A stretch of DNA of 64,000 nt from Escherichia coli (GTDB lineage: Bacteria > Pseudomonadota > Gammaproteobacteria > Enterobacterales > Enterobacteriaceae), in the NCBI RefSeq assembly GCF_024223415.1, contig NZ_CP100500.1; one strand, given 5' to 3'. How positions within the stretch are numbered: position 1 is the first letter of the stretch; each line of letters starts with the position of its first letter. The notes beneath the pieces were generated by a model, which worked only from the letters and a program-made list of their open reading frames with translations, did not search any database and was not told where the DNA came from. This document shows, in pieces, positions 1 to 64,000 of the stretch. The translations under genes were made by a program, and so were the position numbers.

Positions 1-158
1 GAGAATAGCATAGCGAAGCGCATTATAGAGCCGTTTGTGCAGAAGTTTATCCTGCTCCTGACCCATTCTGAACAGCAGCAGATCGCCTATGAATGCCCTC
101 AACTGGATCCCTCAGATAATCAAAATTGGTACTCGATTATAGTGCCATCGCCTGCCTA
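1..158 (+). CDS. 3' end of an upstream gene running off the window (about 52 codons, stop at 156-158); product unknown
   Basis: Open frame from position 1 (ENSIAKRIIEPFVQKF...IVPSPA*); no start in window, not in the ORF track. Confidence 0.25.
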
Positions 159-220
159 AATAAACAACACAGCGTCTCATTTGTTGCAGTTAAGTGACAT
201 ATTTAACAGGAGAGTCGGGA

Positions 221-1486
221 ATGAAAAATTCTGAACTGAATCATCGTCGCCAGCAGGCGACTCCCCGTGGTGTGGGGGTAATGTGTGACTACTTTGTCGG
301 GAAAGCGGAGAACGCCACGCTGTGGGATGTGGAAGGCAATGAAGTTATCGACTTTGCCGCCGGTATTGCCGTACTGAACACCGGCCATCGGCATCCAAAA
401 ATTGTGGCGGCGGTAGAGCAGCAGTTGCAGTCGTTTACCCATACCGCTTATCAGATTGTCCCTTATGAGAGTTACGTTTCGCTTGCAGAACGTATTAATG
501 CTGTCGCCCCTGTCGATGGACCTGCCAAAACGGCATTTTTTACCACCGGTGCCGAAGCAGTTGAAAATGCGGTGAAAATTGCGCGCGCATACACCGGTCG
601 TCCGGGGATTATTACTTTTGGCGGTGGGTTCCATGGTCGTACATTCATGACCATGGCACTCACGGGCAAAGTCGCTCCCTACAAAACAGGGTTTGGCCCG
701 TTCCCGGGCTCAGTTTACCACGCCGTCTATCCTAATGATGCCCATGGCATTTCCGTTGATGATGCTCTCAGGAGTCTTGATCGTATCTTTAAAGCAGATA
801 TTCCTGCTGATCAGGTCGCCGCGATTGTACTGGAGCCCGTTCAGGGAGAAGGCGGGTTCAATGTCGCTCCGGCCGCTTTTATGCAGGCATTGCGTGAGTT
901 GTGCGATACACACGGGATCCTGCTGGTTGCCGACGAAGTACAGACCGGTTTTGCCCGTACTGGCAGGCTATTTGCGATGCAGCACTACGCTGTGAAAGCC
1001 GATCTGATAACAATGGCGAAAAGTCTGGCTGGCGGCTTCCCGTTATCGGGGGTTGTGGGGCGTGCCGAAGTCATGGATGCCCCGGCTCCGGGAGGACTGG
1101 GAGGTACTTATGCCGGTAATCCGCTGGCAGTAGCTGCTGCGCATGCGGTGCTGGATATCATTGAAGAAGAACAGCTCTGCCAGCGTGCCGATCAACTTGG
1201 CGAACATCTGAAAGAGGTGCTCAGTCAGGCCCGGGCAGGATGTCCGGCAATTGCGGATGTGCGTGGACTGGGTTCAATGGTGGCAGTGGAGTTTAACAAT
1301 CCGCAAAGCGGTGAGCCGTCGGCGGAATATGCACGACAGGTACAGCACAAAGCCCGGGAAAACGGCCTGCTGCTGTTGAACTGTGGTATCTACGGTAACG
1401 TTATCCGTTTTCTCTACCCTTTAACAATCCCGGATGCTCAGTTCAGCAAAGCGCTGAATATTCTGACCCGAATTCTGCGTACCTGA
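221..1486 (+). CDS. Class-III PLP aminotransferase, 4-aminobutyrate aminotransferase family (GabT/PuuE-like)
   Basis: Full-length similarity by eye to E. coli GabT/PuuE (…GIAVLNTGHRHP…, …TGFARTG…); start moved to ATG 221, which follows AGGAGA. Confidence 0.85.
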   Translation: MKNSELNHRRQQATPRGVGVMCDYFVGKAENATLWDVEGNEVIDFAAGIAVLNTGHRHPKIVAAVEQQLQSFTHTAYQIVPYESYVSLAERINAVAPVDGPAKTAFFTTGAEAVENAVKIARAYTGRPGIITFGGGFHGRTFMTMALTGKVAPYKTGFGPFPGSVYHAVYPNDAHGISVDDALRSLDRIFKADIPADQVAAIVLEPVQGEGGFNVAPAAFMQALRELCDTHGILLVADEVQTGFARTGRLFAMQHYAVKADLITMAKSLAGGFPLSGVVGRAEVMDAPAPGGLGGTYAGNPLAVAAAHAVLDIIEEEQLCQRADQLGEHLKEVLSQARAGCPAIADVRGLGSMVAVEFNNPQSGEPSAEYARQVQHKARENGLLLLNCGIYGNVIRFLYPLTIPDAQFSKALNILTRILRT

Positions 1487-1620
1487 TATGCACGGAAAAT
1501 TGCCACAACGGCAGGGAAGCCTTTCTTTCCCACGTGTCGTTTGTGCCAGGCGTGAGTGATTTATTCCTGATATCACCTTTTTCCGGCGGCAATAGTCGCC
1601 GGTGTAATACGGAATCTGTT

Positions 1621-2865
1621 ATGTCTGAAAATGCCACCTTTTCCCCTGAACAGTCATGCCGCAAACATACCGCTGCGCCGGCGAAATCCCTGAGTTTCGT
1701 TGAAGGTGTGTCGATGATTGTCGGCACGAACATTGGCGCAGGTGTACTGTCTGTGGCCTACGCCTCCGGTAAAGCCGGTTTTCTGCCGCTGTTATTCTGG
1801 CTCGTGCTGGTCGGGAGCCTGACCACCATAACCATGCTGTATGTGGCTGAATCGACTTTACGTACCCGTAAACATTTGCAGTTAAGCGGATTGTCACATC
1901 GTTATGTCGGACGCTGTGGCGCGCTGATAATGTTCCTTTCCGTCTGTGTGAACAGCGTTGGCGCTCTGATTGCATATATGAGCGGAAGCGGTAAGCTGCT
2001 GCACTCACTGCTGGGCATTTCTCCAGCTCTGGGTAGCATGTTATTTTTCATTCCCGCCGCAGGAGTGCTTTATCTCGGCCTGAAAGCGATAGGTCGCGGG
2101 GAAAAATTTATAAGTATCGGTATGGTGGTGATGCTCACTATCCTTATCGTCGCCACAATGCTGAAAGACACAACACAAATGCGTTACCTGCTGGATGGCA
2201 ACTGGCTGTATATGGTGCCGGTCTTTAACGTTGTGGCATTTTGTTTCTCGGCACAATATATTGTTCCGGAAATGGCGCGCGGTTTTTCTGATAAACCAGA
2301 AAAATTGCCGAAGGCAATTATGGTCGGGATGGGAATTACCTTCATTCTGCTGGCTCTGGTGCCTATGTCTGTCATAGCACTCAACGGGCTGGACAATATT
2401 TCTGATGTGGCGACCATTTCCTGGGGACGTGCGCTGGGTGAGTGGGCCTTTTTCTCTGCGAATCTGTTTGCTCTTTGCGCGATGCTGACTTCTTACTGGG
2501 GACTTGGTGGCAGTTTTCTGACCAATATCGTTGACCAGTTCAGTCCGGGCGATGACAGCCAGCCTCTAAGACGCTTTCTGTTACTGCTGATCGTTGTCAT
2601 ACCACCGTTTATTCTTGCTTATAGCGGCATGGTATCGTTTGTAAATGCGCTTTATTTTGCGGGGGTCTTCAGTGGCGTGGTCCTGTCTGTTATGCCCATT
2701 CTGATACTGAAAGGGGCGCGCCAGCACGGTGACCTGACACCTGGCTGGACGTGTCCTGCACTCATTATTCATCCGCTACTCCAGAGCTTTATTGTGTTGT
2801 TATATCTCTGTAGCGCTGCGTATGCAATTGCTTCTGCGCTGGGCCATCTCCCGGCAGGCTGGTAA
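1621..2865 (+). CDS. Amino acid permease, hydroxy/aromatic amino acid permease family (TyrP/Mtr/TnaB-like)
   Basis: Polytopic hydrophobic protein with the TyrP-like N-terminal motif (IVGTNIGAGVL); start chosen at internal ATG 1621. Confidence 0.7.
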   Translation: MSENATFSPEQSCRKHTAAPAKSLSFVEGVSMIVGTNIGAGVLSVAYASGKAGFLPLLFWLVLVGSLTTITMLYVAESTLRTRKHLQLSGLSHRYVGRCGALIMFLSVCVNSVGALIAYMSGSGKLLHSLLGISPALGSMLFFIPAAGVLYLGLKAIGRGEKFISIGMVVMLTILIVATMLKDTTQMRYLLDGNWLYMVPVFNVVAFCFSAQYIVPEMARGFSDKPEKLPKAIMVGMGITFILLALVPMSVIALNGLDNISDVATISWGRALGEWAFFSANLFALCAMLTSYWGLGGSFLTNIVDQFSPGDDSQPLRRFLLLLIVVIPPFILAYSGMVSFVNALYFAGVFSGVVLSVMPILILKGARQHGDLTPGWTCPALIIHPLLQSFIVLLYLCSAAYAIASALGHLPAGW

Positions 2866-3424
2866 ACATAAAGGAAAAGTATTATCGACCTCCTGTATAT
2901 TAAAATTGAGTTAGCATAGTGACGAACAGATTTGGCAGGGCATATGTAGCCTGCTCCCCTCCGGGGTTTAAAGCTCTTTTTGTAAGCAACGGGCGCATGT
3001 GCTGACCCACTCATTTGACATCATGACGGTTTATCTGTACGTCACCATAACGCATTTTATAAGAATGTTTTTTGTCCCATAACAGGTGTCCACTGGTTAA
3101 AAAGGTGGGCACCTGTCGTTACCAGTACTGGCTTAATTGCTACATACGGCTGTCGGTTTACGCTTACTTTCAACTTGTGGGTAAGGGGATGGAGTGCGAA
3201 TAAATGATCGAGCTTCGTGCGAATCACTGATCGAATACATCGGAATGCGCACTCTGAAGCAAACTTAAAACATCTCTGCACCATTCCATGCACGCATAAA
3301 AGTCATTCCGGCATTTCATTTTACATAACATAAACAGAACAATAATAATTACAACAACATTCACACCAGCATTACAGAACACACTCTGTCTGTTGTTATC
3401 ACCAGAAATATCAGGAGTATTTAA

Positions 3425-4591
3425 ATGATTATTTCCTCACCTGCAGATTACAGGGACGCCGCAAAACACAGACTGCCACGCTTTCTTTTTGATTACATAG
3501 ACGGCGGGGCTGTTACTGAAAAAACCATGCATGAAAATATGACCTCTTTATCTTCGGTCAGCCTCCGGCAGCAGGTGCTTTGTGGCGCCGGAGCCCCCGA
3601 ACTGAACACCACCATCCTTGATTCAGAATGGGCCATGCCTGTTGCTCTGGGCCCCGTCGGTGCCACTGGCATGTACGCCCGTCGTGGAGAGGTGCAGGCA
3701 GCCAGAGCGGCCTCAGCAATGAACATCCCTTATACTCTCTCAACCGTCTCCGTCTGCCCGATCGAAGAGGTCGCCGGACACGCTGACGGGCAACTGTGGT
3801 CCCAGTTATACGTCCTTCGGGATCGTGGTTATATGCAAAACGCACTTGAACGCGCCTGGACTGCAGGTATGAAAACCCTGGTATTTACCGTCGACATGCC
3901 TGTGCCGGGCTCCCGGTACAGGGATAACCATTCAGGGATGTCAGGTCCCCACGCCACACTGCGTCAGTATCTTCAGGCCGTTCTTCATCCCCGCTGGGCG
4001 CTGGATGTGGGAATTGCCGGTCGTCCTCTGTCATTTGGTAACATCGAAACGTACACCGGGCATAAAATGTCGATGGATGACTATATGGGCTTTATCAGCA
4101 AAAACTTTGATCCCTCTATTGCATGGAACGATCTCGAATGGATCCGTGATGGCTGGAAAGGTAAACTGATAATAAAAGGGATCCTTGTTCCGGAAGATGC
4201 AAAAAATGCTGTACGGCTTGGCGCGGATGGCATCATTGTCTCCAATCATGGCGGACGTCAGCTTGATGGTGCCATCCCCACGGCCAGGGCATTACCGGCG
4301 ATAGCAGATGCAGTGGGTGATGACATCACGGTACTGGCGGATTCAGGTATTCGTTCCGGTGTGGATGTGGTCCGGATGCTTGCTCTGGGGGCAAAAGGTG
4401 TGCTGCTGGGAAGAGCGTATATTTACGCACTTGCCGCTGCGGGAAAAAAAGGCGTTGAGCACCTGCTCAGACTTTATGCTGAAGATATGAAAGTCACCAT
4501 GACGCTGATCGGCGCTTCTTCTCCCGCTGATATCAGCAGCAGAAATCTTGAATATCTGGAAAAAGAATTCTCCCGACATTCATCATCCTGA
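3425..4591 (+). CDS. FMN-dependent alpha-hydroxy-acid dehydrogenase, L-lactate dehydrogenase (LldD) paralogue
   Basis: Collinear with E. coli LldD as recalled (…[12 protein letters not shown]…, …[11 protein letters not shown]…). Confidence 0.85.
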
Positions 4592-4667
4592 CCAAAGTAA
4601 ACCAGGCACATATCCTCCATGCTCCCGGGACAACAGAGCGCAGTTCGGGCACTACAGCCTTACTGGT

Positions 4668-4958
4668 TTACCAGTATGGTCTGCATTCAGAAGGGACCGA
4701 CAACAACTCAGCCAGCTCCGCCACAAGGCGGTTGGTTTCCAGTAATTTCCGCAGTCTCACCGAAAAATAGCCTTGTGCCACATCGTGATTTTCACAGGCT
4801 TCCCTGCGCGTCAGCCCCAGAACAAAATAATCCCTCAGCGCCAGGATAACCTTTTTACTGTTAACGGGAGAAAGCGCTGCAAGTATTTCAAAATGTGCAT
4901 CTGACATGCTTCCGGGCGTGTCATATATCCCGGCAACACGACTGTGATATATCCCCAC
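4668..4958 (-). CDS. PapB/FocB-family small transcriptional regulator (fimbrial-switch type)
   Basis: PGSMSDAHFEILAAL…VILALRDYFVLGLTRREACENHDVAQGYFSVRLRKL matches the PapB core; long AT-rich region upstream. Confidence 0.6.
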   Translation of the reverse strand: MGIYHSRVAGIYDTPGSMSDAHFEILAALSPVNSKKVILALRDYFVLGLTRREACENHDVAQGYFSVRLRKLLETNRLVAELAELLSVPSECRPYW

Positions 4959-5839
4959 GGATACCCCCTGATTACCGCCTGCCCTTATTCCCCGGGAGAC
5001 TGAGAACAGGCTGAGATATAAGTATATTTATATAATATTATATTTCGGATTATTCGCAGAATACTGAAAAAACCGGTCGGGTCAACCGCAGGAAAACAGA
5101 AAGAGCCTGTAATAACGCATAGAAACGATATTTAAAACCAGAACAACCATCAAAAACAGAACATAAAGTCACAAAAACCGTCAAAAACGACCAGGTACTG
5201 CATTTTTAACACCTTTTTTAAATTTTGGTATCTTTACAAAAAACACCACCTGAAAATCATTTATTTAATTAAATAAAGTAAATTGCTTAGCCTGATAAAT
5301 ATTGTTCTGCAACACTCCGGTTCAGGCAGAATGTATTTTCATGGCTTACCCATTCAGGCGTAAATGCGATATTCCGCACATGACAGAGACCACACAAAGA
5401 AAAACAGGCGCAGACAGCCGGATACAGGATAAATTAACACTTCACAATCCGGCATTATTACGCTACAACATTCACGGGCAACTGCCCTTGTAACGAAAAC
5501 TTCCTTAATTTGGGTATTTGTGTGCCGTACGTCTGTGGTGTACGGCTTTTTTTCATTTTTTTATAATTTCTATAAATAAAGATATAATCAATACGTATAT
5601 ACCGTCGTATAAGATCCTTCTTCACCTTTCATTAAAAAGATCCGGAACAAAACAGACGATGAGATTGTGGTACTACCAGATTTACACCCTTACTCCGGAT
5701 AATTCACAAATCCTGAAATTACGACCTTCCTCCCGTTGCCGGACTGAAACAATATGCAGACACTCTGACGGACATGTCAGCAATGCACTCGCTCTCTGCT
5801 GTACAGGTATTACACCATACTTCACCAGGAGGTCTGTTC

Positions 5840-7483
5840 ATGGATATCTGGTCACAGGACTATGATCCCGTCGGAAATATCTGGCTGTCCAGCCTGACAG
5901 CATCGCTTCCCATTCTGTTTTTTTTCTTTGCCCTGATTAAGCTGAAGCTTAAAGGCCATGTTGCTGCCACATGGACTGTCATTATCGCGCTCATCGTGGC
6001 CCTTCTTTTTTATAAGATGCCTCTCACAGCCGCACTCGCTTCCGTGCTCTATGGTTTCTTCTATGGCCTGTGGCCCATTGCCTGGATAATTATTGCCGCA
6101 GTTTTTGTTTATAAAATTTCTGTAAAAACCGGACAGTTCGATATCATTCGCGCTTCAGTGCTGTCCGTTACGCCTGATCAGCGTATTCAGATGCTGATTG
6201 TGGGGTTTGCCTTTGGTGCCTTTCTCGAAGGGGCCGCCGGTTTTGGAGCACCTGTGGCCATAACAGCAGCACTGCTCGTGGTGCTTGGGTTCAGACCACT
6301 TTACGCGGCCGGGTTGTGTCTGATCGTCAATACAGCTCCCGTGGCCTTTGGTGCGATGGGGATCCCCATTCTCGTCGCAGGCCAGGTTACCGGGCTGGAC
6401 AGCTTTGAAATCGGTCAGATGGTTGGTCGTCAGTTACCCTTCCTGACCATTATTGTGTTGTTCTGGATCATGGCAATTATGGATGGCCTGCGTGGCATTA
6501 AGGAAACCTGGCCCGCCGTTCTGGTTGCCGGAGGTTCCTTCGCCATAGCCCAGTTTCTCAGTTCCAACTTTCTGGGCCCGGAGCTCCCGGACATCATATC
6601 ATCACTGGTGTCGCTGGTTTGTCTGACGCTTTTCCTGAAACGCTGGCAGCCTGTACATATTTTTCGCTTTGACAACACCCCGTACCAGAATACGGACTCA
6701 TCACCACTGAGCCGTTCACAGGTGATACGGGCATGGTCGCCATTTCTGTTTCTGACTGCCACGGTGACACTCTGGAGTCTTCCTCCCTTTAAAACACTGT
6801 TCGCACCGGGCGGTACACTGCATGACCTGGTGATTACTGTTCCTGTGCCGTATCTTGATAAACTCATTGCACGTATGCCTCCGGTAGTCAGCGAAGCCAC
6901 TGCTTATGCCGCGGTGTTTAAGTTTGACTGGTTCTCTGCCACCGGTACCGCCATCCTGTTTGCAGCATTGCTCTCTGTGATCTGGCTGAAGATGAAACCG
7001 TCAGATGCTGTCAGCACCTTTGGCAGTACACTGAAAGAACTTGCCCTGCCCGTCTATTCCATCGGCATGGTGCTGGCTTTCGCCTTTATCTCTAATTATT
7101 CGGGGCTTTCATCCACACTTGCCCTGGCTCTGGCACAGACAGGCAGCGCCTTTACGTTCTTCTCACCGTTTCTGGGCTGGCTGGGCGTATTTCTGACGGG
7201 ATCAGATACCTCATCCAATGCATTATTTGCATCACTCCAGGCAACGGCAGCTCATCAGATCGGGGTCTCCGATATTCTGATGGTTGCCGCCAACACCACA
7301 GGGGGAGTAACCGGCAAAATGATTTCTCCACAGTCCATTGCCATCGCCTGCGCAGCAACCGGACTTGTTGGCAAAGAATCAGAACTCTTTCGTTTTACTG
7401 TTAAACACAGCCTGATCTTCACCTGTATTGTGGGAGTCATCACCTCTCTCCAGGCATGGGTATTCACCTGGATGATCCCATGA
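5840..7483 (+). CDS. L-lactate permease (LctP family), LldP paralogue
   Basis: Near-collinear with E. coli LldP from [10 protein letters not shown]; start at ATG 5840. Confidence 0.85.
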
Positions 7484-7658
7484 AATATTTGTTGTGCCGG
7501 ATCTTTTCCGGCATGATGATGTGTGTTACAGCCTCTGGCTTATAACACTCTGCAGTAGTGCTGGCTGACGTGACTGCCGGATATTCTGGTTTTCTTAAGT
7601 CACGGATATACTGACGACAGGGTTTCACATTCAATATTCAACTGACAGGTATGTTTAT

Positions 7659-8951
7659 ATGGCACACCGCTACCTGACACGACAGGATCACAGGACCTTA
7701 TCTCTGGCTGCGCTCGGAGGCGCACTTGAATTCTATGACTTCATCATTTTTGTTTTTTTCGCCGCCGTCATTGCTGAGCTCTTTTTCCCGCCGGATATAC
7801 CGGAATGGCTCCGTCAGCTCCAGGCATTTGGTATATTTGCTGCCGGGTACCTGGCACGACCTCTCGGCGGAATAATTCTGGCCCATTTTGGCGATATACT
7901 TGGGCGAAAGAAAATGTTCACCCTGAGTATTTTGCTTATGGCAGTACCGACACTTGTTATCGGTATTTTGCCAACCTACAGCTCTGTGGGTACCCTGGCT
8001 CCTGTGCTGCTTCTTCTGATGCGTCTGCTTCAGGGCGCAGCGATTGGCGGTGAAGTGCCCGGTGCCTGGGTTTTTGTTGCTGAGCATGTACCGGAGCGCC
8101 GAACCGGTATTGCATGCGGAACACTGACAGCAGGTTTAACCGCCGGGATCCTGCTTGGTTCAGTGGTTGCCACACTTGTCAATTCAGTATTGTCTCAGGA
8201 TATTGTTTACGATTACGGCTGGCGATTCCCCTTCCTTCTTGGTGGTGTTTTTGGCCTGGCAGCAATGTACCTGCGCCGCTGGCTGGAGGAAACTCCGGTA
8301 TTTCTGGAAATGAAAGCCAGAAAAAAACTGGCTCAGGAATTACCGGTAAAAGCTGTCGTTTTAAGACATAAAAAAGCTGTTGTGATTTCCATGCTGTTGA
8401 CATGGCTGATATCCGCAGGGATTATTGTGGTGATACTGATGGCACCGGTCTGGTTACAGAAACAGTATGACTTTTCGCCGACAGTCACCTTACAGGCTAA
8501 CAGCATTGCAACTATTATGCTGAGTCTGGGATGCCTGCTGGCCGGTATGGCCATTGATTCTTTTGGTGCCGGAAAAACCTTTATATCAGGCAGTATTCTG
8601 CTTGGATGTTCAGGATGGCTGTTCTATCACACTGTCGGTGAGTATCCTGAAATGTTGTTCTGGCTGTATGGGCTAGCGGGATTCAGTGTGGGCATTGTCG
8701 GGGCCGTCCCTTATGTTCTCGTGCGTATTTTCCCCGCAGAGGTCAGGTTTACCGGCATTTCATTCTCTTACAATGTCGCTTATGCAGTGGTGGGGGGACT
8801 GACTCCTGTTGTGGTCACGATGTTAACGGAAATCTCCCCGATGGCTCCAGCATGGTATGTTATGCTGTTATCACTTGTGGGATCAGGACTGGGAATATGG
8901 TTCTGCAGGGATCCCCGTCTTTTTATCTGTCACGCAGACAAAGACAAATAA
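7659..8951 (+). CDS. MFS transporter, metabolite:H+ symporter family
   Basis: 12-TM-like hydrophobic profile with MFS motifs (GDILGRKK). Confidence 0.8.
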   Translation: MAHRYLTRQDHRTLSLAALGGALEFYDFIIFVFFAAVIAELFFPPDIPEWLRQLQAFGIFAAGYLARPLGGIILAHFGDILGRKKMFTLSILLMAVPTLVIGILPTYSSVGTLAPVLLLLMRLLQGAAIGGEVPGAWVFVAEHVPERRTGIACGTLTAGLTAGILLGSVVATLVNSVLSQDIVYDYGWRFPFLLGGVFGLAAMYLRRWLEETPVFLEMKARKKLAQELPVKAVVLRHKKAVVISMLLTWLISAGIIVVILMAPVWLQKQYDFSPTVTLQANSIATIMLSLGCLLAGMAIDSFGAGKTFISGSILLGCSGWLFYHTVGEYPEMLFWLYGLAGFSVGIVGAVPYVLVRIFPAEVRFTGISFSYNVAYAVVGGLTPVVVTMLTEISPMAPAWYVMLLSLVGSGLGIWFCRDPRLFICHADKDK

Positions 8952-8992
8952 TGTTTCACCGTTATATAACGGTATCATTCAGTTTTTAAAAA

Positions 8993-9016
8993 TGGCGACA
9001 GGTTAACCTGTCGCCA
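8993..9016. terminator. GC-rich hairpin (TGGCGACAGG-TTAA-CCTGTCGCCA) after the MFS gene
   Basis: Perfect 10-bp inverted repeat; T-run lies on the minus-strand side. Confidence 0.4.
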
Positions 9017-9585
9017 TCCGGTCAGATGCTCACCAGACCGCGCCCCCCATCAGTCTCCATATCCTCCCCCTTGCCCTGCCGGATGATAGCGCCACGCGAC
9101 ATCACCAGGTAGTGGTCCGCCGTAATGTTCCGGTGAAATCGTCCTGACACGTTTCCGGGCTCGTTATCAGCGGTTTTTGCGAATGATCGCCGCCCTGCGA
9201 TGGTTGATTTATTTTATTGCGCCCCGGCGTCTGCCTTGCCAGGTACCGGAGGCGGGCTCTGAAGTACTGAGTAGGGTGAGCGCGTCAGGCCACGAAGTAC
9301 TGACACGGGAGTTTGTGGCAGGCAGTGAAGTCCTGACCAGGGTAAGGGAGGGGCTGACGTGCATGCCCTGACTGTCAGCCAGGGCGCGTGGTGACTGACT
9401 TTCTCAATAACCCGCTGTCAGGCGCTCAACGCCCGACAGCAGGCCATGGCCCGGTGTGCAAAGACCTGACGGCAGGCCTTGTGTCACCCGGATAAGGTAA
9501 ATCCCTCAAGAGGCAGCAACTCAGCCAGTCGGTCCTCAGGCCACTCCGGCAGGCGCGTCAGTACGTCCGTCAGCCAGGCATGTTG

Positions 9586-11300
9586 CAAAATCGCATCGTG
9601 TTCGATCGCCGATTCGCATCGTACTCGATCGCTGATTCGCATTGTCCGATCATTGATTCGCATCCTGCAGTCACTCCTGGAATTAACTTTTCTGCATAGT
9701 CTCTACTGCTGAATTTTCTTCTCAGTAGAGGTCTTGATGGCTAAAAAGAAAATCTCCCGGAGTTCTATGGAAACCTGTTTAAAAATTCTCCAACTTAAGT
9801 TCGAGCAGCATCAGACAAACCGGACTATCGCACTTACACTGAACATCAGTCCCTCGACTGTTTCCGATGTATTGTCCCGCTTTAAGAACACGTCAATATC
9901 GTGGCCTTTGCCTGAATCGATGACAACTCAACGTCTTGAGGTGCTTATCTTTCCTGGCAAGCAAGCCCCGGAAATGACGCCGGCACTGCCTGACTGGCTC
10001 TACATTGATACCGAACTACGTCGTGTGGGAGTCACTCGTCAGCTCTTATGGATGGAATACAAACATCAGGCTGGTGAATATGCTCTGGGATACTCACAGT
10101 TCTGTCGTCGTTATCTGCACTGGAAAAAAAGCGTGCGTTACTCCATGCGGCAGGAACATCGTGCTGGTGAAAAACTCTTTATCGACTTCTGTGGTCCTAC
10201 AGTCCCTGTTGTTAATCCGGAAACCGGAGAAGAACGCAGAGTGGCCATCTTTGTAGCCGTGATGGGAGCATCTAACTATACCTATGTTGAAGCGTGCGAA
10301 GGTCAGGATCTGATGTCGTGGCTAAACGCCAACAGCCGATGTCTGACCTTCCTTGGTGGTGTACCAAAACTGCTGATCCCGGATAACCTTAAAAGTGCTG
10401 TCAAAAAAGTCGATCGCTACGAACCGGTCATCAATGAGAGTTACCAAGCATTCGCAGAGCACTACAATACAGTGATACTCCCAGCAAGACCAAGAAAACC
10501 AAAGGATAAAGCGAAAGCCGAAACGGCTGTACTTATCGTCGAACGATGGCTGCTTGCCCGCATTCGCAACGAGACCTTCTTTACACTCAGGAGCCTGAAC
10601 AGTCGTCTACGCGAGTTGTTGGTAGAGCTGAATAACCGTCCCATGAAAGGATACGGCAACCAGACGCGTGCAGAGCGTTTTGCCCTGCTGGATGCCCCTG
10701 CATTATCAGCCCTGCCAGTATCAGAGTATGAGTTCGCTGAATACAAAACGGTGAAAGTTGCACCTGATTACCATGTTGAATACGCCCACCACTGGTACTC
10801 AGTACCTCATGAACTGATCGGACAACGGTTATCCCTGAAAGCCACTCAGACAGTGATCCAACTCTGGCATCAGGGGCAATGCGTGGCACAACATCCGCGC
10901 AGCCTCCATGAGTACAAGCACACGACCAACCCTCTACACATGCCTGCAGCACATCAGGCACACAGCAGATGGACACCGGAAAGTCTTCAGGAAGCAGCCA
11001 GAAAGATAGATCCTTATACAGCAATGACAGTGGATAGCATGCTGAACAGTAAACGTCATCCTGAACAGGCTTACCGGACAGTCCTGGGGCTGCTGAGCCT
11101 GAAAAAACACTATGGTCGTGAGCGTCTGGAAAAAGCCTGTCATGTTGCCCGGGAGTGCAGAACGTCGGAAAGAAGGTTCATCGAAAACCTTCTGCGTAAT
11201 AACAGGGAAAACCTTTCCCTCCGGAAAAAGAGAGGCAGACGGAGGGAAACGTATCAAAAATCCAGTTAATACGCGTGATGACTGCCTGCATCACGTTTTC
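9586..11300 (+). mobile_element. IS21-family element remnant (istA only; boundaries approximate)
   Basis: Tandem ~21-bp repeats at 9586-9670 upstream of istA; element truncated before istB. Confidence 0.45.
9734..11269 (+). CDS. istA: IS21-family transposase IstA (cognate istB absent)
   Basis: N-terminal HTH plus catalytic core typical of IstA; no IstB-like ORF follows. Confidence 0.8.
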   Translation: MMAKKKISRSSMETCLKILQLKFEQHQTNRTIALTLNISPSTVSDVLSRFKNTSISWPLPESMTTQRLEVLIFPGKQAPEMTPALPDWLYIDTELRRVGVTRQLLWMEYKHQAGEYALGYSQFCRRYLHWKKSVRYSMRQEHRAGEKLFIDFCGPTVPVVNPETGEERRVAIFVAVMGASNYTYVEACEGQDLMSWLNANSRCLTFLGGVPKLLIPDNLKSAVKKVDRYEPVINESYQAFAEHYNTVILPARPRKPKDKAKAETAVLIVERWLLARIRNETFFTLRSLNSRLRELLVELNNRPMKGYGNQTRAERFALLDAPALSALPVSEYEFAEYKTVKVAPDYHVEYAHHWYSVPHELIGQRLSLKATQTVIQLWHQGQCVAQHPRSLHEYKHTTNPLHMPAAHQAHSRWTPESLQEAARKIDPYTAMTVDSMLNSKRHPEQAYRTVLGLLSLKKHYGRERLEKACHVARECRTSERRFIENLLRNNRENLSLRKKRGRRRETYQKSS

Positions 11301-11395
11301 ACCCGTCATGATTTTCTTTTTCACGGCCTCTCCGTCATCTTCAGTTCACACCTTTGTATAAAAAACAGGGCGTGATACACATCACGCCCTGCGCT

Positions 11396-12391
11396 TCAGT
11401 GGCTGATTTTTTTCAGCTGTTCTTCACTCAGCCCCGTAATTTTCATGATTGTCTGGAAACCCATCCCTTCAGCCAGCATATTACGCGCGGTTTCCAGTTT
11501 GCCTTCCAGTTGTCCTTCGAGTCGACCTTCGGCACGGCCTTCCATTCTGCCTTCCATTCTGCCTTCCAGCTTACCACGCTCCATACCCTGCGCCATGCCC
11601 AGCGCAATGCCTTCCTCGCGTCCGCTCTGCTTCAGTTGTTCAGCCAGTGTCATTATGTTGCCCTCGTGCTGTGGCAGCCGCTCCGCCAGCGTCTGCAAAA
11701 ACCTTACCGTCACATGTTCACTGCCGTTCAGCAGATAGTGGAACAGAACCTGCGCCAGCTCTTCATTCAGCGAAGTCTGTATCAGCTGAACCAGCCTGTC
11801 CATCTGCAGCATGATGTCGCGGCTGCGGCTGTGTTTCATCAGCAGCGTCAGTGCCCCCATACGACGGTGCTGCATTATTTCATCGTCATCCAGTACCGTC
11901 ACGTCCACCAGGTGGAACGGTCTGGTGTAGATTTTAGCAGCAAGTTCCGGATTTCTGAAACACTCCAGCCAGTTCATGCTGTACGGGTACGGACTCCGCT
12001 CACCGTGGTAGAATAACAGCGGGATCACCAGCGGCAGCTCATGGTGCTGTTCAAAGTGACGCTGCATCGCCGCCACCGCATATCTGAGCATCCTGAACGC
12101 CATAAACGCGTTTTCCGTGCTCTGGTGTTCCGCGAGGCAATAAATATACCCCTCCTCACCGCTGACGGTCTTCATGCTGAACAGCGCATCGCACGCATAC
12201 TGTTTCAGATCCTGGTCCACAAAGGTACAGGGCTCCAGCCGCAGCGTTGACAGATCACACAGCTGCCGGTATTCCGCCGGAAGATGCAGTTCAACAAAAT
12301 CACGGGCCACCTCTGCGGAGGCCATAAACGCCCTGAAGGCAGCATCATGCGGCGTGGGGGTATTTTTCTCTTTCCTGCTGCTCACCGTCAT
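11396..12391 (-). CDS. Rpn-family recombination-promoting nuclease (YhgA-like putative transposase)
   Basis: Rpn/YhgA-like N-terminus and the characteristic C-terminal EGR(M/L)EG repeat tail; hairpin 11368-11393 just downstream. Confidence 0.75.
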   Translation of the reverse strand: MTVSSRKEKNTPTPHDAAFRAFMASAEVARDFVELHLPAEYRQLCDLSTLRLEPCTFVDQDLKQYACDALFSMKTVSGEEGYIYCLAEHQSTENAFMAFRMLRYAVAAMQRHFEQHHELPLVIPLLFYHGERSPYPYSMNWLECFRNPELAAKIYTRPFHLVDVTVLDDDEIMQHRRMGALTLLMKHSRSRDIMLQMDRLVQLIQTSLNEELAQVLFHYLLNGSEHVTVRFLQTLAERLPQHEGNIMTLAEQLKQSGREEGIALGMAQGMERGKLEGRMEGRMEGRAEGRLEGQLEGKLETARNMLAEGMGFQTIMKITGLSEEQLKKISH

Positions 12392-12506
12392 CCACTCAAC
12401 TGTCCGGTATCACTCTTTTTTGCAATCATACCAGCCGTAACCATTTCAGTCACCGGTGCAGCCTCCGCCTGAAACCTGTACCGGAGAGAATAACATCGCG
12501 AATGGC

Positions 12507-13079
12507 TTAGCGGATGATGCCGGCCATCACAGGCCAGGATAACGAAAGGCACGCGTTTCTGAATGCCCTGAGTGGCTCAGCGCCTTCAGGTGTGGCTGCA
12601 CGCACCACCCTGTAACAGCATACCACCGTACACTGCCCTTCTGGTGTGAGTGTGGTGCCGGCCTGTTGCAGTAACGCCACCAGGAGCGAATCAGCTGTTA
12701 GGCCGGATCCCGGTGGGCAAATGAGATCCTGGCTGATCAGCAACAGACAACGTATCCCGGTGCTGTCTGTCGTTTCCCGCAGCCAGCGTAACACCACCGG
12801 CAGTAACGGATATCCGGCATGGCTTCGCTGATTCAGCTGTCTGTAAAATGCCCGGTAAAACGCATGAATCTGCCCCCCGTCACGATTTCCTCCTGTTGAA
12901 TGAAGTGTGAACTGAACGGCCAGCAGACGCGGCCAGTGATCCACCGCCTGCTGAATAAAACGCCGGATTTCCACCGGCTCTGAAAGTACGGTTTCGGTTA
13001 TCTGCACGATTTGCTCTCTTTGAATGTTTCTGAACCGGTGTCGGTGCACAGGGAAACGCATACCCACACCACCACGCAT
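12507..13079 (-). CDS. YagK/YfjJ (inovirus Gp2-like) family paralogue with degenerate HUH motif
   Basis: Aligns by eye with ORF 14155-14748, but the HYHLLLL position reads IRCLLLI. Confidence 0.45.
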   Translation of the reverse strand: MRGGVGMRFPVHRHRFRNIQREQIVQITETVLSEPVEIRRFIQQAVDHWPRLLAVQFTLHSTGGNRDGGQIHAFYRAFYRQLNQRSHAGYPLLPVVLRWLRETTDSTGIRCLLLISQDLICPPGSGLTADSLLVALLQQAGTTLTPEGQCTVVCCYRVVRAATPEGAEPLRAFRNACLSLSWPVMAGIIR

Positions 13080-13125
13080 ACCCGGTCACAGCGTCACCGC
13101 CGTAAACTGCGACCGGGAACGCGCA

Positions 13126-13548
13126 TTACAGCAACGAATTGTCCGTCCCGGTATCTTCCATCAGGGGCTCCCGGCGTTCCCTGCTGTACAGCCCGCTTCC
13201 ACACCCCGGGCAGACCTTTTCTCCTTCATAGCTTTCATCACACATCACACAAAACCACCTTCTTACCTTCACCGCATAATCAGGCACCAGCATGCCCTGC
13301 AGATACACACGACGGGATTCTTTCTCTGCCGGGTCAAGCCAGGTACATCGCAGGAGAACTTTCTCAGAGACCGTCATCTGGTCATGTTCAAACCACGGTG
13401 GTTGTCCGTCCGTGCCCCGCTTAAGCGTTAACGGGCAACCACAGGACACACAGCACAAAACGTCCTGGCGGTTGTGCTCCGCAGCTTCTTTCGCGGTGAC
13501 AAAATGGCCCTTGCTGTCATTCGCCATATAGCAGTTCAGAATTCGCAT
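13126..13548 (-). CDS. Cys-rich zinc-ribbon protein, prophage-associated
   Basis: CxxC pairs and a PWFEH motif; start moved to internal ATG to remove overlap with the neighbour. Confidence 0.5.
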   Translation of the reverse strand: MRILNCYMANDSKGHFVTAKEAAEHNRQDVLCCVSCGCPLTLKRGTDGQPPWFEHDQMTVSEKVLLRCTWLDPAEKESRRVYLQGMLVPDYAVKVRRWFCVMCDESYEGEKVCPGCGSGLYSRERREPLMEDTGTDNSLL

Positions 13549-13562
13549 ATCCCCCCCTGAGC

Positions 13563-13949
13563 TTAAGCTGTCCGGGAAATACTGAAGCGCCCGGTCCGGC
13601 AGTGTGTGCAGTACTGCTCCCCATAATAATCGTGGTGACATTGTCTGCAGTGCCGGCTGGCTTTACGCACCACGGGTAAGGCATCCGGTACAAACTGCCG
13701 TAAGCGTTTAATCAGTTGCACCTCCCTGCGCTCAGGCTGTACGTAAGGACACTGCTGACCGTGCTCCGTCAGCCCTTCGTCAGTGTGTTCAAACCAGGGG
13801 CGTTCAGTGTTGTATTGCGGGTGGTATCTGAGCGCACTGCCGCAAAGGTGGCAGGTGTAGCGGTCGTAAGGTGCAGTCTGTGCGGTACGGGCACCGGTCA
13901 GACGTCCGTTGCCATCAAACGCGAGAAAAGATTTTGCGTACATCGTCAT
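13563..13949 (-). CDS. Cys-rich zinc-ribbon protein, paralogue of 13126-13548
   Basis: Shares CxxC…PWFEH with the neighbour; second CxxC cluster at the C-terminus. Confidence 0.5.
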   Translation of the reverse strand: MTMYAKSFLAFDGNGRLTGARTAQTAPYDRYTCHLCGSALRYHPQYNTERPWFEHTDEGLTEHGQQCPYVQPERREVQLIKRLRQFVPDALPVVRKASRHCRQCHHDYYGEQYCTHCRTGRFSISRTA

Positions 13950-14154
13950 ACTCCGGGGCCGCCAGACGACACGCAGGCGTCAGCCGTCCCTTTACGGGCA
14001 GCGTGGACAGAGTGTGAATGGCGGTACAGTTAAGGGTGGAAAATGGGTGGGCTGTTGTTACAGCACTGTGGGTGTCACATCATGGTGTACCAACGTAAAA
14101 AATAATCAGCAGGATGTCGCCGGACATCAGCCCGTCCTGCTGGTTTTGCCGGGC

Positions 14155-14748
14155 TCAGCCCCGACTGCAGCCGAAATTACGTTCACCGGTGCCACAGGCT
14201 TTGGTATGCTCCTTCGCCAGATAGTCAGCCCGTTCCAGTAGCTGCTGAAAGCCGGCGTCATCATCACGCGTCAGCCACAGTGCGGGATGTTCCGGAAAGG
14301 TCGCCAGCGTGGCATGGTATCCGGCATCCACACCCAGGGCACTGCACCACGCCTGTTTAATCATCCCGGCCAGTGACCCCGGAACGCGGTAATCGCCGGC
14401 ACGGCACCAGGTATCCCGGTTGACCAGCAACAGCAGGTGATAATGTTTTTTACCTTTACGCTCCCCGAACTCCCGGGCCCAGGCGTAATGCAGGGTTGTG
14501 GGATGTACGCGTTTACCTTCACGGCGCCTGCGTTTCTGGTAAGCGTAAATTCGGGCTTTCAGGGCATTGACGAAGCGGGATATCACCGCAGCATCGGTCT
14601 CTGCGGGGTGCTCCGGCAGACGCAGATCCACCTGGAGCGCTGTCAGGCGGGGATGCACCGCCAGTGCCTGCTGCACCGTCTCACGGATACGCTTCTGCCA
14701 GAAGCTGTTGTACTTGTGTATCATGGTTGAATCTCCTCCGTGACTCAC
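14155..14748 (-). CDS. YagK/YfjJ-family protein (inovirus Gp2-like, HUH-motif replication-initiator-like)
   Basis: HYHLLLL HUH-type motif; resembles CP4-type prophage YagK/YfjJ proteins. Confidence 0.65.
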   Translation of the reverse strand: MSHGGDSTMIHKYNSFWQKRIRETVQQALAVHPRLTALQVDLRLPEHPAETDAAVISRFVNALKARIYAYQKRRRREGKRVHPTTLHYAWAREFGERKGKKHYHLLLLVNRDTWCRAGDYRVPGSLAGMIKQAWCSALGVDAGYHATLATFPEHPALWLTRDDDAGFQQLLERADYLAKEHTKACGTGERNFGCSRG

Positions 14749-15167
14749 AGACGTTACTTAAGGAAGAAGATGAGCAACAGGCTACACGTACGATAAAAGA
14801 CATTTGGGTCATGAATACACGATCTGGATGGACGACATAAAGGTGATGATCTGCTCAAACCAACCAGCGTTTATGATCGATGCGACAGACAGAAGGAATG
14901 AACTACTACAATAAATAAAATCTGTCGCTGTGTGGCAAGGAAGATTTTCTTCAGGAGTGCTGGCTTATTGGGATTTTTAACACAATTTAGAGTGAGTTCA
15001 ATCAGCCACAAATCTGGATTCCTATGTCCGGATTTTTACCACAATCCCCTTATTGATTTTTATTAATCATTCACAATCTGTGATCTAGCTCGATTGCGAT
15101 TTGTATTTGACTTAATATAATCACCATGATTGTATTAAATCAAATTATAACAACAGGCGTAAAAACC

Positions 15168-16121
15168 ATGAACATTAAAAAATCAATAGAACGAGTACCC
15201 GGCGGTATGATGGTTGTACCACTGGTGATTGGCGCCATTATCAATACCTTTTCACCACAAGTGCTGGAGATCGGCGGGTTCACCACCGCGTTGTTCAAAA
15301 ACGGCGCTGCTCCTCTGATTGGTGCCTTCCTGCTCTGTATGGGAGCAGGGATCAGCGTGAAAGCCGCACCTCGGGCGTTGTTTCAGGGGGGGGCAATAAC
15401 CCTGACCAAACTGCTTGTCGCCATTGCGATTGGCCTAGGTGTTGAGCATCTGTTCGGTCAGGAAGGTATCTTCGGATTGAGCGGCGTGGCAATCATTGCG
15501 GCAATGAGTAACTCAAACGGCGGACTTTACGCGGCGCTAGTGGGAGAGTTTGGCAACGAACGCGATGTCGGCGCTATTTCAATTCTATCTCTGAATGATG
15601 GACCGTTCTTTACAATGATCGCGCTGGGAGCTGCTGGTATGGCGAACATACCAATCATAGCGCTGGTCGCAGTGCTGATTCCGCTGGTGATAGGGATGCT
15701 CCTCGGTAACCTTGATCCCAACATGCGTGACTTCCTGACCAAAGGTGGACCACTATTGATCCCGTTCTTCGCGTTTGCGCTGGGTGCGGGGATCAACCTT
15801 GAAATGCTTCTGCAGGGTGGGCTGGCTGGGATTCTGCTTGGCGTACTGACCACCTTTATCGGCGGTTTCTTTAACATTCGCGCCGACCGTCTGGCTGGGG
15901 GAACCGGTATTGCCGGCGCGGCGGCTTCCAGCACAGCCGGAAATGCGGTAGCGACGCCGCTGGCGATTGCTCAGGCAGACCCTTCGCTGGCTGAAGTGGT
16001 TACCTCTGCCGCACCGCTGATTGCCGCATCGGTGATCACAACCGCAATTCTGACGCCAGTCCTAACCTCTCGGGTCGCCAAAAATCGGGCGCGTCAGATC
16101 TCTGAGGAGAAAAAAGTATGA
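15168..16121 (+). CDS. KdgT-family permease (2-keto-3-deoxygluconate transporter-like)
   Basis: MNIKKSIERVPGGMMVVPL matches the KdgT N-terminus; polytopic membrane protein. Confidence 0.75.
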   Translation: MNIKKSIERVPGGMMVVPLVIGAIINTFSPQVLEIGGFTTALFKNGAAPLIGAFLLCMGAGISVKAAPRALFQGGAITLTKLLVAIAIGLGVEHLFGQEGIFGLSGVAIIAAMSNSNGGLYAALVGEFGNERDVGAISILSLNDGPFFTMIALGAAGMANIPIIALVAVLIPLVIGMLLGNLDPNMRDFLTKGGPLLIPFFAFALGAGINLEMLLQGGLAGILLGVLTTFIGGFFNIRADRLAGGTGIAGAAASSTAGNAVATPLAIAQADPSLAEVVTSAAPLIAASVITTAILTPVLTSRVAKNRARQISEEKKV

Positions 16122-17389
16122 AGATGATCGTTATCGCCGACGACTTTACGGGTTCTAACGATACTGGCGTGCAGTTGGCGAAGAAAGGAGCTCGCACGGA
16201 AGTTTTGCTAACGCCGGAGCAAAAGCCTTCGCGTCGCACGGATGTACTGGTGCTCAACACTGAAAGTCGTGCGGTGCCGGCCGCACAGGCAGCGAAAGCG
16301 GTAACGCATGCTCTGGCTCCCTGGTGCAAAGGAGAGATGCTCCCGCTGGTATACAAGAAAATCGACTCCACATTTCGCGGCAACGTCGGCGCGGAAGTGA
16401 CGGCAGCGATGCGAGCCGCTAAACGGACTCTGGCAGTGATCGCTGCGGCGATCCCAGCTGCAGGACGCACAACCCGTAACGGATTATGCCTGGTCAACGG
16501 TACGCCTCTACTGGAAACCGAGTTTGCCAGCGATCCGAAAACGCCGGTTTTCTCCTCGCGCATTGCGGAACTGATCGCGCTACAAAGCGATATCCCGGTA
16601 CATGACGTGTCGCTTGATGACGTGCGACGCGGACAGCTCAGCGCCCTTCTTAAAGCTTTTGCAGCCCAGGGGGAATGCATGGTGGTAGTCGATGCGGTGG
16701 AAGATCACGACCTGTCTCTGATTACCCAGGCTATTTGTGAACAGGCTACATTTCCTCTACTGGTCGGTGCGGCAGGACTGGCGAATGCGCTACCGGTCAG
16801 AATGTTCATGCAGGAGAAGAAGGCTCTGCCAGTGCTAGTAGTTGCAGGATCGATGAGCGAAGCCACCCGGCGGCAGGTTGAAAAAGCGCTCACCCAGGCA
16901 CACGCCAACGTGGTGGACATTGATGTCTCACGACTGATTTCCTCGAAGGCCGAACAGGAAATAGCCTCTGTGGTGGAACAGGCCAGCGTGTTGCTCAGTC
17001 ACCAGAAACACACGATTCTTCGCACCAGCCGTAGTGCGGATGACCGACTGATGATCGATGCTCTGTGTACTGAAGCAGGCGTAGGCCGCCAACAGCTTGG
17101 CGAGATGCTCAGCCAATGTCTAGGGATCATTACACTGCGCATTATCGAACAGGCGCGTATTGGCGGCCTGTTCCTGACCGGAGGAGATATTGCCACTGCT
17201 GTTGCCAGTGCGCTTGGTGCTGAAGGCTATCGCATCCAGAACGAGGTCGCCCCATGCATTCCCTGCGGGATGTTTGTGAACAGCGAAATCGACGATCTTC
17301 CGGTGATCACGAAAGCTGGCGGATTCGGTTCAGACAGCACCCTTTGTGATGCACTTTATTTTATTGAGGAGATGTACAGTGGTAACTAA
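16118..17389 (+). CDS. Four-carbon acid sugar kinase, DUF1537 family (OtnK/DtnK-like)
   Basis: MKMIVIADDFTGSNDTG N-terminus typical of the family; overlaps the KdgT stop. Confidence 0.75.
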   Translation: MKMIVIADDFTGSNDTGVQLAKKGARTEVLLTPEQKPSRRTDVLVLNTESRAVPAAQAAKAVTHALAPWCKGEMLPLVYKKIDSTFRGNVGAEVTAAMRAAKRTLAVIAAAIPAAGRTTRNGLCLVNGTPLLETEFASDPKTPVFSSRIAELIALQSDIPVHDVSLDDVRRGQLSALLKAFAAQGECMVVVDAVEDHDLSLITQAICEQATFPLLVGAAGLANALPVRMFMQEKKALPVLVVAGSMSEATRRQVEKALTQAHANVVDIDVSRLISSKAEQEIASVVEQASVLLSHQKHTILRTSRSADDRLMIDALCTEAGVGRQQLGEMLSQCLGIITLRIIEQARIGGLFLTGGDIATAVASALGAEGYRIQNEVAPCIPCGMFVNSEIDDLPVITKAGGFGSDSTLCDALYFIEEMYSGN

Positions 17390-18362
17390 AACAATAGCGA
17401 TTACGATGGGCGATCCGGCAGGTATCGGTCCAGAAATAATTGTCAAGGCACTTTGTGAAAATGAACTTAGCGGCGCACCGCTGGTAGTGGTGGGATGCCT
17501 ACAGACCCTACAACGTTTGCAAACCAAAGGACTGGCAGAAGGAGTGACTTTTCGCGCAATTGACAATGTCACGCAGGCGCGATTTTCACAGGGCGTGATT
17601 CACGTAATCGATGAGCCGCTGGCACAGCCCCAAGCGCTGGAGCCAGGTAAAGTGCAGGCCGAGGCGGGAGATCTGGCCTACCGTTGCGTAAAACGTGCGA
17701 CGGAGTTGGCACTGAAAGGTGATGTACACGCCATCGCCACTGCGCCGCTGAATAAAGAAGCACTACATCAGGCGGGACATTATTATCCGGGACATACCGA
17801 ACTGCTGGCGACGTTGACCGGAAGCCGTGACTATGCGATGGTGCTTTACACCGACAAGCTGAAGGTGATTCACGTTTCGACCCATATTGCGTTACGCAAG
17901 TTTCTCGACACTCTCAACAGGCAACGCGTGGAGACTGTTATAGGCATCGCGGATCACTTCCTTAAGCGTATTGGCTTAGCCCAACCGCGCATCGCCGTAG
18001 CCGGGATCAATCCCCATGCAGGCGAAAACGGTCTGTTTGGCGATGAAGAAATTCGCATTGTATCGCCAGCCATTGAAAACATGAGGGCGAAAGGAACAGA
18101 CGTTTTCGGACCATGTCCACCGGATACCGTGTTTTTGCAGGCATACGAGGGTCATTATGACATGGTGGTGGCGATGTACCACGATCAGGGACATATTCCG
18201 CTCAAACTGCTTGGATTCTATGATGGCGTGAATATCACCGCCGGTCTGCCGTTTATTCGTACCTCTGCTGATCACGGGACTGCGTTTGATATTGCCTGGA
18301 CGGGCAAAGCAAAATCTGAGAGCATGGTCATATCGATTAAACTGGCAATGCAACTGGCATAA
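17379..18362 (+). CDS. PdxA-family NAD-dependent dehydrogenase (PdxA2-like 4-phospho-hydroxy-acid dehydrogenase)
   Basis: IAITMGDPAGIGPE plus MYHDQGH/ADHGTAFD motifs; GTG start overlapping the kinase stop. Confidence 0.75.
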   Translation: MVTKTIAITMGDPAGIGPEIIVKALCENELSGAPLVVVGCLQTLQRLQTKGLAEGVTFRAIDNVTQARFSQGVIHVIDEPLAQPQALEPGKVQAEAGDLAYRCVKRATELALKGDVHAIATAPLNKEALHQAGHYYPGHTELLATLTGSRDYAMVLYTDKLKVIHVSTHIALRKFLDTLNRQRVETVIGIADHFLKRIGLAQPRIAVAGINPHAGENGLFGDEEIRIVSPAIENMRAKGTDVFGPCPPDTVFLQAYEGHYDMVVAMYHDQGHIPLKLLGFYDGVNITAGLPFIRTSADHGTAFDIAWTGKAKSESMVISIKLAMQLA

Positions 18363-18371
18363 TTTCCTGTT

Positions 18372-19142
18372 ATGAAAGGACAACACCGTCTGGATAAAAT
18401 AGTGGCGTATTTGAAAAATCATACGCTGGCGACCGTGGAACAACTTGTAGATGTGGTAGAAGCATCGCCCGCGACGATCCGACGTGATCTGATCAAACTG
18501 AATAAACAGGGTGTGATCAGCCGCAGCCACGGAGGTGTTGCCCTGCGGCGTTTTGAACCCGCGCAACCCACAACCAATGAAAAGCAATTACGATCGCCTG
18601 CGGAAAAGCGGGCGATCGCGCGTTTTGCAGCCTCAATAGTACAGGCCGGCGACGCAGTGGTTTTGGACGCCGGCACCACCATGCTGGAGTTGGCTAAATG
18701 CCTGACTCATTTGCCACTCAGGGTGATCACGGTCGATCTGCATATCGCCCTGTTTTTGTCCGAATTTCCCCAGATTGAAGTCACCATTGTGGGTGGTCGT
18801 ATTGATGAAAGCAGTCAGTCCTGTATCGGCGACTTTGGTCGCAAAATGTTACGTAGCGTCTACCCTGATATCGCATTCATGAGCTGTAACACCTGGAGTA
18901 TGGAAAAAGGTGTCACAACTCCGACGGAGGACAAAGCAGGACTCAAGCAGGAGATTATCGCTAACGCCCAACGTAAGGTTCTACTGGCCGACAGCAGCAA
19001 ATATGGCGCGCATTCGCTGTTCAACGTAACGCCGCTGAGCAGTTTTACCGATGTTGTGACCGATGTGCATCTGCCACGCCCTGTCCAGGCAGAGCTGGAA
19101 GCCCACTCCATTGCCCTTACGCTAGTCCAGCCTGGATTTTAA
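18372..19142 (+). CDS. DeoR-family transcriptional regulator
   Basis: N-terminal HTH ([22 protein letters not shown]) with DeoR-type C-terminal domain. Confidence 0.8.
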
Positions 19143-19429
19143 AGGGACCGTTCACAGTTATCAGGACGGACGGCATGTTGCGCCAACAGTCTTACCTGTG
19201 AACTGTATAGTGAACGTCTTTATGCTTATGGCAGTAAATCCACCAGTTGCAAACATCCCCCGCTGACCGGGGGAAAGTATTCATGTACCTGTTGTTGATT
19301 TACTGATGTCCATATCGGACATTCAGCATGATACGCGTTGTCATCCGGAACACGACTCTCTGTCGTATAAATATACCCCCGGATGAACGCTGTTTCGGAT
19401 GTGCGTACCTGGGGGCCTCAGGTGACAGC

Positions 19430-20464
19430 TCAGACGGTGGTCATATCAATAACGATTCTGCCGTTGATTTTTCCTGCGCGCATGCGGCCGAATACAGAGT
19501 TGATATTTTCCAGTGGCTCCGTGGTGACCTCTGCATGAACCTTGTGCTGACCGGTAAAGAAGAGAGCTTCCTGCAAATCCTTACGGGTCCCTACAATAGA
19601 ACCCCTCACAGTTATACCATCAAGCACCATATCGAATATCGACAAATCAAATTTCCCCGGCGGCAGACCGTTCAGTACCATCGTTCCGCCACGACGCATC
19701 ATACCTGTGGCCTGAGAAAATGCGGCTGGTGACACTGCCGTGACCAGTACACCATGTGCACCACCAGTTTCTGCATGAATGCGCTGTACCGGATTTTCAC
19801 GCACGGCGTTCACCACAACAGAGGCTCCAAGTCTGCAGGCCAGCTCCAGTTTACTGTCATCCACATCAACAGCCGCAACATTCATCCCCATCGCGGCGGC
19901 ATACTGAACGGCCAGATGTCCCAGTCCTCCGACACCGGAAATCACCACCCATTCCCCCGGGCGGGCTTCCGTCATTTTCAGTCCTTTGTAAACAGTCACG
20001 CCGGCGCAAAGCACGGGGGCTATATGGTGAAAATCAACATTATCCGGAAGAAGTCCGACATAATTCGCATCCGCAAGACAGTATTCCGCAAACGTGCCAT
20101 TCACCGAATAACCAGCATTTTGTTGGGAATGACACAGGGTTTCCCAGCCCCCCAGGCAATGCTCACAGTAGCCGCATGCAGAATACAGCCAGGGAACCCC
20201 TACCCGATCGCCTTCCCTGATATGTTTTACGCCGGCACCCACGGCCACCACGTGACCTACCCCTTCATGTCCCGGAATAAACGGCGGACGTGGTTTGACT
20301 GGCCAGTCACCATCTGCAGCATGAAGATCGGTATGGCATACCCCCGTGGCTGCTATTCTGACCAGAATTTTTCCGGGTTCAATGGCCGGCACGGTAACTT
20401 CATCAATAACCAGCGGTTTTCCAAATTCTGTGACAATAGCGGCTTTCATGGTTTTGAGTTGCAT
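19430..20464 (-). CDS. Zinc-dependent alcohol dehydrogenase (AdhP-like)
   Basis: GVCHTDLH and GHEGVG zinc-binding motifs, GLGGLG NAD-binding motif. Confidence 0.85.
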
Positions 20465-20494
20465 TTTTGATTCCTCTGTTAGCGAAAGACAAAA

Positions 20495-22015
20495 TCAGAA
20501 CAGACCAGCCGGTGATGTGTCATAACTGACCAGAATATTTTTAACCTGCTGATAGTGGCTGAGAGCCAGCTTATGTGTTTCCCTGCCAATACCAGAATTT
20601 TTATACCCTCCGAATGCGGCATGTGCCGGGTAATAATGGTAACAGTTTGTCCATATACGCCCGGCCTGGATCCCTTTTCCCATTCTCCATGCCCGGTTTA
20701 TATCTGTCGTCCACACACCCGCGCCAAGTCCGTATTCCGTATCGTTGGCGATACTGAGCGCCTCTTCTTCTGTCCTGAACGTGGTTATGCCAATGACAGG
20801 TCCGAAGATTTCCTCCCTGAAACATCGCATCTGATTATGGCCTTTGATCAGGGTCGGCTGAATGTAGAAGCCATTCTGTAAATGTCCCTCGTGGATGACA
20901 GGTGCACCACCGGTGAGTATTTCTCCGCCCTCATCCCTTGCTATGCGGATCCAGGAAAGGATCCTGTCATACTGTTCCCGGGAAGCCTGTGCACCTATCA
21001 TTGTGTCTGTATCAAACGGATCTCCACGGCGGATATTTTCGATTTTATGCAGAACCCGCTCCACAAAAGCCTGAAAGATCGTTTCCTGAACCAGGATACG
21101 TGAGGGACAGGTACAGACCTCCCCCTGATTAAAGAAGCCAAGTACAGCACCTTCAACCGCCTTTTCAAGGTAGCTGTCATCTCCGTTCATCACATCGTCA
21201 AAGAAAATATTGGGGGATTTACCGCCCAGTTCGACTGTACTGGGGATAATATTTTCAGCTGCGCAGGAGAGAATATGCCGCCCGACGGGCGTGGAGCCTG
21301 TGAATGCAATTTTATCGATACGACGGCTGCGGGCCAGAGCTTCACCAGCTTCCTGCCCGAAACCATGAACAACGTTAAGCACACCCGGCGGTAAAAGATC
21401 ACCGATTAATTCCAGCAGTACGCAAATACCCAGAGGGGTCTGTTCTGCGGGCTTCAGTACCACACAGTTTCCTGCCGCAAGTGCCGGTGCCAGTTTCCAG
21501 GCCGCCATCAGCAAAGGAAAATTCCATGGAATAATCTGACCGACCACTCCCACAGGTTCATAGATGTGCCATGCCATCATATCCCTGCCCACCTCTGCTG
21601 CACTGCCTTCCTGCGCCCGGAGACAGCCCGCAAAATAACGGAAGTGGTCAACTGCCAGTGGAATATCGGCCGCGAGTGTTTCGCGTACCGGCTTGCCGTT
21701 ATCCCAGGTTTCTGTCAGTGCCAGGATTTCTGTGTTCGCTTCAATACGATCGGCAATGGCAAGCAGTATATTCGCCCGCTCCGTGACCGGTGTTGCCCCC
21801 CATCGGGCTCTGGCCTCATGTGCCGCAGTGAGCGCGCTTTCAATATCCATCTCACCCGAACGTGGGAATTCAGCAATATTTTCTCCGGTAACAGGAGTGG
21901 TGCTGGTGAACCATCGCCCGCCGACAGGATCAACAAACTGACCGTTGATAAAGTTACCGTAGCGTTTTTTGAATGACACTTTTGAGCCGGGTAATCCCGG
22001 ATGTATGTATTTCAT
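20495..22015 (-). CDS. NAD-dependent aldehyde dehydrogenase (AldB-like)
   Basis: Collinear by eye with E. coli AldB; ELGGKSP and catalytic Cys context GEVCTCPSR. Confidence 0.9.
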   Translation of the reverse strand: MKYIHPGLPGSKVSFKKRYGNFINGQFVDPVGGRWFTSTTPVTGENIAEFPRSGEMDIESALTAAHEARARWGATPVTERANILLAIADRIEANTEILALTETWDNGKPVRETLAADIPLAVDHFRYFAGCLRAQEGSAAEVGRDMMAWHIYEPVGVVGQIIPWNFPLLMAAWKLAPALAAGNCVVLKPAEQTPLGICVLLELIGDLLPPGVLNVVHGFGQEAGEALARSRRIDKIAFTGSTPVGRHILSCAAENIIPSTVELGGKSPNIFFDDVMNGDDSYLEKAVEGAVLGFFNQGEVCTCPSRILVQETIFQAFVERVLHKIENIRRGDPFDTDTMIGAQASREQYDRILSWIRIARDEGGEILTGGAPVIHEGHLQNGFYIQPTLIKGHNQMRCFREEIFGPVIGITTFRTEEEALSIANDTEYGLGAGVWTTDINRAWRMGKGIQAGRIWTNCYHYYPAHAAFGGYKNSGIGRETHKLALSHYQQVKNILVSYDTSPAGLF

Positions 22016-22081
22016 GACATTCTCCCTGAGCGAAATTCAGTGTACGTTCATGCAGGAACAAAACTGTTGCAGATAACCTTA

Positions 22082-22098
22082 AGCAACACCCATGCCAC
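22082..22098 (-). promoter_or_regulatory. Candidate sigma-54 (-24/-12) promoter for the aldehyde/alcohol dehydrogenase operon
   Basis: Minus strand reads TGGCAT-N5-TTGCT with GG…GC spacing as in the TGGCAC-N5-TTGCW consensus, about 70 bp upstream of the ALDH start. Confidence 0.5.
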
Positions 22099-22256
22099 CA
22101 AGTTGTTACACACAGTTAACAACAACAAAAACAGCCTGTTAGCCCAAAAAACAGACAACCGAAAAAGAATCACCACAGGAAAATGTGAAGCAAATAAAAC
22201 ATTTTCGATACACAAATGATACAATCATGCAACACAACTGTTGCAAGGATTGAATT

Positions 22257-24017
22257 ATGTTACGTAAGAGATCTGCAACTGAGTATCAGAAAGAAAAAGC
22301 CACGCTTCCGGTACTCCTGAGTGCATCATGGCAACGATGTACCGGCTATCATCTCGAAAGAGACAGTGCGCCCTCAGTATGTGTTGAGCATGACCAGTTA
22401 CGGGATCTCCGGTCGCACAACGGCTGGTCAGATATCCTTAAACAACAGTTCCCTGAATCAGGCTCTGATTTTTTCAGTAAATCACTGGTACTGGTTATTG
22501 CTGATGCATCAGGCGTGATCCTTGACACCTGCGGTAACAGGAAATTTCTGAATAAAGCCGAAGGTTTTTTCCTTTCCCCCGGTCATATCTGGACCGAACA
22601 ACACTACGGCACAAATGCCATAGGTACAGCGCTGGCTGTACAGCAGGCATGTGAAGTGAGGGGGAGTGAACACTGGCTCAACAGAAATTCAGGACTCTGT
22701 TGTTCGGCATACCCGCTATTTTCACCTGAAGGTTATCTTGCCGGTATCCTGGATTTATCGTCACCGGCAGATTTACCATTCCGTGATGCACCGGTGATTA
22801 TCAGGCGGTTTGTTCAGCAAACCGAATATCTCTGGACAACAAAACGACTCAATGCAGAGAGATATCTGTTGCATCTCCGCCGGGAAAACAACGCAGACAT
22901 CAGTGACAGTAGTGAATTTTTACTGGTCATTGAAGGTGATGTGATTGTTGGTGCCAACAGGCTCGCTGTGAATGAATTTGGCCTTCTTCCACCTTATGAT
23001 TCCGTCACTCTGGATACTCTCTTTACCGGGGGTAACAGACAGTCTGATTTTCTGGAATCGTGCAGCGGACAACGTTATCTGCAGCGACGCACCCGCCCCC
23101 ACAGAGCTGCCGTGAATCTGTCACCCCGCCTCCGTTTTCCATCGCGGCGTGAAGCGGACAACGAAAAAAAGGAAAAAGCACAGCAGTTAATCAACCACGG
23201 AATATCGGTCTGTATTACAGGAGAAACCGGAACGGGGAAAGAATATCTGGCGCGGGAGCTTCACCGTAACAGTTGCCGGAAAAACGGCAACTTTGTTGCA
23301 ATTAACTGTGCTGCCCTGCCGGAACACCTGACAGAATCAGAGCTTTTCGGATACGCTCCGGGAGCATTTACCGGCGCGAATTCCAGAGGTTATCCCGGGA
23401 AAATCAGGGAAGCCAGTGGCGGGATCCTGTATCTTGATGAAATCGGCGATATGCCGGCAACACTTCAGACACGGTTATTACGTGTACTGCAGGACAAAAA
23501 AGTGATTCCTCTGGGTTCAAACACGCCTGTGGACGTTGACTTCGTACTGATATCAGCCACGCACCGTGATCTGGATAAGATGTGTGCAGAAGGGACTTTT
23601 CGGGATGATCTGTTATACCGAATACGGGAATTTCACCTGCATCTTCAGCCACTTCGGGAAAGAAGCGACCTGGGTAAACTGATAGTTAAACTCTGGGAAG
23701 AATCTGAACAGGAGATGAAAAAAACCGTCATGCTGGGCAGTGAAATTATTGAAGATTTAAAACGACATTCATGGCCGGGGAATGTACGTCAGTTGCTGAA
23801 TGTGCTCAGAGTTCTGATGGCGCTGGCACGACCTGGAGGAAGAATCACTCCAGGTGATCTCAGCGTAGTGTCTGAAGATATTTGTCATATCCATAATACC
23901 GTAAAGATAGTGACCGAAAGAAAAATAGTGGATGAGGCCGGAGGAAACATCAGCAGAGCGGCAAAAATGCTGGGTATTTCCCGAAGCACATTATACAGAC
24001 GACTGAAAAGTCTGTAA
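22257..24017 (+). CDS. Sigma-54-dependent transcriptional activator (AcoR-like)
   Basis: AAA+ Walker A GETGTGKE, GAFTGA signature, C-terminal HTH; divergent from the ALDH operon. Confidence 0.85.
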   Translation: MLRKRSATEYQKEKATLPVLLSASWQRCTGYHLERDSAPSVCVEHDQLRDLRSHNGWSDILKQQFPESGSDFFSKSLVLVIADASGVILDTCGNRKFLNKAEGFFLSPGHIWTEQHYGTNAIGTALAVQQACEVRGSEHWLNRNSGLCCSAYPLFSPEGYLAGILDLSSPADLPFRDAPVIIRRFVQQTEYLWTTKRLNAERYLLHLRRENNADISDSSEFLLVIEGDVIVGANRLAVNEFGLLPPYDSVTLDTLFTGGNRQSDFLESCSGQRYLQRRTRPHRAAVNLSPRLRFPSRREADNEKKEKAQQLINHGISVCITGETGTGKEYLARELHRNSCRKNGNFVAINCAALPEHLTESELFGYAPGAFTGANSRGYPGKIREASGGILYLDEIGDMPATLQTRLLRVLQDKKVIPLGSNTPVDVDFVLISATHRDLDKMCAEGTFRDDLLYRIREFHLHLQPLRERSDLGKLIVKLWEESEQEMKKTVMLGSEIIEDLKRHSWPGNVRQLLNVLRVLMALARPGGRITPGDLSVVSEDICHIHNTVKIVTERKIVDEAGGNISRAAKMLGISRSTLYRRLKSL

Positions 24018-24337
24018 GAACAACGTGCTGCCGGATACGTTATTTGCGGGAAATTCCTGTTCTGTAAAATATATCTCAGGTTGTTAAAACCCTGTCATTC
24101 TTCCATGTGAACAGTATGAGAAACATCACACGGGTATATTCACGGCCGGCACAACCACAGACATAAATGATATCCTGCGCATCATTTCCTGATGCTCTGA
24201 TACTGAGTTAACCACTTATTTACATCTGACGATAAATTGTTTATTCATTCTTCAGGGTAAATAAAGCCATAAGGAGTGTGATATTCACGATACGCTGAAA
24301 ATCGGTGAACTGAAAAATGGCAGTTACAGGGGGAAAT

Positions 24338-25822
24338 ATGAGTGATTTAATTAATTTTATTAATGGCATAATATGGAGCCCGGCACTGGTCTGGCTTTGT
24401 CTTGGAACAGGCCTCTGGTTTTCTGTCAGGGGACGCTTCCTGCAGCTCCGGCATATTAAAGAAATGCGCCGTCTGATATTCCGGAGTAAACAGAATGATG
24501 CGGGCGTTTCCTCTTTTCAGGCACTCACGATGACACTGGCCGGACGGGTCGGAACCGGTAATATTGCCGGTGTTGCCACGGCTATCACCTTTGGTGGTCC
24601 CGGTGCATTATTCTGGATGTGGGTGGTGGCATTTCTCGGCGCAAGCTCAGCCTTTGTCGAATCCACACTGGGGCAAATTTATAAGGAAAAAATTAACGGA
24701 GAATACCGGGGCGGACCCGCTTTTTACATAGAAAAAGGGCTTGGGTTACGATGGTACGCATGGCTGTTTGCTGTGGTGACGGTGCTTTCCTGTGGGCTGT
24801 TATTACCCGGTGTCCAGGCGAATTCGATAGGAAGCAGCCTGAACCTTGCATTCGGGATTAGCCCCAATGTGACGGCAGCATTTATCGCCCTCCTTCTTGG
24901 ATTCATCATCTTTGGTGGTGTAAAACGGATTGCTGTATTTACCAGTACTGTCGTGCCTTTCATGGCTCTCGGCTATATCATTGTCGCGTGTGTCATTGTT
25001 GCACTTCATATTGAAAAACTTCCCGGCGTGCTCCTCCTTGTCTGGCGCTCTGCTTTTGGACTGGATGCAGGTTTTGGTGCCATTGTCGGGCTTGCCATTT
25101 CATGGGGGGTCAAACGTGGTGTCTATTCCAATGAAGCCGCTCAGGGAACCGGACCTCACGCCTCTTCCGCTGCGGCAGTGACACATCCGGTTAAACAGGG
25201 ACTGGTGCAGGCCTTTTCTGTATATATCGACACGCTTTTTGTCTGTTCAGCTACGGGATTTATGCTTCTTGTTACCGGTCTGTATAATGTTCAGGGCCCC
25301 GGTGATGTTGCCTTATATACCGGTATCGCCGGTGTGGCAGCCGGGCCCGGCTATGTGCAGACAGCCATGGAAAGTATGATGCCGGGGTTTGGTAATTATT
25401 TTGTCGCAATCGCACTGTTCTTTTTCGCATTCACCACGATTGTTGCTTACTATTATATCGCAGAAACTAACATTGCCTGGATTTGCCGTAAAACAGCACG
25501 CCCCTGGCTTATGATTGTACTGAAGATTATGCTGATGGTTTCTGCGGTATACGGTACGGTCAAAACCGCAGATATGGCATGGGGACTGGGTGATATAGGG
25601 GTTGGTATGATGGCATGGCTTAATATCATCGCTATATTGCTTATGGGAGGGACTGCGTTTAATTGCCTCAGGGACTACGAAAAACAGATGTCACAGAATG
25701 CTGACCCGGTATTTGATCCCGAACGCCTCAGTCTGCAAAATGCTGATTACTGGACAGAACACCGTGATGAAGTTAAAAAATTGAGTGAGCCCGGGCCCAC
25801 ATTCCGGACAACGTCGTCGTAA
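24338..25822 (+). CDS. Alanine/glycine:cation symporter (AGCS family)
   Basis: Collinear with YaaJ-type carriers from MSDLINFINGIIW. Confidence 0.85.
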   Translation: MSDLINFINGIIWSPALVWLCLGTGLWFSVRGRFLQLRHIKEMRRLIFRSKQNDAGVSSFQALTMTLAGRVGTGNIAGVATAITFGGPGALFWMWVVAFLGASSAFVESTLGQIYKEKINGEYRGGPAFYIEKGLGLRWYAWLFAVVTVLSCGLLLPGVQANSIGSSLNLAFGISPNVTAAFIALLLGFIIFGGVKRIAVFTSTVVPFMALGYIIVACVIVALHIEKLPGVLLLVWRSAFGLDAGFGAIVGLAISWGVKRGVYSNEAAQGTGPHASSAAAVTHPVKQGLVQAFSVYIDTLFVCSATGFMLLVTGLYNVQGPGDVALYTGIAGVAAGPGYVQTAMESMMPGFGNYFVAIALFFFAFTTIVAYYYIAETNIAWICRKTARPWLMIVLKIMLMVSAVYGTVKTADMAWGLGDIGVGMMAWLNIIAILLMGGTAFNCLRDYEKQMSQNADPVFDPERLSLQNADYWTEHRDEVKKLSEPGPTFRTTSS

Positions 25823-26084
25823 ATCAGAAACATTTTCCCGTCAGATGCCCGACGTATTCTGACGGTTAAGGGGCTGCAGGAGACGATATGCTCATTCCTG
25901 CAGCCCTGATTATTTCCCCTCCCTCCACAGGAAAAACATGCTCCCCTGTATTTTATACCAGATATTTTTATCTTTATCGTCCGGCCACCTTATGGTATAA
26001 AATCCGCAAACGGCAAGGCTGAACAGTACCTCGTTCCGGGTGGTTTGAGACTTTTCTGCCTTAGCCGTTTTCTGATCTTCAACC

Positions 26085-26303
26085 GTGGTATCAAAAATGA
26101 AAACAAAACAGGACTGGTTATTTCAGTTACGGCGATGCTCCAGTATTGAAACCCTGGAAAAAGTTATTGAGAAAAATCATTACTGCCTGACCCCATCAGA
26201 AATGGAAACATTCAATTCAGCGGCAGATCACCGGCTTGCAGAACTTAAAATGAATAAGCTTTATGACAAAATTCCGCCGTCAGTCTGGAAATATGTTTAT
26301 TAA
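26085..26303 (+). CDS. Hha/YmoA-family nucleoid-associated modulator
   Basis: 72 aa, near-collinear with Hha (…LRRC…[11 protein letters not shown]…[20 protein letters not shown]…). Confidence 0.8.
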
Positions 26304-26585
26304 GTCTGCGCCACATACGGGACAAATTCCCGGGGATACGTGACATATGCCGGTAACACAATCACAAATATCGCGGTTGTATCAGCAATTGTTGATACAA
26401 CGAAAAATTTGCACCTGACAGCGGGCAGAAATGAACAGGAAGAATCAAAGCACAACAACTTATTACAAAACTCCGCACTGCCATATCCTGCTTTCAGGAC
26501 CATGCTGATTTTCATGACTGTTCCGGCAGGAACAGTCATTACGCAAAAAACTCCCCGGTAAAACCATTATCTGCCCTCCTGAAAA

Positions 26586-26774
26586 TCACTTCTTCGCAAG
26601 AGTACAACTGAGTTCAGGTATTTTGAGCTGAACACGCACTTTTTTCTGCGCCGGAAAAAATTTACGGTATTCCTCTTCCTTCAGCACTTCACCGGTATTG
26701 CGCCGCCAGATAAATGGTATGCCATCACTTTTCTGAATAACTGCATTAATCTGATAACAGCTCATTTTTCTCAC
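26586..26774 (-). CDS. Hypothetical small protein (62 aa)
   Basis: ORF only; overlaps the 3' end of the GrlA-like gene. Confidence 0.25.
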   Translation of the reverse strand: MRKMSCYQINAVIQKSDGIPFIWRRNTGEVLKEEEYRKFFPAQKKVRVQLKIPELSCTLAKK

Positions 26775-27195
26775 TTTGTTCCGGCGGCATTTCTCCTGCC
26801 CGACGCGAACACATCCAGCGACGCAGAGCCGTCAGCGTGTCTTCTTCCTGAACGCTGCAGGATTTTGGTGTGGCTGGCTGTGGAGCGGGTTGCCGGTAAC
26901 GTATCCCTGAGGCTGGCACAGACGTCACGCCCGGAGATACTGACAGGATCCGGATGGCACGGATTTTCTGACGGTGCGCATCAATCAGGTTAAGTACTTC
27001 GCTGTCAATGAACTCCCGCGCATCGCGGGTAATGAAAAGCAGAATATCGTGTGCCTCTGCCTGGCTGATGCCGAATGCACGCGCAACACAGATTTCGGTC
27101 AGCAATACTTTTTCTCTCAATCCCCACATGGCAACAGCGACATGCAGCGGAGCATGCTCAAAATCACAGACAATTCCCGGTAACATTTTTCTCAT
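26746..27195 (-). CDS. CaiF/GrlA-family transcriptional regulator
   Basis: PLHVAVAMWGLREKVLLTEICVARAFGIS fits the CaiF/GrlA winged-helix pattern. Confidence 0.5.
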   Translation of the reverse strand: MRKMLPGIVCDFEHAPLHVAVAMWGLREKVLLTEICVARAFGISQAEAHDILLFITRDAREFIDSEVLNLIDAHRQKIRAIRILSVSPGVTSVPASGIRYRQPAPQPATPKSCSVQEEDTLTALRRWMCSRRAGEMPPEQSEKNELLSD

Positions 27196-27603
27196 GCCAT
27201 CATCACCACACTAATCCCGCATGACTGGTAATACTTTAACTTCACACGCCATGGACGACAATATGCTGTAAAATCGCATCGTGCCGATCACTGATTCGCA
27301 TCGCATCATCCAGCACATTTACTTTTCCCGGTGTTGAAAGGAAGTATTTGTGGCAGCTTGTTGAAAATACAACTCCACCGGTCAATCCCCAGGATATAAA
27401 GACAGCAACGATAATGCAGGCCAGCCCCGGAGAATAACCTGCAAGAAAAAATGATCCCCCACCCGGTATTAAGGCTGTATGGGCAGGTTAACACGGTGAT
27501 TACTGTCAGTTAATACCATCACGCCGGCCCCAAAAACCTGTGGGCAAGGGGATGTCGTGCGGATCACTGAGCAAATTCATCGGAATGCGCAGCAAAGCAC
27601 TCC

Positions 27604-29955
27604 TCAGAATAACCCCCCTTCACCATCAGCCACAATCCTGTATCCCATCGCCTTATAACCCCGCTGGCGTTTATCCCACATTCTGAGCAGCACAGGATAC
27701 GCTTTATCCACAAAATCAATGATCCTGACATCGCTTTTACCGGTATACTGTCTGTGCAGACGCCCTGCATACTGCTGTAACGTCCCTTTCCATGACACCG
27801 GCATCGCCAGAATCAGCGTATCCAGCGGTGGGTGGTCAAATCCCTCACCAATAAGTTTACCGGTTGACAACAGAATGCGGGGAGAATCCTGAGGAAGCGC
27901 ATTTAACTCAGAAATCAGCATTGTACGCTTTTTTTTCGATAACCGGCCATGAAGCACAAAGGGTGACAGGTTCAGTGAATGCATTACTGATGCTATATCA
28001 TCCAGATGCTCTTTTCGTTCAGTCAGTACCAGAACTTTACGTCCCTGCGCGAATGCCTTCATGGCTTCTTCAGCTATCGCCACAGTCCTGTCATGATCAA
28101 GCGCAATTTCTCTGAAAATATCCTGGATCCCCGCATCCGATGGTAAATGTCCGGATGTAAAACGGAAACGGAGCTGCACTTCCAGATTATGCGGACTTTC
28201 CTTCGGGCTGGCCGCTGTGTGACGAAGGGCACCACAGTACATAAAAATGATGGGATGCAGACCATCCCGTCGGACAGGCGTTGCCGTCAGTCCCAAAAGA
28301 TATCTGGCATTCGTTTCCTTCAGAACAGCAGAAAATGAAAACGCTCCAGCATGATGGCACTCATCAACTATGACTTGCCCGTAATTCCTGACCACAGGTG
28401 CAACTTTGCCATGCCTGAACAGAGACTGCACAACAGCAATATCAATATTGCCAGAGGGGTTATGTTTGCCCCCTCCGATAATACCAATACCGTCACTGGT
28501 CTGCAGAAATACCCCAAGCCGCTCCTGCCATTGCTTTAATAACTCAGTCCGGTGTACCAGTACAAGTGTATTAACTCTCCGTCGTGCAATCACAGCCGCG
28601 GCGGTAACCGTCTTACCAAAAGCCGTTGGCGCACAAAGTACACCAGAATCATAACGGAGCAATACCGAAACAGCCTCTTCCTGATCCGCTCTGAGGTTTC
28701 CCGTGAACACAGCATGACATTCTGTACCTGCAAATCGTTCATCGATGATTTCTGCAGCAATATTGTTGTCACTGAGGAAGGATAATGCGCTGTCCAGACA
28801 TCCACGGGGTAACGCAATGTGTTGCGGATAATTTTCCGCACAACCTGTAACCCGGGGTTTATTCCAGACAGACATTCTCATGGCCTGAGCCTTATAAAAC
28901 ACAGGATTAGGAAACGCAGCCAGTCGAATAAGCCGGTTGGCCAGCGGCTGAGGTAATTGCGCTTTTTCGAAATAGATCTGGTTTGCCAGCGTGATTCTCA
29001 GCGGCTCAGCAACAGAAACCGTCAGTTTGTTTTCTGATGATGTTTTCCACGGCGTGCTCAGGTCTTCGTCGGTAAAGTTCACATCCAGTGGATGAATACT
29101 TCCTGTAGCCCGTAATATTGTCGGTTCTATATCCTGCACATTCATCGGGATCACCGATGCCAGGAATGCCCACTGATCAGGATAAGGCTGAAAATTCATA
29201 TCAACAAAAACACTGCCTCCCGATTCACGCGGTCTTTTTTGCAGAGGTAACGCGATGAGATTGCCGAATCCCCCTTTTGGCATGGTATCCTGATTAGGAA
29301 ATAATCGGTCATAAGAACTCAACCGCAGTTGCCGGGAACGGCTACACGTATGGCTGATAACGGCTGTCCCCAGTCGGCGTGCATCACGGGCCGAAACCCG
29401 GGAAGCAAAAAATATCCAGACATGCGCCCCCTGACGTGAGCGGGATATTTCCAGCGCTGCGGGTATCCCCAGCTCATCACAGGATCGCATGAATGCGGAT
29501 GCATCCTTCTGCCATTCAGCATCATCAAAATCAACAGCCAGAAAATAACAGGAATCGTCTTCCAGCAGCGGATATACCCCGACTGTATGGTAGCCTGCGA
29601 GATGACGGTAAATGACAGGATCGGATACAGGTAGCAACTGACGGTGTGCGCAGTCACCGCATTTTATCCCGGGCTTACCGCAGATTCCCGGCTTCCATTC
29701 GTTAGCACAGGCCGGCGAATACCCTGATTTACCACTGACCTGACTTTCCCAGCGAAGGGCCCATACATCATCACGCCCACGAAACAACCGACGAAATAAT
29801 GAAACCTTCTGTTCAGCAGATAATGCGGAAACATGATGTACAGAACGCTGCGGTTTACGTCGCCATTCAATCCCGTGAGCTTCAAGTAATGAGGCCAGAC
29901 GGGCATTTTCTGCCCTCAGTGCAGCTAATTCGTCGTTATCAGATTGACACACCAT
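27604..29955 (-). CDS. Putative primase-polymerase / SF2 (DEAD/DEAH-type) helicase fusion protein
   Basis: C-terminal helicase motifs I AFGKT, II DECHH, III TAT, VI QYAGRLHR; N-terminal zinc ribbon CGKPGIKCGDCAHRQ and acidic DFDD motif. Confidence 0.75.
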   Translation of the reverse strand: MVCQSDNDELAALRAENARLASLLEAHGIEWRRKPQRSVHHVSALSAEQKVSLFRRLFRGRDDVWALRWESQVSGKSGYSPACANEWKPGICGKPGIKCGDCAHRQLLPVSDPVIYRHLAGYHTVGVYPLLEDDSCYFLAVDFDDAEWQKDASAFMRSCDELGIPAALEISRSRQGAHVWIFFASRVSARDARRLGTAVISHTCSRSRQLRLSSYDRLFPNQDTMPKGGFGNLIALPLQKRPRESGGSVFVDMNFQPYPDQWAFLASVIPMNVQDIEPTILRATGSIHPLDVNFTDEDLSTPWKTSSENKLTVSVAEPLRITLANQIYFEKAQLPQPLANRLIRLAAFPNPVFYKAQAMRMSVWNKPRVTGCAENYPQHIALPRGCLDSALSFLSDNNIAAEIIDERFAGTECHAVFTGNLRADQEEAVSVLLRYDSGVLCAPTAFGKTVTAAAVIARRRVNTLVLVHRTELLKQWQERLGVFLQTSDGIGIIGGGKHNPSGNIDIAVVQSLFRHGKVAPVVRNYGQVIVDECHHAGAFSFSAVLKETNARYLLGLTATPVRRDGLHPIIFMYCGALRHTAASPKESPHNLEVQLRFRFTSGHLPSDAGIQDIFREIALDHDRTVAIAEEAMKAFAQGRKVLVLTERKEHLDDIASVMHSLNLSPFVLHGRLSKKKRTMLISELNALPQDSPRILLSTGKLIGEGFDHPPLDTLILAMPVSWKGTLQQYAGRLHRQYTGKSDVRIIDFVDKAYPVLLRMWDKRQRGYKAMGYRIVADGEGGLF

Positions 29956-30115
29956 ACCCTGAATCCATATTTCTTATAACCTGCCCCGGGATACTGCGCT
30001 GCACACGACAGAAACTCGTGTCGTCCCCCGGCACTGACAGCTCCCCGTACCTTACGATACATTAACGTTATCCCCTCACGATCCCTTACGGCAATCTTGC
30101 TTTATTCTCCCCCTT

Positions 30116-30679
30116 TCAGTTGTGTCGCGGTCGGCCGCGGTTACTTTTTTCAGGTAGTCTGCTACGCATCAGAATAATACCGTGTTCTTTCTGATCCTGT
30201 TTAGCCAGGTAGCTAAGGGCGTAACGTAAGTCATCTACCGCAGATTTATTACTATAGCGAATTACGTGATCAATACGCACCGGGTATTTATCTTTAGCCC
30301 GGCACAGGTGAAAATAACCATCCCCTTCCGTGATCCGCCTCCAGATATCTCCCAGCAGCCTGGATATCCGGTAAGATTTCTTGTGCCGTTGTCCATCCAG
30401 ATAGCCGATAAAATGAATATGAAGTCCCTTGTTTTGTGTATATTCCATAACCCAGTAATATCCTGCCAGAATCGTTTGGGTTTCGCTAAGTAAGCGCTGC
30501 ATCTCAATACACATACTGTGCTTACAGGAATGACCGAAACTGGGCGTGTCTTTCCTGTAGGCAAAATCAATTCTGAAAGGTAACAGTTTAGAAAAACGTT
30601 GAAACATACCTTCCATGTGTTTATTCACGTCTTTCAGAATCGTGAAATTCATTTCGTAATTGGGATTGGCATTGTACAT
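30116..30679 (-). CDS. HUH-motif protein, inovirus Gp2-like / YfjJ-YagK family
   Basis: GLHIHFIGYLD HUH-type motif; alignable with ORF 14155-14748. Confidence 0.65.
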   Translation of the reverse strand: MYNANPNYEMNFTILKDVNKHMEGMFQRFSKLLPFRIDFAYRKDTPSFGHSCKHSMCIEMQRLLSETQTILAGYYWVMEYTQNKGLHIHFIGYLDGQRHKKSYRISRLLGDIWRRITEGDGYFHLCRAKDKYPVRIDHVIRYSNKSAVDDLRYALSYLAKQDQKEHGIILMRSRLPEKSNRGRPRHN

Positions 30680-31628
30680 TTCATAGTCCTTACTTTATGA
30701 AGGTTGCAGGAAGAAGGAATTACGTAAATACTGAGGGCACAGAAAGGCCGTACCACGGCATTAATAAAAGAGATAACCAGCAGCACAGACAACCTGATAA
30801 AAATGTTTTGTATTACCTCATTACAGCAACGAGGTAATATTTCAGAATACAGTGAGACTCTCTTAAACTGAGGACCAGTACGACTTACAACGGTAAAAAC
30901 ACACCTCATATAATTGAGTTTCAGGAAGCACCATTCAATTACTGTCTCCCTGACATTCACAAAAGTCAGTATCGGGTAGCTACAGGCAACATCGCTATTG
31001 ATACTCCCGCACCATTAAATAAAAACAGAGACTCTGCAGAGAGAGCCTACAGATATTTAACCTCTCCACATAAGAATAATGGTATACAGTCCCCACACCA
31101 TCAAAAGATTGCTTCAGGATAATATTTCCTCATACCTGTAAACAGTACTGAGCCATAACACCAAAACTGAAGATAACATGCACTGATACGTACTTAACAT
31201 CAGTTACGTATCAGACACACATCAGTGGATTAGCTCCCTCAACATCACAGCGAACATTATAATTTATCGCACTACTAAACACTCTCTGGCTGTATGAAGG
31301 CACATGCATTACGCATCTACGGAATGGTCAGCATACAGAGGAGTGACATTGTAAACAGATAACAGATAACATAACTCCCATTAATAATACTAATTAACCT
31401 AAATTATTTATTGAATACGAGAACAATGAGGGAACCTCCTCATCCAGGACTAATGCCAGCAATATCCTGAGCAACACTCTATCCAATAGTAAATAATGGT
31501 TATAACTGTTATATTTACTGACTGACCTGTACCAGCGTTCTGTAATACAACAACGCTGAGATGCTAATGGCATAAGTCTCCTCCGCTATTTACGGAGGAG
31601 ACTATATGTTACTCAACGATTAAGTCAT

Positions 31629-33062
31629 TCAGAGGTCAAAGTTAGGTGCGACATACCACGTTTTATCGTCCATAAGCTGTACAACTCTGTTTTGCTCATA
31701 CAGTAAATCCAGTAACCAGTTGAGTTTATCTTTTTTACGGAAACGATTCGGGCCACGCTGTAAAATGTCATTTTTTTTCATACAGGGAACCCCCTTCTCA
31801 ATGCAATAGCTTTTTATCCAGTTAAAAAGTTCAAGCTCCTCCGGAATGAGTCGCATAGTTACGGTCTGGGCAGAGTTTTCAAACGTTAACGGACTGGATA
31901 ACCGAATATACTCATTACCGTACCATATTGCTAATTCTCTCGCCATTTCAGCTGTGTAGGGGGAAATGTCACCTTCCTCACCGCTGACATGGTGAATAAG
32001 CCCAGCCAGTCTTGCCATATACTCTGCATTTTTAGCAGCATATTCTCTGAAGTCTCTTAAAGGCCCCAGAACCGCCATCTTCGATTCCACATCGTTGTAA
32101 TAGTCCGTCCAGATTCTGGCTGCCTGAGGAGAAAAGTGAAGGCAACGTCGCTCTCCCCTCATAGCCAGGCTTTCATCAATAAGTTCATTGATCCTCTTGT
32201 CAAATAACTCCTGATACTGTGATGAATAATTATCTCCGGTTATTATCCTTGTCCCCTGCGTTGATGTTGGTTGACACATCAAAAACCGTGCATGATGTCC
32301 TGATGTCTTCACCAGTTCTTTTTTTCGTGTACAAAAACCTTTGTGGTAAACATCAGGCTGAATCATCACCGATATCGTCAGTCTTGGGTCCTTCAAAAAA
32401 ATCCCGGGAGATGATTTCCTGTCGATGAAAAGGGAACTACCATCCCATAAAGAGTTAAGTATTCCCAGTTTGCTCATTGCCCGGCTGTCAAAAATCACCC
32501 CGCCCTCACTGGATACAAGAGCAAAAGAGCGATTGCTGTCGGAATAATATTTAAACATTCCCTCTGTCGTCGTATCATTAAAAATTGTCCGATTTATCTG
32601 CGGTGGAACAGGACAACTATTCAGATGCATTCTGAGCTCTGATTCTGTTGCTTCATACTCTTTACCGGCACGAATCTCTTTATGAAGTTTTGACTCCAGT
32701 GCCTTTTGTTTTTGCTCCCATATTTCCTTTTCTGCACTGTAATTCTCAACCAGTTTCGCATATTCTTCCGCAAGAGTTTCATCCCTGAGATAAAATGCTT
32801 TCATAAAAACTTTATCCACGGTCGTTTTCCTTTCGCCGGAATCAGCCAGAATCATAGCGTAAAGATTAGAGGGGCCACGTAAATTACCAGGTCTGCACAC
32901 ATCAATCTGATTCTGACAGGCAACTGACACCGCTGTTAATGCTGCTGTTGCAACCAGAGCCCCGGGCGCCTGTGTATTTTGCTGAGTTTCAATTATTGCA
33001 TTTCTCACCAGAGATGTTAATGCATTTATCGGAAAAGGGGCTTCCTGTTCAAGTAAGGACAT
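31629..33062 (-). CDS. DUF3987-type protein (YfjI-like)
   Basis: Position and composition match CP4-57 YfjI; start set at internal ATG 33062 (GAGG RBS); hairpin 31576-31606 downstream. Confidence 0.7.
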   Translation of the reverse strand: MSLLEQEAPFPINALTSLVRNAIIETQQNTQAPGALVATAALTAVSVACQNQIDVCRPGNLRGPSNLYAMILADSGERKTTVDKVFMKAFYLRDETLAEEYAKLVENYSAEKEIWEQKQKALESKLHKEIRAGKEYEATESELRMHLNSCPVPPQINRTIFNDTTTEGMFKYYSDSNRSFALVSSEGGVIFDSRAMSKLGILNSLWDGSSLFIDRKSSPGIFLKDPRLTISVMIQPDVYHKGFCTRKKELVKTSGHHARFLMCQPTSTQGTRIITGDNYSSQYQELFDKRINELIDESLAMRGERRCLHFSPQAARIWTDYYNDVESKMAVLGPLRDFREYAAKNAEYMARLAGLIHHVSGEEGDISPYTAEMARELAIWYGNEYIRLSSPLTFENSAQTVTMRLIPEELELFNWIKSYCIEKGVPCMKKNDILQRGPNRFRKKDKLNWLLDLLYEQNRVVQLMDDKTWYVAPNFDL

Positions 33063-33321
33063 AAATACCTCAATTTTAGTTAATAAATCAGTAAAGTAGC
33101 AGATATTCCCGCTATAATAGCCAAAATAGCTGCTATGCATAGCCGATATGTTCTGAAAAATACAGTAATCGGGCATACCTGATGTTGAACAAAACGATAA
33201 GGTTGATTCAATTCAGCCTGTATTATTAGCTACGTAACATCATTCACATTGCTCACTCCTGACATCTTCTGATGATTATTTCAACGACGCCTTATTCATG
33301 GTCGTTTTCCTTTTTCATGAA

Positions 33322-33543
33322 TCAAAAAACAACCATAGTGTAAATATTCATGGGTTCACGAAAATTATCTAATCTGCACACATTAGTCAGATCCTGACGG
33401 GAAATTGACATATCTGTTAATACTGGCATTGCCATCAGAGTCAGAGGTACTTGTTTATTATATTGAGCTTTAATCATTGCCTTTCCCATCATTAATGATC
33501 GCGCATATACTGAATACGGCGTATCCGGTTTTATGTAAGACAT
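33322..33543 (-). pseudogene. Truncated tandem duplicate of the YfjI-like N-terminus (73 aa)
   Basis: DNA and protein alignable with the first ~90 codons of 31629-33062 (…VCR..N.R.P.N.Y.M…), then frame break and stop. Confidence 0.5.
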
Positions 33544-33718
33544 AAATGCTTCCTTTGTCGTAATGCGTGTCGGTTATAGCAGCAATTACCGCTACAATAG
33601 CGACAATAGCTGCTCTTTCAACAATGAATGCTGGAAATTCTGTTTATCAATTAAACTTCTGGCTAAATTATTCTTATGCTTCTTTTTCCTCCTGAGGTGA
33701 TCACGTGATGACAAAAAC

Positions 33719-34015
33719 TTATCTGCTCATGGTCATATCTGAAGAAAGCGTATGTCGCACTTCGTCATTAACACCTTTTACTGCTGATCTGGCTGGTACA
33801 GTATGTAAAGTAAGCCATTCGTCAATAGCTGATGAACGCCAGCCCACAGAACCACTACCAAGACGTACCGGCCTTGGGAAGGTTGCATCGTAATATTTCG
33901 ATAACGGATTCATTTTTTCGTAAATTGTCGAACGAGATATACCTAACAATTGGCTCAGTTCAGGCATCCGTAAGATGCGTGAAGGAGTCCAGCAGTGTCC
34001 GGATTGATCTGGCAT
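33719..34015 (-). CDS. alpA: AlpA-family phage regulatory protein
   Basis: …ILRMPELSQLLGISRSTIYEKMNPLSKYYDATFPRPVRLGSGSVGWRSSAIDEWL… matches the AlpA fold; start at internal ATG. Confidence 0.7.
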   Translation of the reverse strand: MPDQSGHCWTPSRILRMPELSQLLGISRSTIYEKMNPLSKYYDATFPRPVRLGSGSVGWRSSAIDEWLTLHTVPARSAVKGVNDEVRHTLSSDMTMSR

Positions 34016-34223
34016 TTTATCCCCCTTAGTGTGGTGAACTGTCGTTACAGTTTGTATTCCTCGGGTAAATTTTTCTGCGTAAAAAAATGGGTTGAGCAAA
34101 AAGACAATAAACAACTAAAAATCAATATGATAGGAAACAACAGCATTATTGTTATTTTACTTTTCCCTTATCGCTGTCGATTCTCATTATCATTCATGGC
34201 AAAAAAACAGTAAAAGAGGCCCT

Positions 34224-34971
34224 AGTAATGACTCCGGTCAGTAGTACATGTGCTTCGATAAATGAACCAATGGCTTTTCGTTAATTTCCACGGAGCGTGA
34301 AAAGCAAATCGTTTTCAGGGATGGGAGTTTGATGTGAGTACGAAGTATCAGATTGTTGCGCTCAATGCGCCGGGTAAATATCCTGCCGACAGGATGCTTA
34401 TCCTGTGGTACTTCTCTGGTATAACTGCACCAGTTTTCACTGGTTATCATGCCTGAGGAGAATGGCTTCAGAAGTTCCGGCAACTCACTACATGTTTCAT
34501 CAGTACGAGGACCAAAAGTGTAAGCCCGCACACCGCCAGATTTGGTGTTATACGCATACCAGAGCCAGTGCTGACGAGCTTTGTTTCCGACAAAGCTCCA
34601 TTGTTCATCAAGTTCGCATATAAGCGCCACATCGGCACTGGCGACTGGAGATGTGGTTACTTTGCATGGTGAGCGTTTTTTAAAGTGCGAATGACTGTGT
34701 TGATACCCACCTTCAGTGTTCTGGAGGTATCGCGAACCCCGGTTCCGTTATGAGCCATTTCAACGATTTGCTCTTTAACACTTGGTTTTCGGGCTTCGCA
34801 GGTGTAATTCAGTTGAAATACACGTTTGCAGGAGCGGCACTGGAAACAGTGCTGTGACCGTGACGGTACACTTTATCGGAATTACAGCGGGGACAATGTA
34901 CGGTAACTGTTGCCATATGGACTCCGGATACCAACAGAATACCCCATTAATCTGCCCCCGGAAGTCATCCC
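34224..34971 (-). mobile_element. IS1-family insertion sequence, divergent copy with frameshifted insA
   Basis: Terminus AGTAATGACTCC at 34224-34235; InsA-like start at 34916; A6C frameshift motif before insB'. Confidence 0.7.
34238..34630 (-). CDS. insB: IS1 transposase InsB' segment
   Basis: ICELDEQWSFVGNKARQHWLWYAYN…RTHIKLPSLKTICFSRSVEINEK matches IS1 InsB. Confidence 0.75.
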   Translation of the reverse strand: MALICELDEQWSFVGNKARQHWLWYAYNTKSGGVRAYTFGPRTDETCSELPELLKPFSSGMITSENWCSYTREVPQDKHPVGRIFTRRIERNNLILRTHIKLPSLKTICFSRSVEINEKPLVHLSKHMYY

Positions 34972-35111
34972 GGTGCCTTCTGACATAATCTGTTAATACA
35001 TGAATTATTGCCCTGTTCAGAAAATATTAATTAAAAAATGAAAACCAGTTAACAGAAAAGCCACATGACATAATGTTAAAATTTTATATCGTGCAATAAA
35101 AGGAGAATGTT

Positions 35112-36938
35112 ATGTACAATTTTATCACTATAATGTATGATGTCTTTTCATGTTTTGGTGTTCTGGCTAAAAACCAGAATATCCGTGACATCCGAAATAT
35201 TAAAAACTTTTCCTCACATCAACATTCACTGGCCGACATGTTTGATGAATTAACATACATTATTGACAAAGAACAGGTACTGAGCACAGAACAACGAAAA
35301 GTTATATTCAGGAGATATGAAGATCTGTATGTTAAACTCATGCACTATTCTGTTTTTACAGACAAAACACATCAAATAATAAAACAAAAATATTTTAATG
35401 ATGTTGTTCCAATGATTCTCGCGCTCGACATCAGGAACACATATCGCCCGGATAATGAGATGGCATTTTACTATCATATCCATTCTTTTCTCACTCAGAT
35501 ACCGGATAATGAGGATGATATATATCATGCTGTAAGGACATATATGAGAAATTATGTTAAGTTATGTTTATCCGGATACACACCAACGAATGCGCATTTC
35601 AAAAATATCTTTGATGGAGTATATGAATTCATTCGTAATATTCGCAAAAACAGTACACCCGGAAAAACAAAACTTATTGCAGCTATCAACATATGCAAAG
35701 AAGCCTGTAAATATCTGCTTTGTTTAAGTGATAAAGACAAGGAAATAATATTTTCCGACTTAGATAAAATTCAGGTTGCATGTTATTCTCTCACTATATT
35801 ACTGGCTTTCGAAAGACGAACATCATTAACAAGTAACCTGGCAACTTTATATAAAATGCTGATAAACGAAAGAGAAGTTTCAGAATATGAATGTCAGCAA
35901 TTATATTTAATCAACCCAATAGATGTAATGAATATACTGAACAAATACATATATTACTTCCCTGGTGAGAATTCACCTCTTTATACACTGAAAATTGACA
36001 GTGCATTATCGTGGGATGCCATTGATGCAATACGAGACTATAGTATTTCTGATATTTATCTTTATCCTGAACAAAAAACAATAAATTGTATCGTTGAGAT
36101 TGAAAACATTGTCTTTGGCGGTTACATTTATACATTGAGCGACGGCGTCACATTACAAAATATGGAAAACACTTTAAAAGATTCCTCATGTCATTATGTA
36201 TTAAATGGCTATACAGAATTTGTTAACTGTTTAAGACAACTTACTTCAGGAAAGACTGAAAGTGTTCAGCGTACCATTAATAAACTGGAGTACGAAAAAT
36301 TACCTTTTGGATTTATCATTGCCGCGTTTGCTATATTAAAAATAGCATTTAAGATAAAGTTCAGTAAAAATCATGTAAATACCAGGGCATTATTAAATGA
36401 CATCAGTTATTTTATGACTTATCAGGGCGAGTCCATTAATCTTATTTCACTGGATCATGAATATCCAGAGTTCCGTCTTCAAAATGACACAAATACATAT
36501 TTATTGGGAAGGATGATATTTCTATATAACTCAATGATCTATAAATTCAGAAACTGCCAGGAACATGAAACCAATAACATTAACTCAGTTATGATAAATA
36601 ACCTATTACAGGAAGTTGATATAGCCCTTGGTAAAATAAATGACATTATAGACAGCAGAAACATATCAGTCCCCCATGAACTGGCAAATATTCTTATCCA
36701 CGAAAAAATACTTACAACACGTGAAAAAAAAGGAAACCTGATAAGCCTGTTTGATGGATTCACTTTATTCCATTGTGTTGGAATGATAACCTTTCTTATC
36801 CATTACCTCAGAACTCCTGAAGAAAAAGTAGAAAATGTATTTATGTTATATGGTGCAGATAAAAACAATAAACTACGCAGAAGACTGATTTATGATGCAC
36901 TAGAAATAATTCAGTCTCAGCAGGAGATGAAACCTTAA
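35112..36938 (+). CDS. Hypothetical protein, 608 aa, AT-rich orphan (no recognisable domain)
   Basis: AAGGAG six nt upstream of the ATG; composition far more AT-rich than flanks; hairpin 36962-36986 downstream. Confidence 0.8.
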   Translation: MYNFITIMYDVFSCFGVLAKNQNIRDIRNIKNFSSHQHSLADMFDELTYIIDKEQVLSTEQRKVIFRRYEDLYVKLMHYSVFTDKTHQIIKQKYFNDVVPMILALDIRNTYRPDNEMAFYYHIHSFLTQIPDNEDDIYHAVRTYMRNYVKLCLSGYTPTNAHFKNIFDGVYEFIRNIRKNSTPGKTKLIAAINICKEACKYLLCLSDKDKEIIFSDLDKIQVACYSLTILLAFERRTSLTSNLATLYKMLINEREVSEYECQQLYLINPIDVMNILNKYIYYFPGENSPLYTLKIDSALSWDAIDAIRDYSISDIYLYPEQKTINCIVEIENIVFGGYIYTLSDGVTLQNMENTLKDSSCHYVLNGYTEFVNCLRQLTSGKTESVQRTINKLEYEKLPFGFIIAAFAILKIAFKIKFSKNHVNTRALLNDISYFMTYQGESINLISLDHEYPEFRLQNDTNTYLLGRMIFLYNSMIYKFRNCQEHETNNINSVMINNLLQEVDIALGKINDIIDSRNISVPHELANILIHEKILTTREKKGNLISLFDGFTLFHCVGMITFLIHYLRTPEEKVENVFMLYGADKNNKLRRRLIYDALEIIQSQQEMKP

Positions 36939-36961
36939 ACAGGAAAATTATTTTTTATAAA

Positions 36962-36986
36962 CAGGGGATTATTGAGTAATCCCCTG
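36962..36986. terminator. Hairpin CAGGGGATTA-N5-TAATCCCCTG between the convergent 608-aa ORF and int
   Basis: Perfect 10-bp inverted repeat; T-run on the minus-strand side. Confidence 0.5.
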
Positions 36987-37122
36987 CTCATCAAAACCCA
37001 CTTTCCTGACAATCTGATAACTATCAGCTCAATACATTTGACATAAAAGAGATCCCTTAATTATTACCGTTACGGTCACAATCACATATCAAATCATGAT
37101 TGTACAATATACATTTTCACTA

Positions 37123-38325
37123 TTATTTATTCATAATCTGAGACATCACATAATCCGCCCATGCCTGCATCATCGGTACACGCTGCTCCAGTAGATCAGT
37201 ACGATGATATGCCGCCTCAACCTTATTTTTCAGCGTATGAGCGAGCGCCCTTTCAGCCAGATCCCGCGAATACCCCTGCTCACTACACCAGTCCCTGAAT
37301 GTTGAACGAAAACCATGTGCCGTGGCGACTCGCCCCGGAATATCACTGACGGCTTTCTTTTTACGCAGAAAACTGGTCAACACCATATCTGAAAGGATCT
37401 GCTGCTTTCTGGGTGAAGGAAACACCAGTTCATCATGCAGACCACGTATATTTTCCAGAATGTAAATAGCCTGTCGGGATAAAGGAACACGATGCTGTAC
37501 CCTGGCTTTCATTCTTTCTGCTGGTATCGTCCATATCTGCTTATGAAAATCAATTTCAGTCCAGCGCATTCCCCTGGCTTCACCCGAGCGGGTTGCTGTA
37601 AGTATCACCATTAATAACAATGCGCGGGTAACATTATAGGGTTCATCGGTATACACACTGGTCGCCACAAAAAGCGGTAACTGCCTCCATGGCATTGCGG
37701 GTTGGTGTTCATCACGTCCTCTTGTCTGCTGGGGAAGCAAATGATCAACCACATCCACAGGATTTGCCACACAAAAACCATGTGCCCATCCCCACTGCAT
37801 AACAACATGAATGCGCTGTTTAACCCGGCTTGCCGTTTCTGACAAAGTTAACCAGACTGGCCGCAGTGTTTCTGCCACGTCCGCAGCCGTAATCGAATCC
37901 AGCGTTTTCGCTCCCAGTTGAGGAAAGGCGTAATTCTCAAGCGTCGATAACCACTGCCGGACATGCTTTGGATTTTCCCATCCAGGAGACAGTTCTGCAT
38001 GTACACGTCTGGCTGCATCGGCAAATGTTGGGATAACAACTTTTTCAGCCTCAGCCTTTTTAATCTCCAGAGGATCATCACCAGCAGCAAGTTGCTCTCG
38101 CATTATCCGGGCAGTACGTGCAGCTTCAGCAATGCTGATCTCAGGGTAAGTTCCCAATCCAGCATTACGCCTTTTTTGTGTCACCGGACTTACATAACGA
38201 AAAACCCATTTACCCCGACCCTTTACTGAAGAAGGATGAAGGGTCAGTCCTGTAATTCCCCCATGGGGCAATGGTTTGTCATCAGGTTTGATATGCCTTG
38301 CTTTCGTATCCGTCAATACTGCCAT
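37123..38325 (-). CDS. int: Tyrosine-type site-specific integrase (P4/CP4-57 IntA-like)
   Basis: IntA-like N-terminus and C-terminal catalytic region (…HGFRSTFRDW…, …LAHTLKNKVEAAYHR…). Confidence 0.9.
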   Translation of the reverse strand: MAVLTDTKARHIKPDDKPLPHGGITGLTLHPSSVKGRGKWVFRYVSPVTQKRRNAGLGTYPEISIAEAARTARIMREQLAAGDDPLEIKKAEAEKVVIPTFADAARRVHAELSPGWENPKHVRQWLSTLENYAFPQLGAKTLDSITAADVAETLRPVWLTLSETASRVKQRIHVVMQWGWAHGFCVANPVDVVDHLLPQQTRGRDEHQPAMPWRQLPLFVATSVYTDEPYNVTRALLLMVILTATRSGEARGMRWTEIDFHKQIWTIPAERMKARVQHRVPLSRQAIYILENIRGLHDELVFPSPRKQQILSDMVLTSFLRKKKAVSDIPGRVATAHGFRSTFRDWCSEQGYSRDLAERALAHTLKNKVEAAYHRTDLLEQRVPMMQAWADYVMSQIMNK

Positions 38326-38343
38326 ACGCTAATTCCTGTTACT

Positions 38344-38367
38344 CTGGTATGCCATCTGGTATGCCAT
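38344..38367. repeat. Tandem 12-bp direct repeat CTGGTATGCCAT x2 upstream of int
   Basis: Two exact adjacent copies; possible integrase arm-type or promoter element. Confidence 0.5.
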
Positions 38368-38485
38368 TATCTTCACGCTTCAGTCAGAATACAGTAGATG
38401 ACATCAGACAGTAAAATATGCAATATACTGTTTATAATCAAATTTTATGACACAACAGGACTCATTCAGATTCATTTCAGGCGGT

Positions 38486-38499
38486 CCCCCTCACCGCCA
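38486..38499 (+). other. 3' remnant of tRNA-Ser (serW-type att core)
   Basis: CCCCCTCACCGCCA matches the last 14 nt of E. coli tRNA-Ser(GGA); the remainder of the tRNA is absent upstream. Confidence 0.5.
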
Positions 38500-38500
38500 T

Positions 38501-38540
38501 ATTTAAAGAAGAGCTCGTACGAAAGTGCGAGCTTTTTTTT
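38501..38540 (+). terminator. Rho-independent terminator after the tRNA remnant
   Basis: GAGCTCG-N10-CGAGC followed by a nine-T run. Confidence 0.6.
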
Positions 38541-38543
38541 TCG

Positions 38544-38692
38544 CATTTTATCTGCCTGTACGGCAGTGAACATGGTGGGCGGGTGGAGTATGTTACCAGT
38601 GAATTTCTAAGCTGCCTGTACGGCAGTGAACGTTTGCTGCAACCGCTAGCCAAGACGGTAGGTTTTTCTAAGCTGCCTGTACGGCAGTGAAC
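38544..38692 (-). CRISPR. Orphan type I-F CRISPR mini-array (3 repeats, 2 spacers, no cas genes in window)
   Basis: Two exact copies of TTTCTAAGCTGCCTGTACGGCAGTGAAC (38604-38631, 38665-38692) plus a degenerate copy ending at 38571; spacers of 32-33 bp. Confidence 0.8.
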
Positions 38693-38850
38693 TCAAATAC
38701 TACACGTTTAGCCCGTTGTTAATAAAGCAAAACCATCCCATTCTCCTGCAGCACCCTTTTTTATCCTTACCTTCCAGCAGCACTAATTATCAACAACTTA
38801 CCTTCACCTCCAAAAATAGGGTTTTCACCGTTCCACCCCATAAATAAAAA

Positions 38851-38878
38851 GTCCGTAACCTCTTTCGAGATTACGGAC
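38851..38878 (-). terminator. clpA rho-independent terminator
   Basis: GTCCGTAA…TTACGGAC hairpin just downstream of the clpA stop, with a T-run on the minus strand. Confidence 0.6.
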
Positions 38879-38903
38879 TTCACCAACCTACCTGACAATC
38901 AGA

Positions 38904-41180
38904 TTAATGCGCTGCTTCCGCCTTGTGCTTTTGTGCACTCTGAAATCCGTAAGTCAGCTCATTTTTCTCTTTATCCAGCGCGACGGTGACCTGACCGCCG
39001 TCCACCAGCGAACCAAACAGCAGTTCGTTGGCAAGCGGTTTTTTCAGGTTGTCCTGGATGACACGCGCCATCGGACGAGCGCCCATTGCCCGGTCGTAAC
39101 CTTTCTCGGCCAGCCAGTTACGCGCTTCCTGGCTCACTTCCAGAGAAACACCTTTCTGATCCAGCTGAACCTGCAACTCGACGATGAATTTATCCACCAC
39201 CTGATGGATCACGTCAGTTGACAGATGATCGAACCAGATAATGTTGTCGAGACGGTTACGGAATTCCGGTGTAAAGATCTTCTTGATCTCTTCCATCGCA
39301 TCGGTGCTGTTATCCTGGTGGATAAGACCAATGGATTTGCGCTCAGTTTCCCGTACCCCGGCGTTAGTGGTCATCACCAGTACCACGTTACGGAAGTCCG
39401 CTTTGCGTCCGTTGTTATCGGTCAGCGTACCGTTGTCCATCACCTGCAACAGAATATTGAACACGTCCGGATGCGCTTTCTCGATTTCGTCCAGCAGCAG
39501 CACCGCATGTGGATGCTTGATGACCGCATCAGTCAGCAAACCGCCCTGATCAAAACCAACGTATCCCGGAGGCGCACCAATCAGACGGCTGACGGTATGG
39601 CGTTCCATATACTCGGACATATCAAAGCGCAGAAGCTCAATGCCCAAAGCTTTCGAAAGCTGTACCGTCACCTCTGTTTTCCCGACCCCGGTAGGACCGG
39701 CAAACAGGAACGAACCGACCGGTTTATGTTCGTGACCTAAACCTGCACGCGCCATCTTAATGGCTTCAGTCAGCGCCTCAATGGCTTTATCCTGACCGAA
39801 GACCAGCATTTTCAGGCGATCGCCGAGGTTTTTCAGGGTATCGCGGTCACTCTGAGAAACACTCTTCTCTGGAATGCGTGCAATACGGGCCACCACGGAC
39901 TCAATATCCGCCACATTAACGGTTTTCTTGCGTTTGCTTACCGGCATCAGGCGTGCGCGAGCGCCCGCTTCGTCGATAACATCAATCGCTTTATCCGGCA
40001 GATGACGATCGTTAATGTATTTCACCGCCAGCTCTACCGCCGCACGCACCGCTTTTGCGGTATAACGCACGTCGTGGTGCGCTTCATACTTCGGTTTCAG
40101 GCCATTGATGATTTGAACAGTTTCTTCGATCGACGGTTCAGTAATATCAATTTTCTGGAAGCGACGCGCCAGAGCACGGTCTTTCTCGAAAATGTTGCTG
40201 AACTCCTGATAGGTTGTCGAACCAATTACGCGAATTTTACCGCTGGAGAGCAACGGTTTGATTAGGTTAGCCGCATCGACCTGACCACCAGACGCTGCAC
40301 CCGCACCGATAATGGTGTGGATCTCATCAATAAACAGGATGCTGTTAGTGTCCTGCTCCAGCTGCTTGAGCAACGCTTTAAAACGTTTTTCAAAGTCGCC
40401 GCGATATTTTGTGCCCGCTAACAGAGAACCGATATCGAGAGAGTAAATCGTACAGTCAGCCATCACTTCCGGCACATCGCCCTGAACAATTCGCCAGGCA
40501 AGACCTTCTGCAATCGCGGTTTTACCGACACCAGATTCCCCCACTAGCAGCGGGTTGTTTTTACGGCGACGGCAGAGAACCTGAATAGCACGCTCCAGCT
40601 CCTTCTCACGACCAATCAGTGGGTCGATTCCGCCCACGCGCGCAAGCTGATTCAGGTTCGTCGTGAAATTCTCCATACGTTCCTCCCCACCAGCTTGTTC
40701 TTCGCTGTTTGGCTGGCTGCCAGGATCAGAAGACTGTGTCGGCTCGTCTTTACGCGTGCCATGAGAGATAAAGTTCACCACATCGAGACGGCTGACTTCA
40801 TGTTTACGCAACAGATATGCCGCCTGCGACTCCTGTTCGCTAAAGATAGCGACCAGAACGTTTGCACCGGTAACCTCATTGCGACCGGAGGACTGGACAT
40901 GGAAGACCGCACGTTGCAGTACACGCTGAAAACTCAGCGTCGGCTGTGTGTCGCGCTCCTCTTCACTGGCAGGCAGAACGGGTGTGGTTTGTTCAATAAA
41001 GGCTTCCAGTTCCTGACGGAGCGCAACCAAATCCACAGAACACGCTTCCAGCGCCTCCCGGGCAGATGGGTTACTGAGCAGCGCCAGTAACAAGTGCTCG
41101 ACGGTCATAAACTCATGACGGTGCTCGCGCGCTCTGGCGAAAGCCATATTTAAACTGAGTTCCAGTTCTTGATTGAGCAT
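38904..41180 (-). CDS. clpA: ATP-dependent Clp protease ATP-binding subunit ClpA
   Basis: Matches E. coli ClpA throughout as recalled ([24 protein letters not shown]…); two AAA+ modules. Confidence 0.95.
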
Positions 41181-41210
41181 AGGCACCTCCCCCAATTTTT
41201 ATGCCTGCAT

Positions 41211-41531
41211 TCAGGCTTTTTCTAGCGTACACAGCAATGGATGCTCATTCTCCCTCGCGTACTTGTTCACCATCGCCACTTTGGTTTCTGCAACCTCGGC
41301 GGTAAAGACTCCGCAAATGGCCTTCCCCTGGTAGTGAACAGCGAGCATCAATTGCGTTGCACGTTCTACATCATAAGAAAAGAATTTTTGTAACACGTCA
41401 ATAACAAACTCCATCGGAGTGTAATCATCATTGACTAATATCACTTTATACATAGATGGCGGTTTTAGCGCGTCGCGAACTTTTTCTTCCGCCAGTTGAT
41501 CAAAGTCCAGCCAGTCGTTCGTTTTACCCAT
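41211..41531 (-). CDS. clpS: ClpS adaptor protein
   Basis: 106 aa matching E. coli ClpS ([43 protein letters not shown]…). Confidence 0.95.
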
Positions 41532-41615
41532 TGTCAGTTATCATCTTCGGTTACGGTTATCGGCAGAACGCCCTGCCGCTGACAAGAGCTTATTTGCCTG
41601 ACCAATCTACTCCAC

Positions 41616-41637
41616 ATGATAGATAACTATCATTTAT
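41616..41637. repeat. Left attachment-site direct repeat ATGATAGATAACTATCATTTAT
   Basis: Matches the right repeat at 52086-52107 at 20 of 22 positions. Confidence 0.6.
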
Positions 41638-42554
41638 ATCATTTAGTTAATTAGTCTTTATTTTTCATTATGTTGCAAATAACAAGCCCGTCAAAAACAG
41701 TGATATTAACTACACCATTAACTACACCGCTTCACGAACAATATCGAACAACCGCGAACAAAGATCAACACGCTTTAATCATTATCATTTTCCGGCTATC
41801 CGTCATGAAGCTGGTGGATGATCTGCGTGGTGATTTCCACCATTCAGAGCAGGTGCGGTCATCATGACCATGCCATAACAAAAACCCCATATTCGTGGTT
41901 TTTCTGTGTCGGGGCTATTCTGCTGTTGCCGTGCTGGTGGATATTCTCCGGTATGCGGCTCCCCATATCGGCATCAGGCCCACCAGCGTGAAGCGTTTTT
42001 CATTTTTCGCGGGTATAAAAAATCGATGGGGCGGGCAGTCCTGAAGACGTCAGGGTACAGAGATTTGACCCGCCCCTCCCTGTGCATGAGCACAATAAGT
42101 AACCGAAGGCGGAATTCCGCCCTCGGTACTTACATATGAGAAACGATATTTCTTCCACCGATACCCTTTATTTGGGTATCGCGAGTAAGCCCCAAAATCT
42201 GGGTGTTACTCTTACTACCCAAACTACGGGTAGTTTCCGTAGTTTCATGGTCGAGTTGCAAATCTGCAACTCACCCACCAGCCAGCGCAATGTCGCATTA
42301 TCAGTCCTCAGATGTGAGGGATGTAGCCAGCTTTTCCCCCAGTGGGGATTATCCAGTTACCGACGGTTTAACCGCCTGTACCAGCACAACGAAAGAATTT
42401 GCGGGTAGCTTTAAACTACTCACAACATCCCATCTTACAGGCCGTGCCTTTCTAACTTTTTACAATGCAATAAGTCAGGTAACGCTATGCGTTCCACCGT
42501 GTACACCGCGCCAGTAAAACCCCCGGATTCGTGGTTTTCCTGAATATCAGGAAT

Positions 42555-42929
42555 CTACCGCCGCAACCGTTCCGGCTTCTTCCACTGATAAGTGTTTTTC
42601 GCGCTCTCCCTCCGTTGTTGAGAACGGCGACGGTATGCCAGCAACTCAAGGACTCTGGTTCGTATGTTGCGCATATCCACGCCGTTAAGCTCAATACCAT
42701 CACGGCGCATCACCTCAGCAACAACACACGCGTAATTTTCGGCTATCACGCTGTCCGGCTGCGTGGCCTCCTGTTCGCCAGCCTGCTGGCTGATTCCGGT
42801 AATACTGCGGATTATCCCGAGCGCTTCGGTCTCGGTCATGGTCATGGCCTCCATAGTGATGGCGGGTCCTCCTTGTGGGGTGCCCTGCCACGGGGCGGGA
42901 GCATCGCGGAAAAAGGCTAGTTTTTGCAT
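42555..42929 (-). CDS. Hypothetical protein (PICI accessory end; start uncertain)
   Basis: ORF only; no motif recognised. Confidence 0.35.
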   Translation of the reverse strand: MQKLAFFRDAPAPWQGTPQGGPAITMEAMTMTETEALGIIRSITGISQQAGEQEATQPDSVIAENYACVVAEVMRRDGIELNGVDMRNIRTRVLELLAYRRRSQQRRESAKNTYQWKKPERLRR

Positions 42930-43090
42930 TTTTATTCGTTATCACCACCAATGCAATATATTGATATGACTTGATGTTTTATTTTTCGGTGTCGATTTCG
43001 ATTGTTTTTTGTTCATCACTGACGCATAACGCCCACCAGCGCAACGCTGAAAGCCAGTCAGTAAACTGGCTTCGGTCATTGTGCACTACG

Positions 43091-43618
43091 TTACTTGTCT
43101 TTATCCGGCTGAAACTTATCAGGCACATTTCCGGTAGTTTCCATCAGATAATCGGACAGCATTCGCGGGATGTTTTCATCAAGTTTTGTGCATGCGTTAC
43201 AGGCTCTGACAACTTCTTTTTTCAGGCCATCCAGCATGGCGGGGGTCATCTGTGGGAAGCTCCTTTGCATAGTAAGCGGGAGGCTGTCCATGATTGATGA
43301 AATCTGACTCGCCAGTTTTGAAAGCGCGTACATGCAAAACTCTGTATCAATCACGTCACCGCGATCGCGCTCGTTTTTAAGTTCCTGCGCCTCCGCCTGT
43401 GCTGTCAGTAATCTGATCCTGACTCGTAAAAGTTCATCATCGTCAATCTCGCCTTTGTCGTTTGTAATCTGGCTGATTGCATTGTTAACCCGATTATCTA
43501 TTACACTGGCGACATCATAAAACGTCTCACGGCCCTTACGCTCGACGGGAATCACTCCCCACTTATCGAACGCAGTGGCGCTTACTCGGCAGCTTTTCGC
43601 CATGTTTTTTTTATTCAT
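43091..43618 (-). CDS. Small-terminase (lambda Nu1-like) homologue, candidate packaging-redirecting protein
   Basis: Collinear with lambda Nu1 as recalled (N-terminal HTH region, then …LTAQAEAQELKNERD…DTEFCMYALSKLASQISSIMDSLPLTMQRSFP…). Confidence 0.8.
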   Translation of the reverse strand: MNKKNMAKSCRVSATAFDKWGVIPVERKGRETFYDVASVIDNRVNNAISQITNDKGEIDDDELLRVRIRLLTAQAEAQELKNERDRGDVIDTEFCMYALSKLASQISSIMDSLPLTMQRSFPQMTPAMLDGLKKEVVRACNACTKLDENIPRMLSDYLMETTGNVPDKFQPDKDK

Positions 43619-43699
43619 CAGGTGCGATTTCATCAATACCCCCACTTAATTAATGCTTCAGGTTGGTGTGTTGGTGTTATCTTTCCATTTTTATTCATA

Positions 43700-43840
43700 G
43701 AGATAGAGCGAACAACAAAACCACCACCAACCCGAAAAGGCTCATAAATAGCGAAAATCCGCAAGGTCGACGCCCCGTAACGGGTCCACATGCCGGAAAG
43801 GACCCATAAAAAATAAAGCCGGACTACTCCGGCTTCGTCT
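43700..43840 (-). other. Lambda-type cos site (cosQ-cosN-cosB-like)
   Basis: Minus strand reads GGGTCCTTTCCGG…GTTACGGGGCGTCGACCTTGCGGATTTTCGCTATTTATGA, near-identical to the lambda cos region as recalled. Confidence 0.7.
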
Positions 43841-43858
43841 CTTCATGTGGTCAGGGTT

Positions 43859-44443
43859 TTATGCTTTCCGTACGCCCGAGGAACTGGCATTTTTCAGAAT
43901 AATATTATGCCCTGCTGGTGGCTTACCGTTATGCTTATTTTCTGCCTTCATGTTTCTGCGCTCCTGCTGTTTTTTCTTCATCTCATCCAGTCGCTTCCCC
44001 GCGTTCAACTGGTGCTCCTGTGTCACCTCCCCGCACGGATGGCCTTTCAGGTCGTAACGCACGCCACCAGCCATCAGGGAACGGTAATATCGCACTGAAC
44101 TGACATAATACGCCAGCGTTGCGCGAAGCGCTCCCTGACCTAATGAAATACCTCTCGCAGTAATATCCTCCATCAGGTCATCAAATATGCCAACCTTAAG
44201 CGGTCTGGGCGATTCCTGGCTGAAAAGTTCAGGCCAGAGCGCGGCAAGGCGTTCAACGCGTCTGATATTTTTTTTCCGGCTCTTTTCTGATTTGCGTTTT
44301 GCTGCCGTCTTCTGTTGTGTTTTCTGCTCGCGGCTCTGCTTTTGCGCTGGTGTGGTTTTATCCGGCTGTTCAGCCTCCTGCGTCTTTTTCTGCGGTGTGC
44401 CGTATATGCCTTTTGGTTTTCGGTTAATGGTCAGCTTTGTCAT
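43859..44443 (-). CDS. ProQ/FinO-domain RNA-binding-like protein
   Basis: Basic Lys-rich N-terminus followed by LAALWPELFS…PLKVGIFDDL… typical of ProQ/FinO domains. Confidence 0.55.
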   Translation of the reverse strand: MTKLTINRKPKGIYGTPQKKTQEAEQPDKTTPAQKQSREQKTQQKTAAKRKSEKSRKKNIRRVERLAALWPELFSQESPRPLKVGIFDDLMEDITARGISLGQGALRATLAYYVSSVRYYRSLMAGGVRYDLKGHPCGEVTQEHQLNAGKRLDEMKKKQQERRNMKAENKHNGKPPAGHNIILKNASSSGVRKA

Positions 44444-44522
44444 GTTCTCCCCCTTTGTGCTGTTCCACCAGCGGCATCTGCTACCCCGTGTCGCTCCCGC
44501 TGGTGTCGTGTTTCCCCGCCTG

Positions 44523-44843
44523 TTAATAACCGTCATCATTTACGTTATCAGGGTAATCACGCCATATTTCATCAGTAAGCGACGGTAGCCCCATCTGTTG
44601 TATTGTCCTGTCTGCGGCCCTTCTGACTGCGTGAACATCATAACGGTTTTCAGGTATCGGGCGCTTTGCCTTCCTGATACATTCCCTTGCTCTCATTGCC
44701 GCAAGTTCTCTGTGCCTGTCTTCCTGAAGAGTAATCATCACATCCTGCCACCTTCTGGCAGCCCGTCGCCACAGTCCCCTGCTCTCGAGTTCTTCTGCTG
44801 TCGCGTCGCTTATTGTCCGGTTCTTCGGTGTGCTGTTGTTCAT
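44523..44843 (-). CDS. PerC-family transcriptional activator-like protein
   Basis: …AEELESRGLWRRAARRWQDVM… PerC-like signature. Confidence 0.55.
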   Translation of the reverse strand: MNNSTPKNRTISDATAEELESRGLWRRAARRWQDVMITLQEDRHRELAAMRARECIRKAKRPIPENRYDVHAVRRAADRTIQQMGLPSLTDEIWRDYPDNVNDDGY

Positions 44844-44860
44844 GTTGCTCCCCGCCTGAT

Positions 44861-45271
44861 TCAGAAGGGTATATCATCTCCGTAGGGGTCATCGCCTCCC
44901 GCTGGTGGCTTATTCCCCTGTGCGCCTGTGGTTTTGCGTGTTTTTCCGCCCGGTCGCACTGTCCGCGCACTGATTACGCTGTCTGCGATAACCTGCCAGC
45001 CCTGCCGCGTTTCCCCGTTCTGTCCGGTCCACTGGCTCACCTGCATGTTACCCGCCACGCTCAGGAGTTCACCCTTGCGGTGCTTTGCCAGTGCTTCGGC
45101 CTGTCTGCCAAACGCCAGCACAGATAACCACATCGTCGCCGTTCCGTCATCTGCCTGGCTGCACGGAAGGGGGACCGCCATACTCGCCATCGCCATTTGT
45201 GTCCCCTTGCTGGTGGTCTTTAACTGCGGGTCAGCCACCAGCCGCCCGTAAGCCGCTATCTGTGCTGTCAT
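44861..45271 (-). CDS. ssb: Single-stranded DNA-binding protein (SSB-like)
   Basis: OB-fold-like N-terminus and Gly/Pro-rich tail ending in the acidic DDIPF motif. Confidence 0.75.
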   Translation of the reverse strand: MTAQIAAYGRLVADPQLKTTSKGTQMAMASMAVPLPCSQADDGTATMWLSVLAFGRQAEALAKHRKGELLSVAGNMQVSQWTGQNGETRQGWQVIADSVISARTVRPGGKTRKTTGAQGNKPPAGGDDPYGDDIPF

Positions 45272-45525
45272 GCTGTATGCTCTCCGGTTTTAACGTTGAT
45301 GGTTGTCACCTGTTCCGCTCCGGCAATCTCCCGTTCTGTCAGCGTGGCAAAATTTGCCGCTACCGTTGTCATGAATGCGCTTATCAGTGCGGGATGTGCT
45401 TTCGCGTATCCTTCTCCCGCGCTGCGGTCGATAATTTTTATCGCCACCCTCAGCCAGTGCTCTGTAAGGTCAATGGCGCGGTTATGTGGTTTCTTCTGAT
45501 TATTAAGTTTTCCTGATGTGTGCAT
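45268..45525 (-). CDS. Hypothetical protein (85 aa)
   Basis: ORF coupled by overlap to ssb. Confidence 0.4.
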   Translation of the reverse strand: MHTSGKLNNQKKPHNRAIDLTEHWLRVAIKIIDRSAGEGYAKAHPALISAFMTTVAANFATLTEREIAGAEQVTTINVKTGEHTA

Positions 45526-45569
45526 TTTTATTTTTACCCCCTCGTTTAAAAAGTTTTGTGTTGTGGTGC

Positions 45570-45805
45570 ACCTCCTCTACCTCTCTACACAATCATCTTT
45601 CAGGTCAGTAATGGCGCGGCTTTCAGCGGGGTAGAGGGCTTTTTTGGCCCTCTACCTGCCATCTACCACCCCCTCACAAATGCCCTGAATTATGGTAGAG
45701 GGTGTAGAGGGCTTTTAAGTACCTTCTACCTGCCATCTACCCAATCTATCAACATGAAATATATGTAATTATTTTCTTAAGGTAGAAGGGGTAGAGGGCT
45801 TTTGT
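45570..45805. repeat. Iteron cluster, candidate replication origin of the island
   Basis: GTAGAGGGCTTTT x3 (45631, 45704, 45790) and CT(C/T)CTACCTGCCATCTACC x2 (45651, 45724), directly downstream of the replication gene. Confidence 0.6.
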
Positions 45806-45811
45806 CTAAAA

Positions 45812-47560
45812 CTATAAAAACGCGTCGCAGTCGTCTGTTGTTGTCACGTTGGTTTGCGTAACCCCTTTAATCCTGCGCGTTATATATTCATGTCCGTAAA
45901 CTTTCGCCGCTGGCTTCATGGCCTTGCTGAACTCAGCCACGTTCAGCGGTTTGCTCCTGCCTGCATACGCCATAAACGCCAGATAGACGCGGTAAAGGCT
46001 GTTTCTGGTCGTGTACTTCACGGAATCGCCACCGCCCCCCATCATCAGGCCACGTGCTTCCTCCAGAAAATTCAGGAACTGGCAAAACTCAATAACCGGA
46101 TCCGTTTGCTGCTTTATCGCCAGTGCTTCATCACCGTCACGCTGTTCCAGTAGTAAAGCCCGCGCCTTTTCAGGGTCTGCAAAGTTCGCCAGTAATCGGC
46201 GGATAATGACGGGGATTTCAGCCGCAATCCTTTCCGGTAGCTCCCTGTCTTTTTCAGCCTCACTGACGATATTGTCGAAACGAAAAATCACGCGACGACG
46301 TGCCACACCTCCGGCCCGTTCGGTGAATATCATCGGGTTATTGTTGGTCGCCAGCACCACCGCCCTGATTACAGCCGTGAAACGCTTTTCGTATTTCGGG
46401 TTAATTTCCACGGGGTCACCGCCCGTGATTTTCTTGATGCCCGTTCCTTCGCCTGTATATTTCGGCTGGTCTGCCAGGACGATAAGACGACTCCCGACAA
46501 CCTGCGCACGCCCACCAGCATCATCAAGCGATGTCATCTCAGCGCTTACCGTGTTCTGTTTCCCTGCCAGAAGGCTGGCTATGTGCGTGAATGTACTTTT
46601 ACCGCTCCCGCCGTCTCCGGTGGCCTCAATAAACATCTGCCAGTCGTACCGGTTCGCCATAATCATGTACAGCGCGGCACATATACGCATCATCTTGCGC
46701 GGGTCTTTTCCGGCTGCGTGCTCAAGCCATTTATGAAAGTTTGGCGCGTTATCGCGGATGTTCTCCCCAGGTGCTGGTGGCGTGTACTCAATGCCATTGT
46801 GCGTGGTGATCCAGTTCTCCGGCGTGTGCGGGGAAAATTCCCCCGTTTTCAGGTCAAGCGCACCATTGGCGAACGGCAGCAAATCGCCGGACGGCTCGCC
46901 CATTGGTTCGGCAATAACTTTTAACGCTTCCACGGCGTTATTGATTACGCGCTTGCTGAAAGTGGCCCTGTGCTCTGAATAGATCGCCACCATTTCGCGG
47001 CTCAGTTCCATTGTGCTGACCGGACACCATACCCCGCCGCGCCATACGTGAACGATTTCACTTTCCGGATGCACACAAACGCCATCAAATCGACCAGCAA
47101 GCATCTGTGCGCGCTCACTGTCTGCCATTTGTGCCAGTTGCGTATTTTTCTGCTCCGGCATGGTAAGCCCTGCAGCAATATTTTCACGCTCAGCATTCAG
47201 ATAACGCCGCCAGTTTTCACACTTCTGACCGTGCATTCCTTCGGGGTAAAAATTTGCGTCCTGTACGCCAGCCGCCGCCAGCTTCTGACCAATCGCCTTT
47301 ATCATTACTGGCGCAAGATATCCGGCCCTGAATATACGCACGGATTTTCTGCCTTCCGGCACAATTTGCAGCTTATCCAGTTCGGATAACTGCTGCTCCC
47401 CAAGCCACACAGGAGGCTCATTATCTCCGGCCATACGCGCGTCATGTTCCTGCCATTGTTTCGCGTGTGCCCAGGCATCACTACCCGCAAAAATAATGAC
47501 TTCAGTTCCTTTGTGTTTTATGCCGCGTGACTGCAGTTTTACGTTCGGTGCCAGTTTCAT
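45812..47560 (-). CDS. Replication protein with SF3-type helicase domain (P4-alpha/D5-like primase C-terminal region)
   Basis: Walker A ATGDGGSGKST and Walker B-like RLIVLAD in the C-terminal half. Confidence 0.8.
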   Translation of the reverse strand: MKLAPNVKLQSRGIKHKGTEVIIFAGSDAWAHAKQWQEHDARMAGDNEPPVWLGEQQLSELDKLQIVPEGRKSVRIFRAGYLAPVMIKAIGQKLAAAGVQDANFYPEGMHGQKCENWRRYLNAERENIAAGLTMPEQKNTQLAQMADSERAQMLAGRFDGVCVHPESEIVHVWRGGVWCPVSTMELSREMVAIYSEHRATFSKRVINNAVEALKVIAEPMGEPSGDLLPFANGALDLKTGEFSPHTPENWITTHNGIEYTPPAPGENIRDNAPNFHKWLEHAAGKDPRKMMRICAALYMIMANRYDWQMFIEATGDGGSGKSTFTHIASLLAGKQNTVSAEMTSLDDAGGRAQVVGSRLIVLADQPKYTGEGTGIKKITGGDPVEINPKYEKRFTAVIRAVVLATNNNPMIFTERAGGVARRRVIFRFDNIVSEAEKDRELPERIAAEIPVIIRRLLANFADPEKARALLLEQRDGDEALAIKQQTDPVIEFCQFLNFLEEARGLMMGGGGDSVKYTTRNSLYRVYLAFMAYAGRSKPLNVAEFSKAMKPAAKVYGHEYITRRIKGVTQTNVTTTDDCDAFL

Positions 47561-47856
47561 TTTTTACCCCTGAATCCGTTAATCATGGTTTTCATCTTCT
47601 GAATATTGGCGCGTGCTTTCTCCCTGCTGGTGGGCACGTTACGCGGTACGGCCTGCACAAGAGAAAAATCACGCACAAACTGATAAACAGGCATCACGCA
47701 ATCATATTCGTAACCTTCATGGCGGTAGGTGATGCGCCGTTCTGCCACGCCTTTAATCGTTACCGTACCGCCGTAGTTATCACGGAAAATATCGCCGGGA
47801 CGGATTTCAGGCCGAGTGAGGCCGCTGGCAGTAAAGCCAGAATTTTTCTTTTTCAT
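47557..47856 (-). CDS. Hypothetical protein (99 aa), overlap-coupled to the replication gene
   Basis: ORF with 4-bp overlap to the downstream gene. Confidence 0.45.
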   Translation of the reverse strand: MKKKNSGFTASGLTRPEIRPGDIFRDNYGGTVTIKGVAERRITYRHEGYEYDCVMPVYQFVRDFSLVQAVPRNVPTSREKARANIQKMKTMINGFRGKK

Positions 47857-48052
47857 GGTTTTATTTTCCTGTCAGTGATTCCGGCTTTATTCCGGCGCGA
47901 ATACAGGCTTCAGAAAAAAAGCCAGAGAACCAATAACCTCATTATTTCTAAGGCGGCATTGCGATTTCACTTTCCCTTTATCCAGGAATATCAAAACGCG
48001 CCCCGTATAATCAGATGGCACATTAAGCACTACAGGTAAGTGCGCTTCATGA

Positions 48053-48340
48053 TTATTCATGGCTAACCACCTCCTGGAATTTTCTTCTGTAACGCGCCTC
48101 TGCCACATATTCAGCATAGTCCGACGCAATATTGAGAATATCGCTACCCGTTCCTGAATGTTCGGCGGTTTCCAGTAAAAAACATGCAGCTTTTACCATG
48201 TCAGCAACACATAACAGCGCAATATCTGTATCTTCCGGTGTGCCATCAAATTCCTGTTTCAGGGCATTAAAACGATCATCACGCATAACCCCATATTCAC
48301 AATCAGCAATCAGGATGGCTTTGGCCTCATTCAGTGCCAT
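48053..48340 (-). CDS. Hypothetical protein (~95 aa; only plausible part of the long ORF 48053-50041)
   Basis: C-terminal segment reads like protein while the rest of the 662-aa frame is low-complexity; start at ATG 48340 assumed. Confidence 0.35.
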   Translation of the reverse strand: MALNEAKAILIADCEYGVMRDDRFNALKQEFDGTPEDTDIALLCVADMVKAACFLLETAEHSGTGSDILNIASDYAEYVAEARYRRKFQEVVSHE

Positions 48341-49381
48341 ATCAGCGGTAAGCTGTGCGTAGGCCAGCAAATGCGGGATTATTGCCCCTGTATATTCCGG
48401 CTCTCTGATAATGTGGTCGGATGTGTTGATTAAATAGTTTGTGCGAAAAATGCACCTGTAACCATCAGTTAACAACGGATATACAGGGGGGACCATGAAT
48501 GATAAGGGGGTGCCGTTTGATGTGCTCCTGCAAAAGCTGAATGCTGCACGCGCCGCAAGGGAACGTGAGCGCATGAGTAATAACCCTGTCCCTCCTGAAT
48601 TACCTCGCCCTGAACATTTTCCGCTTGAGGATTTCATCAGGGGACGAATCCGAACAAAACGATAACCGCCGCCGTGATATGAGGCATCACGACGCAATGC
48701 ATTACAGGTGAGCACCATGAACAAATCCATATTATCCCCCACAGTTCTGGACGTAAACACAAAGCAGCGACAGATATTATTACGCGCCGTCATTAAAGCC
48801 AGACACGAGAAATTAAACCAAATCTTAAAATAAGATACGCCGCTACCGCTGTAAGTCTTCATCAGAAACAGAAAACGCCAGAGCAGATGAGCACGGAGGT
48901 AACTCTTTATGAAAATAAACGAATCAGGGGAAATTACCGAAGCCAGCGTGGTACGCCAGCGGAGGCGGGAACGACGGGTACGGCCCCCCGCGCCATCCGA
49001 TAATTTCCCGCTTGAGCGCTTCATCAGTGAACGGCCCCGCATACGCTGGAACGGCACAACCCCATACCCCGAGGAGAGACAGACAAAAAACAAACAGCGA
49101 TGATGAAATCTGGAGGCCAATACCATCACCCAGCCAGTCGGGGATTGCTGGCGGGCTTCCTGTTCGCTGGTGGCCCCGATGGTAATAACGCGTGGTTGTG
49201 CTGTGCTCAGGGCGATAAAACGCCAGATGTATTTATTCAGGTTGTGCGGGTCCCGCCCTTGCGGGTGTGTGGTATGATTTAACATAGCTACCTCGATACG
49301 CTTTCTATCGTTGGTGGTTAGAAGCCCCGTTACTGCTCCAACAGTGCGGGGTTTCGTCGTTTCTGCACCTTTCATCAACAA

Positions 49382-49435
49382 GGTGTTGAACACCAATTTA
49401 AGCCTAGGTGTTAAACACGCCAAGTGTTGAACACT
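49382..49435. promoter_or_regulatory. Three operator-like palindromes (GGTGTTGAACACC / GGTGTTAAACACG / AGTGTTGAACACT)
   Basis: Three 13-bp near-identical inverted repeats within 55 bp, in the regulatory region downstream of alpA. Confidence 0.5.
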
Positions 49436-50051
49436 TATTTTTTTTCCTGCATACTGCATTTGTTTTTTGTAAGGGGTACACAACATGGCGACAAAAGCAG
49501 TAAACGCAAAATCACAAACAGTTGCGGCAAGGGTTCCGCATGAAGTTATGAACAATGTTGAGGCGGTAAAAATGCCTGGTGAAAGTACAGGGCAGTTTGT
49601 AACAGCAGCATTAAAGCGAGAAGTTGAATACCGCCAGCGCCGCAAGGCCAAAGAATCAGAATAATCACTATCAGCGCCGTGGTGTGAGGTACTGCGGCGC
49701 ATTGTTTTAAAGGTGATAATTATGAATAACCAGGAACTACAAAATAAAGCATTATCAATTATCATGCGCCAGCGTGAGAAAACCCGCAGGGAAATAAATA
49801 AGGCATTAACCCGTACTGAAAATCTTAAAGTTCCTGATAAGTTCGCCCTTGATCCTTTTGTCGAGAAATACCCTCGGCGCTTAAAAGCAAACAAAAACCG
49901 CCCACCTGGCTGACAATCCACCAGCAAGCCACCACACTGGACACATTGCCCACCAGCCAGCAAATCGCTATGATGTTCGGGCTTATGTTTAGTGTTTTCC
50001 CATTGGCGACCGCCCCCGGTCGCCTTTGTTTTATGTGTCATATACTCCCCT

Positions 50052-50348
50052 TTACGCTGCCTTGCCTGAATTAATGCGATCCCGGCTTTTAACCCATTCC
50101 ATAACCTCGGACAGCAGCCAACCTACAGAACGCCCACCAAGATTACGGCGAGACGGAAAGCTCCCTTTTTTCTCCAGTTCGTAGCGTGTAGTGCGACACA
50201 CTCCAGTTAACTTACGACATTCATCCTCACGGATTACGCGATCTTCATTTATTTCACGCATACAAAAACCTACATAAAAATTACGTATATAAACTTTTCT
50301 CTTAGCTGTAGATATATGAGATCGGATATTACTTAGATTCTTTTTCAC
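50052..50348 (-). CDS. alpA: AlpA-family regulator/excisionase-like protein (start uncertain)
   Basis: …RKLTGVCRTTRYELEKKGSFPSRRNLGGRSVGWLLSEVMEWV… AlpA signature; the 50348 start is GTG. Confidence 0.6.
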   Translation of the reverse strand: MKKNLSNIRSHISTAKRKVYIRNFYVGFCMREINEDRVIREDECRKLTGVCRTTRYELEKKGSFPSRRNLGGRSVGWLLSEVMEWVKSRDRINSGKAA

Positions 50349-50680
50349 CTCTTAAATTAAAAACACAACCATGCTAAAGGCTTTGTTCGCTAAGGTTCGT
50401 AGAAGCTCGTTAGTGTTTAAAATCGTGTCACGAGTTTTTAAGCGACGCAACAAAAAATGTCGTCATTTGGCATGTCACCTGAATTACCTCATTAAAAACA
50501 AATAGATAAACCATCAGATGTTGGAACAATCAAGAAACAGAGAATAAGAACTCAGAAGAAGACATTTCAATTTTTTTCGATAGTTGACACATATAAAGAG
50601 AAGATATTTGCAGATATTCCCCGATATTCTAAGATCTATTCACGGCTGTAATCTCTTAAAGAAAAAACAGCCGTAATTTG

Positions 50681-51919
50681 TCAAGAATTTTGGGGGTAAA
50701 TTCGCGGGGTCATAACAACGATTTTTTCATCATTGTTCTGGAGAAGCTCGAGACGGTCTACCCATAGATTAAGAGCGTCACGCTTTGCATCGAGATAACG
50801 GGAGTGGTTATAGACGCGTTGCATTCCTGGCATCTGGTGGGCAGTAAGCTGTTCAACAATATGCGGATCCACGCCTAAATCGTTCAGCATGGTTGTAAAT
50901 GTGTGCCGGATGTCGTGCAACGACCAGGGGGCTTGATTAATGCGTCTGTGTGCCGTTCTTCCGTACTCTGCTACGGATGATTGCCCTTTCAGTTCTCCAA
51001 GCAATAAGCCCGTGTGCCTGTTCTGCTCCACCAGCTTCATGACGAACGGCAAGATCGCTTCCGGTATTGGCCTGAATATTGCTACCTTCGTTTTGCTGTG
51101 TTCTTTCGGCACAGTCCAGAGCATTTCTTTAAAATCCCATTCCCGAACCTCGGAGCGTCTTAGCTCAGTGGTACGGCATCCGAAGACAATCAGAAGGCGA
51201 ATTAAAGCGCTGTAGTACGGCGGGAAAATTTTTTCATCCAGTGCGCGGAGTAGCTCGCCAAGCTCCTTGTTTGTTAGCACTCGCTCGCTTATTTCTGCTT
51301 TTTTTCCCACATCACCTACGACCATATCATCAAGAACGTTACTGACGGCGTAGCGACGTTTACGGCAGTACTTAAGCGCCTGTTTGCATACCTGCAACAA
51401 AAAGCCGGCTGATACCGGATTACGCTTAGCAAGCTGGTCAAAACAGGCCAGCCAGTGGCGTAGCTCGCATTTATCCAGCGGCATAGCACCAATCTGGCTG
51501 ATTATGTGCTTATTGATACGGCTTTTCAGTGATTCGTGGTCAGTGCGCTTTTCCTTCGCATACGACTCAAGCCAGTAAGTGAGCGCGTCCTTAACCGTCA
51601 CGGGGGCTAACGCTTCCTGCACTGTGTGATTAAGCTCATGGCGTGGATTTTTCCCCTCCGCCAGCCAGGCGCGACACTGTGCCGCTTTTTCCCTGGCTGC
51701 TTTCAGGCTCAGATCGGGATAGTTGCCCAGTCTCAGGCGTTCCGGTGATACCTGCCTGCCAGTTCCGGCCCTGTAAGTGAAATACCAGGTTAACAGGCCG
51801 CTGGTGGAATGTCTTACGCTAAGATTGCCACCGTCATTAAAAAAGGCGTTTTTTGTGGTTGGTGATCCGCTTAATTTTCGTAAAAGAGTGTCGCTAAGTC
51901 TATGAATTGCGCTGCTCAT
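50681..51919 (-). CDS. int: Tyrosine-type site-specific integrase
   Basis: C-terminal catalytic region with …LHDIRHTFTTML… and …VYNHSRYLD…; hairpin 50644-50676 downstream. Confidence 0.9.
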   Translation of the reverse strand: MSSAIHRLSDTLLRKLSGSPTTKNAFFNDGGNLSVRHSTSGLLTWYFTYRAGTGRQVSPERLRLGNYPDLSLKAAREKAAQCRAWLAEGKNPRHELNHTVQEALAPVTVKDALTYWLESYAKEKRTDHESLKSRINKHIISQIGAMPLDKCELRHWLACFDQLAKRNPVSAGFLLQVCKQALKYCRKRRYAVSNVLDDMVVGDVGKKAEISERVLTNKELGELLRALDEKIFPPYYSALIRLLIVFGCRTTELRRSEVREWDFKEMLWTVPKEHSKTKVAIFRPIPEAILPFVMKLVEQNRHTGLLLGELKGQSSVAEYGRTAHRRINQAPWSLHDIRHTFTTMLNDLGVDPHIVEQLTAHQMPGMQRVYNHSRYLDAKRDALNLWVDRLELLQNNDEKIVVMTPRIYPQNS

Positions 51920-52085
51920 GTTTCGCGTTTCCGGTCATCAAAATTAACTACACCATTGACTACACCGTGCATCGTACAAGGGCAAACCGTGACGAACAAG
52001 AGCGAACAAGTAAAACAAAATTTTCCTTTATAATCATAGCGATGAATGCACACAAAACACTACCACGAACACCCGCGAACACTAG

Positions 52086-52107
52086 ATGATAAATAACTAT
52101 CATCTAT
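52086..52107. repeat. Right attachment-site direct repeat ATGATAAATAACTATCATCTAT
   Basis: Pairs with 41616-41637. Confidence 0.6.
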
Positions 52108-52323
52108 CGTTGGCATCAGCGACATCTGTCACATTCCTGTCAATAGCGTTAACTGCTTCAAATTTTTGATTCATACCTGCCCCCTGTCCCCTGTCAAATG
52201 CTTGACGGCTCGCCCTAATTCTCTAAATTGTATTTCTAGAGTTGGCGAGGTTTTGAACAGCCCCCTCTCTGACCCCGGTTTATTCCATCTTACTTGTATA
52301 AGATTTGCGAAGGATGTCGAAGC

Positions 52324-52548
52324 ATGGAAAAGGGTACTGTTAAGTGGTTCAACAATGCCAAAGGGTTTGGTTTCATCTGCCCTGAAGGCGGCGGCGAAGA
52401 TATTTTCGCTCATTATTCCACCATTCAGATGGATGGTTACAGAACGCTAAAAGCTGGACAATCCGTTCAGTTTGATGTCCACCAGGGGCCAAAAGGCAAT
52501 CACGCCAGTGTTATTGTGCCCGTCGAAGTAGAAGCGGCAGTCGCATAG
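52324..52548 (+). CDS. cspD: Cold-shock-domain protein CspD
   Basis: MEKGTVKWFNNAKGFGFICPEGGGEDIFAHYSTIQMDGYRTLKAGQSVQFDVHQGPKGNHASVIVP matches CspD. Confidence 0.9.
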   Translation: MEKGTVKWFNNAKGFGFICPEGGGEDIFAHYSTIQMDGYRTLKAGQSVQFDVHQGPKGNHASVIVPVEVEAAVA

Positions 52549-52620
52549 CTCTTCTGTCTCATTGTGTACATCCTAAAGGCAAAATGCCAGCCCGATCGGC
52601 TGGCATTTTTATCTCAAAAA

Positions 52621-54567
52621 TTACTCTCGTGCCAGAGCATCTACTGGATCCAGTCGTGCCGCATTTCGTGCGGGTAACCAGCCAAATAAAATCCCGGTGA
52701 CCGTCGAGCAGAGAAACGCCAGCAGCAGTACCAACGGTGAAAAACCAATCTCCCAGCCGGGTAAGAAAAGCTGCAAGGTGAAAGCAATTAACAGTGACAG
52801 TGTTATTCCCAACGCGCCACCGACCAGGCAAACCAGTACGGCTTCGATCAGGAACTGTTGCAAAACATCGCTTGCTCGCGCACCTACAGCCATGCGAATG
52901 CCAATTTCCCGCGTCCGCTCGGTCACTGACACCAGCATAATATTCATTACACCAATACCGCCCACTACCAGCGAAATCACCGCCACCAGCGTCAGAAACA
53001 GTTGTAAAGTACGTGTGGTCTTTTCAACGGTTTTCAAGACGCCGTCCATGTTCCAGGTAAAGAAATCCTTCTTACCGTGGCGCAGTGAAAGTAAACGCGT
53101 GAGTTGCTGTTCCGCCTCGGCGCTGTCAAATCCTTCTTTCACCCTGACAGTAATGGAGTTCAGCCACGACTGGCCCATAACTCGCCCGGACATCGTGCTG
53201 TAAGGTAGCCAGACACGCAGCACTTTACTGCTACCAAACATCGACTGTTTTTCTTCCGCCACACCAATGACTCTGGCGGGCATATTGCCGACCAGAATCA
53301 CCTCGCCAACCACATCTGCTTTATGGGGGAAAAGCTGGCGGCGAGTATTACTGTCGAGAACCACGACCTGCGCACGACCGTTCAGCTGTTCCTGATTAAA
53401 GGTGTTTCCTTCACTGAAGGTCATGCCATAGACATTAAAATAATCGCCGCTCACGCCATTGGCACTGGCAGCAACATCAACATTGTTGTAACGCAGGCGC
53501 AGGTTTTGCGAGACGGCAGGTGTGGCTGAAGCGACCCACGGTTGTTTTTGGATGGCGATTAAGTCATCGTACTTCAGCGCCTGCTGATATTGCGGATCGT
53601 CATCGCCAAAATCTTTCCCGGGATAGACATCAATAGTATTCGTACCAATAGAACGAATATCCGCCAACACCATTTGTTTGGCGGCGTCGCCCACCACGAC
53701 AATGGAAACCACCGACGCAATACCGATTATAATCCCCAGCATGGTCAGTAAAGTACGCATTTTATTCGCTGCCAGCGCCCGCCATGCCATCGTCAGCGCC
53801 TCGTTAAAACCGCTGACAAACTGCCGCCAGCCAGACACCGTGTTGACAACAGGTTCCGTCCCGCCAGCAACATTCACTTTTTCAATGGCGGGAGGATTGC
53901 GCACAATTTCGCCGTCGCGAATTTCGATCACCCGCTCGGCCTGAGCAGCGACCTGCGGATCGTGGGTGACGATAATCACCGTATGTCCGCGATCGCGCAG
54001 CTGATGCAGGATCGCCATCACCTCTTCGCCAGAATGGCTGTCCAGTGCGCCGGTTGGTTCATCGGCAAGAATTACCTGACCGCCGTTCATCAATGCCCGC
54101 GCGATGCTGACGCGCTGTTGCTGACCGCCCGAAAGCTGTGCCGGATAATACTCTGTACGGTCTTCCAGCCCCAGCCGTTGCAGCAACTCCTGGGCGCGAA
54201 GCAGCCGCTGTTTCCGCTCAAGACCGGCATAGACGGCGGGTACTTCAACGTTCTGCTCGGCGGTTAAATGCGAAAGCAAATGGTAACGCTGGAAAATAAA
54301 GCCGAAATGCTCGCGGCGCAGTTGCGCCAGCGCATCGGCGTCCAGCGTGGCAACATCCTGACCGGCGACGCGATAGGTGCCGCTGGTGGCCTTATCCAGA
54401 CAGCCGAGAATATTCATCAGGGTCGATTTACCGGAACCCGAAGCGCCAACAATCGCCACCATCTCACCAGCATAAATATCGAGGGTGATGCCCTTCAGCA
54501 CCTCAACCTGCTCATCACCGGCAGGATAGCTGCGACGAATATCCTTTAATTCGAGCAAAGGCGTCAT
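52621..54567 (-). CDS. macB: Macrolide export ABC transporter ATP-binding/permease MacB
   Basis: 648 aa matching E. coli MacB as recalled; Walker [13 protein letters not shown] signature LSGGQQQR. Confidence 0.95.
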
Positions 54568-55679
54568 TGTGCAGCTCCTGGTTTGGCCTCACCAATCACC
54601 ACTTCATCGCCCGCTTCCAGCCCTTTGACAATCTCAACATCGGTATCGTTACGTGCGCCAATCGTCACTTCACGCTCACGTGTTTCACCATTACGCAACA
54701 ATTTGACTTTATAACGATTATCGCCAACCGGATCGCCTAACGCCGACAGAGGGATCGTCAGCACATTTTTCACATCGGTGAGCTGAATATGCACTTGCGC
54801 AGTCATATCCAGCCGCAGCAAACCATTGGGGTTGGGGACTTCAAAACGGGCGTAATAGAAAATAGCGTCGTTAACCTTTTCCGGCGTCGGTAGTACATCC
54901 TTGATTTGCCCCTCGTAGCGCGTCAGTGGATCGCCAAGTACCGTAAACCAGGCTTTTTGCCCCGGCTTCAGGTGGATTACATCCGCTTCAGAAACCTGCG
55001 CTTTTACCAGCATGGTGCTCATATCTGCCAGCGTCAGAATGTTCGGTGCTTGTTGTGCGGCAATCACCGTCTGGCCTTGCAGAGTGGTGATTTGCGTGAC
55101 TTCCCCGGCCATCGGGGCAACGATGCGAGTGTAATCGAGATTGGTTTTAGCCGTATCGAGAGAAGCCTGATTGCGCTTGATTTGCGCGTCAATGGTGCCA
55201 ATTTGCGCCTGTTTCACAGCCATCTCCGTCGCGGCGGTGTCGAGATCCTGCTGTGAAACCGCCTGCGTTTGTGCCAGACGTTGCTGACGGGAATACGTCA
55301 CCCGCGCCAGTTTCAGCTCCGCTTCCGCCTGCTGCCGCTGCGCGCGTAGCTCCATCAGCGTTGCTTCGACCTCCTTGATCTGGTTTTCAGCCTGTTCAGG
55401 ATCAATGGCCCCTAAAAGCTGGTCTTTTTTTACTTTATCGCCAATCGCCACCGACAGCGTTTTCAACTGACCGCTGACCTGCGCGCCCACATCAACCTTA
55501 CGCAGCGCGTCCAGCTTTCCGGTCGCCAGCACGCTTTGCTGTAAATCACCGGGGCGCACAATCAGTGTCTGATAAGTCGGCACGGGTGCGTTAAGAATTC
55601 TCCATAACGTAATCAGTCCGGCGATGACTATCACCAGCGCAATAACGTAACGCTTCTTCACGGTTTTCCGCTTTTTCAT
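54564..55679 (-). CDS. macA: Macrolide efflux periplasmic adaptor MacA
   Basis: [26 protein letters not shown]… matches MacA; overlaps macB. Confidence 0.95.
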
Positions 55680-55793
55680 AAATATTCTGAATACTCCATA
55701 TGCCAATCCGGGTCATTAACTTCAACGAAATATCAACAAAACCCTAAAATTTACGTTAGTAATCACACTATTGATGTTTGGTTAAGATACGCA

Positions 55794-56786
55794 ATGGTGA
55801 AATCGACGTCATGTACAACCATTGATTTCATGAATATGTCGCAGCTAACTGAACGGACCTTTACGCCATCTGAATCTCTCAGCAGCCTGTCACTTTTTCT
55901 TAGTCTGGCACGTGGACAGTGTCGGCCGGGTAAATTCTGGCATCGCCGTAGTTTTCGCCAGAAATTTTTGCTGCGCTCGTTGATTATGCCGCGTTTAAGC
56001 GTTGAGTGGATGAACGAACTTTCCCACTGGCCTAATCTCAATGTGTTGTTAACGCGCCAGCCGCGACTGCCTGTACGTCTGCATCGCCCTTACCTTGCGG
56101 CGAATCTTAGCCGTAAGCAATTGCTGGAGGCGTTACGTTACCATTATGCGTTACTCCGCGGGTGTATGTCGGCGGAAGAATTCAGCTTATATTTGAATAC
56201 CCCCGGGCTGCAACTGGCGAAGCTGGAAGGCAAAAACGGCGAGCAGTTCACGCTTGAGCTGACCATGATGATCTCAATGGATAAAGAAGGTGACAGCACA
56301 ATCCTGTTCCGCAACAGCGAAGGTATTCCTCTGGCAGAAATCACGTTTACCCTGTGTGAATATCAGGGGAAAAGAACGATGTTTATTGGAGGACTGCAAG
56401 GCGCAAAATGGGAAATTCCACATCAGGAAATCCAGAATGCGACGAAAGCCTGCCACGGGCTATTTCCCAAACGCCTCGTGATGGAAGCGGCCTGTCTGTT
56501 TGCCCAACGTTTGCAGGTAGAGCAGATTATTGCCGTCAGCAATGAAACGCATATTTACCGCAGCCTGCGTTATCGCGATAAAGAAGGCAAGATCCATGCC
56601 GATTACAACGCTTTCTGGGAATCGGTTGGCGGCGTATGTGATGCTGAACGCCATTACCGCCTTCCAGCACAGATAGCACGAAAAGAGATTGCCGAAATCG
56701 CCAGTAAAAAACGGGCTGAATACCGTCGGCGCTATGAGATGCTCGACGCTATTCAGCCACAAATGGCCACGATGTTTCGCGGTTAA
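55794..56786 (+). CDS. ybjX: VirK/YbjX-family protein (DUF535)
   Basis: Position between macA and ybjD as in E. coli; 330 aa. Confidence 0.75.
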   Translation: MVKSTSCTTIDFMNMSQLTERTFTPSESLSSLSLFLSLARGQCRPGKFWHRRSFRQKFLLRSLIMPRLSVEWMNELSHWPNLNVLLTRQPRLPVRLHRPYLAANLSRKQLLEALRYHYALLRGCMSAEEFSLYLNTPGLQLAKLEGKNGEQFTLELTMMISMDKEGDSTILFRNSEGIPLAEITFTLCEYQGKRTMFIGGLQGAKWEIPHQEIQNATKACHGLFPKRLVMEAACLFAQRLQVEQIIAVSNETHIYRSLRYRDKEGKIHADYNAFWESVGGVCDAERHYRLPAQIARKEIAEIASKKRAEYRRRYEMLDAIQPQMATMFRG

Positions 56787-58441
56787 TCCGCGCGACCGCG
56801 CGCCAGCCACAGCACGCGTGAGAACATTTTTTTCAGCAGCGTCGGTACGGAGTCCACACCACGACGTCCGGCCTCCATTGCCACTTCAATGGCAAGATCG
56901 GGTTTGGAAGAGCGATGGATCGCTTTCGAGATAATTTTGCGCAGATTCATCGGGACATTTTCCGGGATTTGCGCCACGCGGTGGAACACATCGGAAAATC
57001 CCTGGCGATACATAAAATGTTCCATATCCAGCGCCGGTAACGCCGTTAAATGTTCTCGTTCGGCTTCCCGATCATTATTCAACAGGCTGCGTACCGTAGC
57101 GGCATATTTCTTCCCTGCTTCATCGCCATCGACCAGTACATGCCATTCAATCCCCATTCGGCGGGCAAATTTAACCAGTGGCTTTAGCCCGGACTGGGCA
57201 AACTCAATGACCTTGATCCCTTCGGCATCAAAATGATGTCCGCACTGACGCGCCAGTTCATTGATAACCCAGGTTTCCGTTTCCCCTTCCACCAGCAACC
57301 AGCAGCGAGCAAACAGCGATGACGGACGATTAAAACGAATGTGAAAAGAGATGCGGCGGCTGTCTTCGGTGCTCAAGCCACTTGGCCCCAGACGCCAGGC
57401 GGCAACACGAGAAGATTCACGCACCAGGCGGCAAACATGTTCCACTGGAGTTAACGAAAGCAGCTCGCCAGAGTTGGTGGTAGCAATACGTTGTAAAGGC
57501 AAAAGATTCAACAGATGCCAGGCAACTGAAAGCATAATGGGGTGTAAACGCGTTTCTGGATCTTCGATCAGCAACAATGGACGGGCGTCTTTATCCAGTC
57601 GCAATGTGCCTTTTGCCTGCAATAAAGTAGCAAACAGGCCGAGCAAAATAACCCGATACGAGCGCCCTCCAGGTCGGTCAATCATCCGGTTGATGATGTC
57701 CAGATAGCGCCAGCTTCGTTGCTCATTGCTGGCCCGCCGCCGCATTAAACGATATCGCGCCTGTCCAGCCCCCTGCTCAGAGAAATAATGCTCAAGCAAC
57801 TGCACCATTGCGGAAAGTCCCTGACGAATCTGTCCATCAGAGAGATTTTGCGGATGTGAGGACAACTCACGGGCGAGGAAATCGAGCTGGCGCGCGGTGA
57901 CTTCCACATTGGGGACATTTGGCACCGTGCCGTTACGAATACGGCGCATAAAACGGGCATCACGCAAGCGCAGCACCGGCATTAAACGCACCAGATGGCG
58001 TGCCTGATCGTTAATATCCTCAACATCAATCGGATGTCCGTCTTTATCGAGAAAACTGCGCAGTGTCATCACGCTGCCGTCTTCCGCACTCTCCCCTTCC
58101 AGACGATAAAAAATACGGTGATAGCCATCGGTGCATGGCGTCCAGCACGCTTCCAGCGGCCGATAACGGCGAACCCGATGTCGGCCTGGCAGCGATTCGC
58201 GGAAGGTCAAAATAATATGCAGATGATGTTCTCGCCCGTTGATATCTCCCGGCGGGAACCAGAAATCGTCGCGCTCAAAATGGTAGAGATCTGATTCTGG
58301 CGATAGCAGCAGGGTTAAGGCGTCCAACAAGCTGGATTTACCCCACGCGTTCTCCCCAATCAGGACGTTGTTTTGTTCCAGCATCAACGACAAACGGTTG
58401 ATACCGCGAAAACCCACAATTTCAACGCGCTCAAGAATCAT
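56783..58441 (-). CDS. ybjD: OLD-family ATP-dependent endonuclease YbjD
   Basis: N-terminal ABC-type ATPase (GENAWGKSSLLDAL) with C-terminal Toprim-like region; matches YbjD. Confidence 0.9.
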   Translation of the reverse strand: MILERVEIVGFRGINRLSLMLEQNNVLIGENAWGKSSLLDALTLLLSPESDLYHFERDDFWFPPGDINGREHHLHIILTFRESLPGRHRVRRYRPLEACWTPCTDGYHRIFYRLEGESAEDGSVMTLRSFLDKDGHPIDVEDINDQARHLVRLMPVLRLRDARFMRRIRNGTVPNVPNVEVTARQLDFLARELSSHPQNLSDGQIRQGLSAMVQLLEHYFSEQGAGQARYRLMRRRASNEQRSWRYLDIINRMIDRPGGRSYRVILLGLFATLLQAKGTLRLDKDARPLLLIEDPETRLHPIMLSVAWHLLNLLPLQRIATTNSGELLSLTPVEHVCRLVRESSRVAAWRLGPSGLSTEDSRRISFHIRFNRPSSLFARCWLLVEGETETWVINELARQCGHHFDAEGIKVIEFAQSGLKPLVKFARRMGIEWHVLVDGDEAGKKYAATVRSLLNNDREAEREHLTALPALDMEHFMYRQGFSDVFHRVAQIPENVPMNLRKIISKAIHRSSKPDLAIEVAMEAGRRGVDSVPTLLKKMFSRVLWLARGRAD

Positions 58442-58866
58442 ATCCCCTCCAGAAATATGTGACTTATCCTTTACGCTGGCAGTATAACGGGAAAGGCCTT
58501 GCTAATACGTGATGACATCACATTTAAGCATGGCAAATGTCTGAAAAATGAGCGAATAATCGCGTTATACTCCCTCTTGCTGATAAGTCTGCAAAAACAA
58601 CAAAATCAAATAATTAGCATGATAAATTATTTTTTATTACGCCTAAAGGATTAAATCTTTTGCTTGCACTACACTGTCAATCAGACAAATGACTATATGG
58701 GGCAACCCGCTGTTGCCCTAAATCAAATTTACTGGATTTATTTATCTGGTGAATGACTCGCCTTCGTTTTTAAAATAGCCGCGCATTATTTCCGTCGTCA
58801 CTTTTTTACGACGACCCTATAAAACGACCATATTTTTCACAGGGTCAATTTTTAATTGAGGTGGAT

Positions 58867-59562
58867 ATGTTCAGAAAATTAGCAGCTGAATGTTTTGGTA
58901 CTTTCTGGCTTGTTTTTGGTGGCTGTGGTAGTGCTGTACTGGCCGCAGGCTTCCCGGAATTAGGCATTGGTTTTGCCGGCGTGGCGCTGGCATTCGGTTT
59001 GACCGTTCTGACGATGGCCTTTGCTGTTGGTCATATTTCTGGTGGTCATTTTAACCCGGCGGTCACTATTGGTTTATGGGCTGGCGGACGTTTTCCGGCA
59101 AAAGAAGTCGTTGGCTACGTAATTGCCCAGGTTGTCGGCGGTATTGTTGCAGCGGCGCTGCTGTATTTAATTGCCAGTGGTAAAACGGGTTTTGACGCGG
59201 CAGCCAGCGGTTTTGCTTCTAACGGTTATGGCGAGCATTCACCAGGCGGTTATTCCATGCTTTCCGCGCTGGTAGTTGAACTGGTATTGAGTGCAGGTTT
59301 CCTGTTGGTGATCCACGGCGCAACCGACAAATTCGCTCCGGCAGGTTTTGCGCCGATCGCTATTGGTCTGGCCTTAACCCTGATTCACTTAATCAGTATT
59401 CCGGTGACTAACACTTCTGTTAACCCGGCGCGCAGCACCGCGGTTGCCATCTTCCAGGGCGGCTGGGCATTAGAACAACTGTGGTTCTTCTGGGTGGTGC
59501 CAATTGTCGGCGGCATTATCGGTGGTCTGATTTACCGGACCCTGCTGGAAAAACGTAATTAA
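58867..59562 (+). CDS. aqpZ: Aquaporin Z
   Basis: Two NPA motifs ([14 protein letters not shown]); matches AqpZ. Confidence 0.95.
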
Positions 59563-60019
59563 TTAGCATTGGCATTTTATCTGCCCTGGTTGTTTTATCT
59601 TCGACGTTACAAACCGCACGGGTGTTGGTGGCGTCAAAATCGCTGAAGCGTTCCCCGAAGGCCGGGGCAGCCCACATGGATGTGGGCTGAGGGCGCGTCT
59701 TACAGGACGTTACCTCGCGCCCGACCCGGTAGCAGAAGGGGATAAGCTGAAGGTACCGCGCAGCGGCGATTTTTTTCGCCAGAGCCCGGGGGGGCAGGGG
59801 GCGGCGGCGACTGGCCGCCCCCTGCGCGCTCCCTGCGCCAGTGGCTTTATATGGCATTGCACATGAAAGGAGCGCAACAATGCTAAACACTCATATAGAA
59901 TTAAAAATCCCCCTCTGATGCATAACATTTCCTTTTAATTGCAACTTTACTCGTCCTTCCGCTTTCAGTAGTGTGACATCGCGCATTTCGACTTCTTTCT
60001 TTGCAAGGGCTGGGTTTTC

Positions 60020-60919
60020 ATGTTTTCTGGGCTGTTAATCATTCTGGTTCCCCTGATTGTGGGTTACCTCATTCCGCTTCGCCAAAAAGCTGCATTAAGA
60101 GTTATTAATCAGCTATTAAGCTGGATGGTTTACCTTATTCTCTTTTTTATGGGTATCAGTCTGGCGTTTCTCGATAACCTCGCCAGTAACCTGTTGGCGA
60201 TTCTGCATTATTCTGCCGTCAGTATTACCGTTATTTTACTGTGTAATATTGCCGCCCTTATGTGGCTGGAGCGCGGTCTGCCGTGGCGCAACCACCATCA
60301 GCAAGAAAAACTCCCGTCGCGTATTGCGATGGCGCTTGAGTCGCTAAAACTGTGCGGCGTAGTAGTGATTGGTTTTGCCATTGGCCTGAGTGGACTGGCT
60401 TTCTTACAACACGCGACCGAAGCCAGTGAATACACCTTAATTCTGCTACTTTTCCTCGTCGGTATTCAGTTGCGCAATAATGGCATGACCTTAAAGCAGA
60501 TTGTCCTTAATCGCCGGGGAATGATTGTCGCCGTGGTGGTGGTTGCCAGTTCATTAATTGGTGGTTTAATTAACGCCTTTATTCTTGATCTACCCATCAA
60601 TACCGCGCTGGCAATGGCCTCTGGTTTCGGCTGGTATTCTCTTTCCGGTATTTTATTGACCGAATCTTTTGGTCCGGTAATCGGGAGCGCGGCGTTTTTT
60701 AATGATCTGGCCCGTGAGCTGATTGCAATTATGTTGATCCCTGGGCTGATTCGCCGCAGCCGCTCTACCGCACTGGGCTTATGCGGTGCGACGTCGATGG
60801 ATTTCACCCTGCCCGTTCTTCAACGTACTGGCGGGCTGGATATGGTCCCGGCGGCAATTGTTCACGGTTTTATTCTTAGCCTGTTAGTGCCGATCCTCAT
60901 GGCCTTTTTCTCTGCGTAA
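60020..60919 (+). CDS. lysO: Lysine exporter LysO (YbjE)
   Basis: 299-aa polytopic membrane protein in the conserved aqpZ-ybjE-hcp position. Confidence 0.85.
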   Translation: MFSGLLIILVPLIVGYLIPLRQKAALRVINQLLSWMVYLILFFMGISLAFLDNLASNLLAILHYSAVSITVILLCNIAALMWLERGLPWRNHHQQEKLPSRIAMALESLKLCGVVVIGFAIGLSGLAFLQHATEASEYTLILLLFLVGIQLRNNGMTLKQIVLNRRGMIVAVVVVASSLIGGLINAFILDLPINTALAMASGFGWYSLSGILLTESFGPVIGSAAFFNDLARELIAIMLIPGLIRRSRSTALGLCGATSMDFTLPVLQRTGGLDMVPAAIVHGFILSLLVPILMAFFSA

Positions 60920-61062
60920 TACCTCTCTGGCGGTAGATCCCTGCCGCCAAAATTGCGCTAAATCAATCTCCCTTAAAGTTGCATGAAAAATCCCTTTTAT
61001 CCCCGCGTTAAGCGTCTTAACCTTAAACATGTATATTAAATATAACTTTAAAAGGTGTGATC

Positions 61063-62715
61063 ATGTTTTGTGTGCAATGTGAACAAACTATCCGTACTCC
61101 GGCAGGAAACGGCTGCTCATACGCGCAGGGGATGTGTGGTAAAACGGCGGAAACCTCTGACCTTCAGGATTTACTCATCGCGGCGCTGCAAGGGCTTTCT
61201 GCCTGGGCGGTAAAAGCGCGTGAATACGGCATCATCAACCACGATGTCGACAGCTTCGCGCCACGCGCCTTTTTCTCAACCCTGACCAACGTTAACTTCG
61301 ATTCTCCGCGTATTGTCGGCTACGCTCGTGAAGCGATTGCCTTGCGCGAGGCGCTGAAAGCACAATGCCTGGCTGTAGATGCCAACGCCCGCGTCGATAA
61401 CCCGATGGCTGACCTGCAACTGGTGAGCGACGATCTCGGCGAACTGCAACGTCAGGCAGCAGAATTTACCCCTAACAAAGATAAAGCGGCGATTGGCGAA
61501 AACATTCTCGGCCTGCGTCTGCTGTGCCTGTATGGCCTGAAAGGTGCGGCGGCCTATATGGAACACGCACACGTTCTCGGTCAATACGACAACGATATTT
61601 ATGCCCAGTATCATAAAATCATGGCGTGGCTGGGGACCTGGCCTGCCGATATGAACGCGCTTCTTGAGTGTTCAATGGAAATCGGCCAGATGAACTTCAA
61701 AGTGATGAGCATTCTGGATGCAGGCGAAACCGGTAAATACGGTCACCCGACGCCAACCCAGGTCAACGTCAAAGCGACGGCGGGTAAATGCATCCTGATT
61801 TCCGGTCACGATCTCAAAGATCTCTACAACCTGCTGGAACAGACCGAAGGCACGGGCGTTAATGTCTACACCCACGGCGAAATGCTGCCTGCGCATGGCT
61901 ACCCGGAGCTGCGTAAATTCAAGCATCTGGTCGGTAACTACGGCAGCGGCTGGCAGAATCAGCAAGTGGAGTTCGCTCGTTTCCCTGGCCCCATCGTGAT
62001 GACCTCGAACTGCATCATCGACCCAACCGTAGGCGCTTATGACGATCGTATCTGGACCCGCAGCATCGTTGGCTGGCCTGGCGTGCGTCATCTGGATGGC
62101 GAAGATTTCTCTGAGGTCATCGCCCAGGCGCAACAAATGGCGGGCTTCCCGTACAGCGAAATTCCGCACCTGATCACCGTGGGCTTTGGCCGCCAGACGC
62201 TGCTTGGCGCAGCGGATACGCTGATTGATCTGGTGAGCCGTGAAAAACTGCGTCATATCTTCCTGCTTGGTGGCTGTGACGGCGCACGCGGCGAACGTCA
62301 CTACTTCACCGATTTCGCCACCAGCGTGCCGGATGACTGCCTGATCCTGACTCTCGCCTGTGGTAAATATCGCTTTAACAAACTTGAGTTTGGCGATATC
62401 GAAGGTCTGCCTCGTCTGGTGGATGCCGGTCAGTGTAACGATGCTTACTCAGCAATTATTCTGGCGGTTACGCTGGCAGAAAAACTGGGCTGCGGTGTCA
62501 ACGATCTGCCGCTGTCGCTGGTGCTCTCCTGGTTTGAACAGAAAGCGATTGTCATTCTGCTGACGCTGCTTTCTCTGGGCGTGAAAAATATCGTCACCGG
62601 CCCGACTGCACCTGGTTTCCTGACACCAGATCTGCTGGCGGTGCTGAACGAGAAATTCGGCCTGCGTTCTATCACCACTGTTGAAGAAGACATGAAGCAA
62701 CTGTTGAGCGCGTAA
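61063..62715 (+). CDS. hcp: Hybrid-cluster protein (hydroxylamine reductase) Hcp
   Basis: N-terminal Cys cluster MFCVQCEQT…[11 protein letters not shown]; matches Hcp. Confidence 0.95.
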
Positions 62716-62726
62716 GGAGTTAGCAG

Positions 62727-63695
62727 ATGACGATGCCAACGAATCAATGCCCGTGGCGGATGCAGGTTCATCACATTAAGCAAGAAACGCCGGATGTGTG
62801 GACGATTTCCCTGATTTGCCACGATTACTACCCATATCGCGCCGGGCAATATGCACTGGTCAGCGTGCGAAACTCAGCGGAAACGCTGCGTGCTTACACC
62901 ATTTCCTCCACGCCAGGAGTGAGTGAATATATCACCCTGACCGTGCGGCGGATTGATGACGGTGTAGGCTCCCAGTGGCTGACGCGCGATGTAAAACGCG
63001 GTGATTATCTCTGGCTTTCGGACGCGATGGGGGAATTTACCTGCGACGATAAAGCAGAAGATAAATTCCTGTTGCTGGCGGCAGGCTGCGGCGTCACGCC
63101 GATTATGTCGATGCGTCGCTGGCTGGCGAAGAACCGTCCACAGGCCGATGTACAGGTGATCTACAACGTGCGTACGCCGCAGGATGTTATTTTCGCCGAT
63201 GAGTGGCGTAACTATCCGGTAACGCTGGTGGCGGAAAATAACGTTACCGAAGGCTTTATCACTGGTCGTCTCACTCGCGAACTCCTGACTCGCGTTCCTG
63301 ACTTAGCTTCACGTACCGTGATGACCTGCGGCCCGGCTCCGTATATGGATTGGGTAGAGCAGGAAGTGAAAGCGCTCGGCGTGACGCGTTTCTTTAAAGA
63401 GAAATTCTTCACCCCAGTAGCGGAAGCGGCGACCAGCGGTCTGAAATTCACCAAACTGCAACCGGCGCAAGAATTTTACGCTCCGGTTGGCACCACGCTG
63501 CTGGAGGCGCTGGAAAGCAATAAAGTTCCGGTTGTCGCCGCCTGCCGCGCGGGTGTTTGCGGCTGCTGTAAGACGAAAGTGGTTTCCGGTGAATATACGG
63601 TGAGCAGTACAATGACGCTGACCGACGCCGAAATCGCTGAAGGTTACGTACTGGCCTGCTCCTGCCATCCGCAGGGGGATTTGGTTCTCGCATAA
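62727..63695 (+). CDS. hcr: NADH oxidoreductase Hcr (FAD/2Fe-2S partner of Hcp)
   Basis: Flavin reductase-like N-terminus and C-terminal 2Fe-2S motif CRAGVCGCC. Confidence 0.95.
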   Translation: MTMPTNQCPWRMQVHHIKQETPDVWTISLICHDYYPYRAGQYALVSVRNSAETLRAYTISSTPGVSEYITLTVRRIDDGVGSQWLTRDVKRGDYLWLSDAMGEFTCDDKAEDKFLLLAAGCGVTPIMSMRRWLAKNRPQADVQVIYNVRTPQDVIFADEWRNYPVTLVAENNVTEGFITGRLTRELLTRVPDLASRTVMTCGPAPYMDWVEQEVKALGVTRFFKEKFFTPVAEAATSGLKFTKLQPAQEFYAPVGTTLLEALESNKVPVVAACRAGVCGCCKTKVVSGEYTVSSTMTLTDAEIAEGYVLACSCHPQGDLVLA

Positions 63696-63827
63696 TCGCC
63701 TTATGCCCGATGATATTCCTTTCATCGGGCTATTTAACCGTTAGTGCCTCCTTTCTCTCCCATCCCTTCCCCCTCCGTCAGATGAACTAAACTTGTTACC
63801 GTTATCACATTCAGGAGATGGAGAACC

Positions 63828-64000
63828 ATGAAACAAACGGTTGCAGCTTATATCGCCAAAACACTCGAATCGGCAGGCGTGAAACGCATCTGGGGAGTCA
63901 CGGGCGACTCTCTGAACGGTCTTAGCGACAGTCTTAATCGCATGGGCACCATCGAGTGGATGTCCACCCGCCATGAAGAAGTGGCGGCGTTTGCCGCTGG
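63828..64000 (+). CDS. poxB: Pyruvate oxidase PoxB, 5' part (runs off window)
   Basis: [57 protein letters not shown] matches the PoxB N-terminus. Confidence 0.85.

Follow-up and report, generated by a model that had tools for sequence, protein, structure and literature searches.

Genes at the hha Locus

The sequence analysed is a stretch of 64,000 nucleotides of Escherichia coli DNA, referred to here as the window. Its segment 26085-27195 contains three open reading frames (ORFs), namely, an hha gene, a small DUF1187 ORF that the preliminary description had missed, and the gene of a 149-aa regulator (Table 1). The hha gene points towards a two-gene unit formed by the DUF1187 ORF and the regulator gene and, because the orientation is convergent, it is not cotranscribed with this unit. 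The stop codons of hha and of the DUF1187 ORF are separated by a spacer of 283 bp, within which a perfect 11-bp hairpin is located at 26514-26539. The DUF1187 ORF starts within the 3′ end of the regulator gene, with which it is probably cotranscribed.

Table 1: Features of the locus and of the surrounding island.
Feature	Position	Strand	Product or state	Evidence or remark
Perfect 11-nt inverted repeat, ATTTTATACCA-N32-TGGTATAAAAT	25950-26003			Upstream of hha
Accessory hha paralogue	26097-26303	+	68 aa, intact	Pfam HHA and NCBIfam Hha
Small DUF1187 ORF	26586-26774	-	59-62 aa	Pfam DUF1187, 23.9 bits (cut-off 20.7)
Divergent CaiF/GrlA-family winged-helix regulator	26746-27195	-	149 aa	Profile of relatives and AlphaFold model
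Small membrane-protein gene relic	27245-27500	-	5′-truncated	Marks the mosaic breakpoint
TOTE-type primase-helicase gene	27604-29955	-		Pfam AEP-TOTE (331 bits), ResIII, and Helicase_C
Rest of the island backbone	30116-38325	- (AT-rich ORF, +)
Gp2/YfjJ-like gene	30116-30679	-
YfjI/DUF3987 gene	31629-33176	-
AlpA gene	33719-34114	-
IS1 remnant	34238-34630	-
AT-rich ORF	35112-36938	+	608 aa
P4-type tyrosine integrase	37123-38325	-		Integrase domains; directly left of the serW junction
Island-chromosome junction (14-nt 3′ end of tRNA-Ser serW, CCCCCTCACCGCCA)	38486-38499	+

The hha product consists of a single domain and scores 106.4 bits against Pfam HHA (PF05321; cut-off 25) and 118.9 bits against the NCBIfam Hha subfamily (cut-off 90). 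Its matches in the PDB are YmoA, Hha, and chains of the Hha/H-NS complex, with E values of about 1e-25. Translation from the ATG at 26097 gives the 68-aa form that is found in the protein collection; the exact sequence of a 72-aa form, which would start at an alternative GTG at 26085, is absent from that collection. The protein was aligned with K-12 Hha, Cnu, two plasmid Hha proteins, and two hha2-type island Hha proteins. In this alignment, E25 and D48-H49-R50 are invariant, and the window Hha keeps every family-invariant residue. In Hha, E25 is needed for H-NS binding. D48 is also essential for this interaction (PMC4519777).

The right arm of the inverted repeat upstream of hha contains a TGnTATAAA box, similar to an extended -10 element, and we infer from this that the repeat may be a candidate promoter or operator. 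A strict consensus scan for sigma-70 sites across 25700-27700 found none. Searches of PHROGs and PADLOC gave no match for Hha, the 149-aa regulator, or the DUF1187 ORF. The exact product of the last is annotated in E. coli as a DUF1187 family protein. The possibility that DUF1187 is a conserved partner of island hha genes was considered and discarded, since the small ORFs that face hha2-type genes in convergent orientation are of another kind.

The CaiF/GrlA-Like Regulator

The family of the 149-aa protein is recognized through its relatives. Taken alone, the protein scores 16.9 bits (E = 0.0067) against the Pfam CaiF/GrlA family (PF07180), below the cut-off of 25, and its direct comparison with GrlA (4KT5_C) gives E = 0.005. 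A word-indexed homology search with it returned no sequence besides the query itself. Exhaustive searching of 1.84 billion representatives with HMMER yielded 51 relatives with 23-41% identity, each of them a representative at 50% identity, and 36 of these were taken into an alignment. PF07180 is matched by 34 of the 36 aligned relatives (best E = 4.8e-17), and the profile of the aligned set matches GrlA 4KT5_C with E = 4.5e-17.

The predicted structure points in the same direction. The AlphaFold2 model built on the alignment of the relatives has a mean pLDDT of 84.9, with residues 1-90 above 90. GrlA 4KT5_C is its top Foldseek match, with a target-normalised TM of 0.91 and an rmsd of 1.1 Å over 87 residues; the superposed part is the N-terminal three-helix-plus-wing domain. 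The next PDB matches are generic winged-helix proteins with E values of at least 0.01. The assignment of the neighbour of hha to the CaiF/GrlA type, made in the preliminary description, is thus borne out, with the specification that the protein is a remote branch of the family.

GrlA and CaiF, the activators of the LEE and of the carnitine operon, respectively, share with the window regulator the N-terminal winged-helix domain (seen for GrlA in the GrlR-GrlA structure 4KT5) and a length of about 140-150 aa. The window regulator nevertheless has only 25% identity to GrlA/CaiF and, as noted above, a Pfam score under the gathering threshold. It also differs from them by a C-terminal LRxWMxSRRxGE motif, which is conserved within its own subfamily and specific to it. 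Unlike GrlA, it has no GrlR-like partner encoded beside it: the downstream gene is the DUF1187 ORF and the other neighbour is the truncated membrane-protein relic.

Island Setting and Mosaic Breakpoint

Both genes are carried by a large island that has serW, beside clpA, as its insertion site. The right part of the window (39001-63900) has about 99% identity to E. coli genomes and carries clpA, clpS, cspD, macAB, ybjD, and hcp. In the alignment with K-12, homology resumes exactly at 38486 and continues through the serW-clpA spacer. The 64-kb window contains no tRNA gene and no second copy of the 14-nt serW core. The 3′ end of serW, the P4-type integrase, and the synteny of the backbone characterize a tRNA-integrated island of the OI-43/CP4-57 type.

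O-island 43 is the tellurite/adherence island of enterohemorrhagic E. coli (EHEC) O157:H7. The backbones of OI-43 in EDL933 and of CP4-57 in K-12 occupy the same integration region as the window island, that is, serW next to clpA. The first ~11 kb of OI-43 reproduces the window order of integrase, AT-rich ORF, IS1 remnant, AlpA, YfjI, Gp2, and TOTE genes. From the integrase to the TOTE gene, the window has about 90% nucleotide identity to the start of OI-43 in EDL933 and to many other strains. The TOTE gene closes the OI-43/CP4-57-like backbone, and the similarity ends at ~27595-27627. Past this gene, EDL933 and other strains contain IS elements and other cargo, and neither an hha nor a CaiF/GrlA-like gene is present there.

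The truncated membrane-protein relic sits between this backbone breakpoint and the gene of the 149-aa regulator. An E. coli protein of 128 aa matches it over residues 30-89 with 63% amino acid identity, and upstream of the relic there are stop codons. When the segment 25800-27600 was compared by megablast with 5,426 complete E. coli genomes, no match was obtained. An origin outside E. coli, which this result might suggest, was discarded, as exact look-ups assign all the proteins to E. coli and the flanks are E. coli core DNA with about 99% identity. Left of hha, the sequence is rare accessory DNA throughout: the block encoding the Na:Ala symporter, a sigma-54 activator, Aldh, and Adh was found in one complete genome, on a different island, and positions 1-9742 in about a dozen genomes. 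The breakpoint therefore joins an OI-43/CP4-57-like backbone to rare metabolic cargo. With the junction at 38486 and no second att site in the window, the other end of the island falls beyond the window, and hha is placed in the interior of an island that exceeds 38 kb, ~12 kb from the junction. Its position is an internal mosaic joint, not, as had been proposed, the edge of an integrative element.

Identity and Distribution of the hha Allele

The window gene is not the chromosomal core hha in its normal context, the finding that would have overturned the preliminary description, and its characterization there as an accessory island-borne paralogue stands. The window Hha has 64-68% amino acid identity to core Hha, and at the nucleotide level 70% identity extends over only 166 nt. 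In K-12, the core order is maa-hha-tomB-acrB, whereas the flanks of the window hha are the Na:Ala symporter gene and the DUF1187 ORF, and neither tomB nor acrB occurs near it. Membership of the Hha family is the point in favour of an alternative in which the gene would be core hha or would encode the toxin of a pair resembling TomB-Hha. This alternative is extremely improbable: the different flanks refute it, and the protein is divergent. In addition, no tomB-like ORF is located upstream, where the 274-bp spacer that follows the symporter gene holds only a 44-aa ORF, and the window covers the clpA-serW region, not the acrB region.

The closest Hha proteins are encoded by IncI2 plasmids of ~58-61 kb, with 81-82% amino acid and 76.8% nucleotide identity; among 5.8 billion clustered proteins, none exceeds 82% identity to the window Hha. 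Like the window protein, IncI2 Hha (e.g., of pRM13516 and pE32511-2) is 68 aa long, and its 14 N-terminal residues are identical. Around hha, these plasmids resemble the window within the ORF only. On the plasmid, hha is preceded by a type IA topoisomerase gene and the remnant of an H-NS gene. Plasmid-borne Hha is also known from IncX and IncHI (R27) plasmids.

Other relatives are hha2 and hha3, which are island-borne, flanked by IS elements, and variable in map position and which modulate one ag43 copy (PMC4864382). Hha2 and Hha3 of EAEC 042 (EC042_4516, EC042_4796) are, like the window Hha, products of accessory genes on CP4-57-type E. coli islands. The genes are IS-flanked and present in some strains only, and the proteins share a length of ~70 aa and the same conserved core. 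The product of hha2 of strain 042 has 72% amino acid identity to the window Hha. The hha2-type chromosomal copies have ~70-72% nucleotide identity to the window gene, below the 90% nucleotide criterion applied in the study of hha2 and hha3 (PMC4864382). The context differs as well: hha2 of 042 has an AlpA-type HTH gene on one side and a Gp2-family gene on the other, with agn43 nearby, whereas the window hha is placed between the Na:Ala symporter gene and the DUF1187 plus CaiF/GrlA-like unit. With nucleotide identity below 90% and no AlpA-hha-Gp2 context, the window gene is not an hha2/hha3 allele. The comparison with plasmid and island paralogues that had been suggested at the outset thus places the window hha, by its sequence, as a distinct and new allele of an already documented kind of island-borne Hha.

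The exact window Hha is present on ~300 contigs, all of E. coli, and in the 10 places listed the neighbours are the same wherever the contig reaches that far. A 146-aa variant of the regulator, found on ~210 further contigs, is part of the same block. No hha gene is called in five of the six loci listed for this variant. Four of its loci, three without an hha call and one with it, were aligned to the window and gave 100% identity over ~750 bp. The absence of hha from some carriers was accordingly rejected; it is an annotation artefact, the DNA being 100% identical. In some carriers, IS66 is inserted at TTACAAAA in the spacer between hha and the DUF1187 ORF, and neither gene is broken.

On these comparisons, the hha/regulator block is essentially clonal. 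Because the carriers read show 100% identity to one another over ~750 bp, its sequences carry no selection signal. This lack of variation is compatible with the view that both genes are silent passengers, unexpressed or functionless, that hitch-hike at a recombination scar and are decaying. The truncated relic that adjoins them at the mosaic breakpoint, the IS66 insertions in the same intergenic region of some strains, and the lack of a consensus promoter in the strict scan could be read in the same way. Several observations speak against this view: none of the three ORFs is disrupted in any of the carriers read, the IS66 insertion leaves both coding regions whole, Hha keeps all family-invariant residues, and the fold of the regulator is predicted confidently. 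That the two genes are silent passengers is, on balance, rather unlikely.

Relationship between hha and the Regulator Gene

The adjacency of an Hha gene and a GrlA-like gene raises the question of a dedicated silencer/antisilencer pair, in which Hha would strengthen the H-NS silencing of island genes and the GrlA-like protein would relieve it, so that the element would encode its own switch. Such a pair might act on the AT-rich ORF 35112-36938 or on the neighbouring catabolic cargo, which is sigma-54-dependent. There is precedent for the antagonism in the LEE, where ler, a gene under repression by H-NS and Hha, is activated by GrlA, and the two families act against each other at the same promoters (PMC10877973, PMC6094958). 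In the window, the two genes are near each other, 283 bp apart, and they co-occur in all carriers read. IncI2 plasmids also carry members of both families.

Beyond the clonal block, the adjacency is not conserved. The contexts of seven regulator relatives, several of them on short contigs, were read individually, and none of them shows an hha gene adjoining the regulator gene. Likewise, no CaiF/GrlA gene was found near the hha2-type island genes in the contexts read. On IncI2 plasmids, hha and the CaiF/GrlA gene, whose product has ~37% identity to the window regulator, are ~20 kb apart, unlike in the window. When the latter gene (orf00039 of pHNSHP45) was deleted, growth and fitness changed little (PMC8053102). 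In the window itself, the two genes are convergent and not cotranscribed, and the IS66 inserted between them in some strains has no apparent consequence. Since the regulator relatives never occur beside hha and the hha2-type genes have no GrlA-like neighbour, the adjacency is best read, from the contexts compared, as specific to this lineage and as a result of the mosaic way in which the island was assembled. The earlier idea of a conserved functional module of Hha and a GrlA-like regulator is not sustained by these contexts.

The relation to the AT-rich ORF has to be judged on distribution. This ORF has a GC content of 31-32%, as is typical of H-NS targets; it has no match in Pfam, PHROG, or PADLOC. 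Its cluster at 90% identity comprises 8,897 sequences, to be compared with ~300 contigs with the window hha, and the ORF is present in OI-43 of EDL933 and in many strains that lack the window hha. It is plausible as an H-NS target in general, and nothing ties it to the window Hha. A dedicated link between the two, such as the control that the preliminary description had envisaged, is unlikely because the ORF is far more widespread than the gene. Taken together with the lack of conserved adjacency, this makes a dedicated pair unlikely.

As to the regulator relatives themselves, the subfamily recurs on mobile elements behind adhesin and fimbrial loci. The gene of the closest relative (P0076) directly follows an Ag43/AIDA-type autotransporter gene, and another an invasin/intimin-like gene (P0081). 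A third, on a conjugative plasmid, follows a fimbrial operon of the K88 type (P0080), and a fourth an MrpH_C and Wzz locus on a plasmid-like contig with Rep3 (P0077). A fifth lies among unrelated genes on a short contig (P0078). The IncI2-type relative is found next to repA on 535 plasmids, mostly IncI2. The placement behind adhesin loci fits what GrlA and CaiF are known to do, namely, activate operons that H-NS represses.

The presence of both an Hha and a CaiF/GrlA-like protein on IncI2 plasmids leaves room for a functional connection despite the adjacency statistics. Hha and the GrlA-like protein, perhaps with DUF1187, could form a portable kit by which IncI2 plasmids and islands tune H-NS, with Hha setting the silencing of the element and the GrlA-like protein countersilencing operons for surface structures or transfer. 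This is a rather improbable scenario; if true, it would define a previously unrecognised subfamily of adhesin-linked antisilencers.

Probable Role of the Accessory Hha

It seems likely that the window gene encodes a functional accessory Hha that belongs to the H-NS/Hha corepressor pool, that its GrlA-like neighbour is probably an activator, and that their juxtaposition is an accident of island mosaicism. A role in the corepressor pool has been shown for core Hha, for plasmid Hha, and for Hha2/Hha3 (PMC4864382, PMC11796372). For the window Hha, we infer H-NS binding, expression, and regulatory effect from the family. The horizontally acquired protein would bind the N-terminal dimerisation domain of H-NS or StpA via the acidic patch that includes E25 and D48. 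It would thereby enlarge the cellular pool of Hha-type corepressors, which is expected to strengthen the H-NS silencing of AT-rich acquired DNA. In doing so, it would act like core Hha, Hha2, and Hha3 and would not be dedicated to one island gene. Judged by analogy with its relatives GrlA and CaiF, the GrlA-like protein probably activates transcription from promoters that H-NS represses. In this generic form, an element-encoded modulation of H-NS silencing, as first suggested for the locus, is plausible by analogy with these families.

Accessory Hha paralogues such as hha2 and hha3 have been proposed as virulence markers and modulators in E. coli. The window locus adds to them a plasmid-like hha allele, carried by a serW island in a subset of E. 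coli, which PCR or BLAST screens built for hha2/hha3 would miss. The hha finding itself does not challenge current understanding, and the poorly described regulator subfamily is a more useful by-product of the analysis than the hha allele. IncI2 plasmids include mcr-1 carriers. The position of the subfamily downstream of adhesin and fimbrial loci, and next to repA of IncI2, offers a lead on how such genes escape H-NS silencing.

Relatives of the regulator and of Hha

The 149-aa protein encoded beside the accessory hha gene belongs to a divergent CaiF/GrlA subfamily whose members recur on mobile DNA immediately downstream of adhesin loci (L013, L017, L029, L030). These upstream loci are an Ag43/AIDA autotransporter, an MrpH_C/Wzz locus, a K88-type fimbrial operon, and an invasin/intimin-like gene. 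Such placement suggests that the subfamily acts as local activators of surface structures. A CaiF/GrlA-family protein about 37% identical to that of the window is also encoded next to repA on 535 plasmids, which are mostly conjugative IncI2 plasmids of ~55-60 kb. The closest Hha relative is found on the same plasmid type, ~20 kb from the CaiF/GrlA gene and beside a type IA topoisomerase gene, as exemplified by pRM13516 (L021).

Coordinates of the features described (window positions unless pRM13516 is named)
Feature	Position	Strand	Remarks
Perfect 11-nt inverted repeat	25950-26003		ATTTTATACCA-N32-TGGTATAAAAT; ~95-145 nt upstream of hha start
Relic of small membrane-protein gene	27245-27500	(-)	5'-truncated; marks end of OI-43-type backbone
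608-aa ORF	35112-36938	(+)	31-32% GC; adjoins integrase
Orphan type I-F CRISPR mini-array	38544-38692		3 repeats, 2 spacers; between island junction and clpA
Second small integrative element	45812-51919	(-)	In core flank
D5_N/DUF5906/Pox_D5 primase-helicase of second element	45812-47560	(-)	
662-aa ORF of second element	48053-50041	(-)	No Pfam match
P4-type integrase of second element	50681-51919	(-)	
CaiF/GrlA-family gene, pRM13516	48-500		
hha, pRM13516	21222-21428		

Sequences around hha

The right arm of the inverted repeat upstream of hha includes TGnTATAAA, a box similar to an extended -10 element, and no second copy of the repeat occurs in the rest of the window. The repeat could be an operator or a promoter. 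On the other side of the gene, the spacer between hha and the DUF1187 ORF is a site of IS66-family insertion in some carriers of the block (L006, L007, L009, L032), where one or two elements are inserted at TTACAAAA. This site corresponds to window position ~26462-26469, near a perfect 11-bp hairpin (26514-26539), and both hha and the DUF1187 ORF are intact in the carriers with the insertion.

Mosaic structure and cargo of the island

Similarity to the backbone of OI-43, an O-island of EDL933, stops exactly at the membrane-protein gene relic, which is 63% identical in amino acid sequence to a 128-aa E. coli hypothetical protein over residues 30-89. The relic therefore marks a recombination scar. 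When the distance between window 1-9742 and the clpA flank (39001-63900) is compared with that in the closest complete genomes, the matching DNA lies ~230-285 kb from the flank in TUM9803, GF60, and TUM1886, whereas the spacing here is 29 kb. Thus, either a rearrangement has placed the left portion of the window beside the serW island, or in those strains that portion is part of a much larger or different island.

Searches of Pfam, NCBIfam, PHROGs, and PADLOC give no match for the AT-rich 608-aa ORF. Its cluster nevertheless comprises 8,897 sequences from E. coli and Shigella, and the ORF is also conserved in OI-43. Since positions beside an integrase typically hold variable cargo, a defence or conflict role for this ORF is worth testing.

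The clpA side

Two repeats of the CRISPR mini-array match Rfam CRISPR-DR4 (50 bits), and alignment with K-12 reveals the same array minus one spacer. It is the known cas-less CRISPR array of the E. coli clpA-infA locus. The second integrative element is carried by only some E. coli strains.

Follow-up and report, generated by a model that had tools for sequence, protein, structure and literature searches.

What do four intergenic sites, scattered over 64,000 nucleotides of Escherichia coli DNA (the whole stretch analysed here, referred to as the window), have in common? The original prediction, made from the sequence by eye, had described a segment of about 65 bp at 27535-27600 as homologous to 3170-3260, and another of about 45 bp at 27264-27310 as homologous to tandem units at 9586-9670, and had suggested that this dispersed repeat family might represent recombination sites or the termini of miniature elements. 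The repeats are where they had been placed, to within a few bases. Repeat detection within the 64-kb window pairs 3215-3251 with 27555-27591 (89% identity across 37 nt), and groups the tandem ~22-nt units at 9599-9664 (starts at 9602, 9625 and 9646) with 27284-27302 (79-95% identity). The significance of these similarities was evaluated by comparing local alignment scores with those of 1000 dinucleotide shuffles, none of which reached the observed score in any of three comparisons: 3150-3270 with 27500-27620 (z = 18), 27250-27330 with 9570-9700 (z = 10.7), and 9570-9700 with the reverse complement of 3150-3270 (z = 10). Since the last of these matches is between opposite strands, the two apparent families are a single one, present in opposite orientations.

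The same conclusion can be drawn from exact patterns. The 16-mer CGATCACTGATTCGCA, with at most 3 mismatches, occurs six times in the window (plus strand at 9603, 9626, 9647 and 27285; minus strand at 3195 and 3218) against an expectation of 0.59, and none of 100 shuffles reached six. Two left termini (IRL) with the sequence TGYAAAATCGCATCGTG start at 9584 and 27267, and two right termini (IRR) with the sequence CATCGGAATGCGCA end at 3251 and 27591. A further 19-mer, CATCCCCTTACCCACAAGT, has two minus-strand occurrences, one without mismatches at 3173-3191 and one with 2 mismatches at 27536-27554, against 0.02 expected. The possibility that the similarity reflects chance, or a ubiquitous intergenic motif of the REP/BIME type, draws on nothing else than the shortness of the segments, and we assign it a negligible probability: chance is contradicted by the shuffle statistics, and all six units in the 64 kb lie within the ends of insertion sequences (IS), whereas REP/BIME sequences are short imperfect palindromes found outside mobile elements in hundreds of copies per enterobacterial genome. 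In E. coli genomes matches were found only at IS-related loci, in a small minority of genomes, and Rfam and tRNA scans returned no Rfam family and no tRNA gene at the four sites. A scan of a 298-Gb genome collection with the 17-mer TGYAAAATCGCATCGTG yielded 67 matches, against ~69 estimated by chance, the pattern being too short for this purpose; the sole enterobacterial match (Leclercia, L050) was in an unrelated sequence context without an IS21-type unit downstream, and such a unit was absent from all the matched loci.

The identity of the repeats follows from their arrangement with respect to a transposase gene. The relevant features are:

3192-3251, plus strand: copy A, a solo IRR that ends in the terminus ...CATCGGAATGCGCA and contains two ~22-bp units with a spacing of 23 bp (cores 3195-3210 and 3218-3233)

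9584-9670, plus strand: copy B, an IRL whose terminus, TGCAAAATCGCATCGTG, is accompanied by three ~22-bp units in direct repeat, with cores at 9603, 9626 and 9647 (23 and then 21 bp apart)

9734-11269, plus strand: istA open reading frame, coding for an IS21-family transposase (NCBIfam NF033546, Pfam)

27267-27303, plus strand: left part of copy C, an IRL stub with the terminus TGTAAAATCGCATCGTG and the single unit CCGATCACTGATTCGCATCG

27555-27591, plus strand: right part of copy C, an IRR stub with one degenerate unit, TCGTGCGGATCACTGAGCAAAT, and the terminus CATCGGAATGCGCA

In IS21-family elements the gene for the AAA+ helper IstB lies directly downstream of istA, and the element is flanked by target-site duplications of 4-8 bp. 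The istA product of the window scores 287.8 bits with NCBIfam NF033546 (cutoff 160), contains the Pfam domains rve and Mu-transpos_C_2, and is 74% identical to ISSso4-type IstA over residues 12-496. The closest annotated relatives of this copy are ISSso4-family elements on plasmids of E. coli, Shigella and Salmonella (72-75% nucleotide identity). One of them (L002) is complete, with istA, istB, both ends and the duplication CCAGAC at both flanks. In alignments, 9584-9670 is collinear with the IRL of this element (TGCAAAATGGCATCTGA and three GATC-containing units, followed by istA), and 3192-3251 with its IRR (two units, followed by ...GAGCGGAATACGCA); this unit-for-unit match of both ends to a complete element identifies the repeats as IS21-family ends. 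The resemblance to the ISSso4 family thus extends to an IRL that precedes istA, with a TGCAAAAT... terminus and three GATC-containing ~22-bp units, and to a two-unit IRR ending in ...GGAAT(A/G)CGCA; the window differs in its DNA sequence, to the extent given above, and in having a truncated istA copy without istB and IRR. The units in the window ends are spaced 21-23 bp, and the termini are of the TG...CA type (TGC/TGT... and ...GCA). The ends of IS21-family elements likewise carry direct repeats 23 bp apart, L1/L2 and R1/R2, and a terminal CA, as described for IS21 and IS5376 (PMC10122671); the IRL of the window has three units rather than two, and the relation to IS21 itself holds at the family level only. 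The ~22-bp GATC units are the multiple direct repeats of the terminal inverted repeats, which in IS21-family elements serve IstA for synapsis and cutting of the ends (5'-TG...CA-3'); by homology, IstA would be expected to bind the units of the window.

A different reading of the same arrays is that they are protein-binding sites belonging to the island itself (iterons, att-type sites of an integrase, or operator arrays) rather than transposon ends. In its favour are the 22-bp units that stand three in tandem just ahead of a gene (9603-9664), and the position of the copies at module borders; however, the downstream gene is istA, complete IS21-family elements on unrelated plasmids show the same collinear arrangement, the integrases are 10-25 kb away from the repeats, and the units occur in both orientations together with TG...CA termini. 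We regard this reading as very improbable. The recombination sites that had been envisaged are not supported either. The 22-bp repeats, and a C-terminal domain of the kind found in Mu transposase, could also suggest an element of the Tn7/Tn5053 type, which was considered and rejected: NCBIfam assigns the protein to IstA, and the complete relatives have istA-istB, without tnsA/C or tniB/Q. Assigning the 27.2-kb region to the end of a CP4-type prophage, on the basis of weak matches next to cbtA-like genes, leaves the repeats unexplained.

Homology is observed directly for the ends, the transposase and a transposase pseudogene described below, as are the truncations, and on this basis we hold with high confidence that what is left at the four sites derives from three or more copies of a single ISSso4-related IS21-family IS, all oriented alike, together with scraps of a Tn5-like element. 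Judged from its DNA identity to the annotated relatives compared, the IS21-like element appears to be a distinct, unnamed IS species. The feature itself, left by an undescribed ISSso4-like element, is ordinary IS debris.

None of the three copies is complete. Copy B (9584 to ~11222) retains a complete IRL, with its units directly upstream of istA, and most of istA. Both protein and DNA alignments show that homology with IstA stops at about residue 496 (~nt 11222), and that the last ~15 codons are foreign. Downstream of istA there is neither istB nor an IRR, the next gene being that of an Rpn nuclease (11396-12391, minus strand); since the complete relatives have istB, we read its absence as truncation and not as evidence that the element belongs elsewhere. 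The IRR stub of copy C (27555-27591) is one 23-bp unit shorter than the IRR of copy A. There is no target-site duplication at copy C (AATATGC at the left edge, GCAAAGC at the right edge), and the ends of copies A and B are unpaired; absent duplications fit fossil or recombined copies. An IstA with 100% identity to that of the window is present in an E. coli protein cluster, and the two contigs read (2/2) share the truncated context. In a collection of 5.8 billion proteins the IstA next in similarity reaches only 77% identity, and no intact copy of this IS species was found there. On both counts, the species turned up only as a fossil. We infer that the copies decayed in place by deletion and that all are now immobile, considering the lack of istB and of target duplications and the single unit at each end of copy C. 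For the latter copy immobility would also be expected by analogy with IS5376, whose IstA requires two complete repeats per end for integration (PMC10122671). RefSeq carries no annotation of these IS ends in the strains examined.

The segment of about 65 bp that had been matched between 3170-3260 and 27535-27600 is indeed homologous (z = 18), but it is not one repeat: its first ~19 bp belong to a different element, of which the window contains two remnants:

3167-3191, minus strand: 25-bp remnant of a Tn5-type element of the IS4 family, consisting of the 19-bp terminal repeat CATCCCCTTACCCACAAGT (3173-3191) and the inner bases TGAAAG

27304-27554, plus strand: 3' fragment of a Tn5-type transposase gene, a pseudogene, with the right 19-bp terminal repeat at 27536-27554

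At both sites the 19-bp terminal repeat directly abuts an IS21 unit, and it is this adjacency in copies A and C that generates the ~65-bp homology. The segment is therefore a composite of 19 bp of Tn5-like terminal repeat and 37-60 bp of IS21-like IRR, in which the 19-bp parts are similar because the two opposite ends of the element are inverted repeats of each other. The notion of repeats shared between four sites was thus correct, while the two supposed families resolve into the left and right ends of one IS plus a Tn5-like 19-bp end. On this explanation, copies A and C had each been invaded by a Tn5-type IS4-family element. The assignment of the second remnant derives from E. coli loci with the annotation 'IS4 family transposase', to which 27308-27555 is 72% identical in DNA, and from the translation of 27306-27554, which corresponds to the last ~83 codons of the gene, with two in-frame stops, and aligns by eye with the C-terminus of a 471-aa relative (P0124). 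Full-length relatives (470-482 aa) contain the domains Tnp_DNA_bind, DDE_Tnp_1 and Dimer_Tnp_Tn5 and match NCBIfam NF033590; the stop codon of the transposase is inside the 19-bp terminal repeat ACYTGTGGGYAAGGGGATG.

The 19-bp terminal repeat is common to the copies in E. coli GF60 and 55989, in another E. coli contig (L076) and in E. coli C5. In GF60 (L074) and 55989 (L075) the 19-mer is followed by TGAAAT and then by the start of the transposase, which makes it the left end of the element. By comparison, 3167-3191 is most likely also a left end, an assignment that rests on six bases (TGAAAG versus TGAAAT), and 27536-27554 is the right end. At the junction 27303/27304 the IRL unit of copy C ends at the canonical position of Tn5-like insertion, with GATC 18 nt upstream. 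What follows, in place of the left terminal repeat, is transposase 3' sequence, so that the deletion endpoint falls ~0-4 nt from the tip of the element; we count this endpoint against the explanation that we favour.

The likeness of this element to IS50/Tn5 is seen in its relatives, which share the three transposase domains, 19-bp terminal repeats, a stop codon inside the right one, and 9-bp duplications; the nested 19-mer resembles the outside end of IS50 at 13 of 19 positions. It differs in that its ends begin with 5'-CA and not 5'-CT, and in that its clade shows a sharply defined target; in the window the element is reduced to the 25-bp scrap and the 251-bp pseudogene fragment.

Insertions of Tn5-like elements into IS21-family ends are found well beyond the window. 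The cases observed are:

L076/L077 (E. coli contig): IS21-type IRL units, Tn5-like IS, rest of the IRL, istA and istB, with the perfect 9-bp duplication ATAACATCG

E. coli C5: the same IS as in L076 (99.9% nucleotide identity), inserted in an ISSso4-type IRL with L1 on one side and L2 on the other, and oriented opposite to istA

E. marmotae pEM148: Tn5-like insertion at the end of L3, followed by istA

GF60: Tn5-like insertion after L1

55989: Tn5-like insertion after L2

Copies A and C of the window: Tn5-like insertion in the IRR

L081: Tn5-like insertion with the perfect 9-bp duplication TATGTGGCT

The position of the insertions with respect to the units is remarkably constant. At five loci (L076, L079, L080, L081, L083) each flank has a GATC at a distance of exactly 18 nt from the terminal repeat, and at five to seven others, among them GF60, 55989, L078, L084 and window position 3191, one flank does; at window position 27554 the corresponding tetranucleotide is mutated to GCTC, and in two decayed copies the GATC is 17 nt away. 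GATCs at 18 nt on the flanks imply an empty target of the form GATC-N5-(9 bp)-N5-GATC, with cores 23 bp apart, which is the spacing of adjacent IS21 repeats. A single ancestral composite, from which all IS21-unit/Tn5-like junctions would descend, can be rejected as the only source of these arrangements because the same Tn5-like IS lies in hosts that are distant from each other (between the IstA of L076 and that of the window, which is ISSso4-like, identity is only 47%), the insertions occupy different units, and they have their own 9-bp duplications.

These observations suggest, tentatively and with chances that in our estimate fall a little short of even, that a clade of Tn5-like elements specifically targets IS21-family repeat arrays, midway between GATC cores, in either orientation, in IRL or IRR, and across hosts whose IstAs are 47% identical. 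What is recognized could be the two GATCs, further sequence of the unit, DNA shape, bound IstA, or the state of Dam methylation. The preference has its limits: more distant relatives, at 42% and 37% identity, are found in unrelated DNA and not in IS21 ends, with 9-bp duplications of the ordinary kind, and in a metagenome scan with the terminal repeat 8-9 of 47 unique flanks were in IS21 ends, most elements being elsewhere. In a lineage from bog metagenomes the same IS occupies different places in one IS21-type terminal inverted repeat, following unit 1 in L138, unit 3 in L121 and unit 5 in L101.

Some precedent exists for nesting of this kind. The ends of Tn4430 are the target of IS231A. This is the nearest known precedent: IS231A, too, is an IS4-family element with a defined site in the terminal repeats of another transposon; in the present case, in contrast, the host is an IS21-family repeat array and insertion takes place halfway between two GATC cores with a 23-bp spacing. 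The insertion specificity of IS231A is cited in PMC2266710. Targeting of IS21-family elements by the IS4 family was not found described in the literature searched. If such targeting is real, an IS clade would have its landing pad, with single-base precision, in the array of repeats to which the transposase of another IS family binds, a "safe-haven" strategy of landing in DNA that the host does not need. It would also provide a natural Tn5-type transposase with a strict symmetric target, useful for target-capture studies, and a route to hybrid elements with borrowed ends. In the window, the features themselves are ordinary mobile-DNA debris, and the recurrent phase-exact nesting is a modestly interesting lead.

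An architecture in which a Tn5-like IS lies between two IS21 ends is found at L124 and L083, and in decayed form at 27267-27591 of the window. At L124 (positions 930-2695; JGI metagenome Ga0302319_10065823) a complete Tn5-like IS of 1508 bp is located between perfect 129-bp inverted copies of an IS21-type terminal repeat, which consists of TGCGTATTC... and five GATC units; the arrangement may represent a hybrid that has borrowed its ends, or else an artefact in the assembly of repeats. Hybrid units would presumably arise by recombination between IRL and IRR copies, or by insertion into an IS21-derived miniature element, and units with this architecture might ride on IstAB too.

This raises the question of whether the 325 bp at 27267-27591 are a functional element of the MITE type, mobilized in trans by IstA/IstB, with the other sites as its relatives. 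The segment has IRL and IRR termini in the correct inverted orientation, 325 bp apart, and its architecture recurs with a complete Tn5-like element at L083 and, with perfect inverted flanks, at L124. MITEs, however, have both termini, no transposase, a target duplication and multiple dispersed copies, and in this instance there is no flanking target duplication, no second copy in the window, and no occurrence of the structure in any of 5426 complete E. coli genomes (0/5426). Each end has one unit, that of the IRR with a mutated GATC core, against the two needed by the IstA of IS5376 (PMC10122671). We consider this possibility quite improbable. The earlier suggestion of miniature element termini therefore stands insofar as these are termini of mobile elements, left and right, but not as regards the behaviour of a miniature element.

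If the sites are the remains of three IS21-like copies invaded by Tn5-like elements, their location remains to be related to the organization of the region. The window is a mosaic accessory region adjoining clpA/clpS and macAB, and all copies lie, as had been noticed, at borders between functional blocks:

Seam 1: between an aromatic amino acid permease and the lldD-lldP-MFS block

Seam 2: between MFS plus an IS66 fragment and the Rpn/YfjJ block (and metabolic cluster)

Seam 3: between Hha plus a 149-aa open reading frame and an AEP-TOTE primase-helicase

What had been described as a dispersed repeat family can now be annotated as three fossil IS21-family copies and two fossil Tn5-like copies at the seams of a rare island. 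The region 1500-5000, including the solo IRR, is present with at least 99.8% identity in 11 of 5426 complete E. coli genomes; in the same 11 genomes homology continues through the IRL and breaks at about 9742, at the start of istA, beyond which one sister strain has an ISEc23 insertion and another a deletion. It is plausible but unproven, on circumstantial evidence, that IS21-like insertions, and possibly recombination between copies, helped assemble the modules of the island.

A more specific form of this idea is that the IS21-like copies are arms resembling those of a composite transposon, for example around the 6.3-kb lldD-lldP-MFS block (3252-9583), and that the module was moved by cointegration or recombination of the IS21 type. 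An IRR flanks this block on the left and an IRL on the right, with the same orientation; the three copies all point one way, the borders of the modules fall at their positions, and the conservation in the 11 genomes runs across the block and through the IRL. On the other hand, no target duplications bracket any such unit, the copies are too decayed for a test, and fragments of IS66 and IS3 are also present at these seams. We consider this origin possible but rather unlikely; it complements, and does not exclude, the derivation of the repeats from decayed IS21-like copies. A larger unit of 18 kb, from the IRL at 9584 to the IRR at 27591, was rejected for lack of a matching target duplication.

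Several other features of the region were noted in the course of this analysis. The 100 bp to the left of the IRL of copy B (9484-9583) are annotated in sister strains (L073, L072) as the truncated end of an IS66-family/'transposase domain-containing' gene, and it appears that copy B landed in another IS. To the left of the remnant at 27267 there are a gene for an Hha-family modulator (26085-26303; NCBIfam PRK10945, 121.5 bits) and, just before the remnant, the open reading frame of 149 aa (26746-27195), which has no family match. To its right, 27604-29955 (minus strand) codes for a 783-aa protein with AEP-TOTE primase and ResIII/DEAD helicase domains (the 'TOTE conflict system' domain); at the DNA level, copies in E. 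coli O157:H7 EDL933 match it with 87% identity, and the stop codon is 12 bp from the terminus of the IS21-like IRR.

ARAGORN found no tRNA or tmRNA gene in the window (1-64000). Two tyrosine integrase genes, at 37123-38325 and 50681-51919, both on the minus strand, suggest the presence of integrated elements. Between the first of these and clpA (38904-41195), three 28-nt repeats with a period of 60-61 bp (38544-38692), two of which match Rfam CRISPR-DR4 (RF01317, 50.1 bits, minus strand), form an orphan mini CRISPR array with two spacers and no cas genes nearby. Direct repeats ~10.3 kb apart, at 41609-41761 and 51943-52107 (ATTAACTACACCATTRACTACACC... with a 29-nt ACTCCACATGATAGATAACTATCATTTAT-like segment), bracket an element that lies inserted between clpS and macB and carries the second integrase and a D5_N primase-like gene (45812-47560); such repeats could be duplications, of att type or regulatory, that belong to a satellite-like island. 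Finally, the segments 32799-33134 and 33279-33614, which are 480 bp apart and 74-84% similar, comprise the 5' end of a DUF3987 gene (31629-33176, minus strand) and its upstream region, and their similarity points to a partial tandem duplication.

Follow-up and report, generated by a model that had tools for sequence, protein, structure and literature searches.

Genes and features of the locus

The gap described here lies at 30680-31628 of the window (the whole 64,000-nt stretch of Escherichia coli DNA that was analysed), between the start codon of a 187-aa minus-strand gene and the stop codon of a 515-aa minus-strand DUF3987 gene. This gene-free stretch of about 950 bases is genuine, and it is a composite of several parts. 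Its features and neighbours are:

27604-29955, minus strand: PrimPol (AEP) fused to an SF2 helicase, 783 aa, downstream of the HUH gene
30116-30679, minus strand: HUH-type gene, 187 aa, Rep-like, of the "inovirus-type Gp2" or YagK/YfjJ family, with a C-terminal AT-hook, RGRPR
30649-30960, minus strand: 103-aa ORF with a GTG start, a mechanical ORF that does not behave as coding
30680-30735, minus strand: conserved box and predicted RBS-sequestering hairpin, the last 56 nt before the HUH gene
30685-30720, minus strand: predicted SD hairpin, in which the SD TAAGGA (30687-30692) pairs with the pyrimidine run TCCTTCTTCC (30709-30718)
30716-30733, minus strand: proximal box, CAGTATTTACGTAATTCC in the window and TCAAAAATTACGT in other genera
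about 30736-31370, minus strand: Escherichia-specific spacer of about 640 nt, from element to proximal box, T/G-rich on the gene strand
30811-30839 and 31183-31214: local inverted repeats in the spacer, which also holds a palindrome at 31033-31042
31371-31408, minus strand: conserved AT-rich element, AATTWAGGTTAATTARTATTATTA, given also as AATAATTTAGGTTAATTAGTATTATTAATGGGAGT
31394-31573, minus strand: 59-aa ORF, a mechanical ORF with a GGAGG SD in the 3' arm of the large hairpin
31409-31628, minus strand: 3' tail of the DUF3987/YfjI gene, about 220 nt, travelling with yfjI
31533-31558: second, weaker inverted repeat CAGCGTT/AACGCTG in the yfjI-linked part, 7 bp with a 12-nt loop, read from the sequence
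31575-31585/31593-31603, minus strand: stem-loop of 11 perfect pairs with a 7-nt loop, 25 nt past the DUF3987/YfjI stop codon
31629-33176, minus strand: DUF3987/YfjI-family gene, 515 aa
plus strand of the gap: 46-aa ORF, a mechanical ORF that does not behave as coding

The first-pass annotation had named both neighbours correctly. The right one matches Pfam DUF3987 (E = 4.9e-85); a homologue is the 5'-3' helicase of a mobile-element replication module (PMC11724360). The left one is, by its motifs and by a fold closest to viral Rep nucleases, a member of the HUH superfamily with putative nicking activity: H87-x-H89 and Y157-x-x-K160 do not vary among 25 sequences, K-12 YfjJ being one of them, and the RGRPR tail is invariant or nearly so in the AT-hook subfamily. 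A search of genome contigs with this protein gave at least three loci, all in Escherichia. Downstream, the 783-aa protein matches AEP-TOTE in Pfam (E = 5.8e-99) together with ResIII and Helicase_C, and PADLOC scores it as PrimPol at 443 bits. An AlpA-family gene is always nearby.

The AT-rich character of the segment, also recorded earlier, holds: its GC fraction is 0.389 (38.9%), vs 0.492 (49.2%) for the window and 0.485/0.424 for the flanking genes. Of 5,426 complete E. coli genomes, about 1,590 carry a homologous gap of 950-1,010 bp at 72-88% identity, likewise unannotated, and PGAP places no annotation within it in any genome inspected. Among plasmids, the matches are to E. coli records in which the matching stretch carries no annotated gene. 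No blastn match was obtained in 50,697 phage records, and literature searches with the element's sequence string and with yfjI/yfjJ, YagK and DUF3987 returned no description of the region.

Coding potential of the gap

The earlier statement that no gene lies in the gap is borne out. The gap ORFs have no Pfam match and are broken by stops and frameshifts in most homologues, and indels among the homologues are mostly non-multiples of three. Substitutions fall evenly on the three codon positions of the gap (0.082/0.081/0.073), vs 0.026/0.012/0.075 in the neighbouring HUH gene. A tblastx comparison of the gap with the neighbouring genes of related loci and with the rest of the window gave no match. 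On grounds of periodicity and truncation, the 103-aa GTG ORF, the 59-aa ORF and a short hydrophobic ORF that directly follows the AT-rich element were rejected as hidden genes.

The 3' tail of the upstream gene

The strong hairpin reported by the first-pass annotation at 31576-31606 is real, although its position was a few bases off: the stem spans 31575-31603. Its folding energy is -24.7 kcal/mol vs -7.7 in shuffled sequence (z = -6.9), and none of 200 shuffles folds as well. The stem-loop is kept in 26 unique sequences linked to yfjI; with another upstream gene, as in L008 and E. albertii, it is not present. Single-sided changes in the stem yield G-U pairs on the minus strand in 25 cases vs 4 on the plus strand, a wobble pattern that fits a structure acting as minus-strand RNA. 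It is probably the 3'-end structure of the yfjI mRNA, either a terminator or a stabiliser. As a Rho-independent terminator it has the stem and not the U-tract (the minus-strand tail is UAUGCCAUUAGC), and an intrinsic-terminator scan did not score it; E. albertii carries a canonical terminator at the equivalent place. The weaker repeat at 31533-31558 also appears in minimum-free-energy folds.

The AT-rich element

In BLAST comparisons, the AT-rich element is the only block of the gap conserved across genera; Erwinia, Citrobacter, Yersinia, Limnobaculum, Rouxiella and other loci have it in common. It is built of two halves, an inverted repeat (AATTWA-GG-TTAATT) on the 5' side and ARTATTATTA on the 3' side. 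The loci checked were E. albertii, Erwinia, Citrobacter, two Yersinia, C. braakii, Limnobaculum, Rouxiella, L119, L120 and L123; at three of them the element was predicted blind and then found. In every checked AT-hook member with enough upstream sequence it lies upstream of the HUH gene and in the same orientation. Such constant placement is equally expected of a promoter or operator.

A match to the element's 20-mer with at most 4 mismatches arose in 1 of 200 shuffles. A sequence model (R1) finds exactly one match per locus, always upstream and on the HUH gene strand; in the window the match scores 30.6 bits (E = 7e-8) and is unique. Within the Escherichia set, the 19-nt core looks more conserved than it is, because that 19-mer was used to retrieve the loci.

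The element and the AT-hook subfamily co-occur. At the K-12 loci yfjJ and yagK the element is absent, and the proteins encoded there have no AT-hook. The inverted-repeat half is also present some 120 nt upstream of a Salmonella paralogue that is 29% identical and has a GRPR tail.

The element stands anywhere from 60 nt (in Rouxiella) to 1,130 nt away from the start codon; its function would therefore be independent of where it lies with respect to the gene. At 9 loci, DNA folds of the surrounding 65 nt have energies of at least -4.1 kcal/mol and share no stem. A PWM scan and inspection of the alignment by eye found no sigma-70 hexamer pair on the element that is conserved across genera.

The element also sits at a boundary. 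Three different upstream contexts in Escherichia meet at its 5' edge. In E. coli, the PrimPol-helicase, the element, the spacer and the HUH gene travel as one block, and L008 has the same block behind a different upstream context.

The spacer and the gene-proximal region

Between the element core and the ATG lie 560-810 nt among 50 unique homologues. The spacer that fills most of this distance is an Escherichia-lineage insertion that shows little or no sequence constraint: its distal part has a variability of 0.112 and its proximal part one of 0.079, vs 0.108 at four-fold sites of the HUH gene. The spacer holds no conserved ORF and no consensus RNA structure, its hairpins are only partly kept, and it resembles neither the corresponding spacers in other genera nor any other part of the window. 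Its single-stranded DNA fold has z = -1.9, and the spacers of eight lineages range from +0.25 to -3.0. A single-strand-origin (sso) structure is not supported by these z-scores, which show no extensive orientation-specific structure.

The first-pass annotation had counted absence of the segment from homologous elements against its reading, and this holds in part. Other genera have only 60-350 nt from element to gene, and the yfjI-yfjJ gap of K-12 CP4-57 measures 152 bp; because of these short gaps, about two-thirds of the segment can be regarded as dispensable, lineage-specific filler evolving at a roughly neutral rate.

Constraint returns next to the HUH gene. The last 56 nt have a variability of 0.064, with 36% of sites variable vs 62% at four-fold sites. 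In an alignment of the last 135 nt from nine genera or lineages, the proximal box stands at a fixed distance of about 45-50 nt from the start codon; it may be the -10 region of a promoter belonging to the gene itself, or else a leader element. Pairing of the SD with an anti-SD is predicted in 7 of 7 genera, with differing sequences and loops, and not for K-12 yfjJ. The window's own SD hairpin is weak (-7.4 kcal/mol, z = -0.4). The hairpin is predicted to act as a translational brake on the HUH gene.

In all, only about 150 of the 949 bases look functional. The apparently constrained parts are the AT-rich site of about 35 bases, the hairpin at the start of the HUH gene and the stem-loop that ends the upstream helicase gene.

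A candidate site for the HUH protein

The explanation we lean towards, with confidence a little short of even, is that the gap is a stretched control or origin region of the HUH gene and that the AT-rich element is the protein's binding or nicking site. The first-pass annotation had proposed an origin or nick site in this segment; the idea finds indirect support in a candidate element of about 35 nt at 31371-31408, brought out by the cross-genus comparison, and not in the hairpin, which belongs to the 3' end of the DUF3987 gene.

A series of steps can be proposed. The yfjI message would end in a very stable RNA stem-loop (31603-31575). The HUH protein would recognise the element (31408-31371), its invariant C-terminal AT-hook contacting the AT-rich duplex, and at this site it would nick or autoregulate. 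The element might thus be the double-strand-origin equivalent of an island replication module made up of the HUH nickase, the PrimPol-helicase and the DUF3987 helicase. The spacer of about 640 nt would be an insertion of the Escherichia lineage, and the fixed-distance box and SD-sequestering hairpin would keep HUH translation low. What the sequences show is the layout of the gap, its pattern of conservation, the joint occurrence of element and AT-hook subfamily, and a spacer that is non-coding and largely free of constraint; binding or nicking of the element by the HUH protein, and replication of the excised island by the module, are inferences from these. HUH Rep-like genes in such E. coli islands have been read as rolling-circle initiators (PMC12458937).

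A broader proposal, which we consider tentative and on balance unlikely, is that the AT-hook HUH protein acts on the element as initiator on origin, a pair not described before, in rolling-circle replication or mobilisation of a very common class of tRNA-integrated islands in E. coli and other Enterobacterales. The element would then also mark the recombination joint at which the block of site, HUH gene and PrimPol-helicase is swapped between islands. The islands meant here are pathogenicity and defence islands with int-alpA-yfjI backbones. The window's own island shows signs of decay (an IS1 fragment, a duplicated 5' piece of yfjI and only one att fragment), and because it looks degraded, the element may be out of use here.

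Alternative explanations

The main rival to the binding or nicking site is a promoter or operator. Under this alternative, which is unlikely but deserves serious weight, the element would drive the HUH operon, perhaps depending on an activator such as AlpA or under autoregulation, and the transcript would carry a long 5' untranslated leader (about 700 nt here). The constant upstream, co-oriented position would follow naturally, as would the Rouxiella element merely 60 nt from the ATG, and a weak sigma-70-like match, TTCAAT-17-TAGTAT, overlaps the element. Its -35 and -10 positions, however, are not conserved across lineages, and the conserved core resembles neither hexamer. Unrelated leaders of 130 up to 1,130 nt would all have to be tolerated, and the gene's own promoter is better sought in the second conserved box, which keeps a fixed distance of about 45 nt to the ATG. 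The Escherichia leader has G>C and T>A, a skew that would be expected to disfavour Rho loading on a long untranslated RNA, but the spacers of other lineages do not have it, and Rho avoidance is rejected as a family trait. The AlpA-family gene that is always nearby would suit an activator. As a Q-like factor acting on an antitermination leader, AlpA was considered and rejected: sense-strand terminator-like hairpins are confined to Escherichia spacers, which also counts against the promoter or operator as a whole.

A long or small non-coding RNA, which the first-pass annotation had suggested, is very doubtful. It might run in the sense direction from the element to a terminator-like hairpin near 31030, or antisense from a TATAAT at 30909-30914. 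The minus strand does carry a terminator-like hairpin with a T-run (31053-31020), the plus-strand TATAAT is perfect and has TTACAA 18 nt upstream, and the whole gap folds better than shuffles on both strands (z of about -3.9 and -4.0). Because the two z-scores are equal, the signal points to inverted repeats at the DNA level, chief among them the yfjI hairpin; the spacer on its own gives the weaker value reported above. The Rfam search advised earlier gave no match at E <= 1 (cmscan over 26000-36000, both strands). RNAalifold on 46-50 unique homologues reached only -20/-13 kcal/mol over 465 columns, the covariation term being a penalty on both strands, and the pairs of the main hairpins are mostly broken by single-sided changes, with few compensatory ones. 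The sequence evolves approximately neutrally and is not conserved outside Escherichia.

A replication origin of the PICI/SaPI type, served by the upstream DUF3987 (YfjI) helicase, is very unlikely. Non-coding, AT-rich DNA directly 3' of the helicase gene in an int-alpA-helicase island is the organisation described for Gram-negative PICIs (PMC6092414). Against this, the iterons suggested by the first-pass annotation are lacking: a repeat finder detected no multi-copy direct-repeat family in the gap, and no k-mer of 5-8 nt rises above dinucleotide shuffles. Only about 220 nt travels with yfjI, and in K-12 a gap of just 152 bp follows that gene.

A small protein (the 59-aa ORF or the hydrophobic ORF of 17-42 aa, maybe type I toxin-like) or a decayed gene is highly improbable: the 59-aa ORF does have an ideal SD (GGAGG at 6-nt spacing), and its frame is open over 41-59 codons in 23 of the 26 unique sequences, where one indel of 3 nt preserves the frame, and the hydrophobic ORF reaches 42 aa in many homologues, but the variable sites of the former are even over codon phases (11/14/12) and mostly change the amino acid, the latter is 4-22 aa in about half of the homologues and 17 aa in the window with no SD, and the Pfam, tblastx and PGAP results given above show no such gene.

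Comparison with known systems

Returning to the binding or nicking site, the closest likeness is with the double-strand origins of rolling-circle replicons (CRESS-DNA viruses and pC194/pMV158-type plasmids), which also have a short AT-rich site upstream of, and polar to, a small HxH/YxxK HUH gene. An inverted-repeat duplex beside a putative single-stranded target is the usual bind-plus-nick layout, and the element shares it. It contains TAGTATTAT / TATTATTAA, one base off the cognate CRESS nonanucleotides TAGTATT*AC and TATTATT*AC (PMC7826260). Compared with the CRESS/geminivirus forms NAGTATT*AC / TAATATT*AC, TAGTATTAT of the window and TAATATTAT of Erwinia and Yersinia match at 8 of 9 positions, which could arise by chance in AT-rich DNA; the same caution applies to the resemblance to the nonanucleotides TAGTATTAC/TAATATTAC (PMC7826260). 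Unlike CRESS-type origins, the element has no flanking stem of 9-11 bp to present the site in a loop, and its distance from the gene can exceed 1 kb. The protein also differs, belonging to the AT-hook YagK/YfjJ ("inovirus-type Gp2") family with predicted nicking, and the replicon would be a chromosomal island, not a plasmid or virus.

The intergenic region of Ff-type inoviruses carries a packaging signal and the minus and plus origins, followed by gene II. Like it, the gap is a non-coding, hairpin-containing stretch of several hundred bases directly upstream of a gene annotated as gpII-like. Unlike it, the gap has no sequence similarity to phages, and its spacer is no more structured than chance and is confined to one genus; true inovirus gpII is about twice as large as the YagK/YfjJ-type proteins.

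PICI/SaPI origins consist of an AT-rich region immediately 3' of the initiator gene, flanked by two iteron sets (PMC6092414). The gap resembles them in being a non-coding AT-rich stretch directly 3' of a helicase/initiator gene in an int-alpA-helicase island, but it lacks the two iteron sets.

The yfjI-yfjJ and yagK loci of K-12 CP4-57 and CP4-6 have the same families (IntA-type integrase, AlpA, YfjI/DUF3987 and YfjJ/YagK) in the same order. Unlike the window, they combine the short yfjI-yfjJ gap with the absence of the element, the AT-hook and an adjacent PrimPol-helicase.

Significance

A 2025 preprint makes the case that such islands are satellite-like elements replicated by HUH Rep-like proteins and names no cis-acting site (PMC12458937). 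Islands with this backbone occur in roughly 30% of complete E. coli genomes, and their cargo includes virulence and anti-phage functions. The mostly neutral filler of the gap calls for caution in reading long, AT-rich, gene-free island stretches as RNA genes or origins by length and composition alone. A defined candidate site of about 35 nt, linked to an AT-hook tail, would make nicking, binding and replicon assays possible and would provide a sequence tag for finding such modules.

Composition and constraint of the gap

The gap (30680-31628) lies between the start codon of the 187-aa HUH gene (30116-30679) and the stop codon of the 515-aa DUF3987/YfjI gene (31629-33176), both on the minus strand. 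It is shown here to be composite, with four parts: the tail beyond the 3' end of yfjI, a single cis element of deep conservation, a spacer specific to Escherichia that is little constrained if at all, and a short, conserved region of translational control. The long gene-free stretch flagged in the first-pass annotation is mostly ordinary filler. It is indeed AT-rich (GC 0.389 versus 0.492 for the window), and its plus strand is A/C-rich (GC skew about -0.23, AT skew about +0.22). Homologous gaps of 950-1,010 bp (72-88% identity) occur in about 1,590 of 5,426 complete E. coli genomes; no record inspected has an annotated gene inside them, and a comparison with the phage collection found no counterpart. 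E. coli genomes and a scan of metagenomes supplied 50 unique homologues that extend from the AT-rich block as far as the start codon.

Variability along the gap (region; mean variability; variable sites)
Four-fold degenerate sites of the HUH gene; 0.108; 62%
Distal spacer, 31061-31360; 0.112; 67%
Proximal spacer, 30736-31060; 0.079; 54%
Last 56 nt, 30680-30735; 0.064; 36%
AT-rich block, 31372-31405; 0.048; 18% (conservation partly inflated: its 19-nt core was the bait that retrieved the loci)

A conserved element across genera

The iteron and Rfam covariance-model searches proposed earlier were both negative; cross-genus comparison instead revealed a conserved candidate site. Distant loci, whose HUH homologues are 35-69% identical, give evidence independent of the 19-mer used in the metagenome scan. 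All have a gene-free stretch of 350-1,450 bp upstream of the HUH gene, and the only DNA they share with the window is an element of about 35 nt, AATTWAGGTTAATTARTATTATTAAWRGAAGT. It lies on the HUH gene's strand in E. albertii, Erwinia, Citrobacter, Y. enterocolitica, Y. intermedia, Limnobaculum and Rouxiella, and also in loci L119, L120 and L123 and, in degenerate form, C. braakii; at three loci its presence had been predicted beforehand. It is missing only before the first HUH gene of Salmonella contig L118, where the upstream sequence is just 238 nt. A sequence-only model finds exactly one match per locus and none at the K-12 yfjJ and yagK loci, whose proteins lack the C-terminal AT-hook (RGRPR).

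Distance from element to HUH ATG
Rouxiella; 60 nt
Erwinia, both Yersinia, C. braakii; 130-141 nt
Three other loci; about 250-350 nt
Escherichia; 560-810 nt
Limnobaculum; 935 nt
L119; 1,130 nt

In Escherichia, three upstream contexts (yfjI-type, that of locus L008 and that of E. albertii) meet the element's 5' edge, which argues that element, spacer, HUH gene and PrimPol-helicase gene move as a unit.

The 187-aa protein is HUH-type. R36, D38, W76, V77, E79, H87, H89, Y157 and K160 are invariant in 25 homologues, and within the subfamily the RGRPR tail varies little or not at all. Salmonella enterica contig L118 carries two tandem HUH genes (239-817 and 1297-1869), 67% and 29% identical to the window's protein. 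The second, with a GRPR tail, keeps the element's inverted-repeat half about 120 nt upstream; this half-copy (AATTTAGGTTAATTAAC) suggests paralogue-specific variants of the element's 3' half.

Possible function of the element

We tentatively read the element as the place that the AT-hook HUH protein recognises or nicks, which would make it the counterpart of a double-strand origin. This reading is drawn from comparative features: strict co-occurrence with the AT-hook subfamily, fixed polarity with free distance to the ATG, lack of conserved promoter hexamers, and a layout of inverted repeat followed by AT-rich run. Viral HUH Reps have cognate nonanucleotides (PMC7826260), from which the element's 3' half differs by one base. 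Against it, no stem presenting the element in a loop was found. The earlier suggestion of an origin or nick site thus gains a candidate of about 35 nt, sited in the element and not in the strong hairpin, which belongs to yfjI. A promoter or operator would share the element's position and polarity; the missing hexamers tell against one, and it is rather unlikely. The searchable literature yielded no description of the element or of its AT-hook link; if confirmed, it would be a new cis site, of a known sort, for a rolling-circle-type initiator.

RNA structure and control signals

A non-coding RNA, also proposed earlier, is highly improbable. The whole gap folds better than its shuffles (z = -3.9 and -4.0), but the equality of the two strands points to DNA inverted repeats, and z is -1.9 once the yfjI-side part with the big hairpin is left out. 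The Rfam scan gave no match at E <= 1, and RNAalifold consensus folds are weak on either strand. In many homologues, single-sided changes disrupt the hairpins at 30811-30839, 31183-31214 and 30747-30759; compensatory changes are few, and there is no consistent G-U strand bias. Very little weight can be given to a PICI-type origin: iterons define PICI/SaPI origins (PMC6092414), whereas the gap, having no direct-repeat family and no k-mers in excess over dinucleotide shuffles, lacks them.

On the plus strand, a perfect TATAAT (30909-30914) with TTACAA 18 nt upstream points into the spacer, away from the HUH gene, and overlaps a TTGAAT-17-AATTAT match on the opposite strand. The pair, kept only as consensus matches in most of the 50 homologues, possibly forms divergent promoters.

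All lineages have a box, TCAAAAATTACGT (in the window, GTATTTACGT), some 45-50 nt upstream of the HUH ATG, and a predicted hairpin pairing the HUH Shine-Dalgarno with an upstream CUUCC-type run. Although the sequences differ, this pairing is predicted in 7/7 genera; K-12 yfjJ has no such prediction, and the hairpin in the window itself is weak.

The strong hairpin noted earlier is confirmed: 11 perfect pairs join the arms 31575-31585 and 31593-31603, with an energy of -24.7 kcal/mol (z = -6.9). By sequence comparison it belongs to yfjI: it is kept in 26 unique yfjI-linked sequences and absent with a different upstream gene, and single-sided changes to G-U number 25 on the minus strand versus 4 on the plus. 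Lacking a U-tract, it is called a 3'-end stem-loop, not a canonical terminator.

Coding potential

The gap is not coding. Its homologues contain no conserved ORF, indels are common and for the most part not divisible by three in length, and variability lacks three-base periodicity (0.082/0.081/0.073 per site by codon position versus 0.026/0.012/0.075 in the adjacent gene). The reported absence of a credible ORF holds, and a check for a conserved protein-coding gene found none.

A small protein is very doubtful. One candidate, a 59-aa ORF (31573-31394, minus), has GGAGG 6 nt before its ATG, within the 11-bp hairpin's 3' arm, and is open in 23/26 unique sequences, including one in-frame 3-nt indel. 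Its variable sites are spread 11/14/12 over codon phases, and the majority of changes alter the amino acid; without codon-position signal it was rejected as a gene, with a small residual probability. The burial of a ribosome-binding site in a hairpin arm remains curious. Directly after the element, many homologues have a hydrophobic 42-aa ORF (MGVMLSVMLSLFIVMSLLFML...; window 31381-31328, minus), reduced to 4-22 aa in others and 17 aa in the window. This ORF lacks a Shine-Dalgarno sequence and is probably a side effect of the strand's T/G richness.

Island setting

The gap sits in a serW-type island remnant.

Island features
27604-29955, PrimPol(AEP)-SF2 helicase, 783 aa
30116-30679, minus, 187-aa HUH gene
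31629-33176, minus, yfjI/DUF3987, 515 aa
33322-33543, duplicated yfjI 5' fragment, 73-aa ORF with weak DUF3987 match
33719-34114, AlpA-family gene
34238-34630, IS1 transposase fragment
37123-38325, integrase
Also a 608-aa gene, placed between the integrase and the IS1 fragment

One homologue of DUF3987 acts as a 5'-3' helicase that, together with an AEP PrimPol, serves as the replicase for a mobile element (PMC11724360). In E. coli islands of this kind, HUH Rep-like genes have been interpreted as rolling-circle initiators for satellite-like elements (PMC12458937). A repeat (32799-32844/33279-33324) accompanies the partial duplication of the DUF3987 gene's 5' end; the same fragment is a pseudogene in the PGAP annotation of several E. 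coli islands.

Around 38487-38499, 38544-38692 and 38904-41195 come, one after another, a tRNA-Ser-like gene's 3' fragment (CCCCTCACCGCCA), a terminator, three 28-nt direct repeats (TTTCTAAGCTGCCTGTACGGCAGTGAAC) spaced 60-61 nt, which match the type I-F CRISPR repeat, and a ClpA-like AAA+ gene. Since the window holds neither an intact tRNA nor a second att copy, the island has the look of a remnant with one end only, at a serW-type site and adjoining an orphan mini-CRISPR array. A second integrative element (about 42500-52000) resembles a P4-like satellite.

P4-like element features
43091-43645, Nu1-like small terminase
43859-44539, ProQ/FinO-domain protein
44861-45271, SSB
45812-47560, D5_N/DUF5906 primase-helicase
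50681-51919, integrase

Outside Escherichia (L110, L114, L116, L123-L125), an AlpA-family gene, not the PrimPol-helicase, follows the AT-hook HUH gene, which adjoins a YeeP-like GTPase/DUF932/YfjT/antirestriction/CbeA 'moron' block that is characteristic of islands of the CP4-44 and CP4-57 types.

Follow-up and report, generated by a model that had tools for sequence, protein, structure and literature searches.

A truncated 5' copy of yfjI between alpA and yfjI in Escherichia coli islands is very probably the remnant of an ancient partial tandem duplication

In the 64-kb stretch of DNA analysed here (the window), an open reading frame of 73 codons lies between an alpA-like regulator gene and an intact gene of the yfjI family. 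Its position and its resemblance to the gene downstream raise the question whether it is a small gene in its own right or a relic, and from which sequence it is derived. The ORF together with the homologous sequence around it is called the fragment below, and the coordinates of all features are listed in Table 1.

Table 1. Features of the alpA-yfjI locus and of the surrounding island in the window
Feature	Position	Strand	Basis or remark
Intact yfjI-family gene, 477 aa, DUF3987 helicase-type domain	31629..33062	-	Pfam PF13148
73-codon ORF	33322..33543	-	ATG 33543, stop TGA 33324-33322; still-open part of the yfjI 5' pseudogene fragment
Out-of-frame fragment continuation	33276..33321	-	Walker-A-like codon remnant; ends at a TAA (33278-33276) common to all fragment lineages
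Junction filler, ~60 nt	33213..33275	-	No detectable yfjI or alpA homology
Left end of repeat copy 2	33135..33212	-	Homologous to the last ~35 nt of thrW-type alpA and the alpA-yfjI intergenic region
Palindromic GCTATT-repeat element, copy 1, AGCAGCTATTGTCGCTATTGTAGCGGTAATTGCTGCTA	33577..33614	-	5' of the fragment ATG
Palindromic GCTATT-repeat element, copy 2	33097..33134	-	5' of intact yfjI
alpA-like helix-turn-helix regulator gene, 98-aa serX/serW subtype	33719..34015	-	Directly upstream of the fragment
IS1 remnant (frameshifted insA/insB)	34238..34934	-	Between the 608-aa hypothetical gene and alpA; ORF translations
Tyrosine integrase of the island	37123..38325	-	NCBIfam integrase-domain match; located correspondingly in E. 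coli islands
14-bp island direct repeat TGGCGGTGAGGGGG (3' end of serW/serX)	38486..38499	-	Island boundary beside clpA; single exact match
yfjJ/YagK-like (inovirus Gp2-type) gene	30116..30679	-	Downstream of yfjI; weak Pfam REP_ORF2-G2P and YagK_YfjJ_C matches
TOTE-type archaeo-eukaryotic primase fused to helicase	27604..29955	-	Pfam AEP-TOTE, E = 5.8e-99, and ResIII, Helicase_C

The intact gene product matches the DUF3987 profile with E = 3.9e-85 (286.7 bits at a cut-off of 27) over profile positions 1-363 of 364, which makes it a member of this family, and its E. coli homologues are annotated as 'YfjI family protein' with 477 aa. In agreement with the E. coli annotations and gene calls, the ATG at 33062 is most likely its start, while the in-frame ATG at 33176 given by the ORF finder is probably not used. 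The Walker-A-like motif LADSGERKTT is located at YfjI residues ~72-81. Walker A and B motifs are present in DUF3987 proteins, and helicase activity (5' to 3') is known only for a PriCT-DUF3987 protein of another organism (PMC11724360). No sequence relative of YfjI was found in the PDB, and no NCBIfam model matches YfjI, the fragment, AlpA or the YfjJ-like protein.

The integrase and the repeat of a tRNA-Ser 3' end at the clpA-serW site identify the surrounding element as an island of the serW/serX P4-integrase type. The 14-bp direct repeat was described for OI-43/OI-48 (PMC3064760). The flanking clpA/clpS region shares 98-99% identity with E. coli, and the 64-kb window contains neither the second direct repeat nor the tRNA itself. 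The alpA-like gene (Pfam Phage_AlpA, E = 4.6e-19) shares 97-99% identity with its homologues in E. coli islands, a frameshifted IS1 pseudogene is annotated at the matching position in EC332, CFT073 and HS13-1, and the yfjJ/YagK-like gene is annotated likewise in the E. coli loci.

According to the first-pass annotation, the short ORF matches the beginning of the downstream gene and then runs into a frameshift and a stop, and a pairwise alignment was proposed there as a check. This alignment reveals ~345 nt (33625-33280, minus strand) which are homologous, at ~70% identity, to 33145-32800, i.e. to the 5' end of the intact gene. The homologous stretch comprises the palindromic upstream element, a ribosome-binding site, the ATG at 33543 and ~88 codons; it begins ~85 nt 5' of the ATG in both copies, which are arranged head-to-tail and shifted by 480-481 nt. 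Their local alignment reaches a score of 116, far above those of 500 dinucleotide shuffles (mean 11.1, sd 1.3, maximum 16; z ~78). At the DNA level the fragment and its own gene share about 65-70% identity (70% in 332 ungapped columns), and at the protein level the 73-aa ORF, the counterpart of yfjI codons 1 to ~72, shows 35% identity to YfjI over 72 aa (BLASTP, E = 2e-11). Thus the locus does contain a truncated yfjI-type 5' copy in tandem with the intact gene.

The reading frame of the fragment is lost by a 1-nt insertion near 33327. When the frame is corrected, an in-frame TGA is found to replace the Gly codon of the Walker-A-like LADSGERKTT of the gene, and in the out-of-frame continuation AAAGGAAAACGACCATGAATAAG is aligned to AAAGGAAAACGACCGTGGATAAA of the gene. 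In every fragment the homology stops at ..GTGAAATAAT, and ~90 of the 477 codons are kept. Since the fragment breaks off within the DUF3987 domain, at its Walker-A loop, it does not represent a separate domain. The 73-aa ORF reaches 20.7 bits with the Pfam DUF3987 profile, below the cut-off of 27, and covers profile positions 1-42 of 364, so that it does not qualify as a functional member of the family. A ribosome-binding site, AGGAAG, is located 6 nt before the ATG; with this site and 73 open codons, a peptide may be made from the ORF in the window lineage.

A comparison with homologous elements, also proposed at the outset, revealed that the fragment is recurrent. Of the 5426 complete E. coli genomes, 1335, approximately a quarter, have the layout of fragment, spacer and gene with an identical 3' junction, and the carrier islands include the CFT073 serX island, the O157 islands OI-43/48/SpLE1 and thrW islands. 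The exact 73-aa ORF was found in 487 blocks of a public assembly index, and among the matches listed, six places all show the arrangement of alpA, 73-aa ORF and 477-aa gene. Head-to-tail copies at a 480-nt offset could suggest that the 5' end of the adjacent gene was duplicated in tandem only recently, or that the arrangement is an artefact of assembly. However, an artefact is ruled out by more than 1300 independently finished genomes with this arrangement, the copies are just ~65-70% identical, and the fragment is nearer to the fragments of other islands than to its own gene, which leaves this explanation with practically no chance.

The clustering of the sequences makes the latter point in numbers. 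Identity is 74-99% among fragments from different islands and 82-100% among genes, while between fragments and genes it amounts to 65-76%; this fragment-to-gene divergence of 24-35% is above the diversity inside either group. The window fragment shares 74-83% identity with fragments elsewhere and 65% with its own gene, i.e. its closest relative is not the adjacent gene. The view that the ORF duplicates the present 5' end of its neighbour has to be revised in this respect: it is the remnant of an old paralogue, which shares 65-76% identity with any intact gene and has one junction across serW/serX and thrW islands.

The proposal that the ORF could be a decoy or a small regulatory peptide is contradicted by independent disabling lesions in each lineage. 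The window fragment has one additional nucleotide and a TGA. The serX fragment of the E. coli type is interrupted by a TGA at codon 15 and has lost 10 nt by deletion, and most E. coli carriers have a stop at codon 15; the TUM1886 fragment has a TAA at codon 15, one additional nucleotide and a 12-nt deletion, and the M505 fragment has a TGA in Walker A. In PGAP annotations, the fragment appears as ORFs of 38, 49 or 65 aa, or as a pseudogene 'missing C-terminus'. Among fragments dN/dS is 0.7-2.3, and the corresponding codons of the genes give 0.25-0.49, the estimates being based on only ~70-78 codons per pair and blurred by recombination. Truncation, disabling mutations and a neutral evolution unlike that of a functional paralogue are thus combined in the fragment. 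That the open frame with its good ribosome-binding site in the window lineage, whose exact sequence is so widespread in the assembly index, is translated into a small protein with a function, for instance as an N-terminal decoy or as a regulator of YfjI, is very unlikely, given that the orthologues are broken at differing places, the fragment dN/dS is ~1 and the sequence ends at the Walker-A loop within a domain. Judged from its sequence, the 73-codon ORF is a dead pseudogene scar, neither a new gene nor a regulator, and 'recombination scar', one of the terms used in the first-pass annotation, is a fair description.

How the scar arose is indicated by the spacer. The two copies do not abut directly, since ~145 nt separate the end of the fragment homology from the second palindrome. 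The 268-nt stretch from the fragment end to the start of yfjI is colinear, at 72-75%, with every fragment-bearing locus. The junction filler within this stretch is likewise colinear among all E. coli loci that bear a fragment, with a conservation of 72-75%. Local alignments of this filler (~60-65 nt) to yfjI and alpA were no better than those of shuffles, and a continuation into yfjI codons 91-113, as it seemed by eye, was rejected (shuffle p 0.3-0.9). Since the filler matches neither yfjI nor alpA, either the duplication was not clean or the junction has decayed beyond recognition. We also considered the spacer as a mobile or repeated sequence and rejected this, because in E. coli genomes it is found in this context only.

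The second part of the spacer, the left end of repeat copy 2, contains a remnant of the 3' end of a thrW-type alpA. In E. coli loci the local score of this remnant is 13-20 with a shuffle maximum of 14 (p <= 0.004); in the window's own sequence, which is colinear with the E. coli loci, the match is weaker (p 0.02-0.08). The remnant emerged against thrW-type alpA junctions only. An origin from the window's own serX-type alpA was rejected, the local alignment to its 3' end and intergenic region being at shuffle level, and in a tblastn search of nine AlpA proteins against 33063-33330 the best E was about 2. An nhmmer profile of the thrW-type alpA and intergenic region gave no match to the spacers, which we attribute to the short sequences, and therefore shuffle-tested pairwise alignments were used instead. 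Head-to-tail copies, in which the left end of copy 2 matches the sequence upstream of copy 1, are the pattern of a tandem duplication; in the E. coli loci this match is significant, in the window itself it is weak, and a junction filler of ~60-65 nt takes the place of direct abutment. The alpA 3' remnant ahead of the intact gene indicates an ancient tandem duplication of ~440 nt, and we consider it very probable that one such partial duplication left the 73-codon ORF as its upstream copy, which is now decaying.

We infer the following mechanism and order of events. The duplicated unit would have run from the final ~35 nt of a thrW-type alpA across the intergenic region between alpA and yfjI, including the GCTATT palindrome, into the first ~90 codons of yfjI, and would have ended shortly after the Walker-A-like motif in the DUF3987 helicase domain. 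The duplication would have left ~60 nt of unassignable sequence at the junction and created the order alpA, truncated yfjI', alpA 3' remnant and complete yfjI. The upstream partial copy, unable to make a helicase, would have drifted neutrally since then, and full-length yfjI copies would occasionally have patched it by gene conversion or crossover. Later, the block consisting of palindrome, fragment, spacer and yfjI may have been joined to another integrase/alpA arm by recombination at or near the conserved palindrome; its present homes are the serW/serX-type islands (OI-43/48, SpLE1, CFT073 serX and the serW island of the window) and the thrW islands.

The proposed patching relies on mosaic identity profiles and on identical runs of 34-47 nt common to fragment and gene. 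In GCA_002229815, a UTAK-4-type alpA and yfjI 5' end (88-100% identity) is joined to a fragment-type 3' end. The homology boundary and the crossover points between islands lie at the palindrome or within the fragment. This is clear sequence evidence for gene conversion or crossover between the fragment and full-length copies. The earlier idea of a diversifying exchange at the N-terminus is therefore supported in part, as far as the exchange is concerned; however, the N-terminus of the intact gene (dN/dS 0.33-0.49, compared to 0.16-0.21 in the remainder) is under relaxed purifying and not under positive selection.

The same topology, with an alpA 3' remnant before copy 2, is expected if the locus is the scar of a recombination or deletion between two diverged tandem islands, by which the yfjI of island 1 was broken at codon ~90 and joined to the alpA 3' end of island 2. 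The fragment would then never have been a copy from the lineage of the neighbouring gene. Both the fragment-to-gene divergence, which exceeds the diversity within the groups, and the recombination of islands with each other inside this segment are in line with this alternative. However, an intact gene of the fragment lineage was not found in the 5426 E. coli genomes, and plasmids and phages contained no closer intact gene of this type. In species-representative genomes, one peptide pattern detected 13 loci, all of the CP4-57 type. An exhaustive search of 1.8 billion protein representatives yielded a best full-length protein with 43% identity, in a collection in which clustering at 50% could hide a close lineage. 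A protein word-index search returned short proteins only, a weak negative since ordinary full-length YfjI was also missing from its list. The fragment-type N-terminus reads MSYIKPD... Furthermore, the fragment and the gene stand at nearly the same distance from the CP4-57 outgroup (49-52% and 53-56% identity, respectively), which fits an old in-situ copy evolving somewhat faster. We consider an inter-island origin possible but rather unlikely, and the same holds for its corollary that the fragment was never a copy from the lineage of its neighbour.

The palindrome stands out in the fragment. Its two 38-nt copies are 84% identical and are the only two matches in the 64-kb window (0 in 100 shuffles). 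The palindrome core was found once upstream of each yfjI-family gene examined, in more than eight genera and regardless of the AlpA subtype, and two copies occur only in fragment-bearing loci. As single-stranded DNA, the palindrome can form a 16-bp hairpin (z = -4.1). Between fragment lineages it differs at 0-3 of 38 positions, compared to ~25% in the pseudo-coding part, a contrast with low statistical power, since it is based on 38 nt and few independent lineages, and inflated by left-arm recombination. Within the fragment stretch, the palindrome alone looks constrained. Copy 1 overlaps with a promoter-like match (TTGAAA, 16 nt, TATTGT), and a 9-nt unit, GCTATTGTC, is expanded in HS13-1. Promoter matches in the scan were no more numerous than in shuffles, no Rfam family matched 33000-34200, and no terminator-like site was found on the minus strand from the fragment to the gene.

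We infer that the alpA-proximal copy may still work as a promoter or operator element. In an alternative reading, the duplication would have been retained for a DNA element, the alpA-proximal palindrome, perhaps together with a leader-like pseudo-ORF, serving as a second promoter, operator or origin-like site for yfjI or for island replication, and the fragment possibly being a homology anchor for arm exchange. The palindrome is conserved far better than the rest of the fragment and is kept upstream of every yfjI-family gene with any AlpA subtype; the promoter-like match over copy 1, the expansion in HS13-1 and the location of the homology boundary and crossovers at the palindrome or in the fragment also agree with retention for a DNA element. 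On the other hand, UTAK-4-type islands and CP4-57 have a single copy, the promoter matches are at shuffle level, and the conservation is subject to the limits given above, so that we regard such a retention as unlikely. In a broader version, the palindrome would be an undescribed cis element (operator, promoter or origin-like site) of the alpA-yfjI-yfjJ replication module, conserved throughout the Enterobacterales, control would be exerted from a dual site made up of its two copies at a distance of 480 bp, and the fragment would serve as an anchor for swapping the integrase/alpA arm against the replication/cargo arm. This version appears doubtful as well.

Several known loci can be compared with the one in the window. 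The short 'DUF3987 domain-containing protein' ORFs or pseudogenes which PGAP annotates between alpA and yfjI (WP_000579535.1 in CFT073 and EC332; a pseudogene in M505) are orthologous to the fragment, with the same position and junction. The flanking order in these E. coli islands is also the same: integrase, 605-608-aa hypothetical protein, IS1 pseudogene, alpA, fragment, yfjI and Gp2-like gene. The window allele is 74-83% identical to the alleles in complete RefSeq genomes and is open for 73 codons from the ancestral ATG, in contrast to the common E. coli form with the codon-15 stop and the 10-nt deletion. The tellurite-resistance islands OI-43/OI-48/SpLE1 and the CFT073 serX island, which have a P4-type integrase and use serW/serX, resemble the window in the integration arm, the 14-bp repeat and the serW site by clpA. 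Identity to them is ~88-91% over the module, and the cargo beyond the TOTE gene is unmatched there. The K-12 cryptic prophage CP4-57 has the gene order alpA-yfjI-yfjJ as in the window and a recognisable GCTATT palindrome upstream of yfjI. However, it has no fragment, its yfjI follows alpA after 128 nt, the 5' region of this yfjI is ~53-56% identical, and the prophage integrates at ssrA. Remnants of partial tandem duplications with gene conversion, as a general class, have in common with our locus the truncated upstream copy, its neutral decay and the patches homogenised with the intact paralogue; compared to this class, nothing is unusual here except the co-duplicated and apparently constrained palindrome.

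For biology at large the ORF is of little importance, as it is most probably a fossil. Its consequences are more specific. In well over a thousand E. coli genomes, the sequence would be annotated better as a pseudogene fragment than as a 'DUF3987 domain-containing' or hypothetical protein. The junction common to the islands can be used as a descent marker, which ties the thrW islands to the serW/serX islands (OI-43/48, SpLE1, CFT073 serX), and the mosaics reveal that islands exchange their arms by homologous recombination in this segment. Last, the palindrome upstream of every yfjI-family gene examined is a candidate control or origin site of the alpA-yfjI-yfjJ module.

The DNA upstream of yfjI contains a second, decayed copy of a yfjI-type 5' end. 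Window positions 33625-33280 align with 33145-32800 at an offset of 480-481 nt and with 70% identity over 332 columns; the local score is 116, while dinucleotide shuffles reached 11.1 +/- 1.3 (maximum 16), and the proteins share 35% identity (E = 2e-11). The homology begins approximately 85 nt 5' of both ATGs and includes a 38-nt palindromic element, which occurs just twice in the 64 kb. As start of yfjI, the ATG at 33062 is most likely the true one and not the upstream in-frame ATG at 33176, in agreement with E. coli annotations and gene calls. In the fragment, one extra base near 33327 breaks the reading frame, and after frame correction a TGA is found where the gene has the glycine codon of LADSGERKTT. 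The first-pass annotation, according to which a 73-aa ORF aligns with the beginning of the downstream gene and then runs into a frameshift and a stop, described the sequence accurately. The fragment breaks off within the DUF3987 domain, immediately past the Walker-A-like loop. DUF3987 proteins harbor Walker A/B motifs, and one of them was demonstrated to be a 5'->3' helicase with a primase-polymerase as its partner (PMC11724360). The fragment cannot act as a helicase and does not form a domain of its own.

Features of the island left arm, which is carried on the minus strand of the window, and of its boundary
Feature	Coordinates	Strand	Remark
Type I-F CRISPR repeats	38544-38692		three repeats (Rfam CRISPR-DR4; two 50 bits, one 29.7 bits)
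14-bp repeat TGGCGGTGAGGGGG	38486-38499		single occurrence in the window
Tyrosine integrase	38325-37123	minus	
608-aa ORF	35112-36938	plus	opposite to rest of arm; no family match (Pfam, NCBIfam)
IS1	34934-34238	minus	broken, frameshifted
alpA-like gene	34015-33719	minus	helix-turn-helix
Palindrome, copy 1	33614-33577		before fragment
73-codon ORF	33543-33322	minus	
Palindrome, copy 2	33134-33097		before yfjI
DUF3987/YfjI gene	33062-31629	minus	477 aa
YfjJ/Gp2-like gene	30679-30116	minus	
TOTE-type archaeo-eukaryotic primase fused to helicase	29955-27604	minus	intact

The 14-bp repeat is described as the direct repeat bordering O-islands 43 and 48 at serW/serX (PMC3064760), and clpA and clpS, which lie past it, are 98-99% identical to E. 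coli; the window is thus part of an E. coli chromosome that carries an island at serW. ARAGORN detected no tRNA gene here, and the repeat is present once, so the far end of the island and the serW gene lie beyond the window. The CRISPR repeats form a short orphan array at the island boundary, between the 14-bp repeat and clpA. All serX-type islands have a conserved counterpart of the 608-aa ORF (about 90-99% identity), named 'hypothetical protein' and located between the integrase and the IS1 remnant. Not only in the window but in every serX-type E. coli island examined (locus L001, 8271-8963; L003, 5719-6412; E. coli HS13-1, 2721-3413), the frameshifted remnant itself lies between the 605-608-aa gene and alpA, and therefore the integration arm was inherited already decayed. 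The TOTE primase-helicase gene is a frameshifted pseudogene in HS13-1 (7565-7900), and EC332 and CFT073 have no such gene at the corresponding position. To its left, the window (1-27000) harbors genes for a lactate permease, KdgT, aldehyde and alcohol dehydrogenases, a sigma-54 activator and an alanine symporter; a Mu-type transposase also lies on this side, and the region was unmatched by E. coli island homologues.

The 2.8-kb block that spans alpA through yfjI has matches at 80-90% identity in 1399 of 5426 complete E. coli genomes, and the fragment region is at least 80% covered in 1335 of the 5426. The carriers include CFT073 (island adjoining dgcT/pgaA), EC332 (phoH/efeB), O157:H7 strains, and islands which adjoin proA and tRNA-Thr (thrW) and whose 75-aa AlpA is unrelated. 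In the public assembly index, 487 blocks contain exactly this 73-aa sequence, and the six places displayed all have the identical layout of alpA, 73-aa ORF and 477-aa gene. Thus, the fragment is not an artefact, and it is not restricted to this genome. In contrast, it is absent from K-12 CP4-57 and from E. coli UTAK-4, where yfjI starts 95 nt after alpA.

The origin of the fragment can be approached from the sequence between the two copies. The 80 nt located 5' of the second palindrome are homologous to the last ~35 nt of thrW-type alpA and the alpA-yfjI intergenic region (local scores 13-20 in E. coli loci, shuffle maximum 14, p <= 0.004; p 0.02-0.08 for the more diverged sequence of the window), while local alignment of the ~60 nt at the junction against yfjI and alpA found no match. 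A tandem duplication of a unit reaching from inside alpA to approximately codon 90 of yfjI would result in a whole alpA, a truncated copy 1, and an alpA tail followed by copy 2 running into the complete gene; the observed topology is the one expected of such an event. In serX/serW islands the alpA tail is thrW-like although their own alpA is unrelated, and homology between serX-type and thrW-type loci begins at the first palindrome. From this, we infer a thrW-type island as the place where the duplication arose, with the block becoming joined to another integration arm later on. The same picture is predicted by a deletion between two tandem islands that had already diverged. We consider this less likely, as none of the collections searched contained an intact gene of the fragment lineage, and as fragment and gene are nearly equidistant from the CP4-57 outgroup.

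The partial tandem duplication is probably a single ancient event followed by decay. Between the end of the fragment and the beginning of yfjI, the window aligns colinearly (72-75%) with every fragment-bearing locus, and resemblance to the gene ends at the identical ..GTGAAATAAT in all fragments. When the 5' units are aligned jointly, identity is 74-99% among fragments, 65-76% between fragments and any gene, and 82-100% among genes. The lesions vary by lineage. The fragment of the window has an additional nucleotide and a TGA; in the common serX allele, codon 15 is TGA and 10 nt are deleted; in TUM1886, codon 15 is TAA, one nucleotide is inserted and 12 nt are deleted; and M505 has a TGA within the Walker-A codons. 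PGAP accordingly annotates either a short ORF (38, 49 or 65 aa) or a pseudogene labelled 'missing C-terminus'. Over codons 1-78, dN/dS is 0.7-2.3 for fragments and 0.25-0.49 for genes (0.16-0.21 in the remainder of yfjI). The feature is thus real, an ancient pseudogene remnant that is very widespread; among the earlier proposals, a recombination scar was right, while a small regulatory peptide or decoy is contradicted. In intact yfjI, codons 1-78 (32829-33062) have dN/dS of 0.33-0.49 versus 0.16-0.21 elsewhere, and dS is likewise higher there in most pairs, which hints at relaxed constraint or recombination. In one fragment-bearing locus (GCA_974496765.1, 3470-4856), yfjI is apparently broken too: the tblastn hits are split into several pieces and frames (40-70% identity) with no gene called, and both copies appear to be decaying.

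Exchange at the N-terminus, also proposed in the first-pass annotation, holds only insofar as gene conversion or crossover has taken place occasionally. The 'fragment' of GCA_002229815 consists of UTAK-4-type alpA and yfjI 5' end (88-100% identity) fused to a fragment-type 3' end, and the M505 fragment and full-length genes have identical stretches of 34-47 nt in common, a length reached in 0 of 2000 column permutations (p < 0.001). Between the window and EC332, identity is 93-99% in the left arm, 64-74% at 33415-33015 and 89-97% in the yfjI body. The dip roughly equals the synonymous-site divergence seen in the flanking genes (dS about 0.2-0.33), and this part therefore looks simply unconstrained.

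The one piece that looks constrained at the sequence level is the 38-nt element, an imperfect palindrome with the core GCTATTnnnGCTATTnnTAGCGGnAnTnGC. Copy 1, although located before a dead fragment, differs between lineages at 0-3 of 38 positions, compared to ~25% in the pseudo-coding part, and as single-stranded DNA it folds into a 16-bp hairpin (z = -4.1). Every yfjI-family gene examined (K-12, Dickeya, Pectobacterium, Mangrovibacter, Enterobacter, Siccibacter, Cedecea, Buttiauxella, Kosakonia and others) has one element upstream, whatever the AlpA subtype; none was found near integrase genes. In the comparison loci L009-L021, a near-perfect palindrome, CTGCTATTTCyGCTATTAATAGCGGAATAGC, lies about 50-90 nt 5' of CP4-57-type yfjI and is kept across genera, although the intergenic sequence on either side varies. 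It is a candidate cis element and may be a promoter, an operator or an origin-like site. In HS13-1 (about 4030-4080), the 9-nt unit GCTATTGTC upstream of the fragment has two extra tandem copies, an 18-nt insertion relative to all other loci that looks like iteron-type slippage. Features of this kind are well known, and this fragment is already, inconsistently, in the RefSeq annotation; only the conserved palindrome and its duplication merit being followed further.

Follow-up and report, generated by a model that had tools for sequence, protein, structure and literature searches.

What is a strongly AT-rich gene doing between the integrase gene and the regulator gene alpA of an Escherichia coli island? 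The gene, called ORF608 here, is intact, starts with ATG and encodes 608 amino acids (positions 35112–36938, plus strand). It lies within a 64,000-nucleotide stretch of contig NZ_CP100500.1, the whole of which is referred to as the window. A sequence-only reading of this DNA had placed ORF608 in a variable cargo slot and had proposed a single-gene defence, abortive-infection or effector protein of unknown family. Is the gene exchangeable cargo or part of the island's own machinery, and what may its product do? Gene signals, island structure, homologues and a predicted protein model were analysed with these questions in view.

The ORF608 Gene and Its Signals

ORF608 had been described as far more AT-rich than its surroundings, and the computed values confirm this: its GC content is 0.322 (GC3 0.297), against 0.492 for the window, 0.484 for int and 0.527 for clpA. 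The strong ribosome-binding site is also present, as a Shine-Dalgarno sequence AAGGAG (35100–35105, plus strand) that direct sequence reading places 6 nt upstream of the ATG. The segment 34979–35099 (plus strand) is the upstream region left after an IS1 insertion and is putatively regulatory. It contains a predicted promoter, CTGACA-17-AATTAT at 34980–35008, which may drive ORF608. The sequence AAAAAATGAAAACCAG (35033–35048), also upstream of the gene, is common to the conserved alpA–ORF intergenic DNA of distant relatives. The ORF608 protein is produced in O157:H7 in ordinary culture, without induction.

At the other end, ORF608 and int are convergent, and 184 bp separate the two stop codons. 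An 11-bp hairpin is found between the genes at 36962–36986, assigned to neither strand (−17.3 kcal/mol, z −3.06). The sequence-only reading had taken this hairpin as the gene's own terminator. The hairpin exists, yet the plus strand lacks a T-run after it and the terminator scan gave no call there. The coding sequence includes a homopolymer of eight A residues (36724–36731, plus strand), and frameshifts at this A8 or at a nearby C5 run shorten some database alleles to 541–546 amino acids.

The Island Around ORF608

The integrase convergent with ORF608 was correctly recognised as P4-type. It is a tyrosine integrase of the P4/SRL-PAI type, encoded at 37123–38325 on the minus strand (NF007246, E 1e-54; PMC3064760). 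The 14-bp island direct repeat TGGCGGTGAGGGGG, which corresponds to the 3' end of the tRNA-Ser gene serW/serX, lies at 38486–38499 on the minus strand (PMC3064760). This repeat is the int-proximal boundary of the island and adjoins clpA. Searches with ARAGORN and Rfam found no tRNA gene anywhere in the window, where the 14-bp 3' repeat is the only trace of serW.

On its upstream side, ORF608 is separated from alpA by a degenerate IS1 (about 34222–34978, minus strand), in agreement with the position between int and IS1/alpA that had been noted. The identical insertion between alpA and ORF608 is found in UTI89 and O157:H7. The alpA/rox-type gene (33719–34015, minus strand) encodes an excisionase-regulator with 54% identity to CP4-57 AlpA. 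The YfjI/DUF3987 gene (31629–33176, minus strand) encodes the putative primase-helicase of the module, and a 73-aa DUF3987-like fragment (33322–33543) is separate from it. A YagK/YfjJ protein of the 'inovirus Gp2-type', a putative rolling-circle initiator, is encoded at 30116–30679 on the minus strand. The PrimPol-helicase encoded at 27604–29955 (minus strand) has 87% identity to the O157:H7 protein at the IEE position (IS-excision enhancer, ECs1305), and its gene forms the end of a block of about 11 kb that is kept at about 90% nucleotide identity in other E. coli. The order of int by its repeat, the ORF, alpA/rox, yfjI, yagK and iee is the same as in O157:H7 (PMC3064760; bioRxiv 10.1101/2023.06.07.543989), and the island in the window has the backbone of the SpLE1 / OI-43/48 / SRL-PAI-type serW/serX islands.

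A Widespread Family Linked to alpA

ORF608 had been called an orphan. It remains unannotated but is not rare, being carried by 19% of complete E. coli genomes (1030 genomes, alike to the 1025 with the module) and belonging to a family found across the Gammaproteobacteria. Its carriers include standard laboratory pathogens, namely EDL933, Sakai-like strains and UTI89. Distant homologues with 20–38% identity are found in Enterobacterales, Aeromonas and Shewanella, and hhalign shows the Aeromonas/Shewanella clade to be homologous to ORF608 over its full length (E 1.7e-40). The members are roughly 580–710 aa long, all-alpha-helical and unannotated. Among 50,697 phage genomes no family member was found, and plasmids held effectively none. 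A profile search with a family alignment in a set of 5.8 billion proteins reached no further than a single-sequence search, and a search with the relative P0053 returned Aeromonas and Shewanella hypothetical proteins only, with no HTH fusions. The apparent 865-aa fusion P0048 was rejected as a gene-call artefact, since a piece of an IS481 transposase makes up its N-terminal extension. Literature searches found no paper on the accession WP_000282217, nothing useful on yfjH and none on the 'TOTE conflict system'.

Does the gene move independently of its neighbours? Nineteen loci outside E. coli were inspected, and in every one the homologue lies directly beside alpA and is divergently transcribed, wherever int lies. 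The hosts among these loci are Kluyvera, Xenorhabdus, Edwardsiella, Morganella, Providencia, Enterobacter, Aeromonas and Shewanella. The loci were sampled mostly by starting from the ORF; in a sample that started from the module, the family was present in four of the five informative loci. In most relatives int sits at the far side of the module, away from the homologue, and in the Aeromonas loci backbone genes are found on both sides of the ORF. When pairwise identities are compared, the ORF is correlated with AlpA (rho 0.81), DUF3987 (0.74) and YagK (0.75), but not with Int (0.07). The variable cargo slot of the sequence-only reading is not supported by these data, in which a fixed neighbour of alpA diverges with the module and not with Int. 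None of the variable cargo falls within the four-gene block formed by the ORF and alpA-DUF3987-YagK. Between int and yagK this cargo consists of CHAT, DUF4062+Abi_alpha+Abi_C, H-NS or a 157-aa gene, and downstream of the ORF of GmrSD+R-M, Hachiman+Lamassu or an SMC-like gene.

In relatives without IS1, such as the islands of Edwardsiella hoshinae (L019) and Enterobacter cloacae (L022), the ORF has its own promoter-like region and stands back-to-back with alpA across about 100 bp of intergenic DNA. DNA conservation is 0.69 in this region, 0.73 in the alpA coding sequence and 0.57 at the 5' end of the ORF, and the intergenic promoter-like elements have an overlapping −10 region. Relative to DUF3987, alpA and the gene in the slot beside it have been exchanged together. 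In EA7, DUF3987 is about 86% identical at the nucleotide level, yet alpA is different and the slot holds a 545-aa gene whose product proved unrelated to ORF608 on comparison. The DUF3987 of the window is CP4-57-like (43%), and its AlpA is nearer to the AlpA of elements with ORF homologues. In CP4-57 of E. coli K-12, the uncharacterised yfjH occupies the same slot in the same orientation (intA → ← yfjH, then alpA → yfjI → yfjJ), and a YfjH-like gene occupies it in one IMG/VR module. YfjH differs in having 318 aa and in being no more AT-rich than its own module, and it was rejected as a homologue (hhalign probability 0.05%). Since other module lineages carry unrelated genes there, the slot is not universally this family's.

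ORF608 is very probably an island backbone gene, the fourth and fastest-evolving member of the AlpA-DUF3987-YagK module, and not exchangeable cargo. With the same high confidence, this assignment is extended to integrative islands of the CP4-57 / SpLE1 / OI-43/48 / SRL-PAI type. Base composition speaks against it: in nine of nine loci the GC content of the ORF is 4.5–9 points below that of the module with which it co-diverges, which is unusual for a long-resident core gene.

A Fast-Evolving Protein Under Purifying Selection

The pace of ORF evolution is evident from pairs of related loci. Between L002 and L004 the backbone stands at 0.79–0.84 and the ORF at 0.37; between L005 and L019 the values are 0.94–0.99 and 0.83. 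Variation is concentrated in a hypervariable middle (residues ~241–380), and the N- and C-terminal parts are conserved. Overall dN/dS is 0.18–0.27, indicating purifying selection, and the local maxima of about 0.6–1.1 involve few substitutions. Positive selection was considered and found to be unsupported, as no region-wide signal is seen. The first 150 codons show very high dS between L005 and L019, which points to a recombination mosaic rather than positive selection.

The Predicted Protein

Searches of Pfam, NCBIfam and PDB sequences with the ORF608 protein gave no significant match, and the best match in PHROGs was insignificant (E 0.16). When relatives were included, the best matches to Pfam, NCBIfam and PHROG profiles had E values of 0.007–0.16, all to unrelated models; Pfam searches over 17 aligned family members and a profile search of the PDB returned nothing significant. 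The sequence-only reading had recognised no Walker motif, nuclease, HTH or protease signature, and ORF608 indeed has no recognisable catalytic, Walker, HTH or protease domain. No HTH was detected in any member, and no nucleic-acid-binding or NTPase signature was detected. PADLOC-DB v2.0.0 returned 0 families at E ≤ 1 for ORF608, and for ten diverse relatives it again returned 0, here at E ≤ 0.1.

AlphaFold confidently predicts an all-alpha protein (pLDDT 82.9, pTM 0.82). Foldseek searches with this model retrieved no characterised fold: nothing was found at E ≤ 0.001 among the BFVD viral structures, and the AFDB50 matches are uncharacterised relatives only. One of these matches, UniProt A0A3L0W2L1 from E. 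coli, has 930 aa and bears the name 'HTH domain-containing' (TM 0.66 to the model). A fusion of ORF608 to AlpA through a (GGGGS)6 linker, modelled by AlphaFold with a locus-paired alignment, gave a pTM of 0.69 in this crude test without PAE. This is about the value for undocked AlpA, so the model lends no support to an ORF608-AlpA complex.

Comparison With Known Systems

The closest known systems include genes of similar position in satellites and phages. In the PICMI satellites, 13 unrelated families of unknown genes lie between int and alpA; these genes are constitutively expressed, alpA-prim forms the inducible regulon, and the slot gene iolg is required for excision (PMC10803314). ORF608 resembles the PICMI genes iolg and icg in being an uncharacterised gene that an element of the int-alpA-DUF3987 (primase) type carries between its integrase gene and alpA. 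The arrangements differ in that iolg is on the same strand as int and overlaps it by 1–13 nt, whereas ORF608 is convergent with int across its 184-bp gap. In most relatives the homologue of ORF608, beside alpA, is not close to int. PICMI elements measure about 6 kb and are found in Vibrionaceae, and kinship in sequence between their genes and ORF608 would not be expected.

A second parallel is provided by classical switches. SaPI Stl and P2 C (opposed to Cox) are repressors encoded divergently from an excision/replication operon. By analogy, ORF608 has a comparable place: it is transcribed away from an RDF/regulator gene, behind which come genes for a helicase and a rolling-circle initiator. 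It is also the gene that differs most between elements that are alike in other respects. The divergent gene across a short intergenic region, as in CI/Stl-type systems, is found in the relatives and is interrupted by IS1 in the window. In contrast to Stl and P2 C, no HTH or other DNA-binding domain was detected in ORF608, including the N-terminal HTH of the CI/Stl type, and the protein is two to three times larger. Its intergenic DNA is conserved and not co-varying. TPR/RRNPP regulators such as NprR and ElrR combine TPR and HTH, and ORF608 does not show a clear structural superposition with them.

Proposed Role and Alternatives

What might a backbone gene of this kind do? The best single explanation is that it acts in control of the island life cycle, a reading whose chances fall somewhat short of even. 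As to mechanism, the protein is tentatively viewed as a non-enzymatic sensor or regulatory scaffold for a life-cycle switch. It would hold back AlpA itself or the alpA-helicase-Rep operon until triggered, whether by a helper phage, by a conjugative element or by stress. The variable middle would recognise the trigger, and the function shared by the family would reside in the conserved N- and C-terminal parts. Alternatively, the protein may set element-specific immunity or exclusion. The fullest version is doubtful: a new kind of control protein for islands, with an all-helical fold not seen before and without a DNA-binding domain, that senses a helper (phage or conjugative element) through its middle, gates AlpA-driven excision and replication of CP4-57/SpLE1-type islands, and might at once interfere with the invader. 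Given that an HTH was detected in no member, a classical repressor role is without direct support, and conserved intergenic DNA that does not co-vary with a fast-evolving protein argues against the protein as its sequence-specific binder. In E. coli, IS1 has parted the gene from alpA and purifying selection nevertheless persists, so that a host-beneficial role such as defence fits at least equally well.

Defence is a serious competing reading and the strongest of them, though still somewhat unlikely. ORF608 would be a new-family single-gene anti-phage protein, acting by abortive infection or interference from a fixed spot at the edge of a defence hotspot. In this reading its variable helical middle would sense a phage protein and activation would kill or arrest the cell, perhaps via the conserved hydrophobic helix 397–417. 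The expectation that related elements carry defence genes close by was borne out, as known systems adjoin the homologue in several relatives: L002 has two GmrSD and type I R-M, L004 has R-M and an LmuB-like gene, and L027 has Hachiman and Lamassu. Novel defences that consist of a single gene are known from satellites, for example UP2 in PICMI (PMC10803314). Like such P4/PICI/PICMI genes, ORF608 belongs to a mobile element, is AT-rich even against its own module, evolves fast and lies near known defence systems. Its hypervariable centre, intragenic recombination and missing phage homologues also favour defence, as does its intact state in about 19% of E. coli though IS1 uncouples it from alpA. 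Against defence, neither ORF608 nor the ten relatives match a PADLOC v2 family, an effector-type domain is lacking, and its fixed position and strict backbone linkage are unlike satellite defence cargo. In 19 of 19 loci the gene is found in the alpA context, whereas typical defence cargo hops between contexts, and its divergence follows the backbone with no region-wide positive selection. The DefensePredictor supplements searched contained no accession or peptide match for the protein, a weak negative. A replication or mobilisation accessory is improbable, be it a helicase loader, an origin/oriT recognition protein or a coupling factor that partners the DUF3987 helicase and the Gp2-like initiator. 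A helical make-up and restriction to one lineage are common among helicase loaders and relaxosome accessory proteins. Such a role would suit the strict linkage and co-divergence with DUF3987 and YagK, and the conserved neighbouring non-coding DNA could house a cis site. It sits poorly with a gene that points away from the replication operon, is expressed uninduced and has no nucleic-acid-binding or NTPase signature, and the pairing in EA7 indicates that DUF3987 has no need of the ORF608 protein.

The two hydrophobic stretches that had been noticed were confirmed, with Kyte-Doolittle 19-residue means of 2.04 at 397–415 and 1.61 at 545–563. Could ORF608 be a membrane or host-adaptation (virulence) protein, carried apart from the island's own biology? 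One strongly and one more weakly hydrophobic window, the automatic name 'membrane protein' on some UniProt fragments of the family, and its presence in UPEC and EHEC pathogenicity islands could be read in this way. This is nonetheless very improbable. Within the family no block is better conserved than the hydrophobic helix, which is modelled with a pLDDT of about 95 within the compact structure, as would fit a buried core helix. Signal peptide and multi-pass pattern are both absent, and the family is found in non-pathogens too, always by alpA.

Significance

Among islands with a P4-type integrase and the alpA-DUF3987-YagK module, those of EHEC bring tellurite resistance, urease, adhesins and IEE, those of UPEC fimbriae and those of Shigella resistance genes; elsewhere, such islands bear many anti-phage systems. 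The ORF608 family, attached to alpA, fast-evolving, expressed at rest and of no known fold, is a candidate island switch or a candidate new defence family. For the mining of defence genes from hotspots, the lesson is that an integrase-adjacent gene is not necessarily cargo. If ORF608 does encode a control protein of the trigger-sensing kind, it would be the missing trigger sensor for pathogenicity and defence islands of a type that is very common in enterobacteria.

Genomic context of ORF608 and its homologues

The decisive evidence on ORF608, the 608-codon gene at 35112-36938, is its genomic context. The sequence-only reading had placed it in a variable cargo slot beside the integrase. In a sample of 19 non-E. 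coli loci encoding a homologue, drawn from metagenomes, named genomes (Kluyvera, Xenorhabdus, Edwardsiella, Morganella, Providencia, Enterobacter, Aeromonas, and Shewanella), and IMG/VR, the homologue directly adjoined alpA and was transcribed away from it in every case, with DUF3987 and YagK_YfjJ_C genes downstream of alpA (19/19). The gene is therefore a fixed divergent neighbor of alpA rather than an occupant of a variable slot. Most of these loci carry the integrase at the far side of the alpA-DUF3987-YagK module, in the order int (rightward), variable genes, yagK, DUF3987, and alpA (all leftward), then the ORF (rightward) and more variable genes. The four-gene block is inverted relative to int in the window and in CP4-57, a cryptic prophage of E. 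coli K-12, and this inversion is the sole reason that ORF608 is integrase-proximal in the window.

The variable genes between int and yagK include CHAT, DUF4062+Abi_alpha+Abi_C (locus L012, 3856-7066), H-NS paralogues, or a 157-aa gene. Those 3' of the ORF comprise two GmrSD genes with a type I R-M system (locus L002, 7184-16588), R-M with an SMC/LmuB-like ATPase, or Hachiman (HamA/HamB) with Lamassu (LmuB; locus L027, 10042-15924). The two variable regions flanking the block look like two defense hotspots of the island family. In Aeromonas, more backbone (DUF932, YqaJ, Gp3-like, RadC, and CbeA) comes immediately after the ORF. The island-encoded H-NS paralogues beside yagK, both full-length and N-terminal-only (L013, 5363-6404; L023, 5038-5439; L028, 4907-6004), may have a bearing on the unusual AT richness of the ORF.

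The ORF608 family is not the universal occupant of the slot beside alpA. CP4-57 carries the unrelated YfjH there, and E. coli EA7 combines a DUF3987 gene of ~86% nucleotide identity with a different alpA and an unrelated slot gene (545 aa). A small, YagK-seeded, module-first sample of IMG/VR contained the ORF608 family in 4 of 5 informative modules and a YfjH-like gene in the fifth. The window DUF3987 is 43% identical to CP4-57 YfjI vs. 22-26% to the DUF3987 of ORF-bearing elements, while in the same comparison the window AlpA is 48-66% identical to AlpA of ORF-bearing elements vs. 43% to that of CP4-57. These affinities and the EA7 swap indicate that alpA and its divergent neighbor tend to travel together, by inheritance or by exchange.

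The gene and its control region in the window

Several features described from sequence were recovered. ORF608 runs without interruption on the + strand and is far poorer in GC (0.322; GC3 0.297) than the window (0.492), the adjacent integrase (0.484), and clpA (0.527). A strong RBS (AAGGAG) lies 6 nt 5' of its ATG, and two hydrophobic stretches reach Kyte-Doolittle 19-residue means of 2.04 and 1.61. The gene converges with a P4-type tyrosine integrase (37123-38325, - strand), and on its other side lie a degenerate IS1 (~34222-34978) and then an alpA-type gene (33719-34015, - strand). The claim of its own terminator was half right: the 11-bp hairpin is real (36962-36986, -17.3 kcal/mol, z = -3.06), but it lacks a + strand T-run and the terminator scan makes no call. 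Low GC was found family-wide. All 13 homologues fall below the remainder of their own locus, and in 9/9 loci the homologue is 4.5-9 points under its own alpA-DUF3987-yagK module, which is not so for YfjH and the EA7 gene.

The alpA|ORF spacer spans ~100 bp in Enterobacterales relatives. Its mean pairwise identity of 0.69 falls between that of the alpA coding DNA (0.73) and that of the ORF's first 300 nt (0.57). It holds a promoter-like TCGAAC-17-GATACT with a TGn extension, whose -10 overlaps a reverse-strand -10, and both start codons are preceded by similar CCAACnGGAG leaders. Judged from these motifs, the spacer would act as a promoter region for both genes. The window keeps the ORF-proximal part (34979-35111), including the promoter-like site (34980-35008). 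The IS1-family copy, its transposase frameshifted, breaks up this compact divergent control region of other genera and displaces alpA by ~1 kb. The same insertion in UTI89 and O157:H7 indicates that it is old. A gap of ~540 bp (33177-33718) separates alpA from the 515-aa DUF3987 ORF and holds a 73-aa ORF (33322-33543) that RefSeq labels a DUF3987 fragment in related strains. Since DUF3987 starts ~25 nt past alpA in other genera, its 5' end in E. coli looks rearranged or partly duplicated.

Occurrence in E. coli and the island

ORF608 had been taken for an orphan, yet it is not rare. A copy at ~93.7% nucleotide identity was found in 1036 of 5426 complete E. coli genomes, and the exact protein is already recorded in the species. 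The gene is full-length in 1030 genomes and the alpA+DUF3987 segment in 1025. UTI89, O157:H7, and the window share one local order: int, ORF608, IS1 remnant, alpA-like HTH, YfjI/DUF3987, Gp2-type YagK, and PrimPol-helicase. A dead ORF was ruled out by selection and proteomics; dN/dS is 0.18 (window vs. UTI89) and 0.27 (L005 vs. L019, the latter an Edwardsiella hoshinae island), similar to the neighboring DUF3987 gene. The coding sequence contains homopolymer runs, A8 at 36724-36731 and C5 at about 36670-36674. A minority of database alleles, some from complete chromosomes, are frameshifted at these runs to 541-546 aa and lose the conserved C-terminal block, which could be real pseudogenisation, phase variation, or assembly error.

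The window block from ~27.6 kb to 38.9 kb keeps ~90% nucleotide identity across many E. coli. The conserved block ends at the 14-bp repeat TGGCGGTGAGGGGG (38486-38499), which is known from published work to flank O-islands 43/48 as well as the SRL island of Shigella at serW/serX; these islands have excision frequencies of about 1e-3 to 1e-4 per cell (PMC3064760). ARAGORN and Rfam detected no tRNA genes in the whole window (1-64000), and next to int there is only the 14-bp 3' end of tRNA-Ser (serW; 38486-38499). Both the intact serW and the opposite end of the island must thus lie past the left window edge, in an island of >38 kb. A 782-aa PrimPol + SF2-helicase protein (27604-29955, - strand) shares 87% identity with the O157:H7 protein encoded at the position of iee (ECs1305), the IS-excision enhancer gene. 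RefSeq names it 'TOTE conflict system archaeo-eukaryotic primase domain-containing protein'; a literature search found no paper describing 'TOTE'. Left of the block, 19430-25822 encodes an AdhP-like alcohol dehydrogenase, an ExaC-like aldehyde dehydrogenase, a sigma-54 activator, and an AgcS-type amino-acid carrier, which are either island cargo or chromosome. Two perfect 28-nt type I-F CRISPR repeats, 61 bp apart (38545-38692; Rfam CRISPR-DR4, 50.1 bits each), and a third, degenerate one at about 38546 sit between clpA and the end of the island and resemble the small orphan array of the clpA-infA region.

Protein family and divergence

The protein had no matches in Pfam, NCBIfam, PADLOC, or PDB sequences and no significant PHROG matches. 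An exhaustive phmmer search of 1.84 billion cluster representatives returned 34 matches at E<=0.001, ~15 of them full-length (568-663 aa, 27-34% identity). All relatives found by Foldseek in AFDB50 are uncharacterized; the nearer ones come from Leclercia, Pantoea, Hafnia, Shigella dysenteriae, Salmonella, Providencia, Edwardsiella, Proteus, Citrobacter, and Klebsiella, and the remoter ones (12-19% identity) from Aeromonas, Burkholderia, and Pseudomonas. An Aeromonas/Shewanella clade (677-710 aa) shares full-length homology (hhalign probability 100%, E 1.7e-40, 547 columns). No homologue was found among 50,697 phage genomes, and only four plasmid-labeled records carry the gene, all from E. coli and with copies nearly identical to the chromosomal one. 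The AlphaFold2 model, built from an alignment of 17 sequences, is confident and all-alpha with 31 helices (mean pLDDT 82.9, pTM 0.82); it had no Foldseek matches among viral structures, and the family has no structural relatives among solved structures. Conservation is high at residues 1-140 and 221-240, gives way to hypervariability and indels at 241-380, and returns in blocks at 381-560, the top block being a hydrophobic helix (LPxGY...LALKIKL, 397-420). Invariant positions are mainly hydrophobic or Tyr/Asn/Lys, with no conspicuous catalytic motif among them.

Over 78 locus pairs, ORF identity correlated with that of AlpA (Spearman 0.81), DUF3987 (0.74), and YagK (0.75), and not with Int (0.07). 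L005 and the Enterobacter cloacae island L022 illustrate this (ORF 0.91, AlpA 1.00, DUF3987 0.95, YagK 0.86, Int 0.35). The ORF is the fastest-evolving gene of the block, as in L002 vs. L004 (AlpA 0.79, DUF3987 0.81, YagK 0.84, ORF 0.37) and L005 vs. L019 (neighbors 0.94-0.99, ORF 0.83). A sliding-window analysis of the latter pair gave dS 1.1-1.6 in the first ~150 codons (L005 10001-10450 vs. L019 8007-8456) vs. 0.03-0.38 in the rest of the ORF and in the neighbors. This jump points to an intragenic recombination mosaic, which accounts for part of the fast divergence; no general positive selection was found.

Possible functions

ORF608 is a real, expressed, conserved protein of an uncharacterized fold class, and part of the alpA/DUF3987/YagK module of a widespread integrative-island family rather than exchangeable cargo. 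Its most likely function, put forward tentatively, is that of a sensor or regulator in island activation, or of element-specific immunity or exclusion. This is suggested by its repressor/immunity-like position opposite an excisionase-regulator/helicase/rolling-circle-initiator operon, by its expression at rest, by its divergence, the highest in the block, and its variable center, and by its lack of a catalytic domain. Against this, no DNA-binding domain was detected, the spacer DNA does not co-vary with the protein, a crude AlphaFold test of an ORF608-AlpA fusion (pTM 0.69) gave no evidence of docking, and selection continues in E. coli despite the uncoupling from alpA by IS1. The nearest published parallel is in the PICMI satellites of Vibrionaceae, where uncharacterized genes occupy the int-alpA interval and one of them is required for excision (PMC10803314).

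The defense gene proposed by the sequence-only reading is a strong rival, if a somewhat doubtful one. A rapidly evolving, AT-rich gene at the edge of a defense hotspot and absent from phages would fit it, but PADLOC has no match and, unlike typical defense cargo, the gene never occurs in another context. A replication or mobilisation accessory protein is unlikely, and a membrane or virulence protein very improbable.

The ORF608 family is unannotated, and its strict partnership with alpA seems undescribed in the literature searched. Genes of its kind, with life-cycle or accessory roles and located where int meets alpA in an integrative island or satellite, are already known. ORF608 nonetheless deserves attention, since it occurs commonly in model pathogens and lends itself to direct tests.
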